The translations under genes and the position numbers were made by a program. This document shows, piece by piece, positions 1 through 64,000 of a stretch of DNA of 64,000 nt. The stretch lies in assembly GCA_037439645.1 (NCBI GenBank), contig JBBIVQ010000007.1, positions 9,029-73,028 of the forward strand, read 5' to 3'. The notes under the pieces were generated by a model. It saw only the letters and a list, made by a program, of their open reading frames with translations. It did no database searches and was not told the DNA's origin. Numbering within the stretch: position 1 is the first letter of the stretch; each line of letters begins with the position of its first letter. This DNA is from Deltaproteobacteria bacterium (GTDB lineage Bacteria > Desulfobacterota > Deferrimicrobia > Deferrimicrobiales > Deferrimicrobiaceae).

Positions 1-510
1 CCCTTCCATGACCGGCATCGCCGCCTCGGGGCCGATGTCGCCGAGCCCCAGCACCGCCGTGCCGTCGGAAACGACCGCCACGGCGTTCCTGCGGATCGTC
101 AGGGAGAACGACTTCTTCACGTCCTTGTGGATCGCCATGCAGACGCGCGCGACGCCCGGCGTGTAGGCCATCGAGAGGTCGTTCCGGGTCTTCACCGGGA
201 TCTTGTTGTGAACCTCGATCTTGCCGCCGAGGTGCACCAGGAAGGTCCGGTCGGAAACGTTCACGACCTTGACCCCCGGGATCTGCTTCATGGCGTTGAT
301 GATCTCCTGCGCGTGATCGATCCCCCGTGCCCGCGCGGTGACGTCCCGGATGACCGTGCCTTTCCCATGGCCGGAGAGATCGACCGCCCCGATGTCGCCG
401 CCGGCGGCCCCGATCGCGGTGGTCACCTTGCCGAGCATCCCCACCTTGTTCTGGATCTCCAACCGCATCGTGATGCTGTAACTTTCGCTTGGAGAAAGCG
501 CCATGGCCAT
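1..510 (-). CDS. NAD(P)-dependent malic enzyme with N-terminal ACT domain; 5' partial, C-terminus lies beyond the window start
   Basis: Minus-strand translation from ATG at 510 reads [31 protein letters not shown]...[12 protein letters not shown]. The ACT-like N-domain is followed by the conserved malic-enzyme MAYTPGVA motif. GGAGG sits upstream of the start. Confidence 0.8.
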
Positions 511-601
511 CGATCCCTCCTCTGCAGGTTGGTGGTGCGGGCGCAAAGGCGTATTTTAGGCGGCCCGACCCGTGGATATCAAGGAAATAGGGGGTACACG
601 G

Positions 602-856
602 TCACCTTCCGGAGTCCCGGCGGTAGACCATCACGTCGAACCCCTGGACGTCCACCTCGAAGACGCACCCGCCGGAGACGCACGTGGTGAGGCCTCCCGT
701 TTCGTCCGCATCGGCCGCCGCGGTGAACGCCCCCTGGGCGGTGAGCGCGTCGATCATCTCCCGGACTTCGCGAAACGTCAGGTCCATCGCGGTGATGATG
801 TTGTAGACGCGCCCCTTGTGGAAGATCGGATATACGTCGAATTCGTCGCTCCCCAT
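602..856 (-). CDS. small hypothetical protein (84 aa)
   Basis: Minus-strand ORF MGSDEFDVYPIFHKGRVYNIITAMDLTFREVREMIDAL... with a strong GGGAGGAGGGAAGG RBS immediately upstream of ATG at 856. GC3-rich codon usage. No family recognised. Confidence 0.55.
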   Translation of the reverse strand: MGSDEFDVYPIFHKGRVYNIITAMDLTFREVREMIDALTAQGAFTAAADADETGGLTTCVSGGCVFEVDVQGFDVMVYRRDSGR

Positions 857-874
857 CCTTCCCTCCTCCCGTCG

Positions 875-2488
875 ATGCCAGTGTACCACGCGGGATTGAA
901 AGAACTTCCGCCGTCTGCTACCGTCAAGACATTCGCACCCCGCGGAGACCGGAGGGATCCCTTGCTCATCCAGGACATCCTCGAACACCACGCCCGCATC
1001 CATCCTTCCCGGATCGCCCTCATCGCGGGGAAGGAAGAGGTGACCTACCGGGAACTGCGCGACCGGGCCGGAGGATACGCCGCCGCGCTCCGATCGGCGG
1101 GGATCGGAAGCGGGGACCGCGTGGCGATCCTTGCCCAGAACTCCGTCCTCTACCTCGAGGCCCTGTTCGCGGTGACGCGGGCGGGAGCCGCCCTCGTTCC
1201 GCTGAACCACCTGATGATCGGCCGGGAACTGGTCGCCATCCTCGAGGACGCGGAAGTAAAGGCGCTCCTGTTCACCCGGGATTTCGGGGCCCGGGTCGAC
1301 GAGATCCGCGATTCACTGCCGGGGATCCCCTGCTTCGTGCGCATCGACGACTCCGCCCTGGCGGGCGGAACGGGAGTCGACGCGCCGGCCCCGTCGGCGC
1401 CGATCCTCGAGACGGACATCGCGCTGATCATCTACGATGGCGGAATATCGAGCCGGCCGCGGGGGGCGATGCTTTCCCACCGGAACCTGCTTGCCGCCTC
1501 CGCCTCCTCGGCGATCGAACTTTCCCTTTCGCGGAACGACGTTTTCCTGTCGTGCGCCCCTCTCCCCTTCCTCGGCGGGACAGGGAGGCTCTTCCGTTTC
1601 CTCTACGTGGGGGCGACCGTCGTCCTTCAGCCCGAATTCGACCCGGCAGAGGCGCTGCGGGCCATCGAACGCCGATCCGTCACGAGGGTGCTTCTCACTC
1701 CGACGATGATGGCGCAGATTCTCGCCTTCCCCTCCGCGGGGAGGTTCAACCTGTCCACCTTGAGGACCGTCCTGTACGGCGGCGCGGTGATTCCGCTGGA
1801 TCTGCTCAAGCGCGCCATCCGGTTCTTCCGGTGCGGCGTGGTCCAGTCTCACGGAACCGTGGAGTCCGCCGGCCTCCTGACGGTCCTGCACGAGGAGGAT
1901 CATTCGCTGGACGAGAGCACCCCCTACATGCGGAAACTCATGTCGATCGGAAAAGAGGCGATCGGGGTCGAGGTCCGCGTCGTCGACGAGACCGGTGGCG
2001 AGATCTCCCCGAACGGGGTGGGGGAGATCGTGGCCCGCGGGCCGAACGTTTTCGAAGGGTACCGGAACGACCCGGTCCTCACGGGAAAGATCCTGCGGAA
2101 CGGCTGGCTCCACACGGGGGACATCGCCTCCATCGACGAGGATGGGTACATCTACGTCGTCGACCGGAAACGGGACACGTTGACGATCGAGGGGATCTCG
2201 GTCTCCCCTCGCGAGATCGAGCACATCCTGTGCGAGCACCCCTGCGTGAAGGAGGCCGCCGTCGTGCCCCGCCCCGACTACACGATGGGCGAAGTGCCGG
2301 TCGCGGTGGTCGTGCCGCGGGAGGGAACGTCGGCGGATGCGGGGGATCTGCTGGCACACTGCCGGAGGAACATGGCGCCCTTCAAGGTGCCGCACGCGAT
2401 CGAGTTCGTGGAAACCTTACCACGGAACGCCCAGGGAAAGGTCCTGAAGGCGCGCCTTCGTGACGTCCAGGCCCGGCGTCCCCGCTGA
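875..2488 (+). CDS. AMP-dependent synthetase/ligase (acyl-CoA synthetase family)
   Basis: The first in-frame ATG not overlapped by the minus-strand small gene starts MPVYHAGLKELPP... Typical adenylate-forming enzyme regions are present (TYRELRDRAGGYAAAL, IIYDGGISSRPRGAMLSHRNL, YGGAVIPLD, WLHTGDIASIDEDGYIYVVDRKRD, GKVLKARLRD). Confidence 0.85.
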   Translation: MPVYHAGLKELPPSATVKTFAPRGDRRDPLLIQDILEHHARIHPSRIALIAGKEEVTYRELRDRAGGYAAALRSAGIGSGDRVAILAQNSVLYLEALFAVTRAGAALVPLNHLMIGRELVAILEDAEVKALLFTRDFGARVDEIRDSLPGIPCFVRIDDSALAGGTGVDAPAPSAPILETDIALIIYDGGISSRPRGAMLSHRNLLAASASSAIELSLSRNDVFLSCAPLPFLGGTGRLFRFLYVGATVVLQPEFDPAEALRAIERRSVTRVLLTPTMMAQILAFPSAGRFNLSTLRTVLYGGAVIPLDLLKRAIRFFRCGVVQSHGTVESAGLLTVLHEEDHSLDESTPYMRKLMSIGKEAIGVEVRVVDETGGEISPNGVGEIVARGPNVFEGYRNDPVLTGKILRNGWLHTGDIASIDEDGYIYVVDRKRDTLTIEGISVSPREIEHILCEHPCVKEAAVVPRPDYTMGEVPVAVVVPREGTSADAGDLLAHCRRNMAPFKVPHAIEFVETLPRNAQGKVLKARLRDVQARRPR

Positions 2489-3079
2489 TCACCCCGCGGG
2501 CTTTTCTCCTTCGCCGAACACTTCCGCGGTAAACGCCCAAAGCGTCGCCCCCTGCCGCCACGCCGAAACCGGCAGGCCGGCCTTCACGCACACCTGTTCG
2601 AGGAATTTCTCCCGGTCCCATCCCCATTCGACGGGGACCTGCGGCAGCAACAGCCCCCGTTTCCGGCCCTGCGACACCAGCAAACCGTGCCGGCCGACCT
2701 CGACGTCTTCGGGGCGGATGGGAAACAGTGGGGTGAGTACGGAGATCTCGACGCGCACGGAGCGGAGTTCGTCCGATGATACGGGAGGAAAGCGGGGATC
2801 CTCGGTGGCGGCTGCCACCGCGCACTCCTGGACGACCTTGAAGAGCGGAGCCACCGCCTCGGTGTACCCGATGCAACCGCGCAGGCGGCCGTTCTTCGTG
2901 AGGGTGACGAACGCGGCCCCCGGGGCGGCAAGCGTCCCCGCCGTTCCTTCCCCTTCCTCGGCGGGAACCTTCCCCGCGACGACGTAACCTTCCATCGCCC
3001 TGCGGGCGACCCCGAGAAGAGCGGCCCGCTGCGCATCGTCCAGATAACCTCCCGGGTCCGTCCGGGCGGTTTCCGTCAT
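2489..3079 (-). CDS. AMMECR1-domain protein
   Basis: Minus-strand ORF from ATG at 3079 (GGGGGAG RBS) starts MTETARTDPGGYLDDAQRAALL...GAAFVTLTKNGRLRGCIGY...GLLLPQV. This is the AMMECR1 signature (LRGCIG). Confidence 0.8.
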   Translation of the reverse strand: MTETARTDPGGYLDDAQRAALLGVARRAMEGYVVAGKVPAEEGEGTAGTLAAPGAAFVTLTKNGRLRGCIGYTEAVAPLFKVVQECAVAAATEDPRFPPVSSDELRSVRVEISVLTPLFPIRPEDVEVGRHGLLVSQGRKRGLLLPQVPVEWGWDREKFLEQVCVKAGLPVSAWRQGATLWAFTAEVFGEGEKPAG

Positions 3080-3098
3080 CGGGCCGTCTCCCCCGGGC

Positions 3099-4214
3099 TC
3101 AACCCGGTTGCGGCCGGTATTCCGCCGCGAACGTCCCCACGTTCCCTTCCGCCGGATCCATTTCACCCGGAACGACCATCTTCGATTGGCAAGCGAGGAA
3201 CGCGGGGACGATTTCCGGATCGAACTGGCTCCCGGAGCAGCGCCGGATCTCGGCGATCGCGTCCGCGACGGGAAGGGCCTTCCTGTACGCGCGCGTGGAG
3301 GTCATGGCGTCGAAGGTGTCGGCGACCGTCATGATGCGGGAGGCGAGAGGGATCGCCTTCCCGGCGAGACGGGACGGATACCCCTTCCCGTCGAACCGTT
3401 CGTGGTGGTGCAGGATCGCCGGCAGAAGCGGGTGGAAAAACGGGATCGGTTCGAGGATCCGCACGGCGGCCTCGGGGTGGCGGACGATCTCGGCGAATTC
3501 CTCCTCCGTGAGCCTCCCGGGTTTGTTCAGGACCGCCTCCCGGACGCCGATCTTCCCGAGGTCGTGAAGCACCGACGCCCGGTTCAGGTTTTCGAGCTCC
3601 TGCCCCGCCATCCCCAGTTCCTCGGCGATGGCGACGGAGTAGAGGGTGACGCGCTGCGAGTGGCCGCGCGTGTAGAAGTCCTTCGCCTCGAGCGCCTTGA
3701 TCATCGCGTCGATCGACCGGGCGTACATATGGTTGATGATGTCGGTCTGCTCCTTCACCTTCTTCTCGAGGTTCGCGCGGTAATCGCTCAGCTCCCGCTC
3801 CAGTTCCTTCTTCCGCAACGCGTTCTCGATGGTGATCAGCAGGACGTCGAAGTTGAACGGTTTCGTAATGTAGTCGCACGCCCCCATTTTGAGCGCATGG
3901 ACGGCGGTGTCGAGCTCGGCGTTGGCGGACATGACGATGCCTGCCGTACCCGGGGACCGCTTCCCCCACTCGCCGAGAAGCGCGATCCCGTCCATGACGG
4001 GCATCTTGATGTCGGTCAGGAGGACGTGGTATTGTCCACCCCCTTCGAGCATGGAGAGCGCCTCGTTCCCGTTCGATGCCTCGTCCACGGAATATCCCGC
4101 GATTCCGAGGCGTTCCCTCACGATGGATCGGAGGAATTCCTCGTCGTCGACCACCAGGATGCGTGCCCTGGAGGAGCGCTCCCCGATCCCCGGGGTCTGG
4201 ATTGCATGGCCCAT
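3099..4214 (-). CDS. response regulator: receiver domain fused to HD-GYP phosphodiesterase
   Basis: N-terminus ILVVDDEEFLR...LLTDIKMPVMDG is a REC domain. C-terminus has LHDLGKIGV...HHERFDGKGYP, the HD-GYP motif. The stop lies 20 nt upstream of the AMMECR1 start on the same strand. Confidence 0.85.
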   Translation of the reverse strand: MGHAIQTPGIGERSSRARILVVDDEEFLRSIVRERLGIAGYSVDEASNGNEALSMLEGGGQYHVLLTDIKMPVMDGIALLGEWGKRSPGTAGIVMSANAELDTAVHALKMGACDYITKPFNFDVLLITIENALRKKELERELSDYRANLEKKVKEQTDIINHMYARSIDAMIKALEAKDFYTRGHSQRVTLYSVAIAEELGMAGQELENLNRASVLHDLGKIGVREAVLNKPGRLTEEEFAEIVRHPEAAVRILEPIPFFHPLLPAILHHHERFDGKGYPSRLAGKAIPLASRIMTVADTFDAMTSTRAYRKALPVADAIAEIRRCSGSQFDPEIVPAFLACQSKMVVPGEMDPAEGNVGTFAAEYRPQPG

Positions 4215-4292
4215 GATCTGATTATCGGCTGCGAATCCTGAAAACTTTACCGAAGAAACGGATCGGGATTCCCCGAGGAGTGCCAGATGGGT

Positions 4293-5333
4293 TCATACGT
4301 TGAACCGGACGTGCAGGATGTCCCCGTCCTTGACGACGTACTCCTTCCCCTCGAGACGGAGTTTTCCTTCTGTCTTCGCCTTCGCCATCGAGCCGCACCG
4401 AAGGAAATCGTCCGAGGAGATCACCTCGGCCCGGATGAAGCCTTTCTCGAGGTCGGAGTGGATCTTCCCCGCCGCCGCCGGGGCGGCGCTCCCCTCCCGC
4501 ACGTTCCACGCGCGCACCTCGTCCTCCCCCACCGTCAGGAAGGAGATGTACCGGGTCGCCTCGAACGCCCCGCGGACGAGCTGGTCCCGGGCGGACCGCG
4601 CGATCCCCATCTCTTTCAGGAAGTCGGCCTGCTCGGACGGCGACAGCTGGGCGATCTCCTCCTCGACCTTCGCGCACAGGCGCACCATGGGGACCTTCGC
4701 GTCCGCCGCCGCCGACGTCACGGCGGGGGGCGGATCCGACGTCACCTCCCCCTCCCCGACGTTCAGGACGAGCAGGGTCGGGAGGCGGCTGATGAACCGG
4801 AACCCCGAGAGGACCCGTTCCTCCTCGGCCGACAGGTCGACGCTCCGGAGGGGAAGATCGCGCTCGAACGCCGCGATCGCCTTGTGCAGTGCGGTCCACT
4901 CCGCGTCCCGCTTCGCTTCCTTCGTCATCCGCTCGACCCGCTTCTGCGCGACGAGGTAGTCGGAGAGGACGATGGCGGAGGAGAGTTCGCGGAATTCCGC
5001 CGCGGGGTCGAGTCCGCCGGGAGGCGCCGGGTGGTAGTCGTCGGCGAAAGCCCGGACGACCAGCGCGAGAACCTCGACGTTCCGAAGCTCCGTCAGCGCC
5101 TGCGGGGCAAGAAGGTCCGTCTCCCCCGCGTCGATGTCGTGGAACGCGATCGAGATGTAGGTGGTCTTTTTCGGCCGGAAGATCTCCGCCATCCGGTCGA
5201 CCCGCTCGTCGGGGACCTTGATGGCGCACACCCCCGCGTTCTTCCCCGGGGCGCTCCCTTCCACGATGCCCGAAAGCGAACGGAACAGCGTGCTCTTCCC
5301 CGATCCCGTGTTTCCGAAGATGCCTACGTCCAC
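4293..5333 (-). CDS. ychF: ribosome-binding ATPase YchF (Obg-family GTPase)
   Basis: GTG start at 5333 with an AAGGAAGGGG RBS. Product starts MDVGIFGNTGSGKSTLFRSLSG (P-loop) and ends in a TGS-like domain (GKEYVVKDGDILHVRFNV). Confidence 0.9.
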   Translation of the reverse strand: MDVGIFGNTGSGKSTLFRSLSGIVEGSAPGKNAGVCAIKVPDERVDRMAEIFRPKKTTYISIAFHDIDAGETDLLAPQALTELRNVEVLALVVRAFADDYHPAPPGGLDPAAEFRELSSAIVLSDYLVAQKRVERMTKEAKRDAEWTALHKAIAAFERDLPLRSVDLSAEEERVLSGFRFISRLPTLLVLNVGEGEVTSDPPPAVTSAAADAKVPMVRLCAKVEEEIAQLSPSEQADFLKEMGIARSARDQLVRGAFEATRYISFLTVGEDEVRAWNVREGSAAPAAAGKIHSDLEKGFIRAEVISSDDFLRCGSMAKAKTEGKLRLEGKEYVVKDGDILHVRFNV

Positions 5334-5347
5334 CGTGCCGCCCCTTC

Positions 5348-5377
5348 CTTAGTGCACCCCTTCATGATTACGGTAAC
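5348..5377 (-). promoter_or_regulatory. conserved 30-nt upstream element GTTACCGTAATYATGAAGGGGTGYACTAAG (copy upstream of ychF)
   Basis: On the minus strand it reads GTTACCGTAATCATGAAGGGGTGCACTAAG, ending 14 nt before the ychF GTG start. A 28/30 identical copy lies upstream of the GNAT gene on the plus strand. Confidence 0.45.
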
Positions 5378-5515
5378 GTATCCGGACGCAGGGCGCAGCG
5401 GGGGGTTCCACGCAGCGGCGTCTGGAGCGCAGCGGAGACATGGAGGTCGGGAGCAAGCGGAGGCGCAGGCGAGGAGACCACGGACGGTCGACGAGCCGTA
5501 GCGGAGTGGAAGCCC

Positions 5516-5535
5516 CCCGCGAGCCCGGAGTCCTT
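5516..5535 (+). repeat. copy 1 of a 20-nt intergenic repeat CCCGCGAGCCCGGAGTCCTT
   Basis: Identical 20-mer at 5516-5535 and 15260-15279. A 15-nt core GCGAGCCCGGAGTCC recurs at 27359-27373. All three copies are intergenic and in the same orientation. Confidence 0.6.
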
Positions 5536-5584
5536 TACCGCCATGAGCACTTGTTGACGTATTTAGGAATTGAAGCACTCAGGG

Positions 5585-6199
5585 TCACTTGCGGCCCCAC
5601 TTGCCGTCGTCCGACTGGATCGCCCAACCGGCCTGTGCCTTCTCCCTCCACTGTTTCGAGAACACCCGCCGGACCTGCGGCACCTGCTCCGTTTTCAGGT
5701 TGAGGGCTTTGGAGACCTCTTCGTAGAGCTGTCTCCGCGCCGCATTGTCCGCGTCGACCAGCCTCTTCATGGCCGCCACCTGCTGCAATCCCAAACCGTC
5801 GGTCCCGCGGACCGAAAGGAACCCGTCCCTGTCGATTCCCACATGGCCTTGCCCGTAGAAGGGGAGCAGTTGACCGTGCCGCTGGCCGATCTGGTCCTTC
5901 AGCCCGCGGATGGCGGCGTTGCTGACGGTCGTCGCCTCTTCGGCGAAGGCGATCTCCGGGCCGGGTGCGACGATCCGGGCGATGGTCCGGAACACGCCCC
6001 GTTCGTTCGACGACCCGGGTTTTTGCGACGGCGGATCCTTCGGAGGCTCCTGCTTCTCCCGGTAAACGTCTTCGACGATCTTTTCCGCCGTCTTTTCCAC
6101 CTGGGCGGCCGGGAAATAGACGTTGACCGTGACGCAACCCGCGATGAACGCGAGGACCGTGGCCACGGAGAAGATTGCGGGATGAACCGGCCGTTTCAT
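5585..6199 (-). CDS. YdbL-like periplasmic lipoprotein (DUF1318 family)
   Basis: Lipoprotein signal VLAFIAGC. The C-terminal region LVDADNAARRQLYEEVSKALNLKTEQVPQVRRVFSKQW resembles the YdbL/DUF1318 family. It sits immediately downstream of the large YdbH-like gene. Confidence 0.65.
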   Translation of the reverse strand: MKRPVHPAIFSVATVLAFIAGCVTVNVYFPAAQVEKTAEKIVEDVYREKQEPPKDPPSQKPGSSNERGVFRTIARIVAPGPEIAFAEEATTVSNAAIRGLKDQIGQRHGQLLPFYGQGHVGIDRDGFLSVRGTDGLGLQQVAAMKRLVDADNAARRQLYEEVSKALNLKTEQVPQVRRVFSKQWREKAQAGWAIQSDDGKWGRK

Positions 6200-6236
6200 G
6201 CGATCTCCCTTCCTGCAACGGTTGTCGGGCGTTTCC

Positions 6237-9200
6237 TCACCGGGACCGTTCGCCGGTCACGCGCTTCGCGCGGTCCAGCATGTCCGAAAACCCGATCCGG
6301 TTGTCCGCGTTGGCGTTGACCACGTCGATCCCGGAGAAGAAGCGCCTCTTGACGAGATATTCTACACCGTCTTCGTGGATGAGGCCCCGGACGGCGAAGA
6401 CGTCGTTTTCGAGGCGGCATTCGAAACCGATCTTTTCGTAGGAAAATTCCCGGAAAATCTTCGTCATCAGGGAAACCCCGAGCCCGCTCAACCCGGATCC
6501 CGTGCCCACCAGGGAGATGGAGTTCACCGCCTTGAGGCTCACCGACTGCTTCACCCCTTTCACCGGTACGGACTCCATCTTCAGGTGAAACGCGACGGGC
6601 TGGCCGTAGGCGATCCGCATTCCCTTCAGCGTGCCGGAGAGTCGGCCGGTGACGCGGCCGACGCCCAAGGCGGCGGAGAAGCGTTCGAGGTCGAGGAGGG
6701 AGACTTCGATGTCGGCGCCGATCTCACGGCCGGGGGCGAAGGGCCGGTCCACCGCCACGCGGCGGACCTCCCACCGGCCGCCGAACAGGTCGCCGGTGAG
6801 CGCGCCGTCGGCGGTTCCCCGCTCCCGTTCGATGACGACGGGGTCCAGGATCCCCCCGAGGTGTCCCTCCAATGACGGATCTTTTCCTGCGAGACGCGCG
6901 AGATCGAGTCCGTCCAACCGCGCCGACATCCTGACACGGAACTTCGGAGAGAGCGGTTCGTCGACCTGGATTCGCCGCAGCGAGACGTTCGCGCCGAAGA
7001 CCGGCAGGTCGACTGTTCCCCCGAGGTAGAGGTGATTGGGCACCAGGACGGCCGGAACGTCGAACGGTCCCAGGATCCTTCCGTCCAGGAAAACCCGATC
7101 GAGCCGTATCCTGCCCCACTTCTCCGCGGCCGCCGGCCTCGGGCGCCCCGGGTTCGCGGCGCCGAGGGAATAAGCGATCGGCAGGTCGACGTCGAGCCCC
7201 GAAAGAAACGGGGGGTCGGTTCCCGTGCGGACCTCGCCCGAGCGCAAACGAAGTTCTCCGCTCAGAACGGCGGCGTTCCCGGAACCGGAGAACGAAAGGT
7301 CGATCCCGGCGGTCCCGTCCAGGTCCGCTTTTTCCATGGCGGGGTGCGAAGTCGACAAGGGATCCTTGAGGAAGGTCCGGAAGATCGGCCCGAGGCGGGC
7401 ATCGCGCACCGCGATCCGTCCCCTGTGGCTCCATCTTGCGCCTTCACGCCGGGCATTCCCGGAGAGGGTCAGGCGTCCGAATCCGTCCGAACCGCCCTCC
7501 AGGAGGAGGTCCGTGTACTCCCCGGGGGCCGGCCGGGTTCCCTCGACGTGAAGTGCCACGGGCGCCTTGCCGAAGTCGGCGTATACCGTGCCCCACAAGG
7601 TTTCCCCTTGACGAAGGGCCAGGTCGCCCTTGATCCGTGGACGAGGACCAAGGACCGCATCGAGCTGGATCCCGGCGCGAAGGTCCCGGCCCATCACGTC
7701 GCCGGAGGGAGAAGCGAAACCGAGACGGTCGAACGTGACCGCCGCCGTCATCCGCGGGCCGCCGGCCGCGGGATCGAGGAGAACGGCGACGTCGGCGGCG
7801 CCGGTGGGCGACCACGACGCAACGCCGGTTGCGCCGAGCGCACGGACCAGGGGAACCAGGGGCTCGACCGGCATCCGCTCGGCGGACATGCGTCCCCCGA
7901 CGCTTCCTCCGCGGAAGGAAAGGTCACCCGTCACGCGTCCCGCGACCTCCGAGCGGATCTCGATCGGCCCGACACGGAAGGCGTCGCCAAACGGTCCGGC
8001 GGATCCCCGAAGGTCCAGTTTCCCGATGGGCAACGGCCTTCCTTCATACAGCAGGTCCCCGGCCCCGACCGTCAATCCCCATCCGGGAAACGTGGGGTGG
8101 GAGGTCCTTCCTGCAAGCGGAACGTCGAAGCCGAACCGGCGCACGTCCAAGGGCCCCCGCTCGAATCGTCCGTATCCCTGGAGTCGCCCCGTCATGGGGA
8201 TCCTGCCGGCGGCCCACTCCGCCAACCGGCCTTTCAGGAGCAACGATCCCCCGATGCGACCGTCGAGTCCGGCCTCCCGATGGGAGATCGCCAGGTCCCG
8301 TGGGAGAAGGTTCACCTCCAGGACGCGATCCCTTCCGGGCGAGGAGAGGGCGAGGCGGAAGGGAAGACTCCCCTCCGGATCGACACCCGCGATGACGCCG
8401 GGCAGGACGGAATCCAGAAGAGGCTTCCACCGATCGATGTTTCGGATCGACCCGGCCGCCGTGACCGTGAGATCCTCCCATCCGGGTCCGCCGATCTTCC
8501 CGGCGGCGTGCAGAAGGCCTCCGACATCCAGCGTCCGCACCTCGATACGTGGATTCTTCCCGTCGAGGGTCGCCCCCGCCGTCGCGCCCAGCCGGATCGG
8601 ACCGACGCTCTTCCGCGGGCCTTCCGCAAGGCGCACCAGCGCATCCGGCATGAACAGGGTGAACGGGTCGGCCAGGAGGTCCGAACGGCTCACCTTCAAC
8701 GTCGCCCGGCCGATCATGCGGCCGGCAAGCCTGGGCAGGTCCAGGAGGACGTTCGCCGACGCCAGGTCGACTTCGAGCGAGGGGCCGCGAACCACCTTCC
8801 CTTGGGCCGAAAGCGTTCCGGCGGCGACGGTGGCGCCGTTTCGGCGAACGGCGAGTTCCGCGGAACCGTCGAGGCGGCGTATCCCCGCGCCCGAAGGGGT
8901 CATCCGCACCTGCAACCGGTCGGCCGCGAGTTCGCCCCGCGGGAACGCGATCCGGAGCCGGGATTCCGTCATCGAAAGATCTTCGACGTCGAACAGGCGG
9001 TTGAGCGGCGAAAGGTCCGGCGGGCCTTTCGTCTCCCCGGGACGCGGCCGCTCGAAGACCAGGCCGTTCGCTTCGACGTGCCGCAACCATGGGCCTCCGC
9101 CGAAGAGGCGGCCGGGGATCGGTTCGGCGCGAAGACGGTCCAGGCGCAGCAGGTCGCCTCCGGGTGCGGGCCAGGCGATCGAGAGGCCGGAAAGCGCGAT

Positions 9201-9389
9201 GGATGGCGGGTCCAGGGAAATTTCCAGCTTTGCGAGCGAGGCGCTTCCGCCTCTCGGGGTAAGTGCCCGACGCACCCAGGGGAGGGCCAGGTCGGGCCGT
9301 TTCGCGATCAACGCGAACGCGGATACGGCGAACACGATCAGCGCCGCCAGGCCCGCGGCGCACCGGATCGCCGCGCGTTTCACCGACAC
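6237..9389 (-). CDS. large membrane-anchored YdbH/AsmA-like protein (DctA-YdbH type)
   Basis: About 1050-aa minus-strand ORF. Proposed GTG start at 9389 (GGGGAG RBS) gives an N-terminal TM helix RAAIRCAAGLAALIVFAVSAFALIA. The protein is long, repetitive and Gly/Arg/Leu-rich, and is followed by the YdbL-like gene, as in the ydbH-ynbE-ydbL arrangement. Family assignment is by architecture and context only. Confidence 0.55.
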   Translation of the reverse strand: MSVKRAAIRCAAGLAALIVFAVSAFALIAKRPDLALPWVRRALTPRGGSASLAKLEISLDPPSIALSGLSIAWPAPGGDLLRLDRLRAEPIPGRLFGGGPWLRHVEANGLVFERPRPGETKGPPDLSPLNRLFDVEDLSMTESRLRIAFPRGELAADRLQVRMTPSGAGIRRLDGSAELAVRRNGATVAAGTLSAQGKVVRGPSLEVDLASANVLLDLPRLAGRMIGRATLKVSRSDLLADPFTLFMPDALVRLAEGPRKSVGPIRLGATAGATLDGKNPRIEVRTLDVGGLLHAAGKIGGPGWEDLTVTAAGSIRNIDRWKPLLDSVLPGVIAGVDPEGSLPFRLALSSPGRDRVLEVNLLPRDLAISHREAGLDGRIGGSLLLKGRLAEWAAGRIPMTGRLQGYGRFERGPLDVRRFGFDVPLAGRTSHPTFPGWGLTVGAGDLLYEGRPLPIGKLDLRGSAGPFGDAFRVGPIEIRSEVAGRVTGDLSFRGGSVGGRMSAERMPVEPLVPLVRALGATGVASWSPTGAADVAVLLDPAAGGPRMTAAVTFDRLGFASPSGDVMGRDLRAGIQLDAVLGPRPRIKGDLALRQGETLWGTVYADFGKAPVALHVEGTRPAPGEYTDLLLEGGSDGFGRLTLSGNARREGARWSHRGRIAVRDARLGPIFRTFLKDPLSTSHPAMEKADLDGTAGIDLSFSGSGNAAVLSGELRLRSGEVRTGTDPPFLSGLDVDLPIAYSLGAANPGRPRPAAAEKWGRIRLDRVFLDGRILGPFDVPAVLVPNHLYLGGTVDLPVFGANVSLRRIQVDEPLSPKFRVRMSARLDGLDLARLAGKDPSLEGHLGGILDPVVIERERGTADGALTGDLFGGRWEVRRVAVDRPFAPGREIGADIEVSLLDLERFSAALGVGRVTGRLSGTLKGMRIAYGQPVAFHLKMESVPVKGVKQSVSLKAVNSISLVGTGSGLSGLGVSLMTKIFREFSYEKIGFECRLENDVFAVRGLIHEDGVEYLVKRRFFSGIDVVNANADNRIGFSDMLDRAKRVTGERSR

Positions 9390-9438
9390 GGGATTTCTCC
9401 CCGGATCCCTTCCCGGCGAAAATGGCCTCTCATCGTTC

Positions 9439-10002
9439 TCACCGGGCCGTGAGGATGAGCGCGGTCTCGATCGTCGCGGCGATGACGAGAAGGGGGAAGA
9501 CGACGGCGAAGTACCTTCGGAACGCATGCTCGATGTGGAACCGGAGCATGGTTTCCTCCTTGCCGCGCATCCGTCGGAGGACCGTCACGCCGAGCCAAAG
9601 CCCGTACGAGGCCACGACGAGAAGCGCCGGGATCTCGAAAATCCCATGGGGCAACACCTTGAGGATCGCCTTCCCGTAACTTCCCGCTTCGGCGGCGTGG
9701 GTGTACAGCACTCCGAGAAAAAATCCGTTGGACGCGATGGAGAGGACGGGGAGGATCCCGACGAGAACTCCGGAGACGAGGATCAGGATCGAGCCCATCA
9801 CGTTGTGGACGAGGAGGAAGAAGAAGAGTCCGCCCCCGGAAAGACCGGCGTAGTTGTCGACGACCATTTCGTAAGCTTCCGTCGCCTGCTGCCGCACCGG
9901 TGCGGGTGCGGCGGTGCCGGCGAGAAAGGCGGCCGAGAAGAGCAGCGAGAGGAGAAGGATATACGGAGCGAGCCGCCTCTCGGGTGCGGGTAGAGGGATC
10001 AT
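9439..10002 (-). CDS. DUF95/SpoIIM-like integral membrane protein
   Basis: ATG at 10002 with a GGAGG RBS. Several predicted TM segments (YILLLSLLFSAAFLAG, FFFLLVHNVMGSILILVSGVLVGILPVL, FAVVFPLLVIAATIETALIL). Resembles stage II sporulation protein M/DUF95 membrane proteins. Confidence 0.55.
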   Translation of the reverse strand: MIPLPAPERRLAPYILLLSLLFSAAFLAGTAAPAPVRQQATEAYEMVVDNYAGLSGGGLFFFLLVHNVMGSILILVSGVLVGILPVLSIASNGFFLGVLYTHAAEAGSYGKAILKVLPHGIFEIPALLVVASYGLWLGVTVLRRMRGKEETMLRFHIEHAFRRYFAVVFPLLVIAATIETALILTAR

Positions 10003-10054
10003 TCGGCCTCCGAAGTCGTGTGGCCTGCGGAAACGTCCCGAACGGCGGCGAGCC

Positions 10055-11743
10055 TCATGGCTCGATGGGGGACCGGGAAAGAAACCCGTGATCCGTTTTC
10101 ATCGTCCCCAGGCTCTTGTCGTACCGCGTTTCCGCCATCAGTCTCCCCGACAGGAGGCCCGCCTGGAAGTCGAGGACGATCTCGTTCATGGAGATTTCAT
10201 AGTCCACGTCGAACAGTTTCCTGAAAAAGTACGTGTTCTTCCCCACGGAACTTCCGCAGCCGAAAATGCGGATCGGCCGATGTTCCGCGTCGGGGGCGGG
10301 CACTTTCCCCGCGATCGGGATATGTTTGTGGCCGTGAAGGATCGCCTTCACTCCGTGTGCGCCGCAGAATCGAAGGAATTCCCGCGCATCCGCCAACCCG
10401 TCCATATGCTCATAGGCGTAGCCGATGAACTTTCGCAAGGATGCCCCCAGCGTCTTTTTATGGAACCGGTGCATCTCCGGGTCGAGCCGGTGCAGTTGCA
10501 CGGGATGATGATGCAGCAGGGAGATCAGGGTCGTACGGGTCGTCCCCCCCGGGAGAAGGTTCAGCCGTTCCTCGATGGCACTGTATTGCTCCCCCGTGAT
10601 TTTTCCGCGCGCCATCCTTCCGCCGGCGGCGGAATTCCAGCAGAGAATCCCGACAGGATGCCCCGTGATCCACTCGATCCGGGGATGAACGGGGGGGAGA
10701 AGGGACGAGGATGCCGCGTGACTGCGCAATACTCCCTTCCCCCGGACGTCGTGATTTCCGGGGACCCAGATCGGATCCTGGCCTCCAGGCTGCAGTTCCT
10801 TCAAAAAATGATGGAAGTCGTTCGCGCAGATCACGTTGTTCTCGTCCGGCGTCTGCAGGATATCCCCGCTCAACAGAAATACGACGGAGGAATCGCCCCG
10901 GTTTCGTTCGAAATAATTTCTCAGGAGACCTTTCACCCTGACGATCCTCTCGATCGATTTCCTGCTTCCGATGTGGGTATCGCTCAAATGCAGCAAGGTC
11001 AGCCGGGTACCCCCATGGATCCGGCAGGAAGGGAATGCCTCCAGGTAATGACGCGTCAAGAGACCGCCCGGAGTATTCGCAAGATGGTTCACCCTTGAAA
11101 AAACCCATCGGATGGCATCTTCCGTCCTTTCCGCGGGGAGCGGAAAAAAGAGCGGTTCGTCGCTTTTTCGCCAGAGCAAGATTGCCGGCCAGCGGGTGGA
11201 TTTCGACAAGGCGGACTGGAAGGGAGGATATATATCCGTTATGGTGACGTCATTTTGAGTGGCTTTCTTCAAGTGAAGTATGAGATGCGGATCGGCATCG
11301 ACGGCACGCGACACTTTCGACAGGAATGCTTTCGATGTCAACAATTCGTCGACAGGGTGGAACTCCCGGAACCCGGACGGGATGAGGACCGCGGTCCACT
11401 CCCTTTTCGAAAATAGATCGCGCAGATCCATGACGATATCGTCGTACCGTTGGTGCGGACGTTCACGGACCGTGGTTCTCATGCGAGCCGCCGTTTCGGC
11501 GACCTTCGCCTGCGATTTCCCGTGAAAATACAACCCGTCGACGAGGTTCCCGAGGAACGCGATCAAGGTGTCCCTTACGAGCCCCGGATCGGCGATGCCG
11601 GGGATCCGGTTGCGCCTGTCCAGGACGTAGGATATCCAGTTGGCCGACTGCAGATTGAATCGTTCCGGCAAGCGCCTCTCCAGGTGGCGGTCTCCGTCCT
11701 CGGTCGGTGCATTCGGGTCATTCTGATCATACGATTTCTCCAC
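10055..11743 (-). CDS. metallophosphoesterase (calcineurin-like) with ~240-aa N-terminal domain of unknown function
   Basis: C-terminal half has phosphoesterase motifs LLHLSDTHIG, LSGDILQ, VPGNHD, GHKH. The N-terminal ~240 aa has no recognised family. The 5' part of the gene is visibly more AT-rich than its neighbours. Confidence 0.75.
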   Translation of the reverse strand: MEKSYDQNDPNAPTEDGDRHLERRLPERFNLQSANWISYVLDRRNRIPGIADPGLVRDTLIAFLGNLVDGLYFHGKSQAKVAETAARMRTTVRERPHQRYDDIVMDLRDLFSKREWTAVLIPSGFREFHPVDELLTSKAFLSKVSRAVDADPHLILHLKKATQNDVTITDIYPPFQSALSKSTRWPAILLWRKSDEPLFFPLPAERTEDAIRWVFSRVNHLANTPGGLLTRHYLEAFPSCRIHGGTRLTLLHLSDTHIGSRKSIERIVRVKGLLRNYFERNRGDSSVVFLLSGDILQTPDENNVICANDFHHFLKELQPGGQDPIWVPGNHDVRGKGVLRSHAASSSLLPPVHPRIEWITGHPVGILCWNSAAGGRMARGKITGEQYSAIEERLNLLPGGTTRTTLISLLHHHPVQLHRLDPEMHRFHKKTLGASLRKFIGYAYEHMDGLADAREFLRFCGAHGVKAILHGHKHIPIAGKVPAPDAEHRPIRIFGCGSSVGKNTYFFRKLFDVDYEISMNEIVLDFQAGLLSGRLMAETRYDKSLGTMKTDHGFLSRSPIEP

Positions 11744-11858
11744 CGTGAGAGGAACAGCTCCCGCCGCCGTGCGTGGAATCCCTCTCCCGGGATGAATGCC
11801 GCGCTGTTCACCGTTCCGGAAAATCGTGCATAATTATCCGTAAAGGGGGGGGCGATCC

Positions 11859-12464
11859 ATGCGAAAACGATCGGCGGTTCTCGCACTCTGTCTCGTGGTG
11901 GGGTTTTCCGGCTGCGGCTACAATGCGTTCCAACGGAACGACGAGTTGATCAAATCGAGTTGGTCCGAGGTACTGAACCAGTACCAGAGACGGGCGGACC
12001 TGATCCCGAACCTCGTGAACACGGTGAAGGGGTTCGCCGCGCAGGAAAAGGACGTGCTGTTGGGCGTCACGAACGCGCGCTCGAAGGTCGGAAGCATCCA
12101 GGCGACCCCGGAGCTGATCAACAGCCCCGAGGCGTTCGCGAAATTCCAGGCGGCCCAGGGGGAGTTGTCCGGGGCGCTCTCGAGGTTGCTGGTGGTGTCG
12201 GAAAATTACCCGCAGCTCAAATCCGACGCCAACTTCCGCGACCTCCAGGCGCAGCTCGAAGGCACCGAGAACCGGATCGCGGTCGCGCGCAACCGGTATA
12301 TCAAGGCGGTGCAGGAGTACAACGTGACGGTGCGCTCCTTCCCCTCCAACCTGACCGCAATGGCGTTCGGGTATAAAACCAAAGCCAACTTCACGGTGGA
12401 GAACGAGAAGGAGGTCTCCAAACCTCCAAAAGTCGATTTCGCGCCTGCGCCGGCCAAGCAGTAG
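11859..12464 (+). CDS. lemA: LemA family protein
   Basis: MRKRSAVLALCLVVGFSGCGYNAFQRNDELIKSSWSEVLNQYQRRADLIPNLVNTVKGFAAQEKDVL...NRYIKAVQEYNVTVRSFPSNLTAMAFGY is the canonical LemA sequence. RBS AAGGGGGGG. Confidence 0.85.
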   Translation: MRKRSAVLALCLVVGFSGCGYNAFQRNDELIKSSWSEVLNQYQRRADLIPNLVNTVKGFAAQEKDVLLGVTNARSKVGSIQATPELINSPEAFAKFQAAQGELSGALSRLLVVSENYPQLKSDANFRDLQAQLEGTENRIAVARNRYIKAVQEYNVTVRSFPSNLTAMAFGYKTKANFTVENEKEVSKPPKVDFAPAPAKQ

Positions 12465-12468
12465 AAAA

Positions 12469-13365
12469 TTGGCGGACCGGACCGGACAGGGGGCGGTGTG
12501 GAGGGCGGCAAGAGCGGCCACGGCGGTCATGGCGATCTTCTGGGCCGTCGCCGCTTGGGCCGAGGTCCCGGTCCCTCCTCCTGAAGGACGCGTCAACGAT
12601 CGGACTTCCACGCTATCCGCGGAGCAGATCGGTTCGCTGGAACAGACCTTGCGGTCGTTCGAAGCGAGGAAGGGGAGCCAGGTCGCGGTGTTGATCGTTC
12701 CCACCACCGCGCCCGAAACGATCGAACAGTACGCGTTGCGCGTGGCGGAGCGGTGGAAACCGGGGAGGAAAAACGTGGACGACGGGGCGCTTCTCGTCGT
12801 CGCGAAAGACGACAGGAAGATCCGGATCGAGGTGGGGTACGGACTGGAAGGCGCGCTCACCGACGCCGCCTGCAAGCGCATCATCGCCGAGGCCATCGTG
12901 CCGAGGTTCCGGCAGGGGGATCTGTACGGGGGGATCACGGCCGGCGTCGACCGGATGCTCCGCGTGATCGACGGAGAGGTGTTGCCGGTGCCCGATGGAC
13001 ATCGCCCCCGGGCGGGCCGCGGGTTCGGATTCCTTCTTCCCGCCATGTTGATCCTTGCGCTCGTGGTGGGGGGGGTGTTGCACGCCGTGCTCGGCAGATT
13101 CCCCGGCGCTCTCGTTACCGGCGGGGCCGTCTCCATCGTCTCCTGGATGCTGATCGGCGCGGTCTCCGCCGCCTTGATCGCGGGGGTGATCGCGTTCCTG
13201 TTCACCCTTTTGGGCGGCGGCATGGGGGGGCGCGGAATCGGTGGAGGGATGATCGGCGGGGGGTTCGGCGGCCGCGGGTTCGGCGGCGCGGGGGGATTCG
13301 GGGGCGGCGGTTTCAGCGGCGGCGGCGGGGGATTCGGCGGCGGAGGCGCGTCGGGGGAGTGGTGA
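12469..13365 (+). CDS. TPM-domain (YgcG-like) membrane protein with Gly-rich C-terminus
   Basis: Signal-like N-terminus (AVMAIFWAVAAWAEV), then a TPM phosphatase-type domain (RVNDRTSTLSAEQIGSLEQTL...QVAVLIVPTT...LLVVAKDDRKIRIEVGYGLEG), TM segments and a GGFGGGG tail. Sits in the usual lemA neighbourhood. The exact start is uncertain (TTG at 12469, GTG or ATG slightly downstream). Confidence 0.65.
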   Translation: MADRTGQGAVWRAARAATAVMAIFWAVAAWAEVPVPPPEGRVNDRTSTLSAEQIGSLEQTLRSFEARKGSQVAVLIVPTTAPETIEQYALRVAERWKPGRKNVDDGALLVVAKDDRKIRIEVGYGLEGALTDAACKRIIAEAIVPRFRQGDLYGGITAGVDRMLRVIDGEVLPVPDGHRPRAGRGFGFLLPAMLILALVVGGVLHAVLGRFPGALVTGGAVSIVSWMLIGAVSAALIAGVIAFLFTLLGGGMGGRGIGGGMIGGGFGGRGFGGAGGFGGGGFSGGGGGFGGGGASGEW

Positions 13366-13367
13366 CG

Positions 13368-13865
13368 ATGGACGTGAAACGGATCTCGAGGCACCTCCTT
13401 GCGACTCGATGGAAAGTCGCCCGCGCGTTTCCCGCCGGCGCCCTGGCGGCGATCGAACGGGCGATCGTGGCGAGCGAAGCGACCCACCACGGCGAAATCC
13501 GGTTCGCTGTGGAGGCCGCCCTGGACACGCATGCGCTGCTGCGTGGACAAACCGCGAGGGAACGCGCGATCGACGTTTTTTCGAGGTTGCGGATCTGGGA
13601 CACGGAATGCAACAACGGCGTGTTGATCTACCTCCTTCTCGCGGACCGGAATGTGGAGATCGTGGCCGATCGCGGGATCGACGCCCTGGTGGGTCCACGA
13701 GAATGGGAGCGGATCTGTCGGCGGATGGAAGACGCCTTTCGGCGGGGGGAGTTCGAGGAGGGCGTGGCCGGCGGGATTCATGAGATAACGGCGCATCTGG
13801 CGATGCACTTTCCTCCGGTCGCCGACGACCGGAACGAATTGCCGGATGAACCGGTGGTGCTGTAG
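13368..13865 (+). CDS. TPM-domain protein (second member of the lemA-TPM-TPM trio)
   Basis: ATG at 13368 overlaps the previous stop, with a GGGGGAG RBS. Product MDVKRISRHLLATRWKVARAFP...HHGEIRFAVEAAL...NGVLIYLLLADRNVEIVADRGI is TPM/DUF477-like. Confidence 0.65.
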   Translation: MDVKRISRHLLATRWKVARAFPAGALAAIERAIVASEATHHGEIRFAVEAALDTHALLRGQTARERAIDVFSRLRIWDTECNNGVLIYLLLADRNVEIVADRGIDALVGPREWERICRRMEDAFRRGEFEEGVAGGIHEITAHLAMHFPPVADDRNELPDEPVVL

Positions 13866-13932
13866 CGCGCCTCCGGGCATCGCCGGTGTCGCACGGGGAC
13901 CGCTCGATAATGGAAGGAGGTGGGAGCCGTCC

Positions 13933-15237
13933 ATGGGGAGTACGGGACCGATCCTGATCGTCGACGACGAAGTGAGCATCCGGAAATCGCTCGAGGGCGT
14001 ATTGGGCGACGAGGGATATTCCTGCGCTCTCGCGGACAACGGCGCCGCCGCGCTCGCCCTGCTTCCATCGCTGCATCCGTCCCTCGTGCTTCTCGACATC
14101 TGGATGCCGGGGATGGACGGGATCGAAACGCTCCGAAGGATGAAGGCCGCGCAACCCGGCGTTCCCGTGATCATGATGAGCGGCCACGCGACGATTTCCA
14201 CGGCCATCAAGGCGACCAGGTATGGCGCCTCCGATTTCATCGAAAAGCCTCTCGAAATCGACGTGGTGCTGAATGCCATCCGCCGGGCCATGGAGGCGCG
14301 GGAAGACGTGAAAAGGCCGGGCGACGGCGAACCCGCCGATCCGTCCGAATTCGGGCCGGCGAAAGGGACGCCGGAGCTGCGGCCGCTGGTCTTCCCGAAA
14401 CAGGAGATGCGTGGAGACCCCATGCCGCAACGGACGCTCTCCCGGAGCGCGGTTCTGTACGGCCAGGGCCTTCATTCAGGGAAAAAGAGCGGCCTGATCC
14501 TCGAACCGCTGGGTCCCGATTCGGGGATCCACTTCGTCGGCGTTTCCGACAACCGGGCGGTTCCGGCGCACCTCGATTTCGTCGAGTCGACCGGCTGGGC
14601 GACGACCCTCCGCCTCGGCACCACCCACGTCGCCACCATCGAACACGTCCTGTCCGCGCTCAACGCCTACGGGGTGAGCAACCTGCTCATCAAGTGCAAC
14701 GGCGAGGTTCCCGTTCTGGACGGATCCGCCGTCGAATTCTGCTCCCTCTTCGAGGAAGTGGGGTTCGAGAACCAGCGCGGGGAGTGGTACCGGATCGCGG
14801 TGAAGGAACCGGTACGGATCGACAGCGGAAAGGCGTCGATCCGGATCGAGCCGTGCGAGGCGTTCGAGATCGAGTACACCCTCGAATATCCGCCCCCGGT
14901 CGGGAAGCAGCACTTCGTCTTCCGGCTCGACGATCCCGCGACCTACCGGAAGGAGATCGCCCCCGCGAGAACCTTCGGGTTCGCCCGGGACATCGGGATG
15001 CTGCAACGCCAGGGGTTGGCCCTCGGCGGGCGGTTCGACAACTTCGTCCTCTTCGGGGACGAGGGGCCGATCAACGACGCCCTTCGGTTTCCCGACGAGC
15101 CGGTGCGCCACAAGATCATGGACATGATCGGGGATCTCTACCTGCTCGGACGCCGGTTGCAGGGGAGAGTGGTCGCCCACATGACGGGGCACACGCAAAA
15201 CATCGCCTTGCTGGAAAAGATAAGGAAATCGTTGTAA
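13933..15237 (+). CDS. lpxC: fusion protein: N-terminal response-regulator receiver domain + UDP-3-O-acyl-N-acetylglucosamine deacetylase (LpxC)
   Basis: ATG at 13933 (GGAAGGAGG RBS). Residues 1-120 form a REC domain: ILIVDDEVSIRKSLE, LVLLDIWMPGMDG, MMSGHATISTAIKATRYGASDFIEKP. The remainder is LpxC: RTLSRSAVLYGQGLHSGKKSGLILEP, HVATIEHVLSALNAYGVSNLLIKCNGEVPVLDGSA, FGFARDIGMLQRQGLALGG, HKIMDMIGDLYLLG, AHMTGHTQN. Confidence 0.8.
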   Translation: MGSTGPILIVDDEVSIRKSLEGVLGDEGYSCALADNGAAALALLPSLHPSLVLLDIWMPGMDGIETLRRMKAAQPGVPVIMMSGHATISTAIKATRYGASDFIEKPLEIDVVLNAIRRAMEAREDVKRPGDGEPADPSEFGPAKGTPELRPLVFPKQEMRGDPMPQRTLSRSAVLYGQGLHSGKKSGLILEPLGPDSGIHFVGVSDNRAVPAHLDFVESTGWATTLRLGTTHVATIEHVLSALNAYGVSNLLIKCNGEVPVLDGSAVEFCSLFEEVGFENQRGEWYRIAVKEPVRIDSGKASIRIEPCEAFEIEYTLEYPPPVGKQHFVFRLDDPATYRKEIAPARTFGFARDIGMLQRQGLALGGRFDNFVLFGDEGPINDALRFPDEPVRHKIMDMIGDLYLLGRRLQGRVVAHMTGHTQNIALLEKIRKSL

Positions 15238-15239
15238 AT

Positions 15240-15256
15240 CCCGCCGGGCGGGGAAA
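15240..15256. terminator. short GC hairpin in convergent lpxC/mpg intergenic region (possible bidirectional terminator)
   Basis: CCCGC-CGG-GCGGG stem-loop sits 3 nt after the lpxC stop. On the opposite strand it is followed by ATTTAC. No strong U-tract. Confidence 0.3.
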
Positions 15257-15259
15257 GGG

Positions 15260-15279
15260 CCCGCGAGCCCGGAGTCCTT
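15260..15279 (+). repeat. copy 2 of the 20-nt intergenic repeat
   Basis: See copy 1. Located just after the lpxC-fusion terminator hairpin. Confidence 0.6.
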
Positions 15280-15317
15280 CTTCGCGTCGATTGCCGCCGA
15301 ATCGATGAAACGCGGTA

Positions 15318-15890
15318 TCAAGGGCGCGAGACGAAGGGGTTTCCGTGCACGTAGAACCGCAGGAGCCTTCGCGCCCACCGCCCGGCGTAGCCGACGCCGA
15401 CGCGGGGACGCCTGACGATCCTCGGCGATTCCGCACCGGGCGGATCCGCGATGAAGAAATCGCCGCTCGTCAAGTCGCGTCCGTTGAGACGGCGGTCGAT
15501 CCGCATCGCCTTGCAGAGACGCCCGGGGCCCCGCGTGGACCCTTCGATGTTTCTCACCGGCTCCACGGCCCGGATCAGTACGGCGGAGGCGTGACCGTCC
15601 CGCTCGGTCACGGCGTTCATGCAGAAGTGCATCCCGTACACCATATAGACATAGGCGTGTCCGGGCGGGCCGAACATGACCCGGGTCCGCGCGGTGAGCC
15701 CCCGTGAAGAGTGGGAGGCGAGGTCGTGGGGGCCGAGGTACGCCTCCACTTCCACGATCCGTCCGATCCGCTCGACGCCGCCCGACACGTGGACGAGGTG
15801 TTTCCCGAGGAGATCCATCGCGACATCGACGGTGTCCCGATCGTAAAACGTCCTCGGCAGTGGATCCGGCAGGAGGGGAACCGCCGACAC
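15318..15890 (-). CDS. DNA-3-methyladenine glycosylase (Mpg/AAG family)
   Basis: FYDRDTVDVAMDLLGKHLVHVSGGVERIGRIVEVEAYLGPHDLASHSSRGLTARTRVMFGPPGHAYVYMVYGMHFCMNAV matches the AAG/Mpg family. Confidence 0.85.
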   Translation of the reverse strand: MSAVPLLPDPLPRTFYDRDTVDVAMDLLGKHLVHVSGGVERIGRIVEVEAYLGPHDLASHSSRGLTARTRVMFGPPGHAYVYMVYGMHFCMNAVTERDGHASAVLIRAVEPVRNIEGSTRGPGRLCKAMRIDRRLNGRDLTSGDFFIADPPGAESPRIVRRPRVGVGYAGRWARRLLRFYVHGNPFVSRP

Positions 15891-15896
15891 GAGGGA

Positions 15897-16679
15897 TTAT
15901 CCCTTTCCGATTCCGCGGACGAACTCCGCCATCGCCGACAAGGTCCGTTCGCGCTGCTCGCGATGCGGAGTGTGCCCGCACCGCGCGAGGATGCGGCGCC
16001 GCACCGTTCCGCCGCACCCCCGTTCGATCGCTTCGACCTGGCGGAGGGTCCCGTACGGATCGTCTTCGCCCTGCAACACGAGCACGGGTACCTTCACGCC
16101 GGGAAGCCGATCCTCGATGTTCCAGGCGAGGAACCCCGGATCGAGCCACGCCCGGTTCCATCCCCAGAAGGCGCAATCGACGTTTGTGCCGTGGTACCGC
16201 TCGAGTTTCGCCCTCAGGTCGGAGCGCAGGTACTCGTCGCGCGCCTTGCCGATGGATCGGACGGTGATCTCTTCGCAAAAGACGTGCGGCGCCTCGAGCA
16301 GCAGGCCGCGGATCCGCGGACGGGAGCGCGGCGTGGAAGCGTGGAGGAGGGCGATCGAGCCGCCGTCGCTGTGCCCGACGAGAAAGGCCTCGCGGACGCC
16401 CGCCGCATCGAGAATGTCCGGAAGGGCGGCGAATCCCTCGTCGTGCATGTAGGAGAGCGGCCGCGGAAGATCGACGGGATCGGAACCGCCGTATCCGGCG
16501 CGGCTGAAGACGAGCGCGCCGCATCCCGTTTCACGGGCGAGCGCCACGGGGAAATCGCGCCACGTAGCGGCGCACCCGATCCCGTCGTGGAGAAAGGCGA
16601 GCGTGGGCGCGATGCCCGGACCGGGCCCGTGCCAGTCAAACTCGATCCGGCGTCCGCCGGCCTGCATCGTCTCCATCAT
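15897..16679 (-). CDS. alpha/beta-fold hydrolase
   Basis: LAFLHDGIG...FLVGHSDGGSIAL (nucleophile elbow GHSDG)...VLVLQGEDDPYG...CGHTPH. Confidence 0.75.
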   Translation of the reverse strand: MMETMQAGGRRIEFDWHGPGPGIAPTLAFLHDGIGCAATWRDFPVALARETGCGALVFSRAGYGGSDPVDLPRPLSYMHDEGFAALPDILDAAGVREAFLVGHSDGGSIALLHASTPRSRPRIRGLLLEAPHVFCEEITVRSIGKARDEYLRSDLRAKLERYHGTNVDCAFWGWNRAWLDPGFLAWNIEDRLPGVKVPVLVLQGEDDPYGTLRQVEAIERGCGGTVRRRILARCGHTPHREQRERTLSAMAEFVRGIGKG

Positions 16680-16774
16680 CCCTCCGGCGGTGGTTCGATC
16701 GGTCGCCGGGTAGAAGTTCTATCACATGGACGGGAGAAGAGGGTGACGGTCGTGATAAATCGGCGTTTCCGGGA

Positions 16775-17236
16775 TTATTGCGATACGTGTTCCCCGGCCT
16801 TCACGGCGAAATGGGTCCCCCGGATGCCGATGGTCGCCGTCGGGGTTTCGAAACGTGCTCTTTCCGGCGCGAGTTTTCCGATCAGGCCGGAGAGGTACGC
16901 CATGGTCCCCTTGGTGAAGCGGACCAGGAGGGAGAATTTCCCCTCGGCGGGAGAAAAGAGGAATTCCCGGACGGTAAAACTGCTCGACGGACCGAGGGAG
17001 AGGGAGGAATTGTCCCGCAGGAGGATTCCAAGCGTTCCGTCGGGACCGGTGACGAGGGTATCTCCCTCGTGAAGCGTTGTTCCCTCCGGTGCAGGCAGGA
17101 CGTTCCCCCCGCGGACGACCGTGGCGTAGCCGGCGGAGTTTCGTACAACGCCGATGGTAGCGTTGGACCCGCCGAATGCGATCATCGGGATCGATACGCT
17201 TGCCAGGAGCATCGCAACGGAGATCAGGCGCTTCAT
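16775..17236 (-). CDS. secreted FecR-domain-like protein (paralog of 26763..27227)
   Basis: ATG at 17236 with a GGGGGGG RBS. Signal peptide MKRLISVAMLLASVSIPMIAFG. Shares the long block KGTMAYLSGLIGKLAPERARFETPTATIGIRGTHFAV with the second copy. FecR-type fold inferred from pattern, not certain. Confidence 0.6.
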   Translation of the reverse strand: MKRLISVAMLLASVSIPMIAFGGSNATIGVVRNSAGYATVVRGGNVLPAPEGTTLHEGDTLVTGPDGTLGILLRDNSSLSLGPSSSFTVREFLFSPAEGKFSLLVRFTKGTMAYLSGLIGKLAPERARFETPTATIGIRGTHFAVKAGEHVSQ

Positions 17237-17541
17237 GGTTTCCCCCCCTTGGCCGATTTCATATGGGAAAATCGTGCCAAACGGAACGAGCCCCGATACC
17301 GTATCCGAAACAAGGGGTTGCCGACGATGGATCAACGGCGGGAGAGACAATTTCCGGCAGCGGCGCCGGTTCGCCGAAGAAATGTGCCGAAAAACGTCAC
17401 ATCGACGAACCCCGGGAGAACCCCCGGCGCGGTCGATCCGTGAGATCGGCCTCGACGGAGATGGCCATTTCGTATACGATATGCGCATTTTCCCCACGGA
17501 CGATGCGGAAGGTTTCGAAACCATCTCCCCTGGAGGCGCGA

Positions 17542-18570
17542 ATGAAATCGAAATCGGTGTTGCCTGCACTCCTGCCGGCCCTGTTCCTCTCCCTGGCCGT
17601 CTTTCCCGGGACGGCACGGTCCGCGGGGACGATCACGCTCCGGTACGCCAATTTCCCGCCCGCCTCCACCTTCCCCTGCGTCCAGATGGAACGTTGGGCG
17701 AAGGAAGTCGAACAGCGGACCCACGGAAAAGTGAAGGTCGAAACCTTCCCGGGGGGGACCCTTCTCGCGGCCAAGAACATCTTCGACGGCGTCGTTTCCG
17801 GGATGGCCGACATCGGGAACTTCGCGATGAGTTACCAGCCGGGACGGTTCCCCGTATCCGAGGCCGTGGACCTTCCGATGGGGTTCACGAGCGCGCGCGC
17901 CGCGAGCCTCACCCTGTTCGACCTGGTCGAGAAATACAAGCCGAAGGAGTTCGCGCAAGTCAAGGTCCTCACCCTCTTTACCTGCCCTCCCACCAACTTC
18001 ATGACGAAGGCGCCGGTCAAATCGCTCGCCGACCTCAAGGGGATGGAGCTGCGGGTCGCCGGCACGAACGCCGAGGTCGTCAAGCGGCTCGGCGGGATCC
18101 CCGTCGCGATGCCGCAGTCCGAGACGCCCGAGGCGATCCAGAAGGGGGTCGTCAAGGGGATGGTCTCCTCGATGGAGATCCTCAAGGACTTCAAGTTCGC
18201 GGCGTACACGCCGTACGCCACGGTGGCGAACCTCCCCGTCGTTTCGTTCGCCGTCGTGATGAACAAGGCGAAGTGGGATTCCCTGCCGGCGGACGTGAAG
18301 GACGTCCTCGAACGGATGCGGCGGGAACAGGCGGAGTGGACCGGGAAGTACGTGGATGACCACGTGACCGAGGCGCTCGCCTGGTCGAAGGCGAACTATC
18401 GGCACCAGGTCTTCCAGCTTCCGGCGGAGGACCACGACAAGGTCGTCTCCCTCCTGAAACCGATGACGGACGAATACGTAAAACGGACCGCGGCCCTCGG
18501 ATTGCCCGCCGGGCGGATCGTCGCCGACACCCTTGCATTGAAGAAAAAACACGAGCAGAAGCACCGGTAG
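17542..18570 (+). CDS. dctP: TRAP transporter substrate-binding protein
   Basis: ATG at 17542 (GGAGG RBS). Signal peptide MKSKSVLPALLPALFLSLAVFPGTARSA. DctP-family body (TLRYANFPPASTFPCVQMERWAKEVEQRTHGKVKVETFPGGTLL...). Confidence 0.85.
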   Translation: MKSKSVLPALLPALFLSLAVFPGTARSAGTITLRYANFPPASTFPCVQMERWAKEVEQRTHGKVKVETFPGGTLLAAKNIFDGVVSGMADIGNFAMSYQPGRFPVSEAVDLPMGFTSARAASLTLFDLVEKYKPKEFAQVKVLTLFTCPPTNFMTKAPVKSLADLKGMELRVAGTNAEVVKRLGGIPVAMPQSETPEAIQKGVVKGMVSSMEILKDFKFAAYTPYATVANLPVVSFAVVMNKAKWDSLPADVKDVLERMRREQAEWTGKYVDDHVTEALAWSKANYRHQVFQLPAEDHDKVVSLLKPMTDEYVKRTAALGLPAGRIVADTLALKKKHEQKHR

Positions 18571-18582
18571 CCGGCGTTCCCG

Positions 18583-19068
18583 ATGGGACTGGAACGCCTT
18601 TCCGAACTGCTTCGCAGGGGGATGATGATCGCCGGGGGCGTCTCGCTCCTGGCGCTCACCCTGCTGGCGACGACGAACGTCGCGTTGAGGGTCTTCCGGG
18701 TTCCGGTGAGCGGGACGTACGAGGTCGTCTCCTTCCTCGGCGCGATCGTCACCGCGGGCGCGCTCGGCTACACCCAGAAACGGAAGGATCATATCGTCGT
18801 CGACATCCTGTCGGACAGGTTTCCGGCTCCCGTAAAGCGCGTTCTCGACCGGGTGAACTTCGCGATCACCTTCGTCTTCTTCGCCATCGTTTCCTGGCAG
18901 ACCTTCGTTTACGGGAAACGGCTGATATCGACGGGCGAAGTGTCCGAAACCTTGAAGATCGCCTTCTCCCCGTTCGTGTTCCTCGTCGGTTTCGGGTTCG
19001 CCGTCCTTGCGCTGACGATCCTTCTCGACCTGGTCGAATCGGTCTGGACCCCCGCGGAGAGGAAATGA
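18583..19068 (+). CDS. dctQ: TRAP transporter small permease
   Basis: 161-aa protein with 4 TM helices, overlapping the dctM start by 4 nt. Confidence 0.8.
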   Translation: MGLERLSELLRRGMMIAGGVSLLALTLLATTNVALRVFRVPVSGTYEVVSFLGAIVTAGALGYTQKRKDHIVVDILSDRFPAPVKRVLDRVNFAITFVFFAIVSWQTFVYGKRLISTGEVSETLKIAFSPFVFLVGFGFAVLALTILLDLVESVWTPAERK

Positions 19069-20369
19069 GCGGGCCGATCGTCGGCGTGTACGGGATCGCC
19101 GCCATGTTTTTCATCCTGTTCGTACTCCGTGTCCCCGCCGCCTTCACCATGGCGCTGGTCGGGTTCGTCGGGATCGCCCGGGTGATCTCCTTCGACGCCG
19201 CTTTCGCGATCGTCGGCACGGAGATGTGGAACATCTTTTCCAGCTACGGACTGACGGTCATCCCGCTGTTCATCCTGGTCGGCGAGATCGTCCATTACGC
19301 CGGGTACAACTTCAGCCTCTACGACGCCACCTACAAATGGTTCGGGCATTTCCGCGGCGGGCTCGCGATGACGACGATCATGGCGTCGGCCGCCTTCTCG
19401 GCCATCTCCGGCTCCAACACGGCGACGGCGGCCACGATGAGCGCCGTCGCCATTCCCGCGATGAAGGAGTACGGATATCACCCGATGATGAACGCCGGGT
19501 CGGTCGCCGCCGGGGCGACGCTCGGCGTCCTCATCCCCCCCTCCATCGTGCTCGTCGTGTACGGTTTGTACACGGGGCAGTCGATCGGAAAACTCTTTTT
19601 CGGGAACATCATACCGAGCGCGATCCTGACCGTCGCCATCCTCGGGACGGTCGCCTGGATCTGCCGCCTTCATCCCGGCTGGGGACCGGCCGGGCCGAGG
19701 TTCGGCTGGAAAGAGCGGATGAAGGCGCTGCCCGCGGCGATCGACATCCTCGCTCTCTTCGGGATCATCATGTACGCCCTCTTCACGGGGGTCGTCACCG
19801 CGACGGAAGCCGCCGCCGCAAGCTGTTTCCTCGGGTACGCGATCTGCCTCGCCCGCCGCAAGCTCACGTGGAAGAAATTCGTCGACTCGATGACCGACAC
19901 GCTCCGCATCTCCTGCATGGTCTTCATGATCGTCGCCGGGGCGGTGATCTTCGCGCGGTTCCTCACGCTCACCCGCCTGCCGTTCGCGGCCGCGGAGTGG
20001 ATCCAGACCCTCGCGTTGCCGAAATGGATGGTGCTCTGGGTGATCCTGCTCTGCTACATCATCGGCGGGTGCGTCATGGACGCCCTCGCGTTCCTGCTCG
20101 TCTCCCTCCCGATCTTCTATCCCCTGGTCGTCCAGCTGGGGTACGACCCGATCTGGTTCGGGCAGGTGATCACCATCGTGACGACGATGGGCTCCATCAT
20201 GCCGCCCATCGGCATCTGCTGCTACGTCGTGTCCGGCATGTCAGGGATCCCGCTGGGGACCGTCTTCCGCGGCGCCTTCTACTACATGCCGTCGTACGTC
20301 GTCTCGATCGTCGTCCTCATGATATCGCCGTACTGGACCGTCCTCGTCCTGTCGGATCTCGTGAAATAG
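19065..20369 (+). CDS. dctM: TRAP transporter large permease
   Basis: 434-aa polytopic membrane protein of the DctM family (GYNFSLYDATYKWFGHFRGGLAMTTIMASAAFSAISGSNTAT...). Confidence 0.85.
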   Translation: MSGPIVGVYGIAAMFFILFVLRVPAAFTMALVGFVGIARVISFDAAFAIVGTEMWNIFSSYGLTVIPLFILVGEIVHYAGYNFSLYDATYKWFGHFRGGLAMTTIMASAAFSAISGSNTATAATMSAVAIPAMKEYGYHPMMNAGSVAAGATLGVLIPPSIVLVVYGLYTGQSIGKLFFGNIIPSAILTVAILGTVAWICRLHPGWGPAGPRFGWKERMKALPAAIDILALFGIIMYALFTGVVTATEAAAASCFLGYAICLARRKLTWKKFVDSMTDTLRISCMVFMIVAGAVIFARFLTLTRLPFAAAEWIQTLALPKWMVLWVILLCYIIGGCVMDALAFLLVSLPIFYPLVVQLGYDPIWFGQVITIVTTMGSIMPPIGICCYVVSGMSGIPLGTVFRGAFYYMPSYVVSIVVLMISPYWTVLVLSDLVK

Positions 20370-20388
20370 GCCGGCGGGAGGTCCTATC

Positions 20389-22218
20389 GTGAGCGGCCGC
20401 ATCCTGATGCAGGGGAACGACGCGATCGCGCGCGGACTGGTCGAGGCCGGCTGCGCGGTCGCCGCCTCCTACCCGGGAACGCCCGCCTCGGAGATCCTCT
20501 CGTCGATCGACCGGTGGCGGAAGCGGTCCGGATCGACGATGCACGTCGAATGGGCGGTGAACGAGAAGGTCGCGTTCGAGATCGCGTACACGGCCGGCAT
20601 CTCCGGCCTGCGCGCCGCGGTCGCCATGAAGCAGGTGGGGTTGAACGTCGCTTCCGACCCGTTCCTGAGCGCGGCATACCTCGGCGTGACCGGCGGGTTC
20701 CTGGTCGTCAGCGCCGACGACCCCGGTCCCCACTCCTCGCAGACGGAGCAGGACAGCCGCCTGCTGGCGATGATGGCGAAGGTCCCGGTCCTCGACCCCT
20801 CCTCCCCATCGCAGGCGATGGCGCTGGCTGGGGCGGGGTTCGAACTCTCGGAGGCGTTCGGAGTTCCCGTCATGCTGCGGCCGACGACGCGCGTCTGCCA
20901 CGCGAGCCAGGACGTCGATGCGCCCCCGTTCCATCCGCCGGCGCGGGAGGCCCGGTTCGTGAAGGATCCGGCCCGGTGGGCGGCGACCCCGGCGTTCCGC
21001 AGGAAGCTGCACGACCTCCTCGCGGGGAAAATCGCGGAAATCGGTTCCTGGACGGCAACCGCCCCGATACGGGTGAATCCGGGCGGTAAGCCCGCAAAAG
21101 CCGTGGTGGCATCGGGAGTCGCCTTCGCCCACGCAAGGGAGCTGTTCGGAGAGCTCGGGCTCACCGACCGGATCGCGCTCTACCAGGTGATCCAGCCGTA
21201 CCCGCTGCACGCGGCGTTCGTCGAGCATCTTCTCGATTCGTACCCCGGGATCCTCGTACTCGAGGAGTCCGCGCCGGTGATCGAGATGCAGATCGCCGAC
21301 CGGCGCCGGGTGCGGGGGCGAATGAACGGCACGGTTCCGGGAACGGGGGAGCTTCTCCCCGAAATCATCGAGCGGCTCCTCTCCCGGTTCGCCGGTCTTC
21401 CGGTTCCGGACGGGGCGCTCCCACCGCAGGGGGGCGGACGACGACCGACCTTGTGCCCGGGATGCGCGCACCGGTCGGCCTTCTACGCCATCCGGAAGGC
21501 GGTCCCCCGCGGTATCTACCCGAGCGACATCGGCTGCTACACGCTGGGGATCAATCTCGGCGCCGTCGATACGGTTCTCTGCATGGGGGCGGCGGTGAGC
21601 CAGGCGGCCGGTTTCGACTACGCCCACCGGCTCTCGGGGAAGCAGGTGGACATCGTCGCGACGATCGGCGACTCCACCTTCTACCACGCCGGGATCCCGC
21701 CCCTGATCGACGCCGTCGTCCAGGGAGCGCGGTTCGTTCTCGTCATCCTCGACAACGGGACGACGGCGATGACCGGGAACCAGCCGACGCCGGGGTCCGG
21801 GATCGGCGCGGGAGGGGAGACCACCGCGGCGGTCGACATGGAGGGGCTCGTGCGGGCCTGCGGCGTCCGGTTCTGCCGCGTGGCGAACCCCGATCGCATC
21901 CCGGAATTCGTCTCCCTTCTCAAGGAGGCGGTTGCACGCTCCCGGGAGGAAGGGGTAGCGGTGGTGATCGCCCGGCAGCCGTGCGCCATGGTCACGCTCG
22001 CCGCCCGGGGGAAGGAGCCGGGAGCGGTCGTGATCGCCGCGGAGTGCAACGGGTGCCGGCATTGCGTGGACCGGTTCGAATGCCCGGCCCTGGTTTTCGA
22101 CGAGGCGGGAAACCGGGTCCGGGTCGACGAGATGATCTGCACCGGCTGCGGCGTGTGCGTCCACGTCTGCCCGGTGGGCGCGATCCGGCGGGAATCGGCC
22201 GGGGAGAGGCGTGCATGA
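20389..22218 (+). CDS. iorA: indolepyruvate:ferredoxin oxidoreductase alpha subunit
   Basis: MSGRILMQGNDAIARGLVEAGCAVAASYPGTPASEI is the IorA N-terminus. A TPP-binding region GDSTFYHAGIPPLIDAV and C-terminal Cys clusters CNGCRHCVDRFECP...CTGCGVCVHVCP are present. Confidence 0.85.
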   Translation: MSGRILMQGNDAIARGLVEAGCAVAASYPGTPASEILSSIDRWRKRSGSTMHVEWAVNEKVAFEIAYTAGISGLRAAVAMKQVGLNVASDPFLSAAYLGVTGGFLVVSADDPGPHSSQTEQDSRLLAMMAKVPVLDPSSPSQAMALAGAGFELSEAFGVPVMLRPTTRVCHASQDVDAPPFHPPAREARFVKDPARWAATPAFRRKLHDLLAGKIAEIGSWTATAPIRVNPGGKPAKAVVASGVAFAHARELFGELGLTDRIALYQVIQPYPLHAAFVEHLLDSYPGILVLEESAPVIEMQIADRRRVRGRMNGTVPGTGELLPEIIERLLSRFAGLPVPDGALPPQGGGRRPTLCPGCAHRSAFYAIRKAVPRGIYPSDIGCYTLGINLGAVDTVLCMGAAVSQAAGFDYAHRLSGKQVDIVATIGDSTFYHAGIPPLIDAVVQGARFVLVILDNGTTAMTGNQPTPGSGIGAGGETTAAVDMEGLVRACGVRFCRVANPDRIPEFVSLLKEAVARSREEGVAVVIARQPCAMVTLAARGKEPGAVVIAAECNGCRHCVDRFECPALVFDEAGNRVRVDEMICTGCGVCVHVCPVGAIRRESAGERRA

Positions 22219-22793
22219 ACTCCGGCATCGGGAAGCCGCCTCTCTTGCGACGGCAGGTGGTCCTGTCCGGCGTCGGGGGGCAGGGGATCCTGTTCCTCTC
22301 CCGACTCCTGGCCGAGGCGGCGATCGCCGGCGGATTTCCGGTGCTCACCTCGGAAACCCACGGGATGGCGCAGCGCGGCGGGGTGGTCGTTTCCCACCTG
22401 AAGGTTGGGGAGTTCGAGAGCCCTCTCGTCCGCGCGGGCCGCGCGGATCTGCTCCTCGTCCTCAAGGAGGAGAACGTTCCCCTTCACCTGGGATTCCTCT
22501 CCGATGGCGGCGCCCTGGTCGTCAACGCGGCGGATCCGGTCGACGCGGGTCCCCGCAATGTCGCGCACACGATCGATGCCGATGCTCTCGCCGTCGCGGC
22601 CGGAATGCCGCACGCGGTCAACCTCGTCCTGCTCGGGTTCGCGCTCGCGCGCCTGGGCGGGAGCGCGGCGGGCGGTATCTTCTGCGGCGCGGGGGAGATC
22701 CGGGACGCGCTCTCCCGGCGCCACGGGGGAACCGGAAGCCGGCTCGCCGCTTCGTTCGCGGCCCTCGATCTCGGGATCGCACATGGAACGTGA
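22215..22793 (+). CDS. iorB: indolepyruvate:ferredoxin oxidoreductase beta subunit
   Basis: ATG overlaps the iorA stop (ATGA). LSGVGGQGILFLSRLLAEAAIAGGFPVLTSETHGMAQRGG is the pyruvate/ketoisovalerate oxidoreductase gamma-type fold typical of IorB. Confidence 0.8.
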   Translation: MNSGIGKPPLLRRQVVLSGVGGQGILFLSRLLAEAAIAGGFPVLTSETHGMAQRGGVVVSHLKVGEFESPLVRAGRADLLLVLKEENVPLHLGFLSDGGALVVNAADPVDAGPRNVAHTIDADALAVAAGMPHAVNLVLLGFALARLGGSAAGGIFCGAGEIRDALSRRHGGTGSRLAASFAALDLGIAHGT

Positions 22794-22808
22794 AAAGGAG
22801 TTCTCCCC

Positions 22809-24101
22809 ATGCTGAAACGGTTTCCCCCGAAATACCGGACGGACCGCGAGATGCTTGATCTTCAACTCGATGGTCTGCGTTGGACCGTCGAACACGCCTG
22901 GAACGGATCCCCTTTTTACCGGAAGCGTCTCGATGACGCCGGTGTGTCCCCCGCCTCGATCCGGTCGCTCGCGGACCTCGGGCGGATCCCCTTCACGACG
23001 GCGGACGATCTCCGGGAGGGATACCCCTATCCCCTGCGAGCCGTTCCGATGCGGGACATCGTCCGGATCCACTCTTCCTCGGGAACGACGGGGAAGCGGA
23101 AGATCCTCTGCTACACGCGGAAAGACATCGACGACTGGCGGGACATGTTCGGCCGGTGCTACGAGATGGCGGGGCTCACCCGCGAGGATCGGGTGCAGAT
23201 CTGCGTGGGGTACGGTCTATGGACGGCGGGGGCGGGATTCCAGTCGGGGGCGGAGCGGTTCGGGGCGATGGCGATCCCCTCCGGGCCCGGGAATCTCGAA
23301 CTCCAGTGCAATTTTCTCATCGATCTCGAGACGACCGTGCTCTGTTGCACCGCCTCGATGGGGCTTCTGGTGGCGGAGGAGGTGCACGCTCGCGGTCTGC
23401 GGGGGCGCCTCCGGCTGAAAAAGGTGATCCTCGGGGCCGAGCGGACGAGCCAGGCGATGCTTCAGACGATCCGGGACCTGCTTGGGGTCGAGGAGGTGTA
23501 CGACATCCCCGGGTTGACCGAACTGTACGGCCCCGGGACCGGCCTTTCCTGCCGGCACAACGCCGGGATCCACTACTGGTCGGACTACTACATCCTCGAG
23601 ATCCTCGACCCTTCGTCGCTCCTGCCGGTGGCGCCTGGAGAGATCGGTGAAATGGTCTACACGACGCTGCGCAAGGAGGCGTCGCCGCTCCTCCGGTACC
23701 GTTCCCGCGACCTGACCCGCCTGATCGATGGGCCGTGTCCGTGCGGATGCATCCTTCCTCGGCACGACCGGATCCTCGGCCGTTCCGACGATATGGTCGT
23801 TTTCAGGGGGGTGAACGTGTATCCCGGGCAGATCGACGAGGTCCTCTCGCGGACCGGAGGGGTCGGGAGCGAGTACCAGGTACTCCTCGACCGGAAACCC
23901 GACGGGAAGGATTACATGACCGTCAAGGTGGAAACGGCCGCGGGCCCCTCCGGGATCGACACGGCGCCGGTCGCCCGCGTCGTCGCGTCCGAGATCAAGC
24001 GGAACCTGATGGTCTCCTGCGCGGTCGAGCTGATCCCGTACGGGACCCTCCCGCGCTCCGAGCGCAAGACGAAGAGGATCTTCGACAACCGCCCCGTCTG
24101 A
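22809..24101 (+). CDS. paaK: phenylacetate--CoA ligase family protein
   Basis: LDGLRWTVEHAWNGSPFYRKRLDDAGV...IPFTTADDLREGYPY...IHSSSGTTGKRKILCYTRKDIDDW matches PaaK/coenzyme F390 synthetase-type adenylating enzymes. Confidence 0.85.
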   Translation: MLKRFPPKYRTDREMLDLQLDGLRWTVEHAWNGSPFYRKRLDDAGVSPASIRSLADLGRIPFTTADDLREGYPYPLRAVPMRDIVRIHSSSGTTGKRKILCYTRKDIDDWRDMFGRCYEMAGLTREDRVQICVGYGLWTAGAGFQSGAERFGAMAIPSGPGNLELQCNFLIDLETTVLCCTASMGLLVAEEVHARGLRGRLRLKKVILGAERTSQAMLQTIRDLLGVEEVYDIPGLTELYGPGTGLSCRHNAGIHYWSDYYILEILDPSSLLPVAPGEIGEMVYTTLRKEASPLLRYRSRDLTRLIDGPCPCGCILPRHDRILGRSDDMVVFRGVNVYPGQIDEVLSRTGGVGSEYQVLLDRKPDGKDYMTVKVETAAGPSGIDTAPVARVVASEIKRNLMVSCAVELIPYGTLPRSERKTKRIFDNRPV

Positions 24102-24106
24102 TCGGG

Positions 24107-26110
24107 TCACGCTCCCGGCGGCAATTCCGGCTCCACCCCGGCGCCGGCGAAGCGCGCGGCGATCTCGCGGAACTTCCCGTTCACCTCCAGGAACGCGTTC
24201 CTGGAGGCGGGATCGAAGTACGTTCCCCGCCGTTCGCCCATGGCGCGCACCGCATCCTCGTGGGACAGGGCAGGCTTGTAGACGCGGGGAGAGATGATCG
24301 CGTCGTAGGCGTCCGCAACGGCCATCAACCGGCCCGCGAGCGGGATCGCTTCTCCCCGCAGTCCGTTCGGGTACCCTGTTCCGTCCCACCGCTCGTGGTG
24401 GTTGAGGACGAGATCGTCGGCGATCTGGAAAAACGCGTCCTCCCCCATCATCCGTTTCGCCAGCCGGATCGTCTCGGATCCGTACAGCGTGTGCCGTTTC
24501 ATCTCCTCGTACTCCTCCTCCGTCAAACGGTCCGGTTTCAGGAGGATCCGGTCGCGCACGCCGACCTTCCCGATGTCGTGGAGCGGAGCGAGGCGGAAGA
24601 GGAGATCTACGGTGGCGTCGTCCAGCCGGTTCCGGTACGCCGGTTGCGACTGCATGCGTCCGGCGAGGACCCGGATGTAATGACGCGTCCGCTGGATGTG
24701 CCCCCCGGTTTCGTGGTGCCGGGTCTCGGTCAGCGCGGCGAGGCTCTGGATGATGGCGTCCTGGGTGAGGGCGAGTTTGCGTGTCCGTTCCCGGACCTCC
24801 CGGTCGGCCATGACGAAGCGCATGGAGGCGAGCGCGGCGAAAACCACCGCGAGCGTGGCGACCGGAAGAAGCGGAGGGAGGAAGATCCGTTTGTAGGCGA
24901 GGAGCGCCCAGGAGCCGAGCCAGATCGCCGCCGCGAACGGCACGATCATGGCGAGCCCCCAGGCGGCGCTGGAGCGCGCAAGGAGCGCGGTCAAAAGAAA
25001 TCCGGGAAACAGGACGAGGAGGAGTTTCACCACCCTCGACCATCGCGGCGCGGCGATCGGGTCCCCCGACAGAAGGTTGGAGAGGACGTTCGCGTGGATT
25101 TCCACGCCGGGCTGGGCGGCGTCGAGCGGAGTGGTGCGGATCTCCTTGAGACCGGCGGCGGTGGTGCCGAGAAGGACGAATTTCGATCTCAACCGGGACG
25201 GGTCCGGCAAACCCTCGAGAACGGCGGCGGCGGATAGATGGGGAAACGTGCGGTGAGGGCCGCGGAAGTTGACGAGCAGGTTGCCGTGACGATCGAGGGG
25301 AATCCGTTCTCCGCCGAGCCGGATCGCCTCGATCCCGTCGGAATTCGTCTCGAGGACGGTCCCGACGCCGCGGGCACGAAGGAACAGGGCGAGGGCGAGG
25401 GTCGGGTAGTGGTTCCCCCCGTGCCGGATCACGAGGGGGATGCGGCGCACGACTCCGTCCGGATCCGGGGTGACGTTGAAAAAACCGGAGGAGCCGGCCG
25501 CTCTCGCCAGCGCCGCCAGGTTGCAGACGACCCCGGGGGAGTCGAACAGGCCGTCGGCGTGGCCCGCACCCCCGTCCGCATGGATCGCCGCGCGAAGCGG
25601 GTGGAGCACGCAGGCCGCTCCCCGCGTCGACTCGAAGTCGAACTGGTACCCGAGGACGAAGGGGCCGCCGTCAAGGGCCTTCGCAAGGGTTCGGTCGGTG
25701 TCGAGCGCCTCCGGTGGAAATTCCGCGGGGTCGATCTTCGCGCCGATGTCCCGCAGGATCTCTCCGGAGAGGGTCGAAAGCGACGTCCGGTCGGGTTCCG
25801 CGAACACCATGTCCAGTCCCACCGCGGCCGCGCCGCCCTCCCGGATGCGTTCGAGGAGCCGGGCGACCCGGTACCGCGGCCAGGGCCACTGACCGAGACG
25901 TTCGAGGCTCGACTCGTCGAGATCGACGATCACGATCGACCCGTCCGCCGGACGATGGGGAGAGGAGCGGAGAAAGGAGTCGTAGATCTTCCCCTCGATG
26001 GAAACCGCCAGCGGCGGGGACCAGACGCAGAGAGCCCCGCCGAGAAGGGTGAGGGCTACGCCCGCAAGGGTCGTCGGGAGGGGGAGTCGGCGCTCCGGGT
26101 TTCTCGACAC
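24107..26110 (-). CDS. CHASE2 sensor domain fused to HD-GYP phosphodiesterase
   Basis: Proposed GTG start at 26110, directly after the OmpA-like stop. N-terminal TM, then a periplasmic CHASE2-like region (VIVDLDESSLERLGQWPWPR...GFFNVTPDPDGVVRRIPLV) and TM helices. C-terminal HD-GYP (LHDIGKVGV...HHERWDGTGYP). The long upstream extension in the ORF track overlaps two real genes and is rejected. Confidence 0.75.
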   Translation of the reverse strand: MSRNPERRLPLPTTLAGVALTLLGGALCVWSPPLAVSIEGKIYDSFLRSSPHRPADGSIVIVDLDESSLERLGQWPWPRYRVARLLERIREGGAAAVGLDMVFAEPDRTSLSTLSGEILRDIGAKIDPAEFPPEALDTDRTLAKALDGGPFVLGYQFDFESTRGAACVLHPLRAAIHADGGAGHADGLFDSPGVVCNLAALARAAGSSGFFNVTPDPDGVVRRIPLVIRHGGNHYPTLALALFLRARGVGTVLETNSDGIEAIRLGGERIPLDRHGNLLVNFRGPHRTFPHLSAAAVLEGLPDPSRLRSKFVLLGTTAAGLKEIRTTPLDAAQPGVEIHANVLSNLLSGDPIAAPRWSRVVKLLLVLFPGFLLTALLARSSAAWGLAMIVPFAAAIWLGSWALLAYKRIFLPPLLPVATLAVVFAALASMRFVMADREVRERTRKLALTQDAIIQSLAALTETRHHETGGHIQRTRHYIRVLAGRMQSQPAYRNRLDDATVDLLFRLAPLHDIGKVGVRDRILLKPDRLTEEEYEEMKRHTLYGSETIRLAKRMMGEDAFFQIADDLVLNHHERWDGTGYPNGLRGEAIPLAGRLMAVADAYDAIISPRVYKPALSHEDAVRAMGERRGTYFDPASRNAFLEVNGKFREIAARFAGAGVEPELPPGA

Positions 26111-26115
26111 GCGGG

Positions 26116-26766
26116 TTACCGGATCGTGATCTCGACCCGGCGGTTCCGGGGCTCCGGGACCTGGTCGCCGGTGGGGATGAGCGGGTTGTCCTTCCCGTGG
26201 GACGTGATGTCGAGAATCGAGCGATCGACGCCGCTCTTTTCGAGGATCGACGCCACCGCCTTTGCGCGCTTCAGGGAGAGGGCGTAGTTGTACTCCTTCT
26301 TCCCGACCGTGTCGGTGTGCCCCACCACGCTGATGTCCACCGGCGGGCGGTCCCGGATCGCCTGCACCACCTGTTTCAAGGATGCCTTCGACTCCCGCGT
26401 CAGGTCGGCCGAATCGTGCTCGAAATGGAGGATGTAGCGCAACGGGGGCTTCGGCAGAACCGCGAGGGCCGGGCCCGCCATCGCCTGCACCTCCGGCATG
26501 GGCATCAACGCGGGGGGCCCGGGAGCGGACCCCGCCTCCACCGTCACCGTTTCCCCGGGGCGATCCAGGCGGCGCTCCACCCCGCCGGCCGTCACTACGA
26601 TCGCGCCGGTCTTCCCCTGGTCGTCCGGAAGGAGGACGATGACGTCGCGTGCCGCCGGGGGCCCCGGCTTCAAGGGAGCGGCGCAGGAGGCGGCAAGGAA
26701 CAGGATCGGAATCGAAAGAGCGATCATCCGGCCGATCCCCGGGATCCGGTACGGAAACGCCCTCAT
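26116..26766 (-). CDS. OmpA-family peptidoglycan-associated (lipo)protein
   Basis: Signal/lipobox-like MIALSIPILFLAASC. C-terminal OmpA_C-like domain (ISVVGHTDTVGKKEYNYALSLKRAKAVASILEKSGVDRSILDITSHGKDNPL...RRVEI). The start ATGA-overlaps the upstream FecR-like gene. Confidence 0.75.
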   Translation of the reverse strand: MRAFPYRIPGIGRMIALSIPILFLAASCAAPLKPGPPAARDVIVLLPDDQGKTGAIVVTAGGVERRLDRPGETVTVEAGSAPGPPALMPMPEVQAMAGPALAVLPKPPLRYILHFEHDSADLTRESKASLKQVVQAIRDRPPVDISVVGHTDTVGKKEYNYALSLKRAKAVASILEKSGVDRSILDITSHGKDNPLIPTGDQVPEPRNRRVEITIR

Positions 26767-27227
26767 CGGGGAACCGCCTCCGCAACGGATACGGCGAAGC
26801 GGGTTCCCCGGATGCCGATCGTCGCGGTGGGGGTCTCGAAGCGCGCGTTTTCGGGTGCCAGTTTTCCGATCCATCCCGAGAGGTACGCCATCGTCCCCCG
26901 GGTGATGCGTGCCACCAGGGCGAATTTCCCCTCCGAGGGAGAAAACCGGAAGGTGCGGAGAAGCAGTCGGCTTTCCGGTCCGACGGAGAGGGAGGAGTCG
27001 TCGTGGAGGATGATGCCGATCGAACCGCCTCGGCCGGTGACGAGGGCATCGCCGGCCAGGAGCTTCAATCCGGGTTTGGCCGGGAGCGATTCCTTCCCGC
27101 GCGCCACGGCGGCGTCGCCGGACGCGGATCGCACAACGCCGACCGTTTCCCCGGCGCCCGCGGGACCGGGAACTGCAAGGAGGCAGAGTGCGTACACCAG
27201 AAGCGCGGCAGTCGGAACGTGCCCCAA
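26763..27227 (-). CDS. secreted FecR-domain-like protein (paralog of 16775..17236)
   Basis: TTG start at 27227 preceded by a GAGGGGGG RBS. Signal peptide ...TAALLVYALCLLAVPGPAGAG. Shares KGTMAYLSGWIGKLAPENARFETPTATIGIRGTRFAV with the paralog. Confidence 0.6.
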   Translation of the reverse strand: MGHVPTAALLVYALCLLAVPGPAGAGETVGVVRSASGDAAVARGKESLPAKPGLKLLAGDALVTGRGGSIGIILHDDSSLSVGPESRLLLRTFRFSPSEGKFALVARITRGTMAYLSGWIGKLAPENARFETPTATIGIRGTRFAVSVAEAVPR

Positions 27228-27358
27228 TTTCCACCCCCCTCGAAGGATTCCGTTCGATTTCTCCCCTTCAGTTATACCCTTCCCCACCCTGAACGTGTCA
27301 ATCATCCGGTATCGATCGCTGAGCCACGAGGTCGGGAAACTCCGGAAAACCCTTGAGG

Positions 27359-27373
27359 GCGAGCCCGGAGTCC
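27359..27373 (+). repeat. copy 3 (15-nt core) of the intergenic repeat
   Basis: GCGAGCCCGGAGTCC lies in the divergent FecR-like/GNAT intergenic region. It is preceded by the inverted ACTCCGG...CCGGAGT. Confidence 0.55.
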
Positions 27374-27387
27374 CATGGGCATCAATT

Positions 27388-27417
27388 GTTACCGTAATTA
27401 TGAAGGGGTGTACTAAG
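27388..27417 (+). promoter_or_regulatory. conserved 30-nt upstream element (copy upstream of GNAT gene)
   Basis: GTTACCGTAATTATGAAGGGGTGTACTAAG sits 46 nt upstream of the GNAT ATG. It contains a TAATTAT -10-like heptamer. Confidence 0.45.
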
Positions 27418-27462
27418 ATTGGAGAAAATGGAAGGCGATCGAAAAGGGAGGTTCCGGGAACG

Positions 27463-27924
27463 ATGGCCGATCATCTCGTGAAATTGTACGAATTGGAGAT
27501 TCTCCCCGCGGAATTGCCCGGAGTGACGATCCGCAGGCCGATGCCGCATGAAATGACGGCGGTTCGACGGTGGGTCGTCCGGACGTTCGGTGAAGGGTGG
27601 GGGGATGAATTCGAATGCAGTTTCAAGTCGTTTCCCGTAACTTCCTTCATCGCCGTCAGGGGCGACGCCGTCGTCGGTTTCGCGGTGTATGATGTGACAT
27701 CCCGGGGATACTTCGGACCGACCGGCGTCCTCGAGTCCGAACGGGGAAAGGGGATCGGGAAAGAACTTCTTTTCCGGTCGATGCTCGGGCTTCGGGAACT
27801 GGGGTACGCGTACGCGATCGTAGGGGGGGCGGGGCCCGTAGATTACTATCGGAAAATGCTGGGGGCCATCCCGATACCCGGTTCGGAACCGGGGGCGTAT
27901 CCGGTCCGGAGAATCAAGGAGTAA
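27463..27924 (+). CDS. GNAT family N-acetyltransferase
   Basis: 153 aa, ATG at 27463 (GGGAGG RBS). Acetyl-CoA binding region VLESERGKGIGKELL. Confidence 0.75.
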   Translation: MADHLVKLYELEILPAELPGVTIRRPMPHEMTAVRRWVVRTFGEGWGDEFECSFKSFPVTSFIAVRGDAVVGFAVYDVTSRGYFGPTGVLESERGKGIGKELLFRSMLGLRELGYAYAIVGGAGPVDYYRKMLGAIPIPGSEPGAYPVRRIKE

Positions 27925-27949
27925 CAACGTTTTATCCTTGCATCCGCCC

Positions 27950-27980
27950 TTGACAGCCTCTTCTCCATAAATGGTAGAGT
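27950..27980 (+). promoter_or_regulatory. candidate sigma70-type promoter upstream of the T6SS locus
   Basis: TTGACA (27950-27955) and TAGAGT (27975-27980) are separated by a slightly long 19-nt spacer, with a TG dinucleotide (27972-27973) giving an extended -10 form. Located in the gap between the GNAT stop and the first T6SS-associated ORF. Confidence 0.3.
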
Positions 27981-28015
27981 ATTCGAATGGATCGAGCCGG
28001 GCACGGGATCCGCCG

Positions 28016-30274
28016 ATGAGCGAAGGAGGCCACGGATTCTCCCTTCTTCCCCTCCTGGAGGGGGGCCGGGGATCGTTCCGTCTCCGGTTCATGCCCGCCT
28101 CGAAGGATATCGATTCCAACGAACCCACCTCCTTTCCGTTTCTCCTGATATCGGATTCCGATCCCGTCGCCCGTATCGTCGCCGCCCGGGTCGAATCCCC
28201 GTGCGGGGAGCGCATCGCGTCCCTGTTCCTCGTCGTCCAGAAAGACGACTACCGGGTCGACCCGGAGTCGTTCCACCCCGTGACGAACCCGGAGGTAGAG
28301 GGCGCATGGCAACGCGCAGAGGCGGCGTACCGCCGGTTCGACGATCCGTCCCGGCCGCGTTTTTTCCGGGAGTGGGCGGGCGCGGAAGGGGGATCTTCCA
28401 CCTTCGCGCCGCTTTTTCACTGCAGGGAAAAAGGCGGATATTTCCATCCGCCGTGTCCCCGGTGCGGCCGTTCCCTTGACCTTTGCGACGACGATGCGGT
28501 GCTCGCCGCCGCCGGCCTTCCGCTCTACTCGGGGTCGCTCCGGAGGCACCTGTACTGCCGCTCCTGTTCCGCGCATCACGGGGGGATCTTCTACGCGGCC
28601 GACGTCGGAAGCGGGGCTCCGGCCCTTCTTCGGGACCGGATCAGCCTCGTCCGCGATCTCGGAAACATGGGGGCCGCACCTTCCCCCGAAACGGGGTTTC
28701 CCTGTTCCGCGTGCGAGGATCGCGAGGAATGTTTCGGACCCTCCTTGAAGTCGTTGGGCCGGATCGTCCCCTTTTCCTTCTACCCGTTCCACGCGTTCGC
28801 CTTCGACGCCATGTCGTTGTGCGCTCCCGATTTTCTCGCACTCCTTTCCGGGGCCGGTGCGGACACGCTCGCGAAACGGCTGGATTCGGCCGGGGAGCGC
28901 GGAAGGGCGCGGCTGGTTCGAGCGGCGGGGGAGGCGTCTTCGCTCCTGTTCGATCGCGGGGAACGGAAGTTCCTCGAGATCCTCTACCTGAAACTCGCCT
29001 TTCTCGCGGATCTTGCCGGCGCCGTTCCGGCCGGGGAAAAGTTGACGGGGCCGCTGGGCGCTCATCCGTCGGTCGACCGTGCATGGGTGACCCTCGGCCC
29101 CGCACGGGGTCACCTTCCCCGGTACTGGAATTTCCGGACGGACGTCCTGGAGATCGGGCGATTCGCAGGGGCGGATGCGTCGGGCACGGTGTCCCACGCC
29201 TCCCCGGACCTTCTCTTTCTCGGGGTCGCATGGTTCGAAGCGTTGCTCGCCAATGCGAAACAGGACGGAAGAGTCTTGCGGAGCGCGCTGTCCGAGCGCC
29301 TCCGGAACCGTGCGCAGGCGAAAGATGCGACATCGTTCGGAGCGCGGGATCCGGGGTCCCCGTTCCATCCGGGGAACCTGTTCTTCGAACCCGAGGCCGA
29401 TCCTTTATCCGAAGGATCTGCGGATTTATGGGACGGTGTCCTTGCGGCGGGTTGGTCGATCCTTCGGGCCGGGGTGGGCGGGGAGAACGGATCCGGATGG
29501 GAATCGATCCGTGCGGAGATCCGGTCGTTGGCGAGGCGGGTGCGCGATCGCCTGTTCGGAGACGTGGCCCCGATTGCCCCGTCGCGTACCATGGTTCGGC
29601 CGGAGACCGCCGGGCCCCCGGCGGAAGCGTCGCCGGCCCCCCCCGCCACCGGTGCGGATGAAGCGGATGCGGCGGTCGCGGGAATCCTCGACGCGATTCT
29701 CCGGAAATGGACGACGGATGCGCCGGTGCCGGAAACCTTCCCCGCGGCACAGCCGAAACCGGAGCCGGCTCGGCCGCGTCCCGCCGCGCCGCCCAGCGAC
29801 GATTTCATGGTCAAGACCGTAGTGCTCGGTGATCCGCATGCCGCCGCGCGGCCGCCCGGAACCCCTTCGATCGCGGCGGATGCGTTGCCGACGTCCCGTG
29901 GGCCGGCGGAAATCCCTTCGCCGCGGTCCGAAGAGACGATCGAAAAAACGATGATCCTCCGCCCCTTGCGTTCGCCGGACGGGACCTCCGCCTCTCCCGA
30001 CGAATCGATCGAAAAAACCGTGATCCTCCGTGCAGGAACCACGGCGCCGCCGCCGATGAACGGGCCCGCTCCGCCCGTGGCGCCTCCGCCGGCGGACGAT
30101 TTCCTCGACCGGACCGTCATTCTCGGTCCGGGGAAATCGGGAATCGTCCCCCCTTCGCCTGCGAAGACGAACGCGCCGGTCCCCCCGGCGGCGGATGAGC
30201 CGGTCGACCTCGAAAAAACGGTGATCATCAAGGCGCCCAAAGACGCCGGAACCCTTCGGAGACACGGACGATGA
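28016..30274 (+). CDS. T6SS-associated hypothetical protein with Cys-cluster (zinc-ribbon-like) region and C-terminal proline-rich spaced repeats
   Basis: GC3-rich ORF continuous to 30274. Cys cluster CPRCGRSLDLCDD...CRSCSAHHGG...CSACEDREEC. Five repeats of a [DE]x[IL][ED][KR]T[VM]I[LI] unit (DFMVKTVVLG, ETIEKTMILR, ESIEKTVILR, DFLDRTVILG, DLEKTVIIKA) separated by Pro/Ala-rich linkers. Start uncertain: the 27971 ATG coincides with the putative -10, and the first downstream in-frame ATG is 28016. Confidence 0.5.
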   Translation: MSEGGHGFSLLPLLEGGRGSFRLRFMPASKDIDSNEPTSFPFLLISDSDPVARIVAARVESPCGERIASLFLVVQKDDYRVDPESFHPVTNPEVEGAWQRAEAAYRRFDDPSRPRFFREWAGAEGGSSTFAPLFHCREKGGYFHPPCPRCGRSLDLCDDDAVLAAAGLPLYSGSLRRHLYCRSCSAHHGGIFYAADVGSGAPALLRDRISLVRDLGNMGAAPSPETGFPCSACEDREECFGPSLKSLGRIVPFSFYPFHAFAFDAMSLCAPDFLALLSGAGADTLAKRLDSAGERGRARLVRAAGEASSLLFDRGERKFLEILYLKLAFLADLAGAVPAGEKLTGPLGAHPSVDRAWVTLGPARGHLPRYWNFRTDVLEIGRFAGADASGTVSHASPDLLFLGVAWFEALLANAKQDGRVLRSALSERLRNRAQAKDATSFGARDPGSPFHPGNLFFEPEADPLSEGSADLWDGVLAAGWSILRAGVGGENGSGWESIRAEIRSLARRVRDRLFGDVAPIAPSRTMVRPETAGPPAEASPAPPATGADEADAAVAGILDAILRKWTTDAPVPETFPAAQPKPEPARPRPAAPPSDDFMVKTVVLGDPHAAARPPGTPSIAADALPTSRGPAEIPSPRSEETIEKTMILRPLRSPDGTSASPDESIEKTVILRAGTTAPPPMNGPAPPVAPPPADDFLDRTVILGPGKSGIVPPSPAKTNAPVPPAADEPVDLEKTVIIKAPKDAGTLRRHGR

Positions 30275-31023
30275 ACTCCCCGGCGTCCATCTCCGGACTG
30301 GCGGAACTCGTCCGCGATGCGTACCGGTCCGACCCTGCCGGCGCACCCGCGCGGATCGAGAGGATCCTCTCCGCGAAGCTTGGGGGGATGACGGCGGAGG
30401 AAAAGATCGCGGCGGTGCGGGAGGTCCGCCGGCGTTGCGGGGCCTCCGCCGACGTGACCGGAGGGGATTCCGGGACGAACGGCGGGCGAGAGTGGGCCCG
30501 GCTGGCGGCGCTATTGCTCGGGGACCGCGTCGACGTCGCGAATCTTCCCCCGCGGGAACTGTCGGCAAAGCTGGCGGCCTCGCTCAACACCGTGTTCGAT
30601 TCACTGAACGCGACGGTCGGCGGGATCAACGCGACACTCCTCGGGAAGAAGGAAGAGCTCGAGACGATCCGCCTCATCATCGGATCGGACCTCGGAGGCA
30701 GAAAATCTTCCGGCACCTTGCAGGAGTACCTGGACCGGATCCGGGAGGCGTTCGGCATCGCCCACGGGGCGTTCCAGGAGGCGGCGGAGAGGAAGACCGG
30801 GGAACTCCTCGACGAGTTGTCCCCGGAAAACATCGCGTCCAAAGCCGAAGGGGGCCTCAAGTTCGGTCCCATGCGGAAAGCCGAGCTCTGGGACATCTAC
30901 GGGGAGCGGTTCCGGGCCGTACGGAAGGCGCTCGAATCGGGGAGGCTCCGCGAATCGATGTTGCGGGAATTCGAGAGGTGCTGCCAGAGAATGTACAAGA
31001 CGGGGGGAAAGGGGAAACCATGA
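30271..31023 (+). CDS. T6SS-associated hypothetical protein (250 aa)
   Basis: ATG at 30271 overlaps the previous stop (ATGA). The stop overlaps the tssJ start, indicating translational coupling into the T6SS operon. No recognised domain. Confidence 0.5.
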   Translation: MNSPASISGLAELVRDAYRSDPAGAPARIERILSAKLGGMTAEEKIAAVREVRRRCGASADVTGGDSGTNGGREWARLAALLLGDRVDVANLPPRELSAKLAASLNTVFDSLNATVGGINATLLGKKEELETIRLIIGSDLGGRKSSGTLQEYLDRIREAFGIAHGAFQEAAERKTGELLDELSPENIASKAEGGLKFGPMRKAELWDIYGERFRAVRKALESGRLRESMLREFERCCQRMYKTGGKGKP

Positions 31024-31565
31024 GACGCGCACTCCATCTGTTCGCCTGCGGCATCGTCGTTCCGCTCCTGCTCGCTTCCTGCGCCGGAGGTTCTTCCTCC
31101 GGGGGCGGTGCGGGGGGCGCCGCCGGTTCCGGGGTCTACGACTACGAAAAGGACGCGATCACCCTCAGCCTGAAGGGGGATGCGAAGCTCAACCTGTTCG
31201 AGAAAAGACCGCACACGCTGCTGGTATGCGTGTATCAGCTCCGGGATCCGAACGCGCTCAACCAGGTCCTTCAGGACGCGGAAGACGTGACGAAGCTGCT
31301 CGAGTGCGGGCGCTTCGACCCGAGCATCGTGAACACGAAGAAGTTCATCCTTCAGCCCGGCAAAGAGGTCACCGAGGCGCTCGACCGCGCGGAAGGCGCG
31401 CGCTACCTCGGGATCGTGGCGGGGTACTACAACCTCGACAAGCAGCGCGCATCGAGGATCCTTCCCGTCCCGGTCGCCGGCATGTTCGGAAAGAAGGCGG
31501 CCCGGATGAATATCGAAGTCATCCTCGGTCCGGACGAGATCCAGGCGGTAAAGGAGAGGAAATGA
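31020..31565 (+). CDS. tssJ: type VI secretion system lipoprotein TssJ
   Basis: Lipoprotein signal LLLASCAG. TssJ-type LLVCVYQLRDPNALNQV signature. Sized 181 aa and located immediately upstream of tssK-tssL-tssM. Confidence 0.75.
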   Translation: MRRALHLFACGIVVPLLLASCAGGSSSGGGAGGAAGSGVYDYEKDAITLSLKGDAKLNLFEKRPHTLLVCVYQLRDPNALNQVLQDAEDVTKLLECGRFDPSIVNTKKFILQPGKEVTEALDRAEGARYLGIVAGYYNLDKQRASRILPVPVAGMFGKKAARMNIEVILGPDEIQAVKERK

Positions 31566-32953
31566 CCGTCCACCGCCCTCTATTCTGGCACCAGGGGCTC
31601 TTTCTCCAGCCCCAGCATTTCCAGCTCCGCGATCTGTCGGATGAGGTGCCGCACGAACCGTATCGCCGGTATCTCGAACCGCATTTCTGGGGCGCCGGAA
31701 GCATCGAGATCCGGAAAGCGGCGCTCGGGACGCGATCGTTCGGGCTGGCGCAGGGGAGTTTCCTCTTCCCCGACGGCACCTGGGTCGAGTATCCGGGGAA
31801 CGCGCTGGTCGAGGCACGCCCATTCGAGGAAGCGTGGGTCGAGGGAGGGAAGAGTTTCCCGGTGTACGTCGGGATCCGGAAATGGAACGACGCCGGGGAG
31901 AACGTCACCGTGCTCAGCCGTCTCGCGGGCATGTCGGAGGTGACGACGCGTTTCGTCGCTTCCGCCGATCCCGAGGAGGCCAGGGACCTGCACGCGGGCG
32001 GTCCCGCGGGAAAGGTGAAGCGGCTGCACCATCTCCTCAAGATATTCTGGGAATCGGAACGGGAGCAACTCGGGGATTATCTGCTGATCCCGGTGGCGCA
32101 GCTCGACCGGATGGGCGAGGAGATCCTCGCGTCCGAGAAGTTCGCCCCGCCGGTCCTCGCGGTCGCCGCATCCGATCCCCTGTTCAAGCTGGTGCGGGAG
32201 GTCCGCGACCAGCTCGCCGCCCGAAGCCGGCAGCTCGAGGAGTACAAGCGGCAGAGGGGGATCCAGACGGCGGAATTCGGTTCGCGGGACATGGTGTACC
32301 TGCTGGCCCTGCGCTCCCTCAACCGGTACGTCCCCGCCCTCTACCACGTGACCGAGGCCGGGCAGGTCCACCCGTGGGCCGTCTACGGGGCGCTCCGGCA
32401 GTTGATCGGGGAGCTCTCCTCCTTCTCGGAAGGCGTGTCGGTCCTCGGCGAGGCGCCCGACGGCACGCGGCTGCTCCCCCCCTACGACCACCTGAACCTC
32501 TACCGCTGCTTCCTCGCCGCCCAGGCCCTCGTCTCGCAGCTGCTCGACGAGATCACGGCCGGCCCGGAGCACGTGATGCGCCTCCTGTACGACGGCACCT
32601 ACTATGCGGCGGAACTTGCCCCCGCGGTATTCGAGGGGAGGAACCGGTTCTACCTCGTCCTACGGACGCAGGAGGACCCGAAGGCGGTACTCGAGACGAT
32701 CGAGACGGCGGCGAAGCTCGGATCGAGGGAGAGCCTTCCCCTTCTCATCGCCCGGGCCCTGCCGGGAGTCGCGCTCGAGCACCTGCCCGTTCCGCCGCAG
32801 GAGCTTCCCCGGCGGGCGAACTCCCTCTACTTCGCCGTGGACCATCACGGGGAACAGTGGGCGGGAGTGGAGAAGGGACGCAACCTCGCTTTCTACTGGG
32901 ACGACGCGCCGGAAGACCTCGAGGCCGAACTCATGGTCGTAGGGAGATCGTGA
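31562..32953 (+). CDS. tssK: type VI secretion system baseplate protein TssK
   Basis: N-terminus MTVHRPLFWHQGLFLQPQHFQ is the hallmark TssK/ImpJ start. AAGGAGAGG RBS. Confidence 0.9.
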   Translation: MTVHRPLFWHQGLFLQPQHFQLRDLSDEVPHEPYRRYLEPHFWGAGSIEIRKAALGTRSFGLAQGSFLFPDGTWVEYPGNALVEARPFEEAWVEGGKSFPVYVGIRKWNDAGENVTVLSRLAGMSEVTTRFVASADPEEARDLHAGGPAGKVKRLHHLLKIFWESEREQLGDYLLIPVAQLDRMGEEILASEKFAPPVLAVAASDPLFKLVREVRDQLAARSRQLEEYKRQRGIQTAEFGSRDMVYLLALRSLNRYVPALYHVTEAGQVHPWAVYGALRQLIGELSSFSEGVSVLGEAPDGTRLLPPYDHLNLYRCFLAAQALVSQLLDEITAGPEHVMRLLYDGTYYAAELAPAVFEGRNRFYLVLRTQEDPKAVLETIETAAKLGSRESLPLLIARALPGVALEHLPVPPQELPRRANSLYFAVDHHGEQWAGVEKGRNLAFYWDDAPEDLEAELMVVGRS

Positions 32954-32955
32954 CG

Positions 32956-33636
32956 ATGCATCTGACCGATTGCTTCATGGAGCTCATGGCGTACGTGGTC
33001 TACTTCCAGCGGACGTCGCAGAAGCGGCAGCCGCCCTTCGAGCAGGTGAAGGCCGACGTGACCCGCCTTCTCTCGCAGAGCGAGGCGCTCTCCCGGAAGG
33101 GGGAGGTTTCCCGCGAGGAGTTCGACACGGCGCGGTTCGCCGTGTGCGCCTGGGTCGACGAGGCGATCCTCAGCTCGCCGTGGACCCACCGGACCCTCTG
33201 GCAGCGGGAGCAGCTCCAGCGGATCCTGTACAACACGACGGAGGCGGGGGAGGAGTTCTTCGACCGGATGAACGCCCTCGGCTTCCACCAGAGGGAGGCC
33301 CGCGAGGTCTACTACCTCTGCCTCACCCTCGGGTTCATGGGCCGTCACTGCCACGCGGGGGACGACTTCCTGCTCGCACAGCTGAAATCGTCCAACCTCC
33401 AGGTGCTGCTCGGGAGCTCCGCCGGGATCCCTTCCCTCGAACGCGCGGAGCTCTTTCCGGAAGGGTATCCGGCCGAGGCGCCCGTGGCGGCCAAGGCGCA
33501 GCCGAAGTCGGGTTTCTCCCTGTTCACGGCCCTCTGCATCGCCGCGCCGATCGTCCTGTTCGGCGTCCTGTTCCTGATCTACCGTTTTTCCCTGAGCGGG
33601 CTCGGGGATAATCTCTTGAGGACGGTGCCGTACTAA
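32956..33636 (+). CDS. tssL: type VI secretion system membrane protein TssL (DotU family), without peptidoglycan-binding extension
   Basis: 226 aa. DotU-like cytoplasmic domain (FAVCAWVDEAILSSPW...YYLCLTLGFMG) plus a single C-terminal TM (FTALCIAAPIVLFGVLFLIY). No OmpA/PG-binding domain follows the TM. Confidence 0.85.
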   Translation: MHLTDCFMELMAYVVYFQRTSQKRQPPFEQVKADVTRLLSQSEALSRKGEVSREEFDTARFAVCAWVDEAILSSPWTHRTLWQREQLQRILYNTTEAGEEFFDRMNALGFHQREAREVYYLCLTLGFMGRHCHAGDDFLLAQLKSSNLQVLLGSSAGIPSLERAELFPEGYPAEAPVAAKAQPKSGFSLFTALCIAAPIVLFGVLFLIYRFSLSGLGDNLLRTVPY

Positions 33637-36600
33637 ATGGGCGATACGATGATCAAGACGTTGAAGATCGTTCTCCTGGTGGCCGCCGCGATCCTGCTCG
33701 TCCTGCTCCTGTTCGGGATCGCCCTGGCCGTGAACCTTCCGTGGTGGATGGGGTTCGTCTTCGCGGGCCTGTGCGCGGCGCTGGCGACGGGGGCGGTGCT
33801 CCTCCGGAAAATCCAGGCGCGGCGGAAGGAGCAGACGTTCGTCCAGCAGGTCATCGCGCAGGACGAGGCCCGGATCCAGACGATGTCCGCCAGGGAGCAG
33901 ACGCAGGAGAAGGAGCTCCAGGAACGGTGGAAGGAGGCGATCGCCTCCTTGCAGGGATCCCACCTGCGCAAGCAGGGGAACCCGCTCTATGTCCTTCCCT
34001 GGTACATGGTGATCGGGGAGAGCGGCTCCGGGAAAACGACCTCGATCGGCAGCGCGAAGCTCTCCACCTTCTCGGACGTCAACCGCGTGTCCGGCATCTC
34101 CGGGACACGGAACTGCGACTGGTGGTTCTTCGAGCAGGCGATCCTTCTCGACACGGCGGGGCGCTACGCGATGCCGGTCGACCAGGGAAAGGACAAGGAA
34201 GAGTGGCAGCAGTTCCTGAACCTGCTGGTCAAGTACCGGAAGAAGGAGCCGATCCACGGCCTGATCGTGACGGTCGCGGCCGACAAGATGATCGAGTCGA
34301 CGCCCGAGGCGATGGCGGAGGACGGCAAGGCCATCCGCTCCCGGATCGACGAGCTGATGCGGGTCCTCGGTGCGAAGTTCCCCGTCTACGTCCTCGTCAC
34401 CAAGTGCGACCTGGTCCAGGGGATGACGCAGTTCTGCGAGCGGCTCCCCGAGACCGGCCTCGACCAGTCGATGGGATACGTGGACCAGGGTCTCTCGCTC
34501 GACGTGACGACCTTCCTCGACCGGGCGATGAACACCCTCTCCGAGCGGCTGCGGAACCTTCGCCTGATCCTGCTCCACTCGGGCGGTTCGGGCGGGACGG
34601 AGCCCGGGCTTCTCCTCTTCCCCGAGGAGTTCGGCAACCTGCGGCGCGGCCTCGAACCGTTCATGAAGGCCGCGTTCCTCGCGAACCCGTACCAGGAGAC
34701 GCCGATCCTTCGAGGCATCTTCTTCAGCAGCGGCCGGCAGGAGGGGAGCCCCTACTCCCACTTCCTCAATTCCCTCGGGCTGGTCGGGGAGAGGGACATC
34801 CTCCCCGGCACGAACCGCGGCCTCTTCCTGCACGACTTCTATTCGAAAGTCCTGCCGCGGGACAAGGGTCTCTTCGCCCCGACGAAGCGCGCGCTCGAAT
34901 GGCAGAGCCTCACGCGGAATCTCGGGTTGACCACCTGGGTGCTCGTCGGGATCGTCGTCTGCGGGCTGATGAGCTTCTCCTTCGTGAAGAACCTCCGGAC
35001 GGTCCGCGAGGCCTCCCACGAATTCGCCAAGTCCCCGCCGCTCCAGAGGGACCTGCTGGCGGACATGATCGTGATGGACCGGTTCGGGCAGTCGATCCTG
35101 AAGGTCGAGAAGAGCAACCAGGGGTGGTGGACTCCGCGGTTCGGACTCACCGAGAGCATCCGTGTCGAAGAAGCGCTGAAAGCGAAATATTGCAAACAGT
35201 TCCGCGAAGGGTTCCTCACGGACTTCGACCGGAAACTGGCGGCGGAGATGTCCTCCGTCTCCGCATCCACGCCGGACGGGACGGCGGCGCAATACATCGA
35301 CCATCTCGTTCGGAGGATCAACCTCCTGAAGGCGCGACTCGGGGGCCAGGGGCTCGAGACGATCACGAAGTTGCCGCAGCCGGCGTACCTCGCCTTCCTC
35401 TCTTCCGGAGGACAGGACGTCGCGCCGGACATCCGGAAGAAGTTCGGCTCCCTCTACTTCTACTACCTGTCATGGCGGACGGACACCTCCGACATCAACC
35501 AGGAGGTGGGGATCCTCCAGGGGTGGCTCCGGCACGTCCTCGCGACCCGGGGGTCGAATTTCCAGTGGATCGTCGTCTGGGCCGAGAAGCAGAGCGGTTC
35601 CCCTCCCGTGTCGCTCAAGGAGTTCTGGGGCGGTTCGCAGGCGATCCAGGGGGAACGGACGATCTCCCCCGCCTTCACCAGGAAGGGGAAGGAGCAGGTC
35701 GATTCCTTCGTCGGAGAGATCGAGACGGCGGTCGCGGATCCCGTCGCCATGGCCGGCCAGAAGGCGGCCCTCGGGAGGTGGTACCCGCAGGCGTGCCTGT
35801 CGGCGTGGGGGCAGTTCGCGGCCGGATTCCAACGTGGAGCGGATACCCTGAAGGGGCAAAAGGAGTGGCAGGCGGCCGCGGCGCGGGCGGCGACCGACCA
35901 GGGGCCGCACCTGGCGTTCGTGGCGAGGATCGCGTCGGAGCTGGAGTTCCTCGGCGAGGAGGAGAATCTTCCCGCCTGGTTTCAGCAGGCGTACCAGTAC
36001 CAGTCGATCCGGACGCAGGCGCAGGCGGCGGGGATGGCTGCGAAGGCGACCGAGAGCGGAAAGAAGCTGTTGGCGAGGATCGAGCGGACGTTCGGCAAGG
36101 GGACGGAAGGGTCCTCGGCGGCCCTGGCCGCGCAGAAAACCTGGCAGGAGTACCTCGCTTCCCTGACCGCCGTCGTCCAGGCATCCGCTTCCCGGGCGGC
36201 GGCGTTCCAGCTCGCTTCGCAGACGTTCGGCGAAGACCCCGCCGGCGGGAAGTCCCCCTTCTACGCCGGCCTGGGAGCGGCGGCCCGGCTCAAGGCCGCC
36301 GTCGGCGGGAATCGTCCCGTGGACGAGGTCGTGTCGAAGTTGATCACGGGGCCGTTCGATTTCCTCTGGACGTATGTCCGCAATGAGACCGGCTGCCAGA
36401 TGCAGGCGACGTGGGAGCAGACCGTCCTGGCGGAATCCCAGGGTGCGACCGGGTTCCAGGCTTCGCAACTCCTGCTCGGTCCGGAAGGGCTGGTCTGGAA
36501 ATTCGTGAAGGGACCCGCCGCGCCGTTCCTGACGCGCACGTTGAAGGGGTACGGAGGGAAGGACGCCCTCGGGGCGAAGATCCCGTTCGTCCCGGAATTC

Positions 36601-37110
36601 TACGGGTTCCTCTCGAAAGGCGCGTCGGTGGCCGTCGCCTCCGCGGCGGCGGGCGGCGGGAAGTCCGGGCCGTCCGGTGTCTCCGTCAAGGGGCTTCCGA
36701 CGGACGCGAATCCCGAGGCGCGCGTCAAGCCGCATGGAACGCGCCTCGAGCTGCAGTGCGCGTCCGGTCCCCAGGCGCTGGTCAACCTGAACTACCCGGT
36801 GACCAAGGTGTTCAACTGGTCCCCCGAGACGTGCACCGACGTCGTGTTGCAGATCAGCGTGGGGAACCTGGTGCTGAAAAAGGCGTACCCGGGAGACCAC
36901 GGATTTCCGGCGTTCCTCCAGGATTTCCCCGGCGGGCAGCACACCTTCCAGGCGGCGCAATTTCCTGCGGAGAGGGCCGCGCTGGAGCAGATGGGGATCA
37001 AATATATCCGGGTGAGTTTCCGGTTCAGCGGAGAGAAAGGGGTGGTCGGAGCCGCGAAAGCCGCCCCGGGAACCGCGCCGCGAACCGTCGCCGCATGCTG
37101 GTCCCCGTAG
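33637..37110 (+). CDS. tssM: type VI secretion system membrane protein TssM (IcmF family)
   Basis: 1157 aa. N-terminal TMs and a Walker A motif (WYMVIGESGSGKTT). Large periplasmic C-terminal region. Confidence 0.9.
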   Translation: MGDTMIKTLKIVLLVAAAILLVLLLFGIALAVNLPWWMGFVFAGLCAALATGAVLLRKIQARRKEQTFVQQVIAQDEARIQTMSAREQTQEKELQERWKEAIASLQGSHLRKQGNPLYVLPWYMVIGESGSGKTTSIGSAKLSTFSDVNRVSGISGTRNCDWWFFEQAILLDTAGRYAMPVDQGKDKEEWQQFLNLLVKYRKKEPIHGLIVTVAADKMIESTPEAMAEDGKAIRSRIDELMRVLGAKFPVYVLVTKCDLVQGMTQFCERLPETGLDQSMGYVDQGLSLDVTTFLDRAMNTLSERLRNLRLILLHSGGSGGTEPGLLLFPEEFGNLRRGLEPFMKAAFLANPYQETPILRGIFFSSGRQEGSPYSHFLNSLGLVGERDILPGTNRGLFLHDFYSKVLPRDKGLFAPTKRALEWQSLTRNLGLTTWVLVGIVVCGLMSFSFVKNLRTVREASHEFAKSPPLQRDLLADMIVMDRFGQSILKVEKSNQGWWTPRFGLTESIRVEEALKAKYCKQFREGFLTDFDRKLAAEMSSVSASTPDGTAAQYIDHLVRRINLLKARLGGQGLETITKLPQPAYLAFLSSGGQDVAPDIRKKFGSLYFYYLSWRTDTSDINQEVGILQGWLRHVLATRGSNFQWIVVWAEKQSGSPPVSLKEFWGGSQAIQGERTISPAFTRKGKEQVDSFVGEIETAVADPVAMAGQKAALGRWYPQACLSAWGQFAAGFQRGADTLKGQKEWQAAAARAATDQGPHLAFVARIASELEFLGEEENLPAWFQQAYQYQSIRTQAQAAGMAAKATESGKKLLARIERTFGKGTEGSSAALAAQKTWQEYLASLTAVVQASASRAAAFQLASQTFGEDPAGGKSPFYAGLGAAARLKAAVGGNRPVDEVVSKLITGPFDFLWTYVRNETGCQMQATWEQTVLAESQGATGFQASQLLLGPEGLVWKFVKGPAAPFLTRTLKGYGGKDALGAKIPFVPEFYGFLSKGASVAVASAAAGGGKSGPSGVSVKGLPTDANPEARVKPHGTRLELQCASGPQALVNLNYPVTKVFNWSPETCTDVVLQISVGNLVLKKAYPGDHGFPAFLQDFPGGQHTFQAAQFPAERAALEQMGIKYIRVSFRFSGEKGVVGAAKAAPGTAPRTVAACWSP

Positions 37111-37895
37111 ACGCGGAAGGCGGCTGGAAGTTCGCCGCGTTCGGGAAACACCCCGGGGAGAAGGATTACATCCGCCTGGGGAGCGCGACGCCGTTGCTGG
37201 AAGGGATCGCGGAGTGGGTCGAAAAGGGATACGCGGGGATCGATGGGAAGAGGAGGGGGATGGCGGAAGCGGTGTCGTGGCGGTTCTGGACGAAGGGGAT
37301 CGGCCCCGAGGGACTTGTCTGCGGGGTCGTGCGGGATAGCGGCGACCGTCTCGGGAGGCCGTACCCGCTTCTCGTCCTCGGGACCGGGGCCTTGGCGGAC
37401 TGGGAAGGGAACTGGGATCTGCTACCGTACGCCTGCCTGACGGTATGGCAGAGGATGGAATACGCGGGAGCCCAGCGGTACGAGGAGATCGGACGATTCG
37501 AATCGGCGATCCGCGGACTGCACCCCCCAACCGCGACGTGGTCGGATTTTTCCGCCCGCAGGGAACGCGAAGCGGGTGCGATGGGAGCCCGTTCCGGAAC
37601 GGGCTCGACCGGGAAAGCGGTGCGTCGGGAGGGGGAAGAACCGGCCCCGGAAGAGACGTTCCGGTTCATCCGTATCGACGGGGGGGACGGGCACGACCCT
37701 TTCCCGGCGGCGGTCGATCGGCAGTACCGCCTTCGGCGCGATTGCGCCGATGTCCCGAACGCCGTCTTTTTCGGCGGGACGATGTCGCGGACGTACCTCG
37801 GCGTTTTCCGTAGACCCGTCGCGGCGGCCGATTTCGCACGGATCTGGAACGTGACGGAGGCGGAGGAAGGATCGTTGGAGCGGGGGGCGAACTGA
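37095..37895 (+). CDS. tagF: type VI secretion-associated protein TagF (ImpM/DUF2094 family)
   Basis: MLVPVDAEGGWKFAAFGKHPGEKDYIRLG...GRPYPLLVLG fits the TagF N-terminal pattern. Overlaps the tssM 3' end by 16 nt. The stop overlaps the tssA start. Confidence 0.7.
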   Translation: MLVPVDAEGGWKFAAFGKHPGEKDYIRLGSATPLLEGIAEWVEKGYAGIDGKRRGMAEAVSWRFWTKGIGPEGLVCGVVRDSGDRLGRPYPLLVLGTGALADWEGNWDLLPYACLTVWQRMEYAGAQRYEEIGRFESAIRGLHPPTATWSDFSARREREAGAMGARSGTGSTGKAVRREGEEPAPEETFRFIRIDGGDGHDPFPAAVDRQYRLRRDCADVPNAVFFGGTMSRTYLGVFRRPVAAADFARIWNVTEAEEGSLERGAN

Positions 37896-39454
37896 TGGAA
37901 CTCGCGGATCTCGGAAAGCAGCCGATCCGTCCCGAACAGCCGGCGGGAGACGACGTCCGGTACGATCCGATGTACGAGGAACTCCAGGCGGAGGTCGACA
38001 AGCCGCCTTCGGCGGCGGGGGGGACCGACTGGGAGAAGGTCGCGAAGATCTCCGCGGAGATCCTTTCGACGAAGTCGAAGGACCTCCTCGTCGCCTCGTA
38101 TCTCGCGATCGCCCTGATCCAGACGAAGAAGTTCGAAGGCGTCGAGATCGGATGCGGGATCTACCGGGACCTCATCGAGGGTCACTGGGATGCTCTCTTC
38201 CCGGCGAAAGCGCGCATGCGGGGACGAATCGCCGCGATCCAGTGGTGGGCCGAGAAGGCCGAGGGCGTCCTCGAACATCTGCCGAAAGGACCGTACGCAG
38301 AGGCGCGGATCAATGCGCTGAACGGGAACCTCCGGGAGGTCGATCGACTTCTCGCGGAGTACCTGGAGGATGCGCCCTCGATTCGCCCGCTCCTCGATTT
38401 CGCGGGCTCTCTCGAGGCGATCACCCCTCCGCCGGAACCGAAGGCCCCCGAACCGAAGCCGGTCTCCGCGCCTTCGCGGCCCCCGGAGGGGAGTACCGGG
38501 ACACCGGGCGCGGAGCCGTCCGTCCCGCGGGCGGAGGAGGGTCCCGTCGAGGTCACCTCCCCCGAGACGGCGCAGTCGGTCCTCGGAAAGGCGCTGGGAG
38601 ACCTTGCCCGCGTGGCCGATTATTACCGGGAGGAGAGCTTGTCGAACGCGGCGGCGTTCCGTCTGGCCCGGGTGGCGGCGTGGAGCGCGGTGGAATCCCT
38701 CCCGCCTTCGGAGGACGGACGGACGAATCTACCCGCGCCGTACGCGGCCGATACTCTCCGCGGGCTTCTCGAAGCGGGGCAGGACGAAGCCCTCGCGAGG
38801 GCCGCGGAACAGAATCTCATAGAGAACGTCGTCTGGCTGGACCTGAACTTCTGGTCCTCGGAAGCGTTGGATCGCATGGGGGAAGGGTATGAATCCGCGG
38901 CCGAGGCGATCCGCCAGGAGACCGCGCACCTGCTGCGCCGCCTCCCCGGCCTTGAGGAGCTGAAATTCGACGACGGCACCCCGTTCGCCGCGGACGAAAC
39001 CCGCGCGTGGCTCAAAGGATTGTCGGCGGGCGCCGGAGGAGCGGGGGGAGGGTCCGGAGCCGCCGCCGCGGACCCGTCCGCGAAGGGGGTCCGCCAGGCC
39101 CGCGAACTGGTCGCCGAGGGCCGGGTCGCGGAGGCGGCCCGGAGGGTGCAGCAGGGGCTGCGCGGGGGCGCGTCGCGGAAAGACGCGTTCCACTGGAGGA
39201 TCGCACTCTGCGCTCTTCTCGTCGAGACGTCCGAAGCGCGCCACGCGTTGCCGCACATCGAGGAGATCCTGAAGGAGATCGACCACTTCCGACTCGAGGA
39301 GTTCGATCCCGAGCTCGCATTGAAGGGGCTGAAGGCCGCCTGGGCCGCATTCCGGGCCAACGAGGGCCTCGTGCCGGAGGAGAGGCTGGTGGAGATCCAG
39401 GGGCGGATCGCGAGGGTGGACGTATCCGCGGCGATGTCCCTCGGAGGCGAATAA
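37895..39454 (+). CDS. tssA: type VI secretion system protein TssA (ImpA N-terminal domain)
   Basis: MELADLGKQPIRPEQPAGDDVRYDPMYEELQAEVDK...DWEKVAKISAEILSTKSKDLLVASYLAIALIQ is an ImpA_N domain. Confidence 0.85.
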   Translation: MELADLGKQPIRPEQPAGDDVRYDPMYEELQAEVDKPPSAAGGTDWEKVAKISAEILSTKSKDLLVASYLAIALIQTKKFEGVEIGCGIYRDLIEGHWDALFPAKARMRGRIAAIQWWAEKAEGVLEHLPKGPYAEARINALNGNLREVDRLLAEYLEDAPSIRPLLDFAGSLEAITPPPEPKAPEPKPVSAPSRPPEGSTGTPGAEPSVPRAEEGPVEVTSPETAQSVLGKALGDLARVADYYREESLSNAAAFRLARVAAWSAVESLPPSEDGRTNLPAPYAADTLRGLLEAGQDEALARAAEQNLIENVVWLDLNFWSSEALDRMGEGYESAAEAIRQETAHLLRRLPGLEELKFDDGTPFAADETRAWLKGLSAGAGGAGGGSGAAAADPSAKGVRQARELVAEGRVAEAARRVQQGLRGGASRKDAFHWRIALCALLVETSEARHALPHIEEILKEIDHFRLEEFDPELALKGLKAAWAAFRANEGLVPEERLVEIQGRIARVDVSAAMSLGGE

Positions 39455-39539
39455 GGCGTTGAAATGCACCTCGATGAAAGGAGGCGGCGCAGGTTCGGGA
39501 ACCGCGTATCACGGATAAATCCTGATGAAGGAGGTTCGT

Positions 39540-40025
39540 ATGGCGAAGGAAGGAACGGTTGCTCCGCGGGAACGGGTCAACATCACGTACCGCCCGGCGA
39601 CGGGCGACGCGAAGGAGGACGTCGAGCTTCCGCTCAAACTCCTGGTGATGGGAGATTTCACGGGAGCCCCCGACGACCGGCCGCTGGAGAAACGGGAGCC
39701 GGTGAACATCGACAAGGACAACTTCGACGACGTCCTGAAGGCCCAGAAGCTCGGTCTCAACATCAACGTGCCCAACCGGTTGTCCGGGAAGGAAGGCGAC
39801 GAGATGAGCGTCAAGCTCAACATCGCGTCGATGAAGGATTTCGGCCCGGAGTCGGTGGCCGAACAGGTCCCCGAGCTCAAGAAGCTCCTCGAGCTGCGCG
39901 AGGCCGTAAAGTCCTTGAAGAGCCCGTTGTCGAACGTCCCCGAGTTCCGGAAGAAGATCCAGGAACTCGTGAAGGACGAATCCGCCCGGAAGCAGTTGCT
40001 CAAAGAAGTCGGGATCGAGGAATAG
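39540..40025 (+). CDS. tssB: type VI secretion system contractile sheath small subunit TssB
   Basis: AAGGAGG RBS, ATG at 39540. MAKEGTVAPRERVNITYRPATGDAKEDVELPLKLLVMGDFTG is canonical TssB/VipA. Confidence 0.9.
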   Translation: MAKEGTVAPRERVNITYRPATGDAKEDVELPLKLLVMGDFTGAPDDRPLEKREPVNIDKDNFDDVLKAQKLGLNINVPNRLSGKEGDEMSVKLNIASMKDFGPESVAEQVPELKKLLELREAVKSLKSPLSNVPEFRKKIQELVKDESARKQLLKEVGIEE

Positions 40026-40035
40026 GAGGCCATCG

Positions 40036-41520
40036 ATGGCGACAGAAAAGGAAAAGGGCAGGCAGGCGGATGTGCAGGTAGCGGAAGGGGCGTCGCTCCT
40101 CGACGAGATCGTCCAGGCGACGAAGATCAGTCCGCAGGACGAGGCGTACTCGATCGCCCGCCGCGGCGTCGAGGCGTTCCTCCACCAGATTCTCGAACCG
40201 GGGAAGGAGGCCGCGAAGATCTCGGGGGCCGTCCTCGACCAGATGGTCGCCGAGGTCGACAAGAAGCTCTCCCTCCAGATCGACGCGATCATGCACGCCG
40301 CGGAGTTCAAGAGTCTCGAGTCGGCGTGGCGCTCCATGAAATACCTCGTGGACAAGACCGATTTCCGCGAGAACATCAAGGTCGAGCTCCTGAACGTGAG
40401 CAAGGAGAACCTTCTCGAGGACTTCGAGGACTCCCCCGAGGTGGTCAAGTCCGGCCTTTACAAGATCGCCTACACCGCCGAGTTCGGACAGTTCGGCGGC
40501 CAGCCGTACGGCGCGATGGTCGCGAATTACGAGTTCGGCCCGGGGCCGCAGGACGTCAAGCTCCTCCAGTACGCCGCGAGCGTCGCCGCGATGTCCCACG
40601 CGCCCTTCATCGCCTCCGCCGGTCCCGGTTTCTTCGGGCTGACCGACATTTCGAACCTTCCGAACCTGAAGGACCTCAAGTCGATCTTCGAAAGCCCGCA
40701 ATACACGAAGTGGCGGTCGTTCCGCGAGAGCGAGGACGCCCGCTACGTGGCGCTCACCATGCCGCGGTTTCTCCTGCGGCTCCCGTACGGGCCCGAGACG
40801 GTGCCCGTCAAGAAGTTCAACTACCAGGAGGACGTCTCCCAGGGCCATGATCTTTACACCTGGGGAAACGCCGCGTTCGCCTTCGCCTCGCGCCTCACCG
40901 ACAGCTTCGCGAAGTACCGGTGGTGCGCCAACATCATCGGGCCCGCCGGCGGCGGGGCGGTCGAGGATCTTCCCCTACACCAGTTCCAGTCCATGGGCGC
41001 GACGCAGACGAAGATCCCGACGGAAGTCCTCGTCTCCGAGCGGCGGGAGTTCGAGCTCGCGGAGGAAGGGTTCATCGCCCTGACGATGCGCAAGGGGAGC
41101 GACAACGCCGCCTTCTTCTCCGCGAACTCCGTCCAGAAGCCGAAGTTCTTCGGGATCAGCAAGGCAGGGAAGGAGGCGGAGCTCAACTACAAGCTCGGCA
41201 TGCAGCTTCCGTACATGTTCGTCATCAACCGCCTTGCGCACTACCTCAAGGTGCTCCAGAGGGAGAACATCGGGACGTGGAAAGACCGCATGGAACTGCA
41301 GACGGAGCTCAACACCTGGATCGGCCAGTACGTGTCCGACATGGAGGCCCCTTCGGCCGCCGCCCGGAGCCGCCGCCCGCTCAAGATGGCCGAGGTCACG
41401 GTGGACGAGGTCGCCGGGGAGCCGGGCTGGTACCGGGTCGGCCTTAAGGTCCGCCCGCACTTCAAGTTCATGGGGGCGTTCTTCACCCTCTCGCTCGTCG
41501 GTAAGCTGGACAAGCAGTGA
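40036..41520 (+). CDS. tssC: type VI secretion system contractile sheath large subunit TssC
   Basis: 494 aa. TssC/VipB-type sequence throughout (AIMHAAEFKSLESAWRSMKYLV, PRFLLRLPYG, ...). Confidence 0.95.
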   Translation: MATEKEKGRQADVQVAEGASLLDEIVQATKISPQDEAYSIARRGVEAFLHQILEPGKEAAKISGAVLDQMVAEVDKKLSLQIDAIMHAAEFKSLESAWRSMKYLVDKTDFRENIKVELLNVSKENLLEDFEDSPEVVKSGLYKIAYTAEFGQFGGQPYGAMVANYEFGPGPQDVKLLQYAASVAAMSHAPFIASAGPGFFGLTDISNLPNLKDLKSIFESPQYTKWRSFRESEDARYVALTMPRFLLRLPYGPETVPVKKFNYQEDVSQGHDLYTWGNAAFAFASRLTDSFAKYRWCANIIGPAGGGAVEDLPLHQFQSMGATQTKIPTEVLVSERREFELAEEGFIALTMRKGSDNAAFFSANSVQKPKFFGISKAGKEAELNYKLGMQLPYMFVINRLAHYLKVLQRENIGTWKDRMELQTELNTWIGQYVSDMEAPSAAARSRRPLKMAEVTVDEVAGEPGWYRVGLKVRPHFKFMGAFFTLSLVGKLDKQ

Positions 41521-41552
41521 CAACCACCAAAAAGGAACCGGAGGGATAGGCC

Positions 41553-42056
41553 ATGGCATTGAACGCTTACCTGAGTATGAAAGGACAGAAAACTGGAGAC
41601 GTCAAGGGGTCGGTCACGCAGAAGGGCCGTGAAGGCAAGATGATGGTCATCGCATACGAGCACGACATCGTGACCCCCCGGGATCCCGCCTCGGGGCTCC
41701 CGACGGGGAAGCGGCAGCACAAGCCGCTCATGATCCTGAAGGAGGTCGACAAGGCCACGCCCCTTCTCTACAACATTCTGGTCAACAACGAGAACATCCC
41801 GACATGGAAGCTCGAGTTCTGGACGCCCCAGATCAAGGCGGCGACGGGGGTCGGGAGCGAGGTCCAGCACTTCACGATCGAGCTCCAGAACGCCAATATC
41901 TGCCAGATCCAGCAGTACATGCTTAACAACAAGGACCCCGAGTTCATGAAATACGCGACAAGCGAGAGGGTCTACTTCACGTACCAGAAGATCACGTGGA
42001 CCTGGGTCGACGGCGGTATTACCGCCGAGGACGATTGGGAGACGCCGAACGCGTGA
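41553..42056 (+). CDS. hcp: type VI secretion system tube protein Hcp
   Basis: 167 aa. MALNAYLSMKGQKTGDVKGSVTQKGREGKMMVIAYEHDIVTPRD is a typical Hcp N-terminus. Confidence 0.9.
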   Translation: MALNAYLSMKGQKTGDVKGSVTQKGREGKMMVIAYEHDIVTPRDPASGLPTGKRQHKPLMILKEVDKATPLLYNILVNNENIPTWKLEFWTPQIKAATGVGSEVQHFTIELQNANICQIQQYMLNNKDPEFMKYATSERVYFTYQKITWTWVDGGITAEDDWETPNA

Positions 42057-42080
42057 TCGCCTGATCGACAGGGTCGCGGC

Positions 42081-42497
42081 ATGAAGGAAGAACGGCTTCT
42101 GGAACGGGTGAGAAACTGCGAGAGGGACTCCGCGCGGCGCGGCGTTGAGGATCCGCAGAGGATCAGCGATTCGGTCCTCGAGCATCTAAGGCGGATCCTC
42201 AACACGCGCCAGGGGTGCGTCCCGATCGCCGACGACTACGGCGTCCCGGAGTTCACGGAGTACCTCCACCTCGGCGCGGAGGTGTACCGGGAACTCGAGA
42301 AGGTTCTCCGGACCACCATCCAGAAGTACGAGCCCCGCCTCAAGGGGGTGCGGGTCACCTTCATCCCGGAGGAGGAGGATCGCCTCGCCCTCCAGCTGCA
42401 GTTCCACGTCGTCGCGAAGCTGGCGAGCGATCCCCGGCTCCAGGTCCAGTTCCAGACGTCGATCGACGGCAACGGCCAGATCCGCATGAAGGATTGA
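42081..42497 (+). CDS. tssE: type VI secretion system baseplate protein TssE (gp25-like)
   Basis: 138 aa. SVLEHLRRILNTRQGCVPIADDYGVPEF is a gp25/GPW lysozyme-like motif. Confidence 0.85.
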   Translation: MKEERLLERVRNCERDSARRGVEDPQRISDSVLEHLRRILNTRQGCVPIADDYGVPEFTEYLHLGAEVYRELEKVLRTTIQKYEPRLKGVRVTFIPEEEDRLALQLQFHVVAKLASDPRLQVQFQTSIDGNGQIRMKD

Positions 42498-42525
42498 GAC
42501 GAACAGGGAAGGATACGGCGAGCGG

Positions 42526-44259
42526 ATGTTCAACAGGTATTACCAGCAGGAGCTGAACGCCCTCCGGGAGCTCGGGTCGGAGTTCTCGCGGATGCACCCG
42601 GCCCTCGCCCCGATGCTCAGCGGTCCGGCCTCCGATCCGGACGTCGAGCGTCTCCTCGAAGGGGTCGCGTTCCTCACGGGGCTTTTGCGGCAGAAGCTCG
42701 ACGACGAGTTCCCGGAGATCGTCCACAGCCTGACGAACCTCCTTTGGCCGCACTACCTGAAACCGATCCCCTCCACCACGATGGTCGCGTTTTCGCCGAA
42801 AGCCACGTTGAAGCAGACCACCCGGATCCCCGCGGGGATCCACCTGGCGTCGGTACCGATCGGCGGGACTTCGTGCATCTACCGGACAACCTCCGACGTC
42901 GAGATGCACCCGCTTGCCCTGCTCGACGCATCCTTTCAGCAGATTTCCGGGAGACCGCCGGAGATCAAGCTCCTGTTCGAGCTTTCCGGGCTGAAGCTCG
43001 ACGCGTGGAGACCGGAGTCGCTCCGGTTGTACCTCGCCGGGGAATATTCCGCCGCGACCGACCTGTACCTGGCGTTGTGCAGGCACCTGCGCGGGGTCGT
43101 CCTTTCACCCGTGGGAAAGGGCGCCCCGGCGTCGCTGGAGCCGGAGTGCCTGAAACCGGGCGGATTCGGGGACGATGAGCCCCTCTTCCGATATCCGCAC
43201 CGCTCCTTCTCCGGGTACCGGATCCTGCAGGAGTATTTCCTCGCCCCGGAGAAATTCCTCTTCGTCGACCTTACCGGGTTGGATCGGTGGGAGAAGCGGG
43301 GAGAGGGGAACCGGTTCGAGGTCCGGTTCGAACTGGGGGATTTTCCGTTTCCGCCGCCGCGCGTGCGGAAGGAAAGCATCGCCCTTCACGTCACGCCGGC
43401 GGTGAACCTGTTCGCCCACGAGGCGGATCCGATCCTGCTGGATCATCGCCAGTCCGCCTACCTTGTCCGTCCCTCGGGGGGAAACTCCGCCGATCTCCAG
43501 GTCTACTCGGTCGATCGCGTCGCGGGCTTCGTGCAGGGAACGGCGCAGGAGCGCCCGTACGCGCCGTTCGAGGCGTTCAATCCCGAGCTCCGGGAGGTGG
43601 CGAGCTACCACACGATGCTGCGGGCCTCTCCGGCGGGGAAGGGGCAGGACGTCTACCTCGAGGTCGCCTACCCCCCGCAGGCGGGGACACCGGTGACCGA
43701 AACGCTTTCGATCCGACTGACCTGCACGAACGGCTCCCTCGCGGACAGCCTCAAGGCGGGGGACATCCGGATGGCGACGGCGGATTCGCCCGAGTACGCG
43801 GAGTTCACGAACCTCACCCAGCCTACGCCCGGCGCGGTGCCGGGCCTGGAGGGGAAGATCCTGTGGCGGCTCGTGTCCCATCTCGGATTGAACTACCGGT
43901 CCCTTGGCAGCAAGGAAAACCTGAAGGCGATCCTCGACCTGTACCTGCTGTCGGAGGGGCGGGACCGGGCGGTCACCCAGGCGAACCGGAAACGGATCGA
44001 CGGGATCCAGGAGGTGGAATCCGCCGGTGCGGACCGGATCGTCTCCGGCACGCCGATCCGCGGGCAGGAGTTCCTCCTCTCCCTCCGGCAGGACCACTAC
44101 GCGGGCCCCGGCGACCTGTTCCTCTTCGGCTGCGTTCTCGATCACTTTCTCGGCTGTTACGCCTCGATCAACCATTTCACCCGCACCACCGTGCGAGAGG
44201 TGATGAAGGGAGACGTGTACCGATGGCCGGCCCGGATCGGAAAACGGCTCTTGATCTGA
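42526..44259 (+). CDS. tssF: type VI secretion system baseplate protein TssF
   Basis: MFNRYYQQELNALRELGSEFSRMHPALAPML is the canonical TssF N-terminus. 577 aa. Confidence 0.9.
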   Translation: MFNRYYQQELNALRELGSEFSRMHPALAPMLSGPASDPDVERLLEGVAFLTGLLRQKLDDEFPEIVHSLTNLLWPHYLKPIPSTTMVAFSPKATLKQTTRIPAGIHLASVPIGGTSCIYRTTSDVEMHPLALLDASFQQISGRPPEIKLLFELSGLKLDAWRPESLRLYLAGEYSAATDLYLALCRHLRGVVLSPVGKGAPASLEPECLKPGGFGDDEPLFRYPHRSFSGYRILQEYFLAPEKFLFVDLTGLDRWEKRGEGNRFEVRFELGDFPFPPPRVRKESIALHVTPAVNLFAHEADPILLDHRQSAYLVRPSGGNSADLQVYSVDRVAGFVQGTAQERPYAPFEAFNPELREVASYHTMLRASPAGKGQDVYLEVAYPPQAGTPVTETLSIRLTCTNGSLADSLKAGDIRMATADSPEYAEFTNLTQPTPGAVPGLEGKILWRLVSHLGLNYRSLGSKENLKAILDLYLLSEGRDRAVTQANRKRIDGIQEVESAGADRIVSGTPIRGQEFLLSLRQDHYAGPGDLFLFGCVLDHFLGCYASINHFTRTTVREVMKGDVYRWPARIGKRLLI

Positions 44260-45251
44260 AGCTCGACCTTCTGAAGCAGGGGCACGGGTTCTCCTTCTTC
44301 CAGGCGCTGCGGCTCCTGCGCCGGTGCGGCGGCGCCGGCGAAGAATCCCCCGGGGAGCGGGAGGGCGCGGGGATGGATCTTCGGATCCGCCCGGACCTTT
44401 CCCTCGGGTTCCCGGCGTCCGATGTCGCCCGGATCGAGGAGACCCCGGCGGGGCCCGCAGGCTGCCGGGTGACGGTCTCCTTCCTCGGACTCTACGGCGC
44501 ATCGTCCCCCCTCCCCACGTTCTACACCGAGGACCTGATCGACGAGCAGCTCGCCGATGCGACGACGACCCGCGACTTCCTCGACATCTTCCATCACCGG
44601 ATCTATCTTCTCCTCTTCCGCTGCTGGTCGAAATACCGTCCGTTCGTCAAGGTCGTCGAGGAGGAGTCTCCGGAGGATATCGAGAAGCTGTTCTGCCTGA
44701 TGGGACTCGGCGAGACGGAGCTGCGAAGGGTCGCCGGGGGCCCGTACGGCCTTCTGCGCTACCTCGGCCTGTTCACGCAGCATCCGCGCTCCGCGGCGGG
44801 GCTCGAGGGGATGCTTCGGGACGCCCTCGGGGGTCCCCCGGTCGAACTCATCCCCTGCATGCTCCGGAAGGCGCGGATCCCGCCGGACCAGAGGGCCGTT
44901 CTCGGGGAGACCGGAGGGTCGCTCGGCGAGGACTGTTTCCTCGGTGACGAAATCGACGATCGGATGGGCAAGTTCCGGATCCGGATCGGCCCCCTCGACG
45001 CAGACCGGTTCGACTCCCTCCTCCCGGGAAGACCTTCGCACCACCGTGTGGCGGCGATGATCGACCTGTACCTCACGGACCCTCTCGAATTCGATCTGGA
45101 ACTCGTCCTCGCGGGAGGGGAAGCGACGACCGCATGTCTGGGAGGGGATCGCTGGTCGGCACTCGGGCTCGACACCTGGTCGTTCTCGGGGGAGATGCTT
45201 GACGAAGCGGGGGTCGCATTCCCTCCGCAACCCCTTACGGAGGTCGCGTAG
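44223..45251 (+). CDS. tssG: type VI secretion system baseplate protein TssG
   Basis: Overlaps the tssF 3' end. GHGFSFFQALRLLRR...TVSFLGLYGASSPLPTFYTEDLI is TssG-typical. Confidence 0.85.
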   Translation: MAGPDRKTALDLKLDLLKQGHGFSFFQALRLLRRCGGAGEESPGEREGAGMDLRIRPDLSLGFPASDVARIEETPAGPAGCRVTVSFLGLYGASSPLPTFYTEDLIDEQLADATTTRDFLDIFHHRIYLLLFRCWSKYRPFVKVVEEESPEDIEKLFCLMGLGETELRRVAGGPYGLLRYLGLFTQHPRSAAGLEGMLRDALGGPPVELIPCMLRKARIPPDQRAVLGETGGSLGEDCFLGDEIDDRMGKFRIRIGPLDADRFDSLLPGRPSHHRVAAMIDLYLTDPLEFDLELVLAGGEATTACLGGDRWSALGLDTWSFSGEMLDEAGVAFPPQPLTEVA

Positions 45252-47897
45252 ATGATCACCGTCGATATCAAGACTCTCATTTCCCGGCTGGGTCCGTTCT
45301 GCACGAGAGCGCTGGAAGGGGCGGCCGGCCTGTGCGTCGGGAGGAGCCACTACGAGGTCACGGTCGAGCATCTCCTCGTGAAGTTCCTCGAGGAGCCGCA
45401 ATCCGACATCCCCCTCGTTCTTCGGCAGTTCAACCTCGACGCAGGCCAGGTGCGGCAGGCGGTCGAGCAGTGCATCGAAGGATTCCGGACCGGGAACGCC
45501 GGGAAGCCGGTCTTCTCTCCCACACTCCTCGAATGGATCCAGGAGGGATGGCTGATCGCATCGGTCGATCTCTCGGAGACGCGGATCCGGTCCGGGGCGC
45601 TGCTGCTCGCGCTCCTCGCCCGTCCGATCCAGTTCGGGACGGGGAAATACACGGACCTGCTTCAGGAGATCGGACGCGAGAATCTCCTGGCGCAGTTCGG
45701 GACGGTCGCGAAGGCGTCGATGGAAACGCCGTCGGCCGACGAACGGCAGAAGATGCGGGAAGGGTCGGCGCCCGCCGGCGACGGCAACGCGATCGCGCGA
45801 TTCTGCACGGACTTTACAGCGAAGGCGAAAGCGGGAGAGATCGACCCGGTCTTCGGGCGCGACCGGGAGATCCACCAGATGATCGACATCCTCGCGCGGC
45901 GCAGGAAGAACAACCCGATCGTCGTGGGGGAAGCCGGCGTCGGCAAGACCGCGGTGGTCGAGGGGCTCGCGCTGCGGGTGGTGGAAGGGGACGTGCCGGA
46001 CCTGCTGAAGGACGTCGCGATTCTCGGGTTGGACATGGGCCTCCTCCAGGCGGGAGCCGGCGTCAAGGGGGAGTTCGAGAACCGGTTGAAGGGGGTGATC
46101 AACGAGATCAAGGCGTCTCCCAGGCCGATCATCCTGTTCATCGACGAGGCGCACACCCTGATCGGGGCCGGCGGCCCGGCGGGCGGGGGCGACGCCGCGA
46201 ACCTGCTGAAGCCGGCCCTTGCCCGGGGGGAGTTGCGGACGGTCGCGGCGACGACCTGGTCCGAGTACAAGAAGTATTTCGAAAAGGACCCGGCGCTGGC
46301 CCGCCGTTTCCAGCTCGTGAAGCTGGACGAGCCGTCGGTGGAAACGGCGGTGCTGATCCTGCGCGGCGTCAAGGACAAGTACGAGAAGGCGCACGGCGTC
46401 GTGATCCGGGACGACGCGGTGGTTTCGGCCGCCGAGCTTTCCAGCCGCTACATCTCCGGGCGGCAGCTCCCCGACAAGGCGGTGGACCTGCTCGACACCA
46501 GCGCTGCGCGCGTCAAGATCTCCCTCTCCGCCAAGCCGGACGTGATCGAGGACCGCGAGCGCGCGGTGCAGGCCCTCGAGCGGCAGAAAACGGCGATCGA
46601 GCGGGACAAGGTCCACGGGATCGCCGTCGACGAGGAGAAGCTCGCCGTGACGATCGCGAAGATCGCGGAGGAGAAGGCCGGGATCGACGCCCTCATCGCG
46701 CGTTGGAAGAGGGAGCAGGAGGCCGTCCGGCTCGTCCTCGATCTGCGGAAGGAGATCTACGAACTGTCGACCGGTGATGGAACGGAGGCGAGGCGGGGCG
46801 AGCTCCAGGGGAGGTTCGACGCGGCATCGCTGGATCTCGAGGCGGCGCGGGAAGGGTCACCGCTCCTGCGCATCGAGGTCGACCCGGACGTCGTCTCGAA
46901 GGTCGTCTCCGACTGGACCGGTGTGCCCCTCGGGAAGATGCTCCAGGACGAGGCCGACAGCGTCGTGCGGCTCGAGGAGAACCTGAAGAAGCGGATCAAG
47001 GGGCAGGACGAGGGAATCACCGTGATCGGCGAGGGGCTCCGGTCCTCCAAGGCCGGGCTCGCCGATCCGCACCAGCCGATGGGGGTCTTCCTGCTGGTGG
47101 GCCCCAGCGGCGTCGGCAAGACCGAGACCGGGCTCGCGGTGGCGGATCTCCTCTTCGGCGGCGACCGGTTCATGGTCACCATCAACATGAGCGAATTCCA
47201 GGAAAAACACACGCTGAGCCGGCTGATCGGCTCTCCACCGGGGTATGTCGGGTACGGTGAGGGAGGAGTATTGACGGAGGCCGTTCGACAGCGGCCGTAC
47301 TCCGTCGTCCTGCTCGACGAGGTCGAGAAGGCGGACCTCGACGTCATGAACCTCTTCTACCAGGTCTTCGACAAGGGGATGCTCTCCGACGGCGAGGGGC
47401 GCGTCATCGATTTCCGGAACACGGTGCTCTTCCTGACCAGCAACCTCGCGACCGACGTGATCACCCAACTCTGCGCGAACGGGGCCCGTCCGCCGCTCGA
47501 AACGGTCATGGCCGCGATCCGCCCCGTCCTCAGCCACCATTTCAAGCCCGCGCTTCTCGCCCGAATGAACATCGTCCCGTTCTATACGCTGGACGCGAAA
47601 TACATGGGTGACATCGTCCGGTTGAAGCTCGACCGGCTGGCGGCCCGGATGGCGGAGAACAACAAGATCCGGTTCGTCTACGCTCCCGAGGTCGTCGAGC
47701 GGATCGCGGCGCGCTGCACCGAGGTCGAGACGGGAGCCAGGAACATCGATCACATCCTGCGGGGGACGGTCCTTCCGCAGATGTCGAGGGAGTTGCTGGG
47801 ACGGATGGGACGTGGGTCCCTTCCTTCCGAGGTTCGCCTCTGCGTGACGGAAGACGGTTCGTTCCGGGTCGATTTCGGGGAGCCGGGGATCGCGTGA
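45252..47897 (+). CDS. clpV: type VI secretion system ATPase ClpV (TssH)
   Basis: 881 aa, two AAA+ modules (GEAGVGKT..., GPSGVGKTE...). ClpV-type N-domain. Confidence 0.95.
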   Translation: MITVDIKTLISRLGPFCTRALEGAAGLCVGRSHYEVTVEHLLVKFLEEPQSDIPLVLRQFNLDAGQVRQAVEQCIEGFRTGNAGKPVFSPTLLEWIQEGWLIASVDLSETRIRSGALLLALLARPIQFGTGKYTDLLQEIGRENLLAQFGTVAKASMETPSADERQKMREGSAPAGDGNAIARFCTDFTAKAKAGEIDPVFGRDREIHQMIDILARRRKNNPIVVGEAGVGKTAVVEGLALRVVEGDVPDLLKDVAILGLDMGLLQAGAGVKGEFENRLKGVINEIKASPRPIILFIDEAHTLIGAGGPAGGGDAANLLKPALARGELRTVAATTWSEYKKYFEKDPALARRFQLVKLDEPSVETAVLILRGVKDKYEKAHGVVIRDDAVVSAAELSSRYISGRQLPDKAVDLLDTSAARVKISLSAKPDVIEDRERAVQALERQKTAIERDKVHGIAVDEEKLAVTIAKIAEEKAGIDALIARWKREQEAVRLVLDLRKEIYELSTGDGTEARRGELQGRFDAASLDLEAAREGSPLLRIEVDPDVVSKVVSDWTGVPLGKMLQDEADSVVRLEENLKKRIKGQDEGITVIGEGLRSSKAGLADPHQPMGVFLLVGPSGVGKTETGLAVADLLFGGDRFMVTINMSEFQEKHTLSRLIGSPPGYVGYGEGGVLTEAVRQRPYSVVLLDEVEKADLDVMNLFYQVFDKGMLSDGEGRVIDFRNTVLFLTSNLATDVITQLCANGARPPLETVMAAIRPVLSHHFKPALLARMNIVPFYTLDAKYMGDIVRLKLDRLAARMAENNKIRFVYAPEVVERIAARCTEVETGARNIDHILRGTVLPQMSRELLGRMGRGSLPSEVRLCVTEDGSFRVDFGEPGIA

Positions 47898-47931
47898 TGG
47901 CGAAGGACCGGACCGCCCGGGGGGTCGAAGG

Positions 47932-50202
47932 ATGGCGCTGACCCGGTTGCGCGGGAACGACGCCCGGTATCTGTTCGAGATCTCCGGGGTGAAGGCGGAG
48001 CTTCTGGTGTCGCGGTTCGACCTGTCGGAGGGGGTGTCGGTCCCGTACGAGCTGGCGGTGGAGCTGGCGTGCGAGGACGAGGTGAAGATGGACGACGCGT
48101 TGGGGAAGGAGGGGTTCCTGACGCTGACGGGGGACGGCGGCGACCGGATCGTTCACGGGGTGGTGGACCGGTTCGAGCACATCGGGAACCGGGGCCGGTT
48201 CGGGCTGTACCGGGCGCGCGTGGTTCCGTACCTGCAGTGGCTGTCGCTGGAGCGGGACTGCCGGATCTTCCAGAACAAGAGCGTTCCCGACATCGTGAAG
48301 CAGGTTCTGCAGGATTCGGGGCTTCCGGCGGACCGGTTCGACTTCCGCCTGCAGGGCAGCTACGCGCCGGTGGAGTATTGCGTTCAGTACCGGGAGACGG
48401 ACCTGGACTTCGTGTCGCGGCTTCTGGAGGAGGAGGGGATCTTCTACTTCTTCGAGCACAGCGACGCGAAGCACCTGCTGGTGTTCGCGGACGGTACGGT
48501 GGCGTACAAGGAGATCGCGGGGGAGAGCGGCGTGACGTACAACTTCTCGCAGGGGCTGGCGCCGAAGGAGGAGTGCGTGTACCGGTTCTCCTTCTCGCGG
48601 CAGGCCCGTTCCGGGAAGGTGACGCGCCGGGACTACAACTTCGAGAAGCCGGGCCTGGACCTGACGAAGGACGAGCAGGCGAAGGTCTTCGAGAAGCGCG
48701 AGGTGTACGACTACCCGGGGCGGTACATGGAGCCGGACCGGGGGAAGCATCTGTCGAAGGTGCGTCTCGAGGAGTCGATGACGTATTACGAGGCGGCGGA
48801 GGGGGAGAGCACGTGCGTGCGGCTGGTTCCCGGGTTCAAGTTCTCGCTGTCGGACCACGACCGCGGGGAGTACAACCGGGAGTACTTTCTGACGAGGCTG
48901 GTCACGCGCGGCGAGCAGCCGCAGGCGTTGCAGGAGGCGTCGGGGTCCGGGAGCGCCGGCTTCAGTTACTCGGGGCGTTTCACGGCGATTCCGGCGTCGG
49001 TTCCGTTCCGCCCGGCGCGGGTGACGCCGAAGCCGGTGGTGGAGGGGATCCAGACGGCGACGGTGACGGGTCCGGGCGGGGAGGAGATCTACACGGACAA
49101 GTACGGGCGCGTGAAGGTCCATTTCCACTGGGACCGGACGGGGGGCCGGGACGAGAAGAGCTCGTGCTGGATCCGGGTGTCGTCGACGTTCGCCGGCGGT
49201 CAGTACGGGTCGATCTTCACTCCGCGGATCGGGCAGGAGGTGGTGGTCGATTTCCTGGAGGGGGACCCGGACCGTCCGCTGATCACGGGGAGCGTGTACA
49301 ACGCGGAGCAGATGCCGCCGTACGATCTGCCGGGGGAGAAGACGAAGAGCACGACGAAGACGAACAGTTCGCTCGGCGGGAAGGGGTTCAACGAGATCCG
49401 GTTCGAGGACAAGAAGGGGGAGGAGCAGATCTTCGTCCACGGGGAGAAGGACGCGGACATCCGGATCAAGAACGACCGTCGGGAGTGGGTGGGGAACGAC
49501 CGCCACCTGGTGGTGGCGCGGGACCAGGTGGAGAAGGTGGAGCGGGACCGTCACGCGGAGGTGGTCCGGGACGAGGTGGTGAAGGTGGGGCAGGACCGCC
49601 ACGTCACGGTGGTGGGAAAGGAGGCGGTCGCCGTCCAGGGATCCCACTCCTTCAACGTCACCGGGACGGTCGTCGAGGTGTTCGGAGGCAGCTGTTGTGA
49701 ACTGGTCAGCAACGAGAACTACGTCAAGGCGATGAGCGTCGTGATCGAAGGGATGACGGGGCTCACCCTCAAGGTGGGGAAGAACTTCATCACGATCAAC
49801 AGCGCGGGAGTGTTCATCTCCGGGACGCTGATCAATCTGAATAGCGGCGGGTCGGCGCTGGAGGGAAAGGGCGCGAAGGCCGTTCCCCCGTCGGTGCCTC
49901 TCGCGGCGGCGATCGCCGCGAATACCGTGGCGGGGAAGGATACGACGTACGGAGACAAGCCGACTCACAAGGAGGCGGCGGAGGACGAGGACGAAGAGGA
50001 GAAATCGTGGGTCGAGATCGAGCTGGTCGACGAGAACGGGGAGCCCGTTCCCGGCGAGCGGTACCGCGTGGAGACCCCCGACGGGAAGGTTGCGGAGGGT
50101 ACCCTCGATGAGAAGGGGTTCGCGCGGATCAACCGGGTGAAGCCGGGGAACTGCAAGGTCACCTTCCCGAAGCTCGACAAGGACGCCTGGGAGAAGGCGT
50201 GA
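47932..50202 (+). CDS. vgrG: type VI secretion system spike protein VgrG with ~80-aa C-terminal extension
   Basis: gp27/gp5-like regions (FFEHSD..., DRPLITGSVYNAEQMPPY, repeated SGG/valine-rich beta-helix). The C-terminal extension SWVEIELVDENGEPVPGERYRVETPDGKVAEGTLDEKGFARINRVKPGNCKVTF resembles a small beta-sandwich domain. Confidence 0.9.
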   Translation: MALTRLRGNDARYLFEISGVKAELLVSRFDLSEGVSVPYELAVELACEDEVKMDDALGKEGFLTLTGDGGDRIVHGVVDRFEHIGNRGRFGLYRARVVPYLQWLSLERDCRIFQNKSVPDIVKQVLQDSGLPADRFDFRLQGSYAPVEYCVQYRETDLDFVSRLLEEEGIFYFFEHSDAKHLLVFADGTVAYKEIAGESGVTYNFSQGLAPKEECVYRFSFSRQARSGKVTRRDYNFEKPGLDLTKDEQAKVFEKREVYDYPGRYMEPDRGKHLSKVRLEESMTYYEAAEGESTCVRLVPGFKFSLSDHDRGEYNREYFLTRLVTRGEQPQALQEASGSGSAGFSYSGRFTAIPASVPFRPARVTPKPVVEGIQTATVTGPGGEEIYTDKYGRVKVHFHWDRTGGRDEKSSCWIRVSSTFAGGQYGSIFTPRIGQEVVVDFLEGDPDRPLITGSVYNAEQMPPYDLPGEKTKSTTKTNSSLGGKGFNEIRFEDKKGEEQIFVHGEKDADIRIKNDRREWVGNDRHLVVARDQVEKVERDRHAEVVRDEVVKVGQDRHVTVVGKEAVAVQGSHSFNVTGTVVEVFGGSCCELVSNENYVKAMSVVIEGMTGLTLKVGKNFITINSAGVFISGTLINLNSGGSALEGKGAKAVPPSVPLAAAIAANTVAGKDTTYGDKPTHKEAAEDEDEEEKSWVEIELVDENGEPVPGERYRVETPDGKVAEGTLDEKGFARINRVKPGNCKVTFPKLDKDAWEKA

Positions 50203-50912
50203 TGTGCGCGGCCGGTTCCAAACCGAAGCCCCGCCCGGTTCCGCCCGCGAAGCCCGTAGGGGACGAAGGATACGAGGTGAAGGCGGGCGAGTGCCTCAAC
50301 GTCATCGCCGACCGTTTCGGCTTCTTCTCCAAGACCCTCTGGAACCATCCGAAAAACGAACGGCTGAAAACCGAGCGGAAAGACCCCAACGTCCTTTTGC
50401 CCGGCGACCGGGTCTTCATTCCCGAGAAGAGTCCGCGGGAAGAGTCGGCCGCAACGGAGCAGAGGCAACGCTTCCGGCGCAAGGGCGTCCCCTCCCGGAT
50501 GAAGATACGCCTCCAGCAGTGCGGGACCGCGGAGCCGTACGCGAACAAGCGGTACGTCCTGGACGTCGACGGGAAACTGTCGGACGGAACGGTGGACGGC
50601 GCCGGGAACGTCGATCTTCCGATCCCGCCCGGCACGAGGAAAGCCGTTCTGACCGTGGGAGAGGGGGAGGCGAAGGAAAGCTTCGCCCTCGATTTCGGCG
50701 CGCTCGATCCGCCCGATTCGATCCGCGGAGCGCAGCAGCGGCTTCGGAACCTCGGGTTCCTTTCCGGCGAGCCGGAGGAGAAGTGGAGTCCCGCCAGCGA
50801 GTCCGCGCTTTTCCGATTCCAGGCCCAGCACGTCGTGACGGGCGACGAGGAACCTTCGGGGGTCTTCGACGAGAAGACGAAGGAGAAGCTCAAGGCGCTT
50901 CACGAATGCTGA
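50202..50912 (+). CDS. LysM + beta-sandwich + peptidoglycan-binding (PG_binding_1-like) protein, paralog A
   Basis: Start overlaps the vgrG stop. LysM-like YEVKAGECLNVIADRFG...LLPGDRVFIP. C-terminal RGAQQRLRNLGFLSGEPEEKWSPASESALFRFQAQH resembles PG_binding_1. No signal peptide. Confidence 0.7.
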   Translation: MCAAGSKPKPRPVPPAKPVGDEGYEVKAGECLNVIADRFGFFSKTLWNHPKNERLKTERKDPNVLLPGDRVFIPEKSPREESAATEQRQRFRRKGVPSRMKIRLQQCGTAEPYANKRYVLDVDGKLSDGTVDGAGNVDLPIPPGTRKAVLTVGEGEAKESFALDFGALDPPDSIRGAQQRLRNLGFLSGEPEEKWSPASESALFRFQAQHVVTGDEEPSGVFDEKTKEKLKALHEC

Positions 50913-50951
50913 AGCGGCGAACGTACAACAAAGCACGGATCTGAGGGGAAG

Positions 50952-53900
50952 ATGGCCGATTCGAAATTCACGGTGTCGCAGAGGGCGGACCAGTCGGGGG
51001 TGAACCTCCTGGACAAACGCCCTCCCCTGAAGATCGTCCAGGTCCATTTCCACCATCGGTACTACAGCGGGAAGACGCCGCGGCTCTTTCCCCATCCTTC
51101 GAACAGGATTGCGATCCATTGGCTGGAAAAGGAACTTTTCCCGAAAGGCGACGCCGACAGGGACGGCGGTTCGTCCGACTTCCATTTCGTCTGCAGCCCG
51201 GTCACGCAGCATGCGGAAAAGGCCGGACTCTGGGTGAGCATGATCAACGCGAGCGAGATCCCCGACGGGTTGTACATACTGGAGGTCCCGTTCCAAAGGA
51301 CGATCCCGGGAGGGGGGTCCGAAGAGAAGACCTTCTGCCAGATGGTCCGTATCCGGGCGAAAGTGCTGGCCGTCGGCCCGGACGGAGTTCCGTTCGGCCC
51401 GGATTCCCGCACCGAGCCCGTGGCCTGCGACTGGTTCGCGGGGGACGGGGTGAGCCTCGAGGAGTCGCTGTACAACCTCTTCGCGTACAGGTACGAGGAC
51501 AGCATCGGAGTCCTCCTTGCGGAAGACATGAAGAAGGTCGCGGAGGGTGGAGAGCCCGAGTCGGGGTTCAAGACGTTCCTCGGCGTCGCGGACACGTTCA
51601 AGGAAGCGGCCGCCGGCCTGATCGGCCTCGTGAAGCTCGATTTCGGCTGGTACAAGACCGTCAAGAAGGTCGACTCCTACATGAAGGGGAAGGGGGCGCC
51701 GTCCGTCCTGCGTCTTTTCGAGAAATCGGCGCTCGGGAAGTCGGCGCTGAAGTGGTCGGACGGGAAGATCAAGCAGAACGCGATCGGGATGCTGGTCGAC
51801 AAGGAGGGGAGACAGGTCAAGGAAGTCGACACCCTCCGGAAACTCGAGTACGTCTTCGGCAAACGCGCGAAGGCGGTGGACCACGCCCTGGAAAAACCGC
51901 GCGACCGGTTGAAGGGGTTGAGCGTATCCGAGGTCGGCGAGATCGCTGGCTCCATCGTCGATCTCCTGGGGAACGCGGTCGACGCGTACGAGGTGATGGA
52001 CGGCTTCGTCAAGGCGGACGCCGCCCGGATGGATTTCATGCAGCACCTAACCCGGATGGTCGCCACCAGGACGCGGGAGATGGAGTGGGAGATCGGATAC
52101 GCCGGGGCCGGTTCGGAGGAGCGGAGGAAGTTGCGGGACCGCGCCGCCGCGCCGCCGTGGGAGCGTCACGGCTTCTTCGTGCGCGGGGATCTGACCGCGC
52201 TGGAAGCGTTGAAGATGAAGACCGATCACGCCGCCGGGGAGGCGCATCTCGCCGCCGCGAAATTCACGCTGAAGATGTCGGCGTCCGCCTACGGGATCTC
52301 CGGGCTGGGAGCCGTCGTCGGGGAGAAAGCGGAGAAGGCGTACGAGACGGCGAAATCGGTCGCCTCCTTCGTCGACAAGAACCTCGGTTCGAACGACATC
52401 GAGCGCTGGGTGAAGGAACTTGAAACCCTCTGGCACGACGAAATGGCGTACGCGTCGAACAACAACGAGATCCTTCACCGGTTCATCGGGATGCACCCGC
52501 CCTATACGGAGCGACAGACGATCGCGATGCAGTTCCTGATGCGTGCGAAGGTCCTGTACGGATTGAAGCGGCTGATCGCGATGTGCGGCCCGGCGGTCGA
52601 CAAGGACCGATACGCTTCCGTGATCTCGATGAAGGCGTACATGAAGGACAAGAACGACTGGCTGATCCGGGCCGGCAATTTCCACAAGAACGTGGACGCC
52701 CTGGGGATCAAGGAGTATATCCGCGATTTCTGTCTCGCGGACCGGTTCTGGGTGCGGAAGTCGCACGCCCACCACGACTGGATCCACCACTTCGTCCAAC
52801 TGGATCACGGCGATGCGGAGTACCGCGACGAAGTCCTCCGGAAGAAGGATCCCGGGGACGACAAGTTGTGGTTCGAGGTCGACTTCCAGCGGTACTGGCC
52901 GATCCACTTCATGGACATCGAGGACGTGCACAAGTTCTGCGAGCGGTTTTCGAACGACTGGTCCCCGCTCAAGAGCAAGGACGTGGAACGATGCTACCTT
53001 CAGCGCGGCGAGGCGAAGTGGAGCCCGATCCCGGGATCCGGCGACCGGGCGCTCGAGATCACCCGCTGGGTCGATCTCGCGGACGGCGAGGTGATCGACA
53101 GCGAGACGCCCGTCCGCGCGGTGATGATCTTTTCGGGGACGGCCAGGGTGGCCACCGGGGTCCCGGTGCGGTTCCAGGTCGAGCGGACCGACGGATTCAA
53201 CGTGCCGGGCCCCGCCTACAACACCATCGCCCGCCCCTGCTCGAAGGAGGACGGGGAAGCGATCGGCGTCGAGAAGGGACGCTACGTGGCGATCCTCGAC
53301 TTCACATACTCCTACCGGAAGAAGCAGGCGAAGAATTTTCCGGAGGAACCCGCGAAGATCTACCACGGCATCAAGCCGATGGTCGAGAGCATCGCCTGGG
53401 CGGACGTGGTGAAGGCGACCGAGCTCGCGAAATTCTCCGCCGACTGGCTCTACCACAAGGTCAGTCCGCAGGAGATGACGATGGCGGTCCGGTACGCGGT
53501 CGGAGACGGAAACGTCGCCGGCTACGCGGAAAAGAAGGGCAGGATCTTCTCGACCACGACGGAGATCCGGATGGTGCCCGACGCGGTCGCCCCGCACAAC
53601 GTTGCGGAAAAGGAGATGTTCCACGAACGGAACGAGGCGAAGTTCGGCGACCGTGAATTCCTCCAGCGGTTATGCGCGGAAGCTCCGCCTCCGAAAATGA
53701 AGTTACCTGAGGTGCAGAAAGCGCTCATCCAGTACCTCCGCGGAGAGACCTGGGAAAACCTTTCCGAAAAGACGGTCCTCCAGTATACGGACGCGGTACG
53801 GGTCATCGTCTTCGTGGACGACCTGCTGGACGGCGTTCCGCTTACCGTTCGCTTCGAGCGGACGGACCAGGGCGTCGACGGCCCGTTCTACACTTCCACC

Positions 53901-54452
53901 GTGATCGAGCCCCTGAGGAAGTACGGGTTCCCGGGAAAACTCGGGTACGTGATCTGTCCCTATTATCATTACGCGGTTTGGGACGAAAACATGAGAACCG
54001 GGAAGTTGTCTTTCTACAACGACGGGAACCCGATCTTCGCCGTCAAACCGGTGTGCAAGGTGAGCACCTCCTCGGAATGGATCAACAAGAGCGGATCCAG
54101 GTACCCGACCTACTGGAAGGGGTATACGTTCAAGATCCAGTTCAACCTCGGGACGAACAATCCGAACCCGGGGATCCTGGGGTGGGGCTGGAAAAGCATC
54201 GGGCCGGACGGGATCCGCACCATCCCGTACGATATTCCCTTCGATCTGGAGGGAAGCACGTACACCTCCGAAGCGAGGGATTTCGTCGCCGAGGGGATCA
54301 TCGGCGTCCATTCGAACGACGTCTACGAGTCGAAGCGGCTTTGCACGACGCGCCTGGTCATCGAGAAGAAAGGAAACATCGAAAGGACGAAGATGCTGTC
54401 CAGATTCTTTTCGTATCCGAACTACGCGGATATGACGACGTACTCGTACTGA
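50952..54452 (+). CDS. large orphan protein (1166 aa) between VgrG and PAAR; candidate T6SS cargo effector
   Basis: Single uninterrupted ORF with a GAGGGGAAG RBS. No recognisable domain or repeats. Contains a His-rich stretch (RKSHAHHDWIHHFVQLDHGD). By eye the codon composition is more AT-rich than the core T6SS genes. Confidence 0.6.
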   Translation: MADSKFTVSQRADQSGVNLLDKRPPLKIVQVHFHHRYYSGKTPRLFPHPSNRIAIHWLEKELFPKGDADRDGGSSDFHFVCSPVTQHAEKAGLWVSMINASEIPDGLYILEVPFQRTIPGGGSEEKTFCQMVRIRAKVLAVGPDGVPFGPDSRTEPVACDWFAGDGVSLEESLYNLFAYRYEDSIGVLLAEDMKKVAEGGEPESGFKTFLGVADTFKEAAAGLIGLVKLDFGWYKTVKKVDSYMKGKGAPSVLRLFEKSALGKSALKWSDGKIKQNAIGMLVDKEGRQVKEVDTLRKLEYVFGKRAKAVDHALEKPRDRLKGLSVSEVGEIAGSIVDLLGNAVDAYEVMDGFVKADAARMDFMQHLTRMVATRTREMEWEIGYAGAGSEERRKLRDRAAAPPWERHGFFVRGDLTALEALKMKTDHAAGEAHLAAAKFTLKMSASAYGISGLGAVVGEKAEKAYETAKSVASFVDKNLGSNDIERWVKELETLWHDEMAYASNNNEILHRFIGMHPPYTERQTIAMQFLMRAKVLYGLKRLIAMCGPAVDKDRYASVISMKAYMKDKNDWLIRAGNFHKNVDALGIKEYIRDFCLADRFWVRKSHAHHDWIHHFVQLDHGDAEYRDEVLRKKDPGDDKLWFEVDFQRYWPIHFMDIEDVHKFCERFSNDWSPLKSKDVERCYLQRGEAKWSPIPGSGDRALEITRWVDLADGEVIDSETPVRAVMIFSGTARVATGVPVRFQVERTDGFNVPGPAYNTIARPCSKEDGEAIGVEKGRYVAILDFTYSYRKKQAKNFPEEPAKIYHGIKPMVESIAWADVVKATELAKFSADWLYHKVSPQEMTMAVRYAVGDGNVAGYAEKKGRIFSTTTEIRMVPDAVAPHNVAEKEMFHERNEAKFGDREFLQRLCAEAPPPKMKLPEVQKALIQYLRGETWENLSEKTVLQYTDAVRVIVFVDDLLDGVPLTVRFERTDQGVDGPFYTSTVIEPLRKYGFPGKLGYVICPYYHYAVWDENMRTGKLSFYNDGNPIFAVKPVCKVSTSSEWINKSGSRYPTYWKGYTFKIQFNLGTNNPNPGILGWGWKSIGPDGIRTIPYDIPFDLEGSTYTSEARDFVAEGIIGVHSNDVYESKRLCTTRLVIEKKGNIERTKMLSRFFSYPNYADMTTYSY

Positions 54453-54467
54453 AAAGGAGGCGTATAA

Positions 54468-54788
54468 ATGCCGCCGCAGGCGAGAATCGGAGACTTGTCG
54501 CAATGCCCGGCCGATTTCCACGGGACGCTGGCGTGCCCTCGACAGGTGATCGGACCGGCGATCCAGGGGTCGCCCGACGTCCTCGTGAACTTCCTTCCTG
54601 CCGTCCGGGTGGGGGACATGGGGATCCACGCGGCGTGCTGCGGTCCCAACACGTGGAAGGCGGCGATGGGGAGCAAGACCGTCTTCATCAACGGCATGCC
54701 CGCGCACCGGCTGGGGGACATGGATCAGCATTGCGGCGGCGTCGGGACGATGGTCGGGGGGAGCCCGAACGTTTTCACGGGCGGGTGA
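54468..54788 (+). CDS. PAAR-domain protein (T6SS spike tip)
   Basis: AAGGAGG RBS. 106 aa with PAAR-like motifs (PAVRVGDM..., PAHRLGDMDQHCGG). Confidence 0.85.
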   Translation: MPPQARIGDLSQCPADFHGTLACPRQVIGPAIQGSPDVLVNFLPAVRVGDMGIHAACCGPNTWKAAMGSKTVFINGMPAHRLGDMDQHCGGVGTMVGGSPNVFTGG

Positions 54789-54819
54789 TCTTCTCCGCGC
54801 GGGAACGGGGAGCGTATCC

Positions 54820-55449
54820 GTGCCAAGCAGACACAAGGTCCGACAGGGAGAGGACGTTTCCGGCATCGCCGCGGAATACGGCGTACCGGTGAAGAAGGTG
54901 GTCGACCACCCCGACAACGCGTCGCTGAAAAGCGAGCGGAAGGGGCTCACGATCCTTCGCCCCGGGGACGTCGTCGTGGTTCCGGACCGGGAGGACCGCG
55001 AAGAGACCGCGGGGACGGGGCAGAAGACCCGCTTCCGGAGAAAGTCGGGGACGACGATGCTCCGGCTCAAACTGCTCGACGACGATTTCCGGCCGCGGGC
55101 GAACGTCAAGTACAAGCTCGTCGTCGGGGGAAAGACGTCGGAGGGGTCGACCGACGGCTCCGGAATGCTGAAGGAGCCGGTACCGCCCGGTGCGGCGCAG
55201 GGGCACCTGATCCTGGACGGGAAGGACGTTCTCCCCCTCTCGTTCGCCGCCCTCGATCCGGCCGATTCCCTGAGCGGGGTCCGTCAAAGGCTGTCCAACC
55301 TTGGTTTCGCCGCGGGGGACGGCGACGGCCCGATGGACGGGAAGACGCGGGGAGCGCTCCGGCGCTTCCAGAAAACGCACGGGCTGAACGAAACGGGTGA
55401 TGCGGATGCCGCGACGAAGGCGAAACTCGAGGAAGTCCACGGCACCTGA
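54820..55449 (+). CDS. LysM + beta-sandwich + peptidoglycan-binding protein, paralog B
   Basis: GTG start with a GGGGAG RBS. Same architecture as 50202..50912 (HKVRQGEDVSGIAAEYG...LRPGDVVVVP, then GVRQRLSNLGFAAGDGDGPMDGKTRGALRRFQKTHGL). Confidence 0.7.
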   Translation: MPSRHKVRQGEDVSGIAAEYGVPVKKVVDHPDNASLKSERKGLTILRPGDVVVVPDREDREETAGTGQKTRFRRKSGTTMLRLKLLDDDFRPRANVKYKLVVGGKTSEGSTDGSGMLKEPVPPGAAQGHLILDGKDVLPLSFAALDPADSLSGVRQRLSNLGFAAGDGDGPMDGKTRGALRRFQKTHGLNETGDADAATKAKLEEVHGT

Positions 55450-55467
55450 GGCGTCACGGGAGGTCTC

Positions 55468-55980
55468 TTGGCGGGCGGGCACGCGGTTCCGAGGAGGGGG
55501 GAGGGGGAGGGCGGAAACGCGGCGGTACGCCTGCGGGAGATCCGGGTGTACTTCCAGAAGTTCCCCGGCACGGCGGCCGGCGCCGGTATCGATCATCTGG
55601 AATATTCGGTGACCGTCGGCGACGCGCCGCCCGTCCAGGGGCGGACGGGGAGCGACGGGATGATCGCGATATCGCTCGCTCCGGGCGCCACCGCGACCTT
55701 GCGGGTCCTTGGAACCGAGTACGCGCTCAGCCTGATGGATGAATTGTTCCCGATCGAGGAGATGCGGGGGGTGCAGCAGCGCCTGGAGATGCTGGGATAC
55801 TTCTCCGGGCCCCTGAAGGGGGACGACGCGCGCGCGGACACCTACGTGAACCCCGACGTTGCGACGGAACGGGCGATCCTCGATTTCCAGGCGGACAACG
55901 GCCTGTTCGCCGATGCGCAGTTCGGTTCGACGTCTTCAAGAACGCTGAAGAACGTGGTGCGGAGCGCAAGGGGGGAGTGA
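55468..55980 (+). CDS. beta-sandwich + peptidoglycan-binding protein, paralog C (no LysM)
   Basis: Middle and C-terminal parts align with paralogs A and B (GVQQRLEMLGYFSGPLKGDDARADTYVNPDVATERAILDFQADNGL). Start uncertain (TTG at 55468 after GGGAGG). Confidence 0.5.
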   Translation: MAGGHAVPRRGEGEGGNAAVRLREIRVYFQKFPGTAAGAGIDHLEYSVTVGDAPPVQGRTGSDGMIAISLAPGATATLRVLGTEYALSLMDELFPIEEMRGVQQRLEMLGYFSGPLKGDDARADTYVNPDVATERAILDFQADNGLFADAQFGSTSSRTLKNVVRSARGE

Positions 55981-55990
55981 GGAAGGAAGG

Positions 55991-57184
55991 ATGTTCCTGT
56001 TTCCGGTCCATAAATGGATGAGGGTCGTGCCGGTCCGGTTCCAACGGGCGCCAGACGCGGACGATCCTTCCGTGGAGAGCGGACCGCCGGATGCGAACGC
56101 CCCGGATCCCGACGACCGCGGGTTCCTCCCGGCCGACCAGGGGTGCGCGGTTCTGCCGGTGGGGATCGACGAATCGCTGGACGAGACGCGTCACCCGGAG
56201 ACGCGCGTCCGGTTGATCCGTCAGAACATGGAAGAGGCCGGGGTCCTCCATGTGGTCTCCTCCGTCCCGGACCGACTGGAGGTCACCGTCCCCGCCCCCG
56301 GCGCCGCCCTGCCCTCCGCCCGGAGGATGATGGTCAAGTTCAAGGCGAAATCCGCGGGGGAGGCGTACCTCGAGGTCCGGTTCGGTTCGGCGGAGGGGCC
56401 GGTCATCCACCGCCTCCGCGTGGTCGTAAGCCCACCGCGGGACGTGCGTCTCGCGGCGCACGTTCCGACGGTCAACGGGGCGGCGGTCAACGATCCCTCG
56501 GGGGACCCGGGGGCCGTCGTGCCGTCCCGATCCTTCCGGAGCGACGACGAGATCCTCGGATTGATCGAGGAGGTCAACCAGATCTACTTCCCGTACGGGA
56601 TCCGGTTCATCCCGGAGCCCGTGATCGACCGGGCCGGCGTCCTGGATTTCAGGCACCAGGGGTTCATACACGTCCTGACCGGCGAATTCAATCGGACCAC
56701 GGCCCTGAACCGGGTCGCCGGGGCCGTGAACATGTATTTCGTCCCCCAGATCCAGTTCGCCGATACGACGATCGTGAACCACTGGGGAGGGGCGGCCAAC
56801 AGTTCGCGGGGAGCCCCCCGGACATTCGGCTCGATCATCGCGGACGTGGCGGTCGGGGGGCAGACGGTTTCCCACGAACTCGGGCATGTCCTGAACCTCG
56901 TGAAAGACAGGGCGTATCAGCACGTGAACACGAGGATGGATCCGGCCCACCCCGGGAGCGGAAGGAACGTCCGGGACGACATCGTCTCCCGCCGGCGCCT
57001 GATGTGGGCATACACTGATTTTCTTCATATTGACGGGATGGGATACCGTGACGATGTCGGATACGACATCGGAAACCCCGGATGCATGTTGACCGTAAAG
57101 AACATCGACGGCGACCCGACGGACGACGAGATGGCGGAAGTGATGCGGAACGCGGCGCGGCTCGCCGCCCCGCCCAGGCCGTGA
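55991..57184 (+). CDS. HExxH zinc metallopeptidase; candidate T6SS effector
   Basis: 397 aa. VSHELGHVLNL zinc-binding motif. No signal peptide. Sits in the cargo region after the PAAR and PG-binding genes. Confidence 0.65.
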   Translation: MFLFPVHKWMRVVPVRFQRAPDADDPSVESGPPDANAPDPDDRGFLPADQGCAVLPVGIDESLDETRHPETRVRLIRQNMEEAGVLHVVSSVPDRLEVTVPAPGAALPSARRMMVKFKAKSAGEAYLEVRFGSAEGPVIHRLRVVVSPPRDVRLAAHVPTVNGAAVNDPSGDPGAVVPSRSFRSDDEILGLIEEVNQIYFPYGIRFIPEPVIDRAGVLDFRHQGFIHVLTGEFNRTTALNRVAGAVNMYFVPQIQFADTTIVNHWGGAANSSRGAPRTFGSIIADVAVGGQTVSHELGHVLNLVKDRAYQHVNTRMDPAHPGSGRNVRDDIVSRRRLMWAYTDFLHIDGMGYRDDVGYDIGNPGCMLTVKNIDGDPTDDEMAEVMRNAARLAAPPRP

Positions 57185-58065
57185 AAAGGAACGTATTACG
57201 CGCACTGTTCGCGGTCGGCTGGGTGGTCCTGTCGCTCGCGGCCGCGAATTGCCACGGAATCGAAAAAGAATCCGGCAGGCTTCACAAGCCGGCCGGGGAG
57301 GAAACGGGGATGAGCGCACAGGCGGAGTTGGAACGCCTTCTCGCGGATGGGGATTTTCGGGCGGTCGAGGCGGCCGCCGCGATGGGCGATGCCGCTGCTC
57401 CCGCCCTTCGAAAGGGCGCGGGGATGCCGGGGTACCGGTCGCGACAGGTCGCGATGGCGTGCGCCGGGAAGATCGGAGGGGACGTCGCGGGGGAGATCCT
57501 CGCCCTCGGGTTGAAGGACGGGAACGTCAACGTGCGGGTGACCGCGGCGGGGCAGCTGTCCGTGAATCCCCCCGAATACGCGAAGGATGCGGTCCTTTCG
57601 ACGCTGGTCCGAAGCACCGAGACGGATGTCCGGGAGATGCTCGCGTATTCCGCGGGGTATTTCCCCGGAGAACGGACAATCGCCGTCCTTCGATCGGTCG
57701 CTTCCGGAAAAGAGGTCCTGGCCTCGAACGCAAGGTTGGCGCTGGCACGGCTGGGAGACCCGGCAGGCAGGGATGCCGTCCTGAACGACCTCGCCTCTCC
57801 CGATCCGCTGGTCCGGTACGATACCTTGGGCGGCTTGCGGTACGTGAACGACCCGTCGCTGGCGGATCGCGTCAAGCCCCTGCTGCTCGATACGAAGGAG
57901 GCGCAGGCGATCGGCCCGGGAGGCGGGTGGAGGCATCGCCGGGTTTGCGACCAGGCGGTCGACACGCTGGTGTATCTGTTGAAACTGAAGGTCCCGTTTC
58001 CGACGGGCGAGGAAACGATCTACACCGAGGAACAGTTGCTCCACGTTCGGGACCTGACCCGGTAA
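57181..58065 (+). CDS. periplasmic HEAT/PBS-lyase-repeat protein; candidate immunity protein
   Basis: GTG start overlapping the peptidase stop. Signal peptide VKRNVLRALFAVGWVVLSLAAANCHG. Repeats of the form LALGLKDGNVNVRVTAA and DPLVRYDTLGGL. Confidence 0.55.
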   Translation: MKRNVLRALFAVGWVVLSLAAANCHGIEKESGRLHKPAGEETGMSAQAELERLLADGDFRAVEAAAAMGDAAAPALRKGAGMPGYRSRQVAMACAGKIGGDVAGEILALGLKDGNVNVRVTAAGQLSVNPPEYAKDAVLSTLVRSTETDVREMLAYSAGYFPGERTIAVLRSVASGKEVLASNARLALARLGDPAGRDAVLNDLASPDPLVRYDTLGGLRYVNDPSLADRVKPLLLDTKEAQAIGPGGGWRHRRVCDQAVDTLVYLLKLKVPFPTGEETIYTEEQLLHVRDLTR

Positions 58066-58072
58066 ACGCACG

Positions 58073-58939
58073 ATGCCCTGGCCCCCGAACGACATGTTCG
58101 TCCAGTTGGCCAAGATGAATTTCGTCGCCAAGGGGATCAAGCTCCCGGTCGATTGGAAAGAGATGACGGACAAGATCACCGATCCTTCGAACCGTGCGGG
58201 GCGCGACATGTACCCCGAGGCGTTCAAGCCCCACGAACGGACGGTTCCGCCGAATTCTCCCATGAACCTGTTCCGTGAAGCGACCGCGAACAAGTACCAT
58301 GTCGGAACGGCGAAGGAGATAGGGGAACAGTACGCGAAGTTCATCGAGGGGATCTGTGGAGCGATCTCCTCGGCCATCGGCCAGTGGTTGAGCGCCGCCA
58401 CGGTCGTCGGCGTGAACATCGTCGGGCCGGTCGGCATTCTTCACCCGGGCTGCGTGGTCGGTCCGCCGCTCATCCCCCTGATCCTTTCGTCCGCTCCCAA
58501 GGCGACCCCGATGGAACTGAAGTTTTCGATGGCCGTCGCGAACGCGCTCGGGACGATGTGGCTCCCGTGGCACATCGGCCTGGCCGGCGTCATCATGTAC
58601 CCCGCCTTCGCCGCGGTGCCTGCGCCGGTGGCGCCTCCGATGCCGAACGTCCCCGTCCCGCTCGTCGCGTGCGCCTCTCCGGGCGAGGCGGGACTCTCTC
58701 CGTCGACGCTGAAAGCGCTGATGGATGCGAACCTCGCCGACCCGACCGCGCTGCACGCATCGGACCTGTTCGACGCGATTTCGAAGGCGTTCAACACGGT
58801 GTTCCTGATGTTCAAGGGGACGACCCTGGTGAAAAACGTGATCGGCACGGGGCCGGTTCCCACGTTCGCGCCTCCGGTCGTTCCGGTCGGTCCCGTCCTG
58901 GGCGGGATCGGGAACGGCCCACCCGGGTGCCTCTCCTGA
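58073..58939 (+). CDS. hypothetical protein (288 aa) in T6SS cargo region
   Basis: GC3-rich ORF with no recognised domain. Hydrophobic central segments (VVGVNIVGPVGILHPGCVVGPPLIPLIL). Confidence 0.45.
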   Translation: MPWPPNDMFVQLAKMNFVAKGIKLPVDWKEMTDKITDPSNRAGRDMYPEAFKPHERTVPPNSPMNLFREATANKYHVGTAKEIGEQYAKFIEGICGAISSAIGQWLSAATVVGVNIVGPVGILHPGCVVGPPLIPLILSSAPKATPMELKFSMAVANALGTMWLPWHIGLAGVIMYPAFAAVPAPVAPPMPNVPVPLVACASPGEAGLSPSTLKALMDANLADPTALHASDLFDAISKAFNTVFLMFKGTTLVKNVIGTGPVPTFAPPVVPVGPVLGGIGNGPPGCLS

Positions 58940-58963
58940 CATGGCAGGCGCGGAGGAAAGACC

Positions 58964-59995
58964 TTGAAGATCGGGAACGAGACTCCCTTCGAAGCGGAGG
59001 CGCTTCCGTTCCTCGATGGGGAAGGGAAGCCGTTCCTGACGGTCGTCGTGAAGGGGACGTTCGCGATCGTTCCCGAAGGCGTCGCCGCGGTGGACGGCGC
59101 GCAGATCCCGATCCTGTACGGGGACGAACACACCGACCCGGAAAAGGGAGGGAGCCCGAAGTTCGAGGCGGACACGGCCCCGTTCAAACCGAGGGCCGAT
59201 GTTCTCCTGGTCGGCAAGGCGCACGCGCCGGGGGGGAAACCGGTGCGTTGGCTGGACGCCGGGCTTCGCGTCGGGGCGTTGCAAAAGGTCGTTCGCGTCT
59301 TCGGGGATCGCGCGTGGATCTCCGGAGCGGGGAAATTATCCGCTCCCGTGTTCACCGATCCGGAGCCGTTCACGGAGATGCCGCTGGTCTACGAGAGGGC
59401 GTTCGGCGGGATAGATGCGGAGTCCGGCGGATTCTGCGCGGAGAACCCGGTCGGATGCGGTTTCTATACGAGGAAATCGCCTGCCAGGATCGACGGGGCG
59501 CCGCTTCCGAACATCGAGCACGCATCCAGGCCGATCCGTTCCTGGACCGACCATCCGGGACCTGCGGGGTTCGGCTGCGTCGCGAAGGGATGGGCTCCGC
59601 GGGTCCGCCATTCGGGAACATACGACGAGACGTGGGAGAGGGAGCGATCCCCACTCCCTCCGGCCGACTTCCGGTACGACTTCTACAACGCCGCTCCCCC
59701 CGAACTCCAGGTAGAAGGGTATCTCCGGGGGGACGAGGAGATCCTCCTGCTGAACCTCGAGAAGGACGGAAAAGTCCGTTTCCGGTTGCCGGGGATCGCA
59801 CCGGCGGCCACCATCGAAAAGACGGAGCGTTGGAGCGGACCGTCGTGGAACGAGCCGGCGCCCATGCGCCTCGACACCCTTTGTCTCCTGCCGGAAGAGG
59901 GGCGATTATTCCTCGTGTGGCGGGGACGCTGTCCCCTGGCGGACCTCTCCGCTCTGGAGGTGGAGACCGTGCGCGTCGTCGCGGCAATTCCATGA
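58964..59995 (+). CDS. DUF2169-family protein (T6SS adaptor-associated family)
   Basis: TTG start after a GGAGGAAAG RBS. MKIGNETPFEAEALPFLDGEGKPFLTVVVKGTFAI is the characteristic DUF2169 N-terminus, a family found next to vgrG/PAAR cargo genes. Confidence 0.7.
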   Translation: MKIGNETPFEAEALPFLDGEGKPFLTVVVKGTFAIVPEGVAAVDGAQIPILYGDEHTDPEKGGSPKFEADTAPFKPRADVLLVGKAHAPGGKPVRWLDAGLRVGALQKVVRVFGDRAWISGAGKLSAPVFTDPEPFTEMPLVYERAFGGIDAESGGFCAENPVGCGFYTRKSPARIDGAPLPNIEHASRPIRSWTDHPGPAGFGCVAKGWAPRVRHSGTYDETWERERSPLPPADFRYDFYNAAPPELQVEGYLRGDEEILLLNLEKDGKVRFRLPGIAPAATIEKTERWSGPSWNEPAPMRLDTLCLLPEEGRLFLVWRGRCPLADLSALEVETVRVVAAIP

Positions 59996-60011
59996 CACGA
60001 AGGGAGTCCGC

Positions 60012-60791
60012 ATGAGGACGATCTGGTTGACCTCTCTCGGCCGGTCCGAGGAAAACGTGAAGAAGGTGGTTGCCCTCCTGAAGCCGTACGGTGTCCCGGT
60101 CCAGGGCCATTTCTGGGTCGATGACCTGCCGAAGATCGCCTGGATGGCCCCCCGCGAGGAGATGATCAAGTCCGACGTGGCCGCCTGGGTGATCCTCGCC
60201 ACGGCGGAGACGTTCGCTGCCCCCTCGGTGCGTCGCGGTCTTTCCCTCCTTGCGATCACGGTGCAGGCGAAAAAGGGGCTTTCGTTCCCCATCGTTCTTC
60301 TCGCGGAGGGTGGGGGAGCGCCGCCCGCGCCGCCGTTTCCCACGCCGCTCGCGGGAGCGGAAATCCTGTCGGCGGCGGACCCGGGGCTGGCGGCGAAGAT
60401 CGTCGCGATGCTCCACACACCGCGCAAGGACCCGGCGGCGGAATACCGGATCGACGTGTACGGGAGCACGCATATCGGTCTCTGGTTCGAGGTGGGTCCC
60501 CGGGTCGGCCGGTGGGATGGTGCGATGTTCGGCGTCGCCGGAAGCGAGATCCTCTTCCACGGGAGCGGGCCGATGGAGATGCTCCCGGCGCAATGCACTC
60601 TCGAATGGCCGGTGAAGGGGATGAAACTCTCCCACGGTGACCGGGAGTACGAGGCGTGGGGTGTCCGGAACGGGTTCGAATCCCGCAGTTCGTATTTCGT
60701 GAAGGTCAAGGAGTGCCCCGAGTCGGTCCTCTTCGGTCCCTTTCCCGCGGAGGGGGAGGCCGCCGATTTGTACGTGGTCGCGCTAACCTGA
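60012..60791 (+). CDS. hypothetical protein (259 aa)
   Basis: MRTIWLTSLGRSEENVKKVVALLKPYGVPVQGHFWVDD... has a Rossmann-like/TIR-like N-terminal feel, but there is no confident assignment. Confidence 0.45.
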   Translation: MRTIWLTSLGRSEENVKKVVALLKPYGVPVQGHFWVDDLPKIAWMAPREEMIKSDVAAWVILATAETFAAPSVRRGLSLLAITVQAKKGLSFPIVLLAEGGGAPPAPPFPTPLAGAEILSAADPGLAAKIVAMLHTPRKDPAAEYRIDVYGSTHIGLWFEVGPRVGRWDGAMFGVAGSEILFHGSGPMEMLPAQCTLEWPVKGMKLSHGDREYEAWGVRNGFESRSSYFVKVKECPESVLFGPFPAEGEAADLYVVALT

Positions 60792-60870
60792 TGAACGCGA
60801 AGGGCAATTTGTATTGGCGGACGGGATATGGTATCCAAGTAGGGAAAAACCACGCCAGGAAGGACGACCG

Positions 60871-61635
60871 ATGAACCCGGATGCGATCGCCAGGAAAAAC
60901 CTCGACAACGCCGAGTTCGTGCAACTTCGTCGCGCGACCGACAAGATCGCGTCCTTCCTGAACAAGCGCCTGTCGGGCCACCTCGATGTCCTGAAATCCC
61001 TCTTCATCGCGCGTGCGCTTCTCGGTTCGTACGTCAAAAGCGCTTCGATGGAGGACGTGCCGGTATCCGACAAAGCGTTCGCCGACCTTCAGGAACGGTT
61101 CGCGGCGGTTTGCGAGAAGCCGTTCGGTCTCCCGAGGAAGCTCCAGACGCCCCTGCCTCCGATCGCGACCCAGATCGACGCGTCCCCCTTTCGGTATTCG
61201 CTCGCGATCCCCGGGGAGGCGAAACCGGTTGTCGTCTCCTCACCGACCCGATGGGTCCTGTCGTACCGGGGGGAGTGCCCGCTTTCGCGGATCCGTTCGA
61301 TGGTCGCGGGAACCGAGTCCCGCGTTCCCGACGAGATGCGGCAAGGATTGCTCAACCATATCGCGTTGGTGGTCTACCTGAAATATTTCCCGACGGTGGG
61401 GCAGCTCCTCTCGGACCTGCGGTACAGCGTGGAAGTCGAAACCTTGCCGGACCTCGGAGGGCTCCCGGTGGTGATCCTCACCGCGCCGCTTCCCACGTTC
61501 CTGCCTGCGGACGATTTCATACAGCAAGTCACCCAGCTCTCGGGGATCGCCGCGTTCCAGGAGATCATCGACCGCGAGGCGATCGATCGGATCCCCGATC
61601 TGTTGAAGGATTCGCTCCGCAACCTCCTCTCCTGA
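60871..61635 (+). CDS. hypothetical protein (254 aa)
   Basis: ATG at 60871 with an AGGAAGGA RBS. No recognised domain. Confidence 0.45.
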   Translation: MNPDAIARKNLDNAEFVQLRRATDKIASFLNKRLSGHLDVLKSLFIARALLGSYVKSASMEDVPVSDKAFADLQERFAAVCEKPFGLPRKLQTPLPPIATQIDASPFRYSLAIPGEAKPVVVSSPTRWVLSYRGECPLSRIRSMVAGTESRVPDEMRQGLLNHIALVVYLKYFPTVGQLLSDLRYSVEVETLPDLGGLPVVILTAPLPTFLPADDFIQQVTQLSGIAAFQEIIDREAIDRIPDLLKDSLRNLLS

Positions 61636-61691
61636 TAAGATGGCGTTGCGGTACGTGCCGTCCCTGATCACACCGTAGGGAAGAAGGGAAC

Positions 61692-63491
61692 ATGCCCAAT
61701 TTCCAGCCGACCCGATTCGGGAAATATCTCCTCCTCGAAAAACTCGCGACGGGCGGGATGGCCCAGTTGTACCGGGCGAAGATCATCGGCGTCGAGGGGT
61801 TCGAGAAGTTCATCGCCATCAAGCAGATCCTTCCCCATCTCGCCCACGAGGAGGAGCTGATCACCTCCTTCATCGACGAGGCGAAGCTGGCCGCCCTCCT
61901 GAACCACCAGAACATCGTGCAGATCTACGATTTCGGCTCCATGGAAAATTCGTACTTCATCACGATGGAGTTTCTTCACGGGAAGGACCTTCGCGGAGTC
62001 AATGCGAAGGCGAAAGAGAAGGGGATCCCGATCAGCCTCGAAAATTCGCTGTTCCTGATCTCCAAGGTGTGCGCCGGGCTCGATTACGCCCACAAGCTGA
62101 AGGATTTCCAGGGGAAATCCCTGAACATCATCCACCGGGACATCTCCCCCCAGAACGTCTTCCTCACCTACCAGGGGGACGTCAAGATCGTGGACTTCGG
62201 GATCGCCAAGGCGGCGAGTCAGAGCACGATCACCCAGGTCGGGATGATCAAGGGGAAGGTCGCGTACATGTCGCCGGAGCAGGCGGCGGGGAAAGTGATC
62301 GACCACCGGTCCGACATCTTCGCCACGGGGATCCTCCTCTATGAACTGGTCGCGGGCGGCCGCATGTTCAAGGGGGACGACACCCTCCAGATCCTGTCGA
62401 AGGTCCGGGATGCCGATTTCACTCCGCTCGGGACGTTGAAGGGCGGGCTTCCCGAAAAATTGTACGACATCGTCGAGAAGGCGCTCGCCAAGGAGCCGGA
62501 AAACCGGTACCAGTCGTGCGGCGACATGCAGGCCGATATCGAAGAGTGCATCTTCCGGCTCAACTTGAGGCCTTCCGGTCGCACCCTGGCCGACTACCTC
62601 GGGTTGCTGTTTGCCGAAGAGATCGAGGCGGAAGGGAAACGGATGGCCGACACCGCGGAGGCGGGGGCGGTGAGCGACCGGGCCCGCGACGCGGAAGCGG
62701 AGCGACGGGCGGCAGCCGTCCCTTCGGCGCCGCCTCCTCCCGCCGACAGGTCGGAGACGCCACCCCCGTCTCCGCCGAAGCCCGCGCGAAATACCGCGAC
62801 TGCGTCGAGCGAACCTGCCAAGGGCGGGAAAAAAGGAATTTTCGCCGCCGTCGCGGGGGTGGCCGTAGCCGCTCTTCTCGCCGGCGGATACCTGCTGACG
62901 GGGAAGGGAAAGGAGACGGCCGGCACGGCCGCGACGGCAACGGCAACGGCGACGAGCCCTTCGGCTGCGGTCCCGGCGGTCCCCTCGTCTCCCCCTCCCG
63001 CCGCGGCGAAGGCGGCACCCGCGCCGTCACCGTCCGCGGAAGCGTCGGAACTTGTGCGGAAAGGCACGGGACTCGTCGAGTCGAACCCGGCGGAGGCGAA
63101 GTCCATCCTCCTGCAGGCGATCGCGAAGGATCCGCGGAGCGTCCAGGGACATTTCCAGCTCGGACACGCCTACGTGAAGATGAAAGAGTACCCGGAAGCG
63201 CTCGCCGCTTACGCGAAGGCGGGCGAGGTCGACCCGAAGTTCGCGGACGCCTTCTTCAATATGGGCTACGTTCACGCCGTCCGGAAGGAGTACGCCAAGG
63301 CGGAGGGGATGTACGAGAAGGTGGTCGCGCTCTCCCCCATGTACCTTGACGAAGCGTTGTACAACCTCGGGATGATCCAGGAAAAGATCGGAAAGCGGAA
63401 GGAGAGTCTCCGGAACATCGAGAAGGCTCTGTCGATCAATCCCGGAAACGAACCGGCGAGGAAAGCCCTCGCCAGGTTGAAGGGGAAATAG
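61692..63491 (+). CDS. Ser/Thr protein kinase with C-terminal TPR repeats
   Basis: Hanks-type kinase: GKYLLLEKLATGGMAQLYRA, AIKQI, HRDISPQNVFL, DFGIAKA, SPEQ. Then a Pro/Ala-rich linker, a TM segment and TPR repeats (AYAKAGEVDPKFADAFFNMGYVH...). Confidence 0.85.
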   Translation: MPNFQPTRFGKYLLLEKLATGGMAQLYRAKIIGVEGFEKFIAIKQILPHLAHEEELITSFIDEAKLAALLNHQNIVQIYDFGSMENSYFITMEFLHGKDLRGVNAKAKEKGIPISLENSLFLISKVCAGLDYAHKLKDFQGKSLNIIHRDISPQNVFLTYQGDVKIVDFGIAKAASQSTITQVGMIKGKVAYMSPEQAAGKVIDHRSDIFATGILLYELVAGGRMFKGDDTLQILSKVRDADFTPLGTLKGGLPEKLYDIVEKALAKEPENRYQSCGDMQADIEECIFRLNLRPSGRTLADYLGLLFAEEIEAEGKRMADTAEAGAVSDRARDAEAERRAAAVPSAPPPPADRSETPPPSPPKPARNTATASSEPAKGGKKGIFAAVAGVAVAALLAGGYLLTGKGKETAGTAATATATATSPSAAVPAVPSSPPPAAAKAAPAPSPSAEASELVRKGTGLVESNPAEAKSILLQAIAKDPRSVQGHFQLGHAYVKMKEYPEALAAYAKAGEVDPKFADAFFNMGYVHAVRKEYAKAEGMYEKVVALSPMYLDEALYNLGMIQEKIGKRKESLRNIEKALSINPGNEPARKALARLKGK

Positions 63492-63494
63492 GCG

Positions 63495-64000
63495 ATGACA
63501 GGCGCGCGCTGCGGAGACCCGCTCCGTTTCATGAACATCGTCATTTTATCGGGGGGGATCGCCCTGTGGTCTTGCCTCGGCTGTGCGGCGAAGAAAGCCG
63601 ATATTCCACCCCCCTCTCCCTCGTCACAGCCCCAGGTGCGGCCGGAATCGCCGGGAGCCGTTCCGCCACCGGCCGTTCCGGGGCAGTCCCCGGCGTACAG
63701 GGGAAGCGCGCCCGGTGGGTCGCCGCCCCCTGCGGAAAGGGGCGTCGGGCAGCAGCCGGTGGATCTACGTTCGGGGCCCATGCTCGTTCACAAGGTCAGG
63801 TACCCGGGAGAGTCGGTTTCCATCATTGCCGGTTGGTACACCGGCGAGATCGATAACTGGAAGATCCTTGCGGAAGTGAACCCGGGCATCAATCCGAATG
63901 TGATACATGAAGGAATGGTGATCAACATACCGGAATCCATCTTGAAAAAGAGGGATCCGATGACGAAAGAATACGTGGACAGTTTCTATCCGAAGTTGAA
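63495..64000 (+). CDS. LysM-domain lipoprotein, 3' partial (continues beyond window end)
   Basis: Signal/lipoprotein-like IVILSGGIALWSCLGC, Pro-rich linker, then LysM (HKVRYPGESVSIIAGWYTGEIDNWKILAEVNPGINPNVIHEGMVINIP). Confidence 0.55.
   Translation, partial: MTGARCGDPLRFMNIVILSGGIALWSCLGCAAKKADIPPPSPSSQPQVRPESPGAVPPPAVPGQSPAYRGSAPGGSPPPAERGVGQQPVDLRSGPMLVHKVRYPGESVSIIAGWYTGEIDNWKILAEVNPGINPNVIHEGMVINIPESILKKRDPMTKEYVDSFYPKL

Follow-up and report, generated by a model that had tools for sequence, protein, structure and literature searches.

[quoted passage not shown] Members of this Tpe-Tpi family are HExxH zinc peptidases with periplasmic toxicity, and their immunity proteins are soluble, lipoproteins or membrane anchored, depending on lineage (PMC6899460). 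The loading of cargo is illustrated by vgrG loci whose LysM proteins bridge VgrG and the effector; in Ketobacter (Kalk_10460) and others, a stand-alone LysM gene lies directly after vgrG and before the effector, and the effector bound VgrG only with the LysM protein present (PMC10673891). In the Tla3-Tle3-Tli3 system of Pseudomonas aeruginosa, periplasm-acting cargo depends on a cytoplasmic partner, which binds both the toxin and the TTR domain of VgrG, and a further protein, exported, confers immunity (PMC6560169). HEAT repeats have been described as immunity modules in the Imm-HEAT class of polymorphic toxin systems, with Ntox34 and Tox-REase-7 as listed partners (PMC3482391).

The gene pair considered here lies in a 64,000-nucleotide stretch of deltaproteobacterial DNA, the window, and encodes a peptidase of 397 residues (55991 to 57184) followed by a HEAT-repeat protein (57181 to 58065). 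With a probability of roughly 78%, we consider the two to be a T6SS cargo effector and its cognate immunity protein, and their sequences very probably define a new family of T6SS-delivered zinc protease toxin with an exported HEAT-repeat protector.

The VgrG-led operon and its relatives

A complete T6SS core (TssK, TssM, TssA, TssB, TssC, Hcp, TssE, TssF and ClpV; 31226 to 47897) lies upstream of the pair. Directly after it, on the forward strand like all features described below, an operon opens with VgrG (47932 to 50202; Pfam Phage_GPD, E = 3.5e-92, with Gp5_trimer_C and Phage_base_V), which ends in a TTR/CarboxypepD_reg-like domain (residues ~683 to 756; weak CarboxypepD_reg match at 698 to 745). 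The operon is tightly spaced, from a 4-nt overlap to a 56-nt intergenic gap. LysM/PG_binding_1 paralog A (50199 to 50912; 237 residues, no signal peptide, PG_binding_1 E = 7.6e-8) starts within the VgrG stop, is 39% identical to paralog B and stands upstream of another, unrelated cargo, a protein of 1166 residues. There follow a PAAR spike-tip protein (54468 to 54788; PAAR_motif E = 4.2e-13), paralog B (54820 to 55449; 209 residues without signal peptide, comprising LysM, a beta domain and PG_binding_1, with E values of 0.0013 for LysM and 5.4e-12 for PG_binding_1) and paralog C, or PG_C (55468 to 55980; 170 residues, a beta-sandwich with a three-helix PGB1 domain, PG_binding_1 E = 7.7e-5 with a score of 23.2 bits, the cut-off being 23). 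The peptidase and HEAT genes come next, and the last gene of the operon encodes a eukaryotic-type Ser/Thr kinase. Only the HEAT protein, among all products of the operon, has a signal-peptide-like N terminus.

Across 22 genome loci and three further ones (L025 to L027), the order VgrG, LysM/PG_binding_1 protein, protein C, peptidase, HEAT and often PAAR recurs in all related loci with enough flanking DNA, spanning about six phyla. Carriers include Desulfobacterota-type metagenome-assembled genomes, Acidobacteriota, Pirellulales, Phycisphaerae, Fibrobacteraceae and others. VgrG is found upstream of the peptidase wherever enough upstream DNA is present, the HEAT gene follows in every locus that reaches past the peptidase, and a PAAR gene lies 3' of the HEAT gene in six loci (L005, L010, L011, L014, L018 and L027). 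In L026 three VgrG cassettes stand in succession, their cargoes all different, and that of the peptidase is among them. Five loci have the HEAT gene in tandem duplicate, and on a 398-kb marine contig an exported copy occurs as an orphan, with no peptidase nearby; duplication in tandem and orphan copies are typical of immunity genes. One further locus (L028, the context of P0122) is of the same type and comes from a frameshift-ridden assembly, which makes it uninformative. At 50% identity the peptidase family as a whole forms 481 clusters, and neither Pfam nor NCBIfam has a model for it.

The peptidase thus belongs to a vgrG/PAAR locus beside a complete T6SS and has no Sec or Tat signal peptide, as T6SS cargo should, while the HEAT gene adjoins it in a conserved pair and is predicted to encode an export signal in the window as in its homologues, as periplasmic immunity should. 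The earlier note had seen in this pair the arrangement of a T6SS effector with a periplasmic immunity protein, and the VgrG-led operon behind the T6SS core, the recurrent cassette, the exported homologues, and the HEAT duplications and orphan all favor that view. Independent proof of delivery by T6SS could have come from a fusion to VgrG, PAAR or Rhs; there is none among the top 150 representatives of the family. An apparent triple fusion of PG_C, peptidase and HEAT (P0258) retains the HEAT signal peptide inside it; most likely it arose artefactually, by read-through or a frameshift, and it is not taken as Rosetta-stone evidence.

The two PG_binding_1 proteins nearest the pair have distinct places. 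Paralog B always lies between VgrG and PG_C in related loci, its orthologues in L003, L015 and L019 have LysM scores above the Pfam cut-off, and we regard it as a candidate module bridging VgrG and effector. Paralog C stands directly 5' of the peptidase in all related loci, as its specific partner, and is fused to the peptidase N terminus in about 20% of family members (P0074 to P0089 and more distant ones, with PG_binding_1 scores of up to 58.5 bits). A structure model of a fusion has beta strands at 28 to 97, helices at 109 to 183 and a low-confidence linker at 186 to 215 leading to the peptidase. Matrix metalloproteinases carry a PG_binding_1-type prodomain, and a prodomain role of this kind for PG_C is unsupported, as PG_C has no Cys and the 30-residue linker is modelled at a confidence from which no docking can be inferred. 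Of the suggestion that paralog C may target the peptidase to peptidoglycan, the tie between C and peptidase is upheld by the natural fusions. Because LysM proteins bridge VgrG and effector in published loci, and PG_binding_1 proteins are proposed to do likewise (PMC10673891), C may be a loading module instead of, or besides, a peptidoglycan-targeting one.

The peptidase has a metzincin-type fold and an invariant zinc site

The peptidase consists of a conserved N-terminal segment (residues 1 to 50), an Ig-like beta-sandwich (~53 to 165) and a metzincin-like catalytic domain (~180 to 397). Its N terminus is not hydrophobic: over the first 60 residues, Kyte-Doolittle means of 15-residue stretches peak at 1.23, compared with 2.25 in the HEAT protein. 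Conservation begins at residue 1 in all 24 aligned homologues. Both observations agree with the initial description of a zinc peptidase that bears VSHELGHVLNL and lacks a signal peptide, and they indicate that the 397-residue protein is synthesized in the cytoplasm.

This motif spans residues 293 to 303, with the HExxH codons at 56873 to 56887. The zinc site reads H295-E296-L-G-H299 ... H311 (HELGHVLNLVKDRAYQH; 56873 to 56923), and H295, E296, G298, H299 and H311 are invariant in the alignment with the 24 homologues. In structure comparison the catalytic domain is a metzincin, closest to mirolysin, ulilysin, ADAMs and fragilysin, and the matches of a PDB profile search were all metzincins of the ADAMTS, snapalysin and ADAM types, apart from one unrelated chain. 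Pfam Reprolysin_5 matches 10 of the 24 homologues (best E = 4.2e-6); the window peptidase itself has no Pfam match at E <= 0.1 and hence falls below the gathering threshold of Reprolysin-like (M12B) families. Neither the Tpe/VgrG2b C-terminal metallopeptidase family nor the Pfam Tox-MPTase families have detectable sequence or profile similarity to it, and a literature search for T6SS metzincins gave nothing relevant. Given the invariant residues, the metzincin fold and the Reprolysin_5 matches among homologues, the HExxH motif is not a chance occurrence.

The details of the site are unusual. The motif aligns with ADAMTS-1 HELGHVFNMPHD, and the usual motif Gly is Asn here, as in ADAMTS. At the canonical position of the third metzincin ligand the peptidase family has Lys or Asn, and an invariant His lies at +12; in the distant members P0094 and P0095 this His moves to the canonical spacing (+6, HELGHVLTLEH). 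A candidate Met-turn, RRRLMWAY, has Met338 in most members and Leu in some, and the model there has pLDDT below 50, as does the C-terminal subdomain (residues 303 to 379) in general. In view of the Lys/Asn at the third-ligand position and this poorly modelled subdomain, we infer catalytic competence from conservation only.

As a rule metzincins are endopeptidases of proteins rather than murein hydrolases, and the nearest folds named above are all extracellular protein-degrading enzymes. Such kinship would suit a secreted protease that comes with a self-protecting inhibitor and attacks something other than bacteria, for instance eukaryotic prey, host matrix or nutrient proteins; the HEAT protein would then protect only in the event of leakage or sibling fire. 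A comparable case is AprA, a serralysin-type protease whose inhibitor AprI is periplasmic. The carrier phyla, with soil and sediment bacteria of uncharacterized lifestyle among them, and the eukaryotic-type kinase at the operon end would also be in keeping with it. However, the co-encoded or fused LysM and PG_binding_1 modules point to the bacterial cell wall, and an exported immunity protein in 100% of loci, together with the peptidase-less orphan, fits defence against bacterial attack. A non-bacterial target is therefore improbable.

The HEAT-repeat protein and its candidate internal start

The TGA stop of the peptidase (57182 to 57184) and the GTG of the HEAT gene (57181 to 57183) overlap as GTGA. 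The HEAT protein matches Pfam HEAT_2 (E = 2.9e-8; 34.3 bits, the cut-off being 27.7), and its long form of 294 residues, which is also the gene call of several public assemblies (P0096, 100% identical), begins with a signal- or lipoprotein-like peptide, MKRNVLRALFAVGWVVLSLAAANC (57181 to 57252), with a basic n-region, a hydrophobic core of 2.25 and Cys24. An exported HEAT-repeat protein directly after the peptidase, with its GTG start inside the peptidase stop, is what the earlier note had read from the sequence, and overlap, N terminus and HEAT_2 match concur. All 27 homologues have HEAT_2. Signal or lipobox peptides are kept in homologues despite sequence divergence, and in most of them the last residue is a lipobox Cys (..YSGC, ..FSTC, ..IYGC, ..LVSC, ..LGSC, ..AIGC). 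Set beside the lipobox pattern [LVI][ASTVI][GAS]C after a hydrophobic core, many homologues have canonical boxes such as SGC, STC, VSC, GSC and IGC. Export, as predicted from these peptides, is well supported. Lipidation is not certain, because the window lipobox, AANC, is noncanonical, with Asn at -1; an SPase I site between AAA and N is equally possible. Cys94 and Cys256 (RRVCDQAVDT), considered as a disulfide or zinc-binding switch, are invariant in HEAT alignment A3, yet both are substituted in the paralogs of L027 and are thus not essential.

A second candidate start lies within the gene (57295 to 57312), where the Shine-Dalgarno sequence GGGGAGGAA (57295 to 57303) precedes an ATG at 57310 to 57312 (Met44) and would give a 251-residue cytoplasmic isoform. 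The duplex energy is -11.0 kcal/mol at this ATG compared with +1.6 at the GTG, which has no Shine-Dalgarno site, and the NCBI annotation of the source contig gives only the 251-residue form (P0301), as do several gene calls. With separate cytoplasmic HEAT paralogs in five loci, it could be argued that this form alone is real, an antitoxin or adaptor for a cytoplasm-acting or unstable effector, the "signal peptide" being an untranslated extension. But in about 11 independent lineages, AT-rich ones among them, the upstream frame is open and encodes a basic n-region, a hydrophobic core and, as a rule, a lipobox Cys, although these lineages share little sequence identity there. The segment 57181 to 57309 has the GC pattern of coding sequence (GC1 0.65, GC2 0.47, GC3 0.74), its length is exactly 132 nt in four relatives with no indels, and two-copy loci hold an exported copy besides the cytoplasmic one. 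That the long form is not made is accordingly highly improbable.

The distribution of the internal Met is suggestive in another way. It occupies the Met44 column in 18 of 18 single-copy peptidase-linked loci, and neither the orphan nor any exported copy of the two-copy loci has it; in lineages with two HEAT genes, the cytoplasmic copy starts at the Met44 equivalent and the exported copy lacks that Met. Since these lineages split the cytoplasmic and exported forms between two genes, a single HEAT gene may yield both, the second from the internal start. We tentatively propose, at somewhat less than even odds, that one immunity gene serves two compartments: an exported (lipo)protein, which in the window would be translated by stop-start coupling to the peptidase through GTGA, would act against incoming fire, and a cytoplasmic form, probably arising from the Shine-Dalgarno-driven Met44 start, would neutralize or chaperone the protease in the producer, with two paralogs dividing these tasks elsewhere and the orphan having lost the internal start. 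In a literature search on immunity isoforms, the one result was a paper on a dual-isoform Fha, which is not an immunity case. If the proposal is true, a promiscuous protease toxin would be disarmed on either side of the inner membrane, whether by two isoforms or two paralogs, and an internal Shine-Dalgarno ATG after a signal peptide would be a simple genomic signature for similar cases. Combined with a two-step LysM/PGB loading chain, it would describe a widespread uncharacterized T6SS toxin system in Acidobacteriota, Planctomycetota, Desulfobacterota and Fibrobacterota.

Proposed action and comparison with known systems

As an effector and immunity pair, the two proteins could act as follows. 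The LysM/PGB protein B and protein C would bridge the peptidase to the TTR-like C-terminal domain of VgrG; they may also accompany the peptidase and anchor it to the sacculus. The spike would carry the complex into the periplasm of a neighboring Gram-negative cell, where the peptidase would cut a cell-envelope substrate. We lean, with some reserve, toward peptidoglycan-associated or periplasmic proteins as this substrate; peptidoglycan stem peptides seem unlikely. The exported, mostly lipoprotein-type HEAT protein would bind and block the peptidase, shielding sister cells. TagX and MltE-type helpers remodel peptidoglycan for T6SS assembly, and a place in the main T6SS cluster with PG-binding partners might suggest a similar accessory enzyme acting on the producer's own peptidoglycan with HEAT as its regulator, but the peptidase lacks both signal peptide and transmembrane segment and so has no Sec route into the periplasm of its producer, it fills the cargo slot between VgrG and PAAR, and its modular, polymorphic setting (the triple VgrG cassettes of L026; the second LysM/PGB paralog before the 1166-residue cargo in the window) is unlike that of a core component, so that this role is scarcely credible.

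The effector-immunity reading would add to the T6SS arsenal a toxin family that is unannotated yet widespread, in carriers from poorly studied environmental phyla, and would extend the principle of LysM/PG_binding_1 effector recruitment to new phyla and a new toxin class.

Compared with Tpe-Tpi, the locus shares an HExxH zinc peptidase, an envelope-exposed immunity protein and adjacent genes in a vgrG island, delivery, toxicity and immunity being predicted here. The two differ in that no sequence relation is detected, the fold here being nearest to pappalysin/adamalysin metzincins; in that the peptidase is a separate cargo with LysM/PGB partners, whereas that of VgrG2b is a C-terminal extension of VgrG; and in the HEAT-repeat nature of the immunity protein. 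From the pappalysin/adamalysin metzincins themselves (mirolysin 6r7u, ulilysin 2cki, ADAM/ADAMTS; 11 to 18% identity), the peptidase is set apart by Lys or Asn in place of the canonical third His, with an invariant His 12 residues past the second, by the lack of a signal peptide or known pro-peptide, and by its N-terminal Ig-like domain and putative T6SS delivery.

Like Tla3-Tle3-Tli3, the system would combine a cytoplasmic partner and an exported immunity protein for periplasm-acting cargo, although here the cytoplasmic and exported proteins belong to one HEAT family, as two paralogs or possibly two isoforms, and the toxin is a peptidase rather than a lipase. With the Imm-HEAT class it shares a HEAT-repeat gene adjoining a toxin gene, with neutralization by binding proposed; the likeness is one of description, and the listed Imm-HEAT partners are not metallopeptidases. 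Finally, as in the LysM loci described previously (PMC10673891), a stand-alone LysM gene stands between vgrG and effector, and PG_binding_1 is separate or fused to the toxin N terminus. The cassette described here differs in having two serial modules, LysM-PGB and then the PGB-only C, each with a beta-sandwich and PGB1, and in its occurrence, together with a metzincin, in Desulfobacterota, Acidobacteriota, Planctomycetota and Fibrobacterota.

A metzincin-like peptidase in a conserved VgrG cassette

A 397-aa protein with the motif VSHELGHVLNL is the product of the ORF at 55991-57184 (+), and the TGA stop of this ORF (57182-57184) overlaps a GTG at 57181 that opens a 294-aa ORF for a HEAT-repeat protein, ending at 58065 and beginning MKRNVLRALFAVGWVVLSLAAANC; the coordinates and description of this pair in the earlier note were correct. 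The peptidase has no Pfam or NCBIfam match. A word-indexed search returned 95 homologues, none of them named, and a full profile search against 1.84 billion cluster representatives returned 481 at E<=1e-3, of which 277 reached E<=1e-10. Across an alignment of 24 diverse members, H295, E296, G298, H299 and H311 are invariant, as are M1, F17, R19, D41, R43 and G44 within positions 1-45. A profile search of PDB sequences aligned HELGHVLNLVND of the peptidase with the ADAMTS-1 motif HELGHVFNMPHD (E=0.025), and sub-threshold or weak Reprolysin_5 matches occur in 10 of the 24 homologues. At the canonical position of the third zinc ligand the family has Lys or Asn, with the invariant His311 placed after a short insertion; the most distant members, P0094 and P0095 (HELGHVLTLEH), carry the same His at canonical spacing. 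Because of these motif alignments and this spacing, we regard the peptidase as a divergent metzincin-like enzyme with an atypical zinc motif, without placing it in a named peptidase family. The analysis shows a predicted metzincin fold and invariant catalytic residues. It also shows that the peptidase lacks an export signal, as the earlier note had proposed, with a signal peptide in none of the 24 aligned members and an N-terminal Kyte-Doolittle mean of at most 1.57.

A scan of one genome per species yielded 22 peptidase loci, from Deltaproteobacteria/Desulfobacterota MAGs, Acidobacteriota (Terriglobia, Pyrinomonadales), Pirellulales, Phycisphaerae, Fibrobacteraceae, a MAG labelled Heliobacteriaceae and Zixibacteria. 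When the loci were compared by tblastn with all window proteins, a single unvarying order emerged wherever the contig allows: VgrG, a B-type LysM/PG_binding_1 (PGB) protein, the PG_binding_1 protein PG_C, peptidase and HEAT protein, with a PAAR gene next in L005, L010, L011, L014 and L018. Three further loci from metagenome look-ups (L025, L026, L027) keep this order. The gene order of L025 is that of the window; L027, on a 3.37-Mb contig, reads TssF, TssG, ClpV, VgrG, LysM/PGB, PG_C, peptidase, HEAT, HEAT, PAAR; and L026 retains the order with a peptidase only 27% identical to that of the window. L026 also has three VgrG cassettes in succession (1-17227), each with different cargo and the first two with their own PG_binding_1 protein, and two neighboring VgrG genes occur in both L002 (3-4193) and L025 (1-2891).

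The operon and its probable recruitment modules

In the window, genes for TssK, TssM, TssA, TssB, TssC, Hcp, TssE, TssF and ClpV lie upstream of the cargo operon on the same strand, followed after ClpV by VgrG (47932-50202, same strand), from which point genes are separated by anything from a 4-nt overlap to 56 nt. The order is VgrG, LysM/PG_binding_1 protein A (50199-50912), a 1166-aa protein (50952-54452, +), PAAR, LysM/PG_binding_1 protein B (54820-55449), PG_binding_1 protein C (PG_C; 55468-55980), peptidase, HEAT protein, a 288-aa protein, DUF2169, two unknown proteins and a Ser/Thr kinase with TPR repeats. The 1166-aa protein, between A and PAAR, has no match in Pfam, NCBIfam or PDB sequences and no obvious immunity gene adjoining it; it is ~91% identical to its L002 counterpart, and the same slot in L025 holds a 1160-aa ORF with no Pfam match. 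We take this protein to be a probable second cargo effector, served by a LysM/PGB module of its own. What looks like a third cargo module spans 58073-61635 (+) and comprises the 288-aa protein, which is Gly/Pro/Ala-rich and hydrophobic in part, the DUF2169 adaptor (1e-98) and the two unknown proteins (259 and 273 aa), an order kept in L001, L002 and L025. The last gene of the T6SS operon encodes the PknB-like Ser/Thr kinase with C-terminal TPR repeats (61692-63491, +). A kinase-TPR gene also lies near an orphan HEAT gene on marine contig L023 (5825-8794, -), and such a kinase may be a PpkA-like regulator, or its presence at both sites coincidental. Elsewhere in the window, G+C dips to 0.584 at 10001-12000, against about 0.65-0.68 elsewhere, coinciding with a 562-aa ORF at 10055-11743 on the minus strand.

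The LysM domain of B-type proteins is genuine, scoring above the Pfam cut-off in L003, L015 and L019. Protein C is fused to the peptidase N-terminus in P0074-P0089 and in ~20% of more distant representatives, with PG_binding_1 scores of up to 58.5 bits; given these natural fusions, C and the peptidase act as one unit. Since LysM proteins encoded after vgrG are required for effector-VgrG binding, and PG_binding_1 likewise occurs either as a separate gene or as a fusion (PMC10673891), B and C probably link the peptidase to the TTR-like C-terminal domain of VgrG, and may in addition tether it to murein once it has been delivered. Stretches matching just the final ~70 residues of the VgrG in the window (TTR/CarboxypepD_reg-like) lie apart from the main VgrG match and immediately upstream of LysM/PGB genes in L004 (444-659, 2155-2358), L006 (2950-3177, 8559-8747), L007 (1077-1337), L008 (494-736), L012 (8503-8712) and L013 (8554-8754). 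This arrangement suggests a specific pairing of the VgrG C-terminal domain with LysM/PGB proteins. A metagenome protein, P0258 (687 aa), appears to be a PG_binding_1-peptidase-HEAT triple fusion; the HEAT signal peptide is still present mid-protein, and an artefact of read-through or frameshift is the likeliest explanation. P0258 does document the cassette gene order in a lineage that is AT-rich and more distant.

Predicted export and possible internal start of the HEAT protein

The HEAT protein matches HEAT_2 above the family cut-off (E=2.9e-8), HEAT_2 is present in all 27 homologues detected, and the window protein alone among 13 operon proteins has a hydrophobic N-terminal core (15-residue Kyte-Doolittle mean 2.25, compared to <=1.57 for the other 12), bearing out the earlier description of an exported HEAT-repeat protein. 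Across loci the N-terminal sequences vary, yet the basic n-region and hydrophobic core persist, as does in most cases a Cys in lipobox-like context; a few resemble SPase I substrates instead. Export of the window protein is well supported by these predicted features, but lipidation is uncertain, because its AANC box is non-canonical. Five loci (L004, L009, L018, L027, L026) have two tandem HEAT-family genes, and P0121, a 41% identical homologue with a lipobox signal peptide on a 398-kb marine contig, is an orphan copy, with no peptidase, VgrG or PGB gene within 10 kb. Immunity genes typically stand strictly next to their partner, duplicate in tandem and occur as orphans, as the HEAT genes do.

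Just past the variable signal peptide and linker, directly before the first HEAT helix, lies a nearly invariant Met44. When 30 HEAT ORFs, drawn from all loci, were aligned to the family HMM, all 18 single-copy loci with a linked peptidase had an ATG in this column (with a two-residue shift in L019). Where there are two copies, the first lacks a signal peptide and starts at or very near this column, and the residue in the exported second copy is Ile, Ala, Ser or Gln; in the orphan it is Ala. The window ATG (57310) is preceded by GGGGAGGAA, with a predicted anti-SD duplex energy of -11.0 kcal/mol, which equals the strength of the operon's best starts (VgrG -10.1, PAAR -11.6). GTG 57181 has no SD (predicted +1.6), and by this prediction can be reached only by termination-reinitiation from the peptidase gene. 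Over 11 collapsed lineages the mean at the Met44 ATG is -6.9, compared to -2.4 for random in-frame positions and -2.8 for other in-frame ATGs (resampling P<1e-5); the exported members of two-copy loci, together with the orphan, give +0.4, +0.2, +1.9 and -1.9. The 43 codons upstream of Met44 look to be translated: they have a coding GC3 pattern, the 132-nt upstream length is identical in four relatives (peptidase identity 74-93%), and signal-peptide features are kept in AT-rich lineages too.

NCBI annotates only the 251-aa form on the source contig (P0301), from the internal ATG, and the public record therefore lacks the signal peptide; in other assemblies the call is 294 aa, and several metagenome calls are 251-252 aa (P0106, P0113, P0116-P0119). 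From these sequence patterns, the simplest reading is that both starts would be used, one yielding an exported isoform and the other a cytoplasmic one, roles that would be split between two genes in some lineages. Should neutralization in the cytoplasm truly be needed, this would be consistent with a protease of broad action, and also with one that cleaves murein precursors in the cytoplasm.

Relation to known T6SS systems

The earlier note had read the pair as a T6SS effector with its immunity protein, and strong comparative evidence, wholly computational, supports a cargo effector-immunity pair with recruitment modules, a known kind. T6SS metallopeptidases act in the periplasm and are blocked by envelope-exposed immunity proteins, as for the VgrG2b C-terminal domain with PA0261 and for Tpe1-Tpi1 (PMC6899460). 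By analogy the peptidase-HEAT pair would work likewise, although the peptidase is not a Tpe-Tpi family member, no sequence or profile similarity having been found by Pfam or PDB profile search. The HEAT partner fits the general idea of Imm-HEAT (PMC3482391), whereas the toxin class here differs. Full-text literature searches found neither a T6SS metzincin effector nor a T6SS immunity protein with two isoforms. Two-compartment immunity is a candidate for what would be new here, and the pair would gain interest if dual-isoform immunity were confirmed. Tla3-Tle3-Tli3, in which a cytoplasmic toxin-binding partner stands beside a periplasmic immunity protein, provides a precedent for such an arrangement (PMC6560169).

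What the first reader, a model, noticed from the sequence alone, without database searches (positions are those of the whole stretch)
58073..61635. DUF2169 adaptor-family gene flanked by three unknown proteins
DUF2169 proteins typically sit between vgrG and a PAAR/DUF4150 effector and are needed for effector loading. Here the DUF2169 gene is instead surrounded by a 288-aa hydrophobic unknown upstream and 259-aa and 254-aa unknowns downstream. None is PAAR-like. One or more of these may be a non-canonical DUF2169-dependent effector and its immunity protein.
Basis: partly seen in the sequence, partly recalled or inferred. Interest (0 to 1): 0.5.

Follow-up and report, generated by a model that had tools for sequence, protein, structure and literature searches.

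The report
PAAR-linked hydrophobic protein with DUF2169 chaperone
The four genes end the spike/effector operon of a complete type VI secretion system: an uncharacterised, widespread, proline-rich hydrophobic protein is paired with a DUF2169 chaperone and a canonical PAAR tip rather than the usual DUF4150 partner, and the two downstream unknowns are conserved accessory genes, not a toxin/immunity pair.

Summary
The four ORFs exist as described: 288 aa, DUF2169 (Pfam E=1e-98), 259 aa and 254 aa. The claim that DUF2169 sits away from vgrG/PAAR is misleading. The genes end a complete T6SS cluster, with VgrG 8.8 kb and a canonical 106-aa PAAR 3.3 kb upstream. In relatives PAAR lies directly before the 288-aa gene. 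Here a four-gene peptidoglycan-binding/HExxH/HEAT cassette is inserted between them.

The 288-aa protein ("H288") belongs to an unannotated family of 732 clusters at 50% identity, found in at least 255 species. It is linked to PAAR in 65% of loci and to DUF2169 in 41%. Conversely, 27 of 28 close DUF2169 relatives have H288 immediately upstream. No DUF4150/PIPY gene is present.

H288 has no Pfam or PDB match, 12.8% proline and three long uncharged segments. Its core also occurs fused to lysozyme, DUF4157, partial PIPY, and CARDB domains with Sec/Tat signals.

Best reading (partly inferred): H288 is a spike-tip cargo, probably membrane- or envelope-active, that DUF2169 chaperones. This would be a new variant of the Tvp/DUF2169 system.

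The 259- and 254-aa proteins also occur in T6SS clusters with other spike modules. They are lineage-specific accessory proteins of unknown fold, not an effector/immunity pair.

The parts
47932..50202 (+). VgrG spike (756 aa) of the T6SS cluster, at the head of the spike/effector operon
   Evidence: Pfam Phage_GPD 3.5e-92, Phage_base_V and Gp5_trimer_C. The upstream T6SS core genes were identified.
54468..54788 (+). Canonical PAAR tip protein (106 aa). In relatives it lies directly upstream of H288.
   Evidence: PF05488 at 4.2e-13, with PAxRxGD motifs visible in the sequence. It matches solved PAAR proteins 4jiw, 4jiv and SalCis10. It is 58-73% identical in related loci. The DUF4150 hit is only sub-threshold (21 bits against a cut-off of 31).
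54820..58065 (+). Inserted four-gene cassette: LysM/PG_binding protein of 209 aa (54820-55449), PG_binding protein of 170 aa (55468-55980), 397-aa HExxH-motif protein (55991-57184), and a signal-peptide HEAT-repeat protein (GTG 57181-58065). It is a probable peptidoglycan-directed effector with a periplasmic immunity protein.
   Evidence: Pfam hits. The GTGA start/stop overlap at 57181 is shown. The same cassette lies in another position in L020 and L021, and is absent between PAAR and H288 in most relatives. The effector and immunity roles are inferred.
58073..58939 (+). H288: proline-rich hydrophobic protein of an unannotated family. It has an N-terminal conserved helix (about residues 1-28), a variable linker (about 29-73) and a conserved core (about 74-288). 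It is the proposed DUF2169 client and PAAR-associated spike cargo.
   Evidence: Homologues and family size: (732 clusters at 50% identity). AF2 model: pLDDT 76, pTM 0.73. No PDB fold or sequence match. Synteny statistics. Domain fusions. Composition.
58964..59995 (+). DUF2169 / TvpA-type chaperone (343 aa; TTG start preceded by a GGAGG ribosome-binding site)
   Evidence: PF09937 at 1e-98. It matches the 8VTH crystal structure at 1.2e-20, with Tyr/Trp aligned to loop residues F210/W214. The RBS is shown.
60012..60791 (+). U259: conserved T6SS-cluster accessory protein of unknown function (259 aa)
   Evidence: 186 homologues of about 258 aa with no Pfam hit. No PDB hit with a family profile. It is present in T6SS clusters with other spike modules.
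60871..61635 (+). U254: conserved T6SS-cluster accessory protein of unknown function (254 aa), usually paired with U259
61692..63491 (+). Ser/Thr kinase with TPR repeats (599 aa). It begins the regulatory block that follows U254 in relatives.
   Evidence: Pfam Pkinase 1.3e-37 plus TPR. The same gene follows U254 in L005-L007.

Best explanation
The region is the distal end of the VgrG spike/effector operon of a complete T6SS in an uncultured Deltaproteobacteria/Desulfobacterota-type bacterium.

Shown:
- The conserved module is canonical PAAR - H288 - DUF2169.
- The DUF2169 clade of this window is almost always preceded by H288.
- No DUF4150/PIPY protein is present.
- The H288 core is a mobile domain that also occurs fused to a lysozyme, to DUF4157, to a partial PIPY domain, and behind Sec/Tat signals.

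Inferred:
- DUF2169 acts here as it does for PIPY domains. Its aromatic loop would shield the proline-rich hydrophobic surfaces of H288 in the cytoplasm and keep H288 loadable.
- H288 would be mounted on the VgrG-PAAR tip, probably through its conserved N-terminal helix, and fired with the spike while DUF2169 stays behind.
- In the target envelope the uncharged, proline-rich core would engage the membrane or envelope. It could act as a non-enzymatic membrane-active effector or as a penetration/translocation aid for co-delivered cargo.

U259 and U254 are not part of this module. They are lineage-specific accessory proteins of this T6SS type, located between the variable spike region and the FHA/PP2C/kinase regulators.
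For: 1. Synteny from the H288 side. In 51 species loci with at least 3 kb on both flanks, PAAR lies within 3 kb in 33, DUF2169 in 21, and both in 17. The H288-to-DUF2169 gap is mostly 3-80 nt. The loci span Desulfobacterota, Nitrospirota, Gammaproteobacteria, Acidobacteriota, Fibrobacterota and Myxococcota.
2. Synteny from the DUF2169 side, in an independent metagenome sample. 27 of 28 DUF2169 genes at least 48% identical to the window's have H288 directly upstream, against 5 of 19 more distant ones.
3. No PIPY gene in the window or in H288 loci. Internal control: L029 has two DUF2169 genes, one next to PAAR+H288 and the other next to a PIPY gene.
4. The window's DUF2169 keeps the aromatic pair of the PIPY-binding loop (loop role from PMC11883445).
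5. H288 looks like an exported or delivered module. One form is fused to a C-terminal phage lysozyme and sits directly after a PAAR gene (P0426/L089). The core also follows DUF4157/eCIS_core (P0407), a partial PIPY domain (P0501), and Sec or Tat signals plus CARDB.
6. H288 has three uncharged segments of 54, 50 and 34 residues and 12.8% Pro. No polar residue is invariant across the broad family, which argues against an enzyme.
7. H288 is as conserved across phyla (about 60%) as PAAR, and more conserved than VgrG, TssF or DUF2169.
Against: - No physical interaction was modelled or measured; complex prediction was not possible with these tools.
- No conserved immunity gene accompanies H288 in any locus type. 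That is unusual for an antibacterial membrane toxin.
- Very high conservation is atypical for effectors.
- Many Myxococcota H288 genes lack a nearby DUF2169 (with PAAR only, or orphan beside housekeeping genes). DUF2169 is therefore not universally required in cis.
- Forms with Sec/Tat signals imply the core can be tolerated in the producer's own periplasm.
- The AF2 model is only moderately confident (pLDDT 76) and shows a globular helical bundle rather than clear transmembrane helices.
Confidence: 0.55

Rival explanations
1. H288 is a non-secreted assembly factor or co-chaperone, analogous to TvpD or TvpB. Together with DUF2169 it would help the PAAR tip assemble on VgrG, and it would not itself be cargo.
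For: - Cross-phylum conservation is at the level of structural genes.
- No immunity gene is conserved.
- Myxococcota triads of H288 - mini-VgrG (OB fold) - PAAR resemble the TvpC-PAAR pre-complex logic of PMC13373197.
- H288 is a constant module next to variable cargo: PLD, PG-binding proteins, a 1166-aa protein.
Against: - The H288-lysozyme fusion next to a PAAR gene and the forms with DUF4157, Sec/Tat or CARDB suggest that H288 leaves the cytoplasm.
- The long uncharged segments look like something that needs shielding, not like a chaperone.
- There is no similarity to the thiolase-like TvpD or to pentapeptide TvpB.
Confidence: 0.2
2. DUF2169 chaperones the PAAR protein, as in a Class I Tvp system (VgrG-PAAR-TvpA). 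H288 would then be an ordinary PAAR- or VgrG-dependent cargo effector that is loaded independently of DUF2169.
For: - PMC13373197 defines TvpA as stabilising a DUF4150/PAAR-containing protein.
- A PAAR of one conserved clade is present in most H288+DUF2169 loci.
- This PAAR gives a weak sub-threshold Tox-PAAR-like hit.
Against: - This PAAR is canonical, with PAAR motifs and matches to 4jiw, 4jiv and SalCis10. PMC11883445 reports that canonical PAARs need no DUF2169 and are rarely adjacent to it.
- H288, not PAAR, is the immediate neighbour of DUF2169.
- H288+DUF2169 pairs occur without a nearby PAAR (4 of 51 loci; L042, L082 and the DUF2169-with-insert loci L036, L041 and L052).
- The same PAAR clade occurs with H288 but without DUF2169 in Myxococcota.
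Confidence: 0.15
3. One reading: the downstream 259-aa and 254-aa proteins are a DUF2169-dependent effector and its immunity protein.
For: Only their position downstream of an adaptor gene and the lack of annotation.
Against: - Both families have constant length and are 50-60% identical across genomes.
- Neither has a signal peptide or a transmembrane segment.
- They occur in T6SS clusters with PIPY/DUF3540/pentapeptide or DUF4123 modules and no H288.
- They often lie next to a fused VipA-VipB paralogue and FHA/PP2C/kinase genes.
Confidence: 0.04

Closest known systems
DUF2169 (TvpA) - DUF4150/PIPY spike-tip systems (Sachar et al. 2025, PMC11883445; Tvp classes I-III, Monlezun et al. 2026, PMC13373197)
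   Same: - A single-domain DUF2169 protein lies in a vgrG operon and is homologous to the 8VTH structure.
- The aromatic loop residues are retained.
- The putative client is hydrophobic and proline-rich.
- The gene order places the client next to the chaperone.
   Different: - The cone protein is a canonical Zn-type PAAR, not DUF4150/PIPY.
- The hydrophobic, proline-rich element is a separate 288-aa, mainly helical protein. It is not homologous to PIPY (hhalign probability 0.2%).
- There is no TvpC (DUF6484/DUF3540), no pentapeptide TvpB and no thiolase-like TvpD in the window.
- The arrangement fits none of synteny types A-C or classes I-III as defined.
prePAAR effectors with N-terminal transmembrane domains and Eag (DUF1795) chaperones
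   Same: The concept is the same: a hydrophobic segment rides on the PAAR tip and is shielded by a dedicated cytoplasmic chaperone until firing.
   Different: - H288 is not fused to PAAR.
- No DUF1795 is present; the chaperone is DUF2169.
- The hydrophobic segments are Pro/Gly-rich and are modelled as part of a globular bundle, not as classic transmembrane helices.
Non-enzymatic membrane-targeting T6SS effectors (for example the VgrG1-dependent depolarising activity in Serratia, PMC13373197; the resemblance to pore-forming effectors such as Ssp6/Tse4/VasX rests on my own knowledge)
   Same: A hydrophobic protein without catalytic motifs, encoded in a vgrG island and dependent on the spike tip.
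   Different: - No sequence or fold similarity was detected to anything solved.
- No adjacent immunity gene was found.
- Conservation across phyla is much higher than is usual for such toxins.

Membership tests
DUF2169 / TvpA chaperone (gene 58964-59995) | PF09937 domain and homology to the solved DUF2169 fold (8VTH) | tested here: met
   Pfam E=1e-98, covering positions 2-294 of 294. phmmer against 8VTH_A gives 1.2e-20.
DUF2169 / TvpA chaperone (gene 58964-59995) | Dynamic loop with the aromatic residues that contact the client (F210/W214 in 8VTH) | tested here: met
   The alignment places Tyr and Trp (GTYDETW) opposite F210 and W214 (GTFDDNW). Function of the loop was not tested.
DUF2169 / TvpA chaperone (gene 58964-59995) | Genetic linkage to vgrG | tested here: met
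   VgrG lies on the same strand 8.8 kb upstream. The same linkage is seen in related loci.
DUF2169 / TvpA chaperone (gene 58964-59995) | Co-occurrence with a DUF4150/PIPY domain protein (reported as strict in PMC11883445) | tested here: not met
   No PF13665 hit above the cut-off in the window. A PIPY HMM finds nothing in the window or in the H288 loci, but does find the PIPY gene beside the second DUF2169 of L029. That HMM was built from only 3 sequences.
Tvp class II / III accessory systems | TvpC (DUF6484 or DUF3540), TvpB pentapeptide protein or TvpD thiolase-like protein next to TvpA | tested here: not met
   Pfam scans of all operon proteins from 50199 to 63491 found none of these. DUF6484 gave only a sub-threshold hit inside VgrG itself.
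PAAR-like / PIPY (DUF4150), tested for H288 | PF13665 match, conical all-beta fold and P(I/V)P(Y/F) motif | tested here: not met
   No Pfam hit. hhalign of the H288 alignment against a PIPY alignment gives probability 0.2%, with only a 19-column PxPN-type motif overlap. The AF2 model is mainly helical.
Canonical PAAR (gene 54468-54788) | PF05488 PAAR motifs and similarity to solved PAAR cones | tested here: met
   PF05488 at 4.2e-13. Matches 9rce_c at 1e-10, 4jiw at 3e-8 and 4jiv at 2e-5.
T6SS cargo effector / polymorphic-toxin module (H288) | Encoded next to spike (VgrG/PAAR) and adaptor genes | tested here: met
T6SS cargo effector / polymorphic-toxin module (H288) | The domain recombines with other trafficking or toxin domains | tested here: met
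   DUF4157, partial PIPY, lysozyme, CARDB with Sec/Tat signals, and PG_binding fusions. These are about 9 of the 150 representatives.
T6SS cargo effector / polymorphic-toxin module (H288) | A cognate immunity gene lies adjacent | tested here: not met
   No conserved neighbour other than PAAR, DUF2169, the methyltransferase and the mini-VgrG was found in 83 + 80 loci.
T6SS cargo effector / polymorphic-toxin module (H288) | T6SS-dependent secretion and toxicity | not testable with these tools
   Requires experiments.
prePAAR/Eag transmembrane-domain effector system | A PAAR-fused effector with N-terminal transmembrane domains plus a DUF1795 chaperone | tested here: not met
   PAAR is a stand-alone 106-aa protein. 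No DUF1795 hit was found among the operon proteins.

The most novel reading that the evidence does not exclude
PAAR-H288-DUF2169 may be a fourth, undescribed class of Tvp/DUF2169 spike-tip system. In it, the DUF2169-shielded hydrophobic surface would not be part of the cone, as it is in PIPY. It would be a separate, detachable, proline-rich protein mounted on a canonical Zn-PAAR. That protein would act as a membrane-insertion or translocation module for the spike. In many lineages a dedicated SAM methyltransferase is encoded between PAAR and H288, so H288 might be modified by it.
Probability: 0.3. Interest if true: 0.7.

Novelty: new variant of a known kind. Interest (0 to 1): 0.55.

Why it matters
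Two recent studies (2025-2026) set out the rule that DUF2169/TvpA chaperones work with DUF4150/PIPY cones, and sorted all systems into three synteny types or classes.

This locus, and several hundred like it across at least six phyla, pairs DUF2169 with a canonical PAAR and an unannotated hydrophobic protein instead. If H288 is the client, three things follow:
- DUF2169 would be a more general chaperone for hydrophobic spike-tip passengers.
- A large "hypothetical protein" family would gain a role.
- The idea that hydrophobic tip elements help the spike cross target membranes could be tested on a separable component.

The analysis also removes two false effector/immunity candidates. It flags them as conserved, structurally novel accessory proteins of a little-studied T6SS lineage.

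Tried and rejected
- Pfam and NCBIfam scans of H288, U259 and U254, as single sequences and as 42-150 family members, gave nothing.
- PDB sequence searches with single sequences and family profiles gave nothing significant.
- The idea that H288 is a divergent PIPY/PAAR-like cone was rejected: hhalign probability 0.2% and a helical AF2 model.
- A phage origin found no support: a viral-contig scan found no relative.
- Candidate immunity genes downstream of DUF2169 turned out to be Hsp20, TagF-like or spurious antisense ORFs.
- Context of a Sec-signal/CARDB form (L093) was uninformative.
- A literature search found no description of this family or arrangement.
Full report
OBSERVATION

The four ORFs are real. 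All lie on the + strand with short gaps. H288 is at 58073-58939 (288 aa). DUF2169 is at 58964-59995 (343 aa), with a TTG start behind a GGAGG ribosome-binding site. U259 is at 60012-60791 (259 aa) and U254 at 60871-61635 (254 aa). The DUF2169 assignment is secure: PF09937 at E=1e-98 and the 8VTH crystal structure at 1.2e-20. The other three proteins have no Pfam or NCBIfam match. H288 is hydrophobic, with GRAVY +0.31, 12.8% proline and three stretches of 54, 50 and 34 residues without a charged residue.

The window carries a complete T6SS cluster on the same strand: TssK, TssM, TssA, TssB/C, TssF and ClpV. VgrG is at 47932-50202 and a canonical 106-aa PAAR at 54468-54788. The finding is the tail of that spike/effector operon.

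SURROUNDINGS

Between VgrG and PAAR lie a PG_binding protein and a 1166-aa protein with no annotation. Between PAAR and H288 lies a four-gene cassette. It has two LysM/PG_binding proteins, a 397-aa protein with an HExxH motif, and a HEAT-repeat protein with a signal peptide. The HEAT gene's GTG start at 57181 overlaps the preceding stop. Only close relatives (L006; L007 carries at least its last two genes) have the cassette at this position. In L020 and L021 it sits elsewhere, and in most relatives PAAR abuts H288. I read it as an inserted effector/immunity cassette, which is an inference.

THE H288 FAMILY

H288 has 946 or more homologues of about 276 aa. They are about 60% identical across Desulfobacterota, Nitrospirota and Acidobacteriota, and all are annotated "hypothetical". 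A profile search of 1.84 billion representatives found 732 clusters at E<=1e-3. A scan of one genome per species found relatives in at least 255 species. No relative was found in viral contigs.

GENOMIC ASSOCIATION SEEN FROM H288

I built HMMs and scanned 83 H288-centred loci. Among 51 species loci with at least 3 kb on both flanks:
- PAAR lies within 3 kb in 33.
- DUF2169 lies within 3 kb in 21.
- A SAM methyltransferase lies within 3 kb in 13.
- A mini-VgrG (OB fold, about 279 aa) lies within 3 kb in 9.
- None of these is nearby in 13.

The arrangements fall into five types:
1. PAAR-[methyltransferase]-H288-DUF2169 inside T6SS vgrG islands, in many phyla.
2. Methyltransferase-H288-PAAR, in Myxococcota.
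3. H288-miniVgrG-PAAR, in Myxococcota.
4. H288 beside an approximately 800-aa DUF2169 that carries an insertion.
5. Orphans beside housekeeping genes.

In type 1 the H288-to-DUF2169 gap is mostly 3-80 nt.

GENOMIC ASSOCIATION SEEN FROM DUF2169

A DUF2169-centred metagenome scan gave an independent sample. Of 28 DUF2169 genes at least 48% identical to the window's and with enough upstream sequence, 27 have H288 immediately upstream. Among 19 more distant ones only 5 do. Those distant genes instead have pentapeptide-repeat proteins upstream or an N-terminal FHA fusion. No PIPY/DUF4150 gene was detected in the window or in H288 loci. The same HMM did find the PIPY gene next to the second DUF2169 in L029, so that genome has one DUF2169 with PAAR+H288 and another with PIPY. 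This reciprocal, clade-specific pairing is the strongest evidence that H288 and this DUF2169 work together.

WHAT H288 LIKELY DOES

Published work shows that DUF2169 shields a hydrophobic, proline/aromatic surface of PIPY cones through an aromatic loop, and that canonical PAARs need no such chaperone (PMC11883445). All three Tvp classes share that DUF2169-PAAR/PIPY contact (PMC13373197).

In this locus:
- The cone is canonical.
- DUF2169 keeps the loop aromatic residues.
- The only hydrophobic, proline-rich protein in the module is H288.

The H288 core also behaves like an exported, mobile module:
- One form carries a C-terminal phage lysozyme and sits directly after a PAAR gene (P0426/L089).
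- Other forms place the core behind DUF4157/eCIS_core or a partial PIPY domain, or behind Sec or Tat signals plus CARDB.

The N-terminal 30-70 residues are specific to the stand-alone PAAR-linked forms. In some genomes a Gly-rich insert, or a split into two ORFs, separates them from the core.

From this I infer that H288 is a spike-tip passenger. Its N-terminus would dock on PAAR or VgrG. DUF2169 would shield its core before firing. The core would then act on the target's membrane or envelope.

Whether H288 is itself toxic is open. No conserved immunity gene exists, and conservation is at the level of structural genes. Both facts favour a penetration or translocation role, or even an assembly role, over a classical toxin. 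My confidence is about 0.55 for the chaperoned-passenger model as a whole.

U259 AND U254

They also occur in T6SS clusters that use other spike modules. L086, L087 and L092 have DUF2169-pentapeptide/DUF3540/PIPY. L088 has DUF4123. U259 is in all four clusters and U254 in all but L087. They sit at the junction with FHA, PP2C, kinase and, often, a fused VipA-VipB sheath paralogue. They are therefore lineage-specific T6SS accessory proteins, not a DUF2169-dependent effector/immunity pair. Their function remains unknown.

COMPARISON WITH KNOWN SYSTEMS AND NOVELTY

The locus works like a Tvp/DUF2169 system, but it fails the family's reported defining co-occurrence with DUF4150. It also lacks TvpB, TvpC and TvpD. 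H288 is not homologous to PIPY (hhalign probability 0.2%). The only aligned stretch is a short PxPN-type motif, which is a lead and not evidence.

Conceptually the locus parallels Eag-chaperoned prePAAR transmembrane domains. I found no paper describing the H288 family or this arrangement. PMC11883445 left about 20% of all DUF2169 genes, all of them single-domain, uncategorised, and this arrangement may be among them. I rate it a new variant of a known kind.

LIMITS

- All functional steps beyond synteny, domain content and fusions are inferred.
- The PIPY HMM was built from three sequences.
- Gene calling in high-GC loci was heuristic.
- The fusion evidence rests on about 9 of 150 representatives.

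Noticed in passing
Related loci, e.g. L012:1315-2343, L005:8531-9592, L018:8937-9992; absent from the window: A SAM-dependent methyltransferase of about 345 aa lies between PAAR and H288, or directly before H288. It has an N-terminal Trm112-like zinc ribbon and a class I methyltransferase domain. It occurs in 13 of 51 genome loci and in several metagenome loci, across Gammaproteobacteria, Desulfobacterota, Acidobacteriota, Poribacteria and Myxococcota. L092 has a PKMT-like methyltransferase after a PIPY gene. A spike-tip-associated methyltransferase does not appear in the papers I searched.
   Followed up: partly
L008:13680-15296 (-); also L014, L017, L018, L028, L040, L087, L088, L092, L111, L118; absent from the window: A single protein of about 520-560 aa fuses VipA-like and VipB-like sheath domains (Pfam T6SS_VipA + VipB). 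It is encoded next to U254/U259 and the FHA/PP2C genes, in addition to the normal TssB/TssC pair.
   Followed up: partly
window 54820-58065: A four-gene cassette: LysM/PG_binding protein of 209 aa, PG_binding protein of 170 aa, 397-aa protein with an HExxH motif and no Pfam hit, and a HEAT-repeat protein with a signal peptide. The HEAT gene's GTG start at 57181 overlaps the previous stop. The cassette is inserted between PAAR and H288, and the same cassette is found at other positions in L020 and L021. It is probably a peptidoglycan-directed effector with a periplasmic immunity protein.
   Followed up: partly
window 50952-54452: A 1166-aa protein between VgrG and PAAR has no Pfam or NCBIfam hit. 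It is 91% identical in L006. It is likely a large cargo effector of unknown type.
   Followed up: no
L045-L047, L064, L065, L069, L071, L074, L080 (Myxococcota and others): Small orphan triads of H288 - mini-VgrG - PAAR sit among housekeeping genes. The mini-VgrG is about 279 aa, with a Phage_base_V OB fold plus a beta-helix. The arrangement recalls the TvpC-PAAR pre-complex.
   Followed up: partly
L029:8346-10219 and L029:13831-18978: One genome carries two DUF2169 genes. One follows PAAR+H288. The other follows a VgrG and is followed by a PIPY gene. This is a natural control suggesting that each DUF2169 has its own client.
   Followed up: yes
L139, L157, L160, L163, L168, L170 (metagenome): DUF2169 genes 43-47% identical to the window's lack H288. 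Instead they have stand-alone pentapeptide-repeat proteins upstream or an FHA domain fused N-terminally. A U254-like gene lies convergently just downstream, and SMI1/KNR4-like small proteins are nearby.
   Followed up: partly
L091:6165-7350; L119 and L123: H288 is split into two ORFs, or carries a Gly-rich insert, just after the conserved N-terminal 36 or so residues. This fits a two-part architecture of docking helix plus core.
   Followed up: partly
window 49900-50202 (VgrG C-terminus): VgrG has an acidic linker and about 70 further C-terminal residues that no Pfam model covers. This could be an adaptor domain for cargo. I judged this by eye only.
   Followed up: no
L016, L020, L024 (after DUF2169): A roughly 1000-aa phospholipase D protein (PLDc + PLDc_2, Tle5-like) directly follows the PAAR-H288-DUF2169 module. 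The module therefore sits beside different cargo effectors in different genomes.
   Followed up: partly
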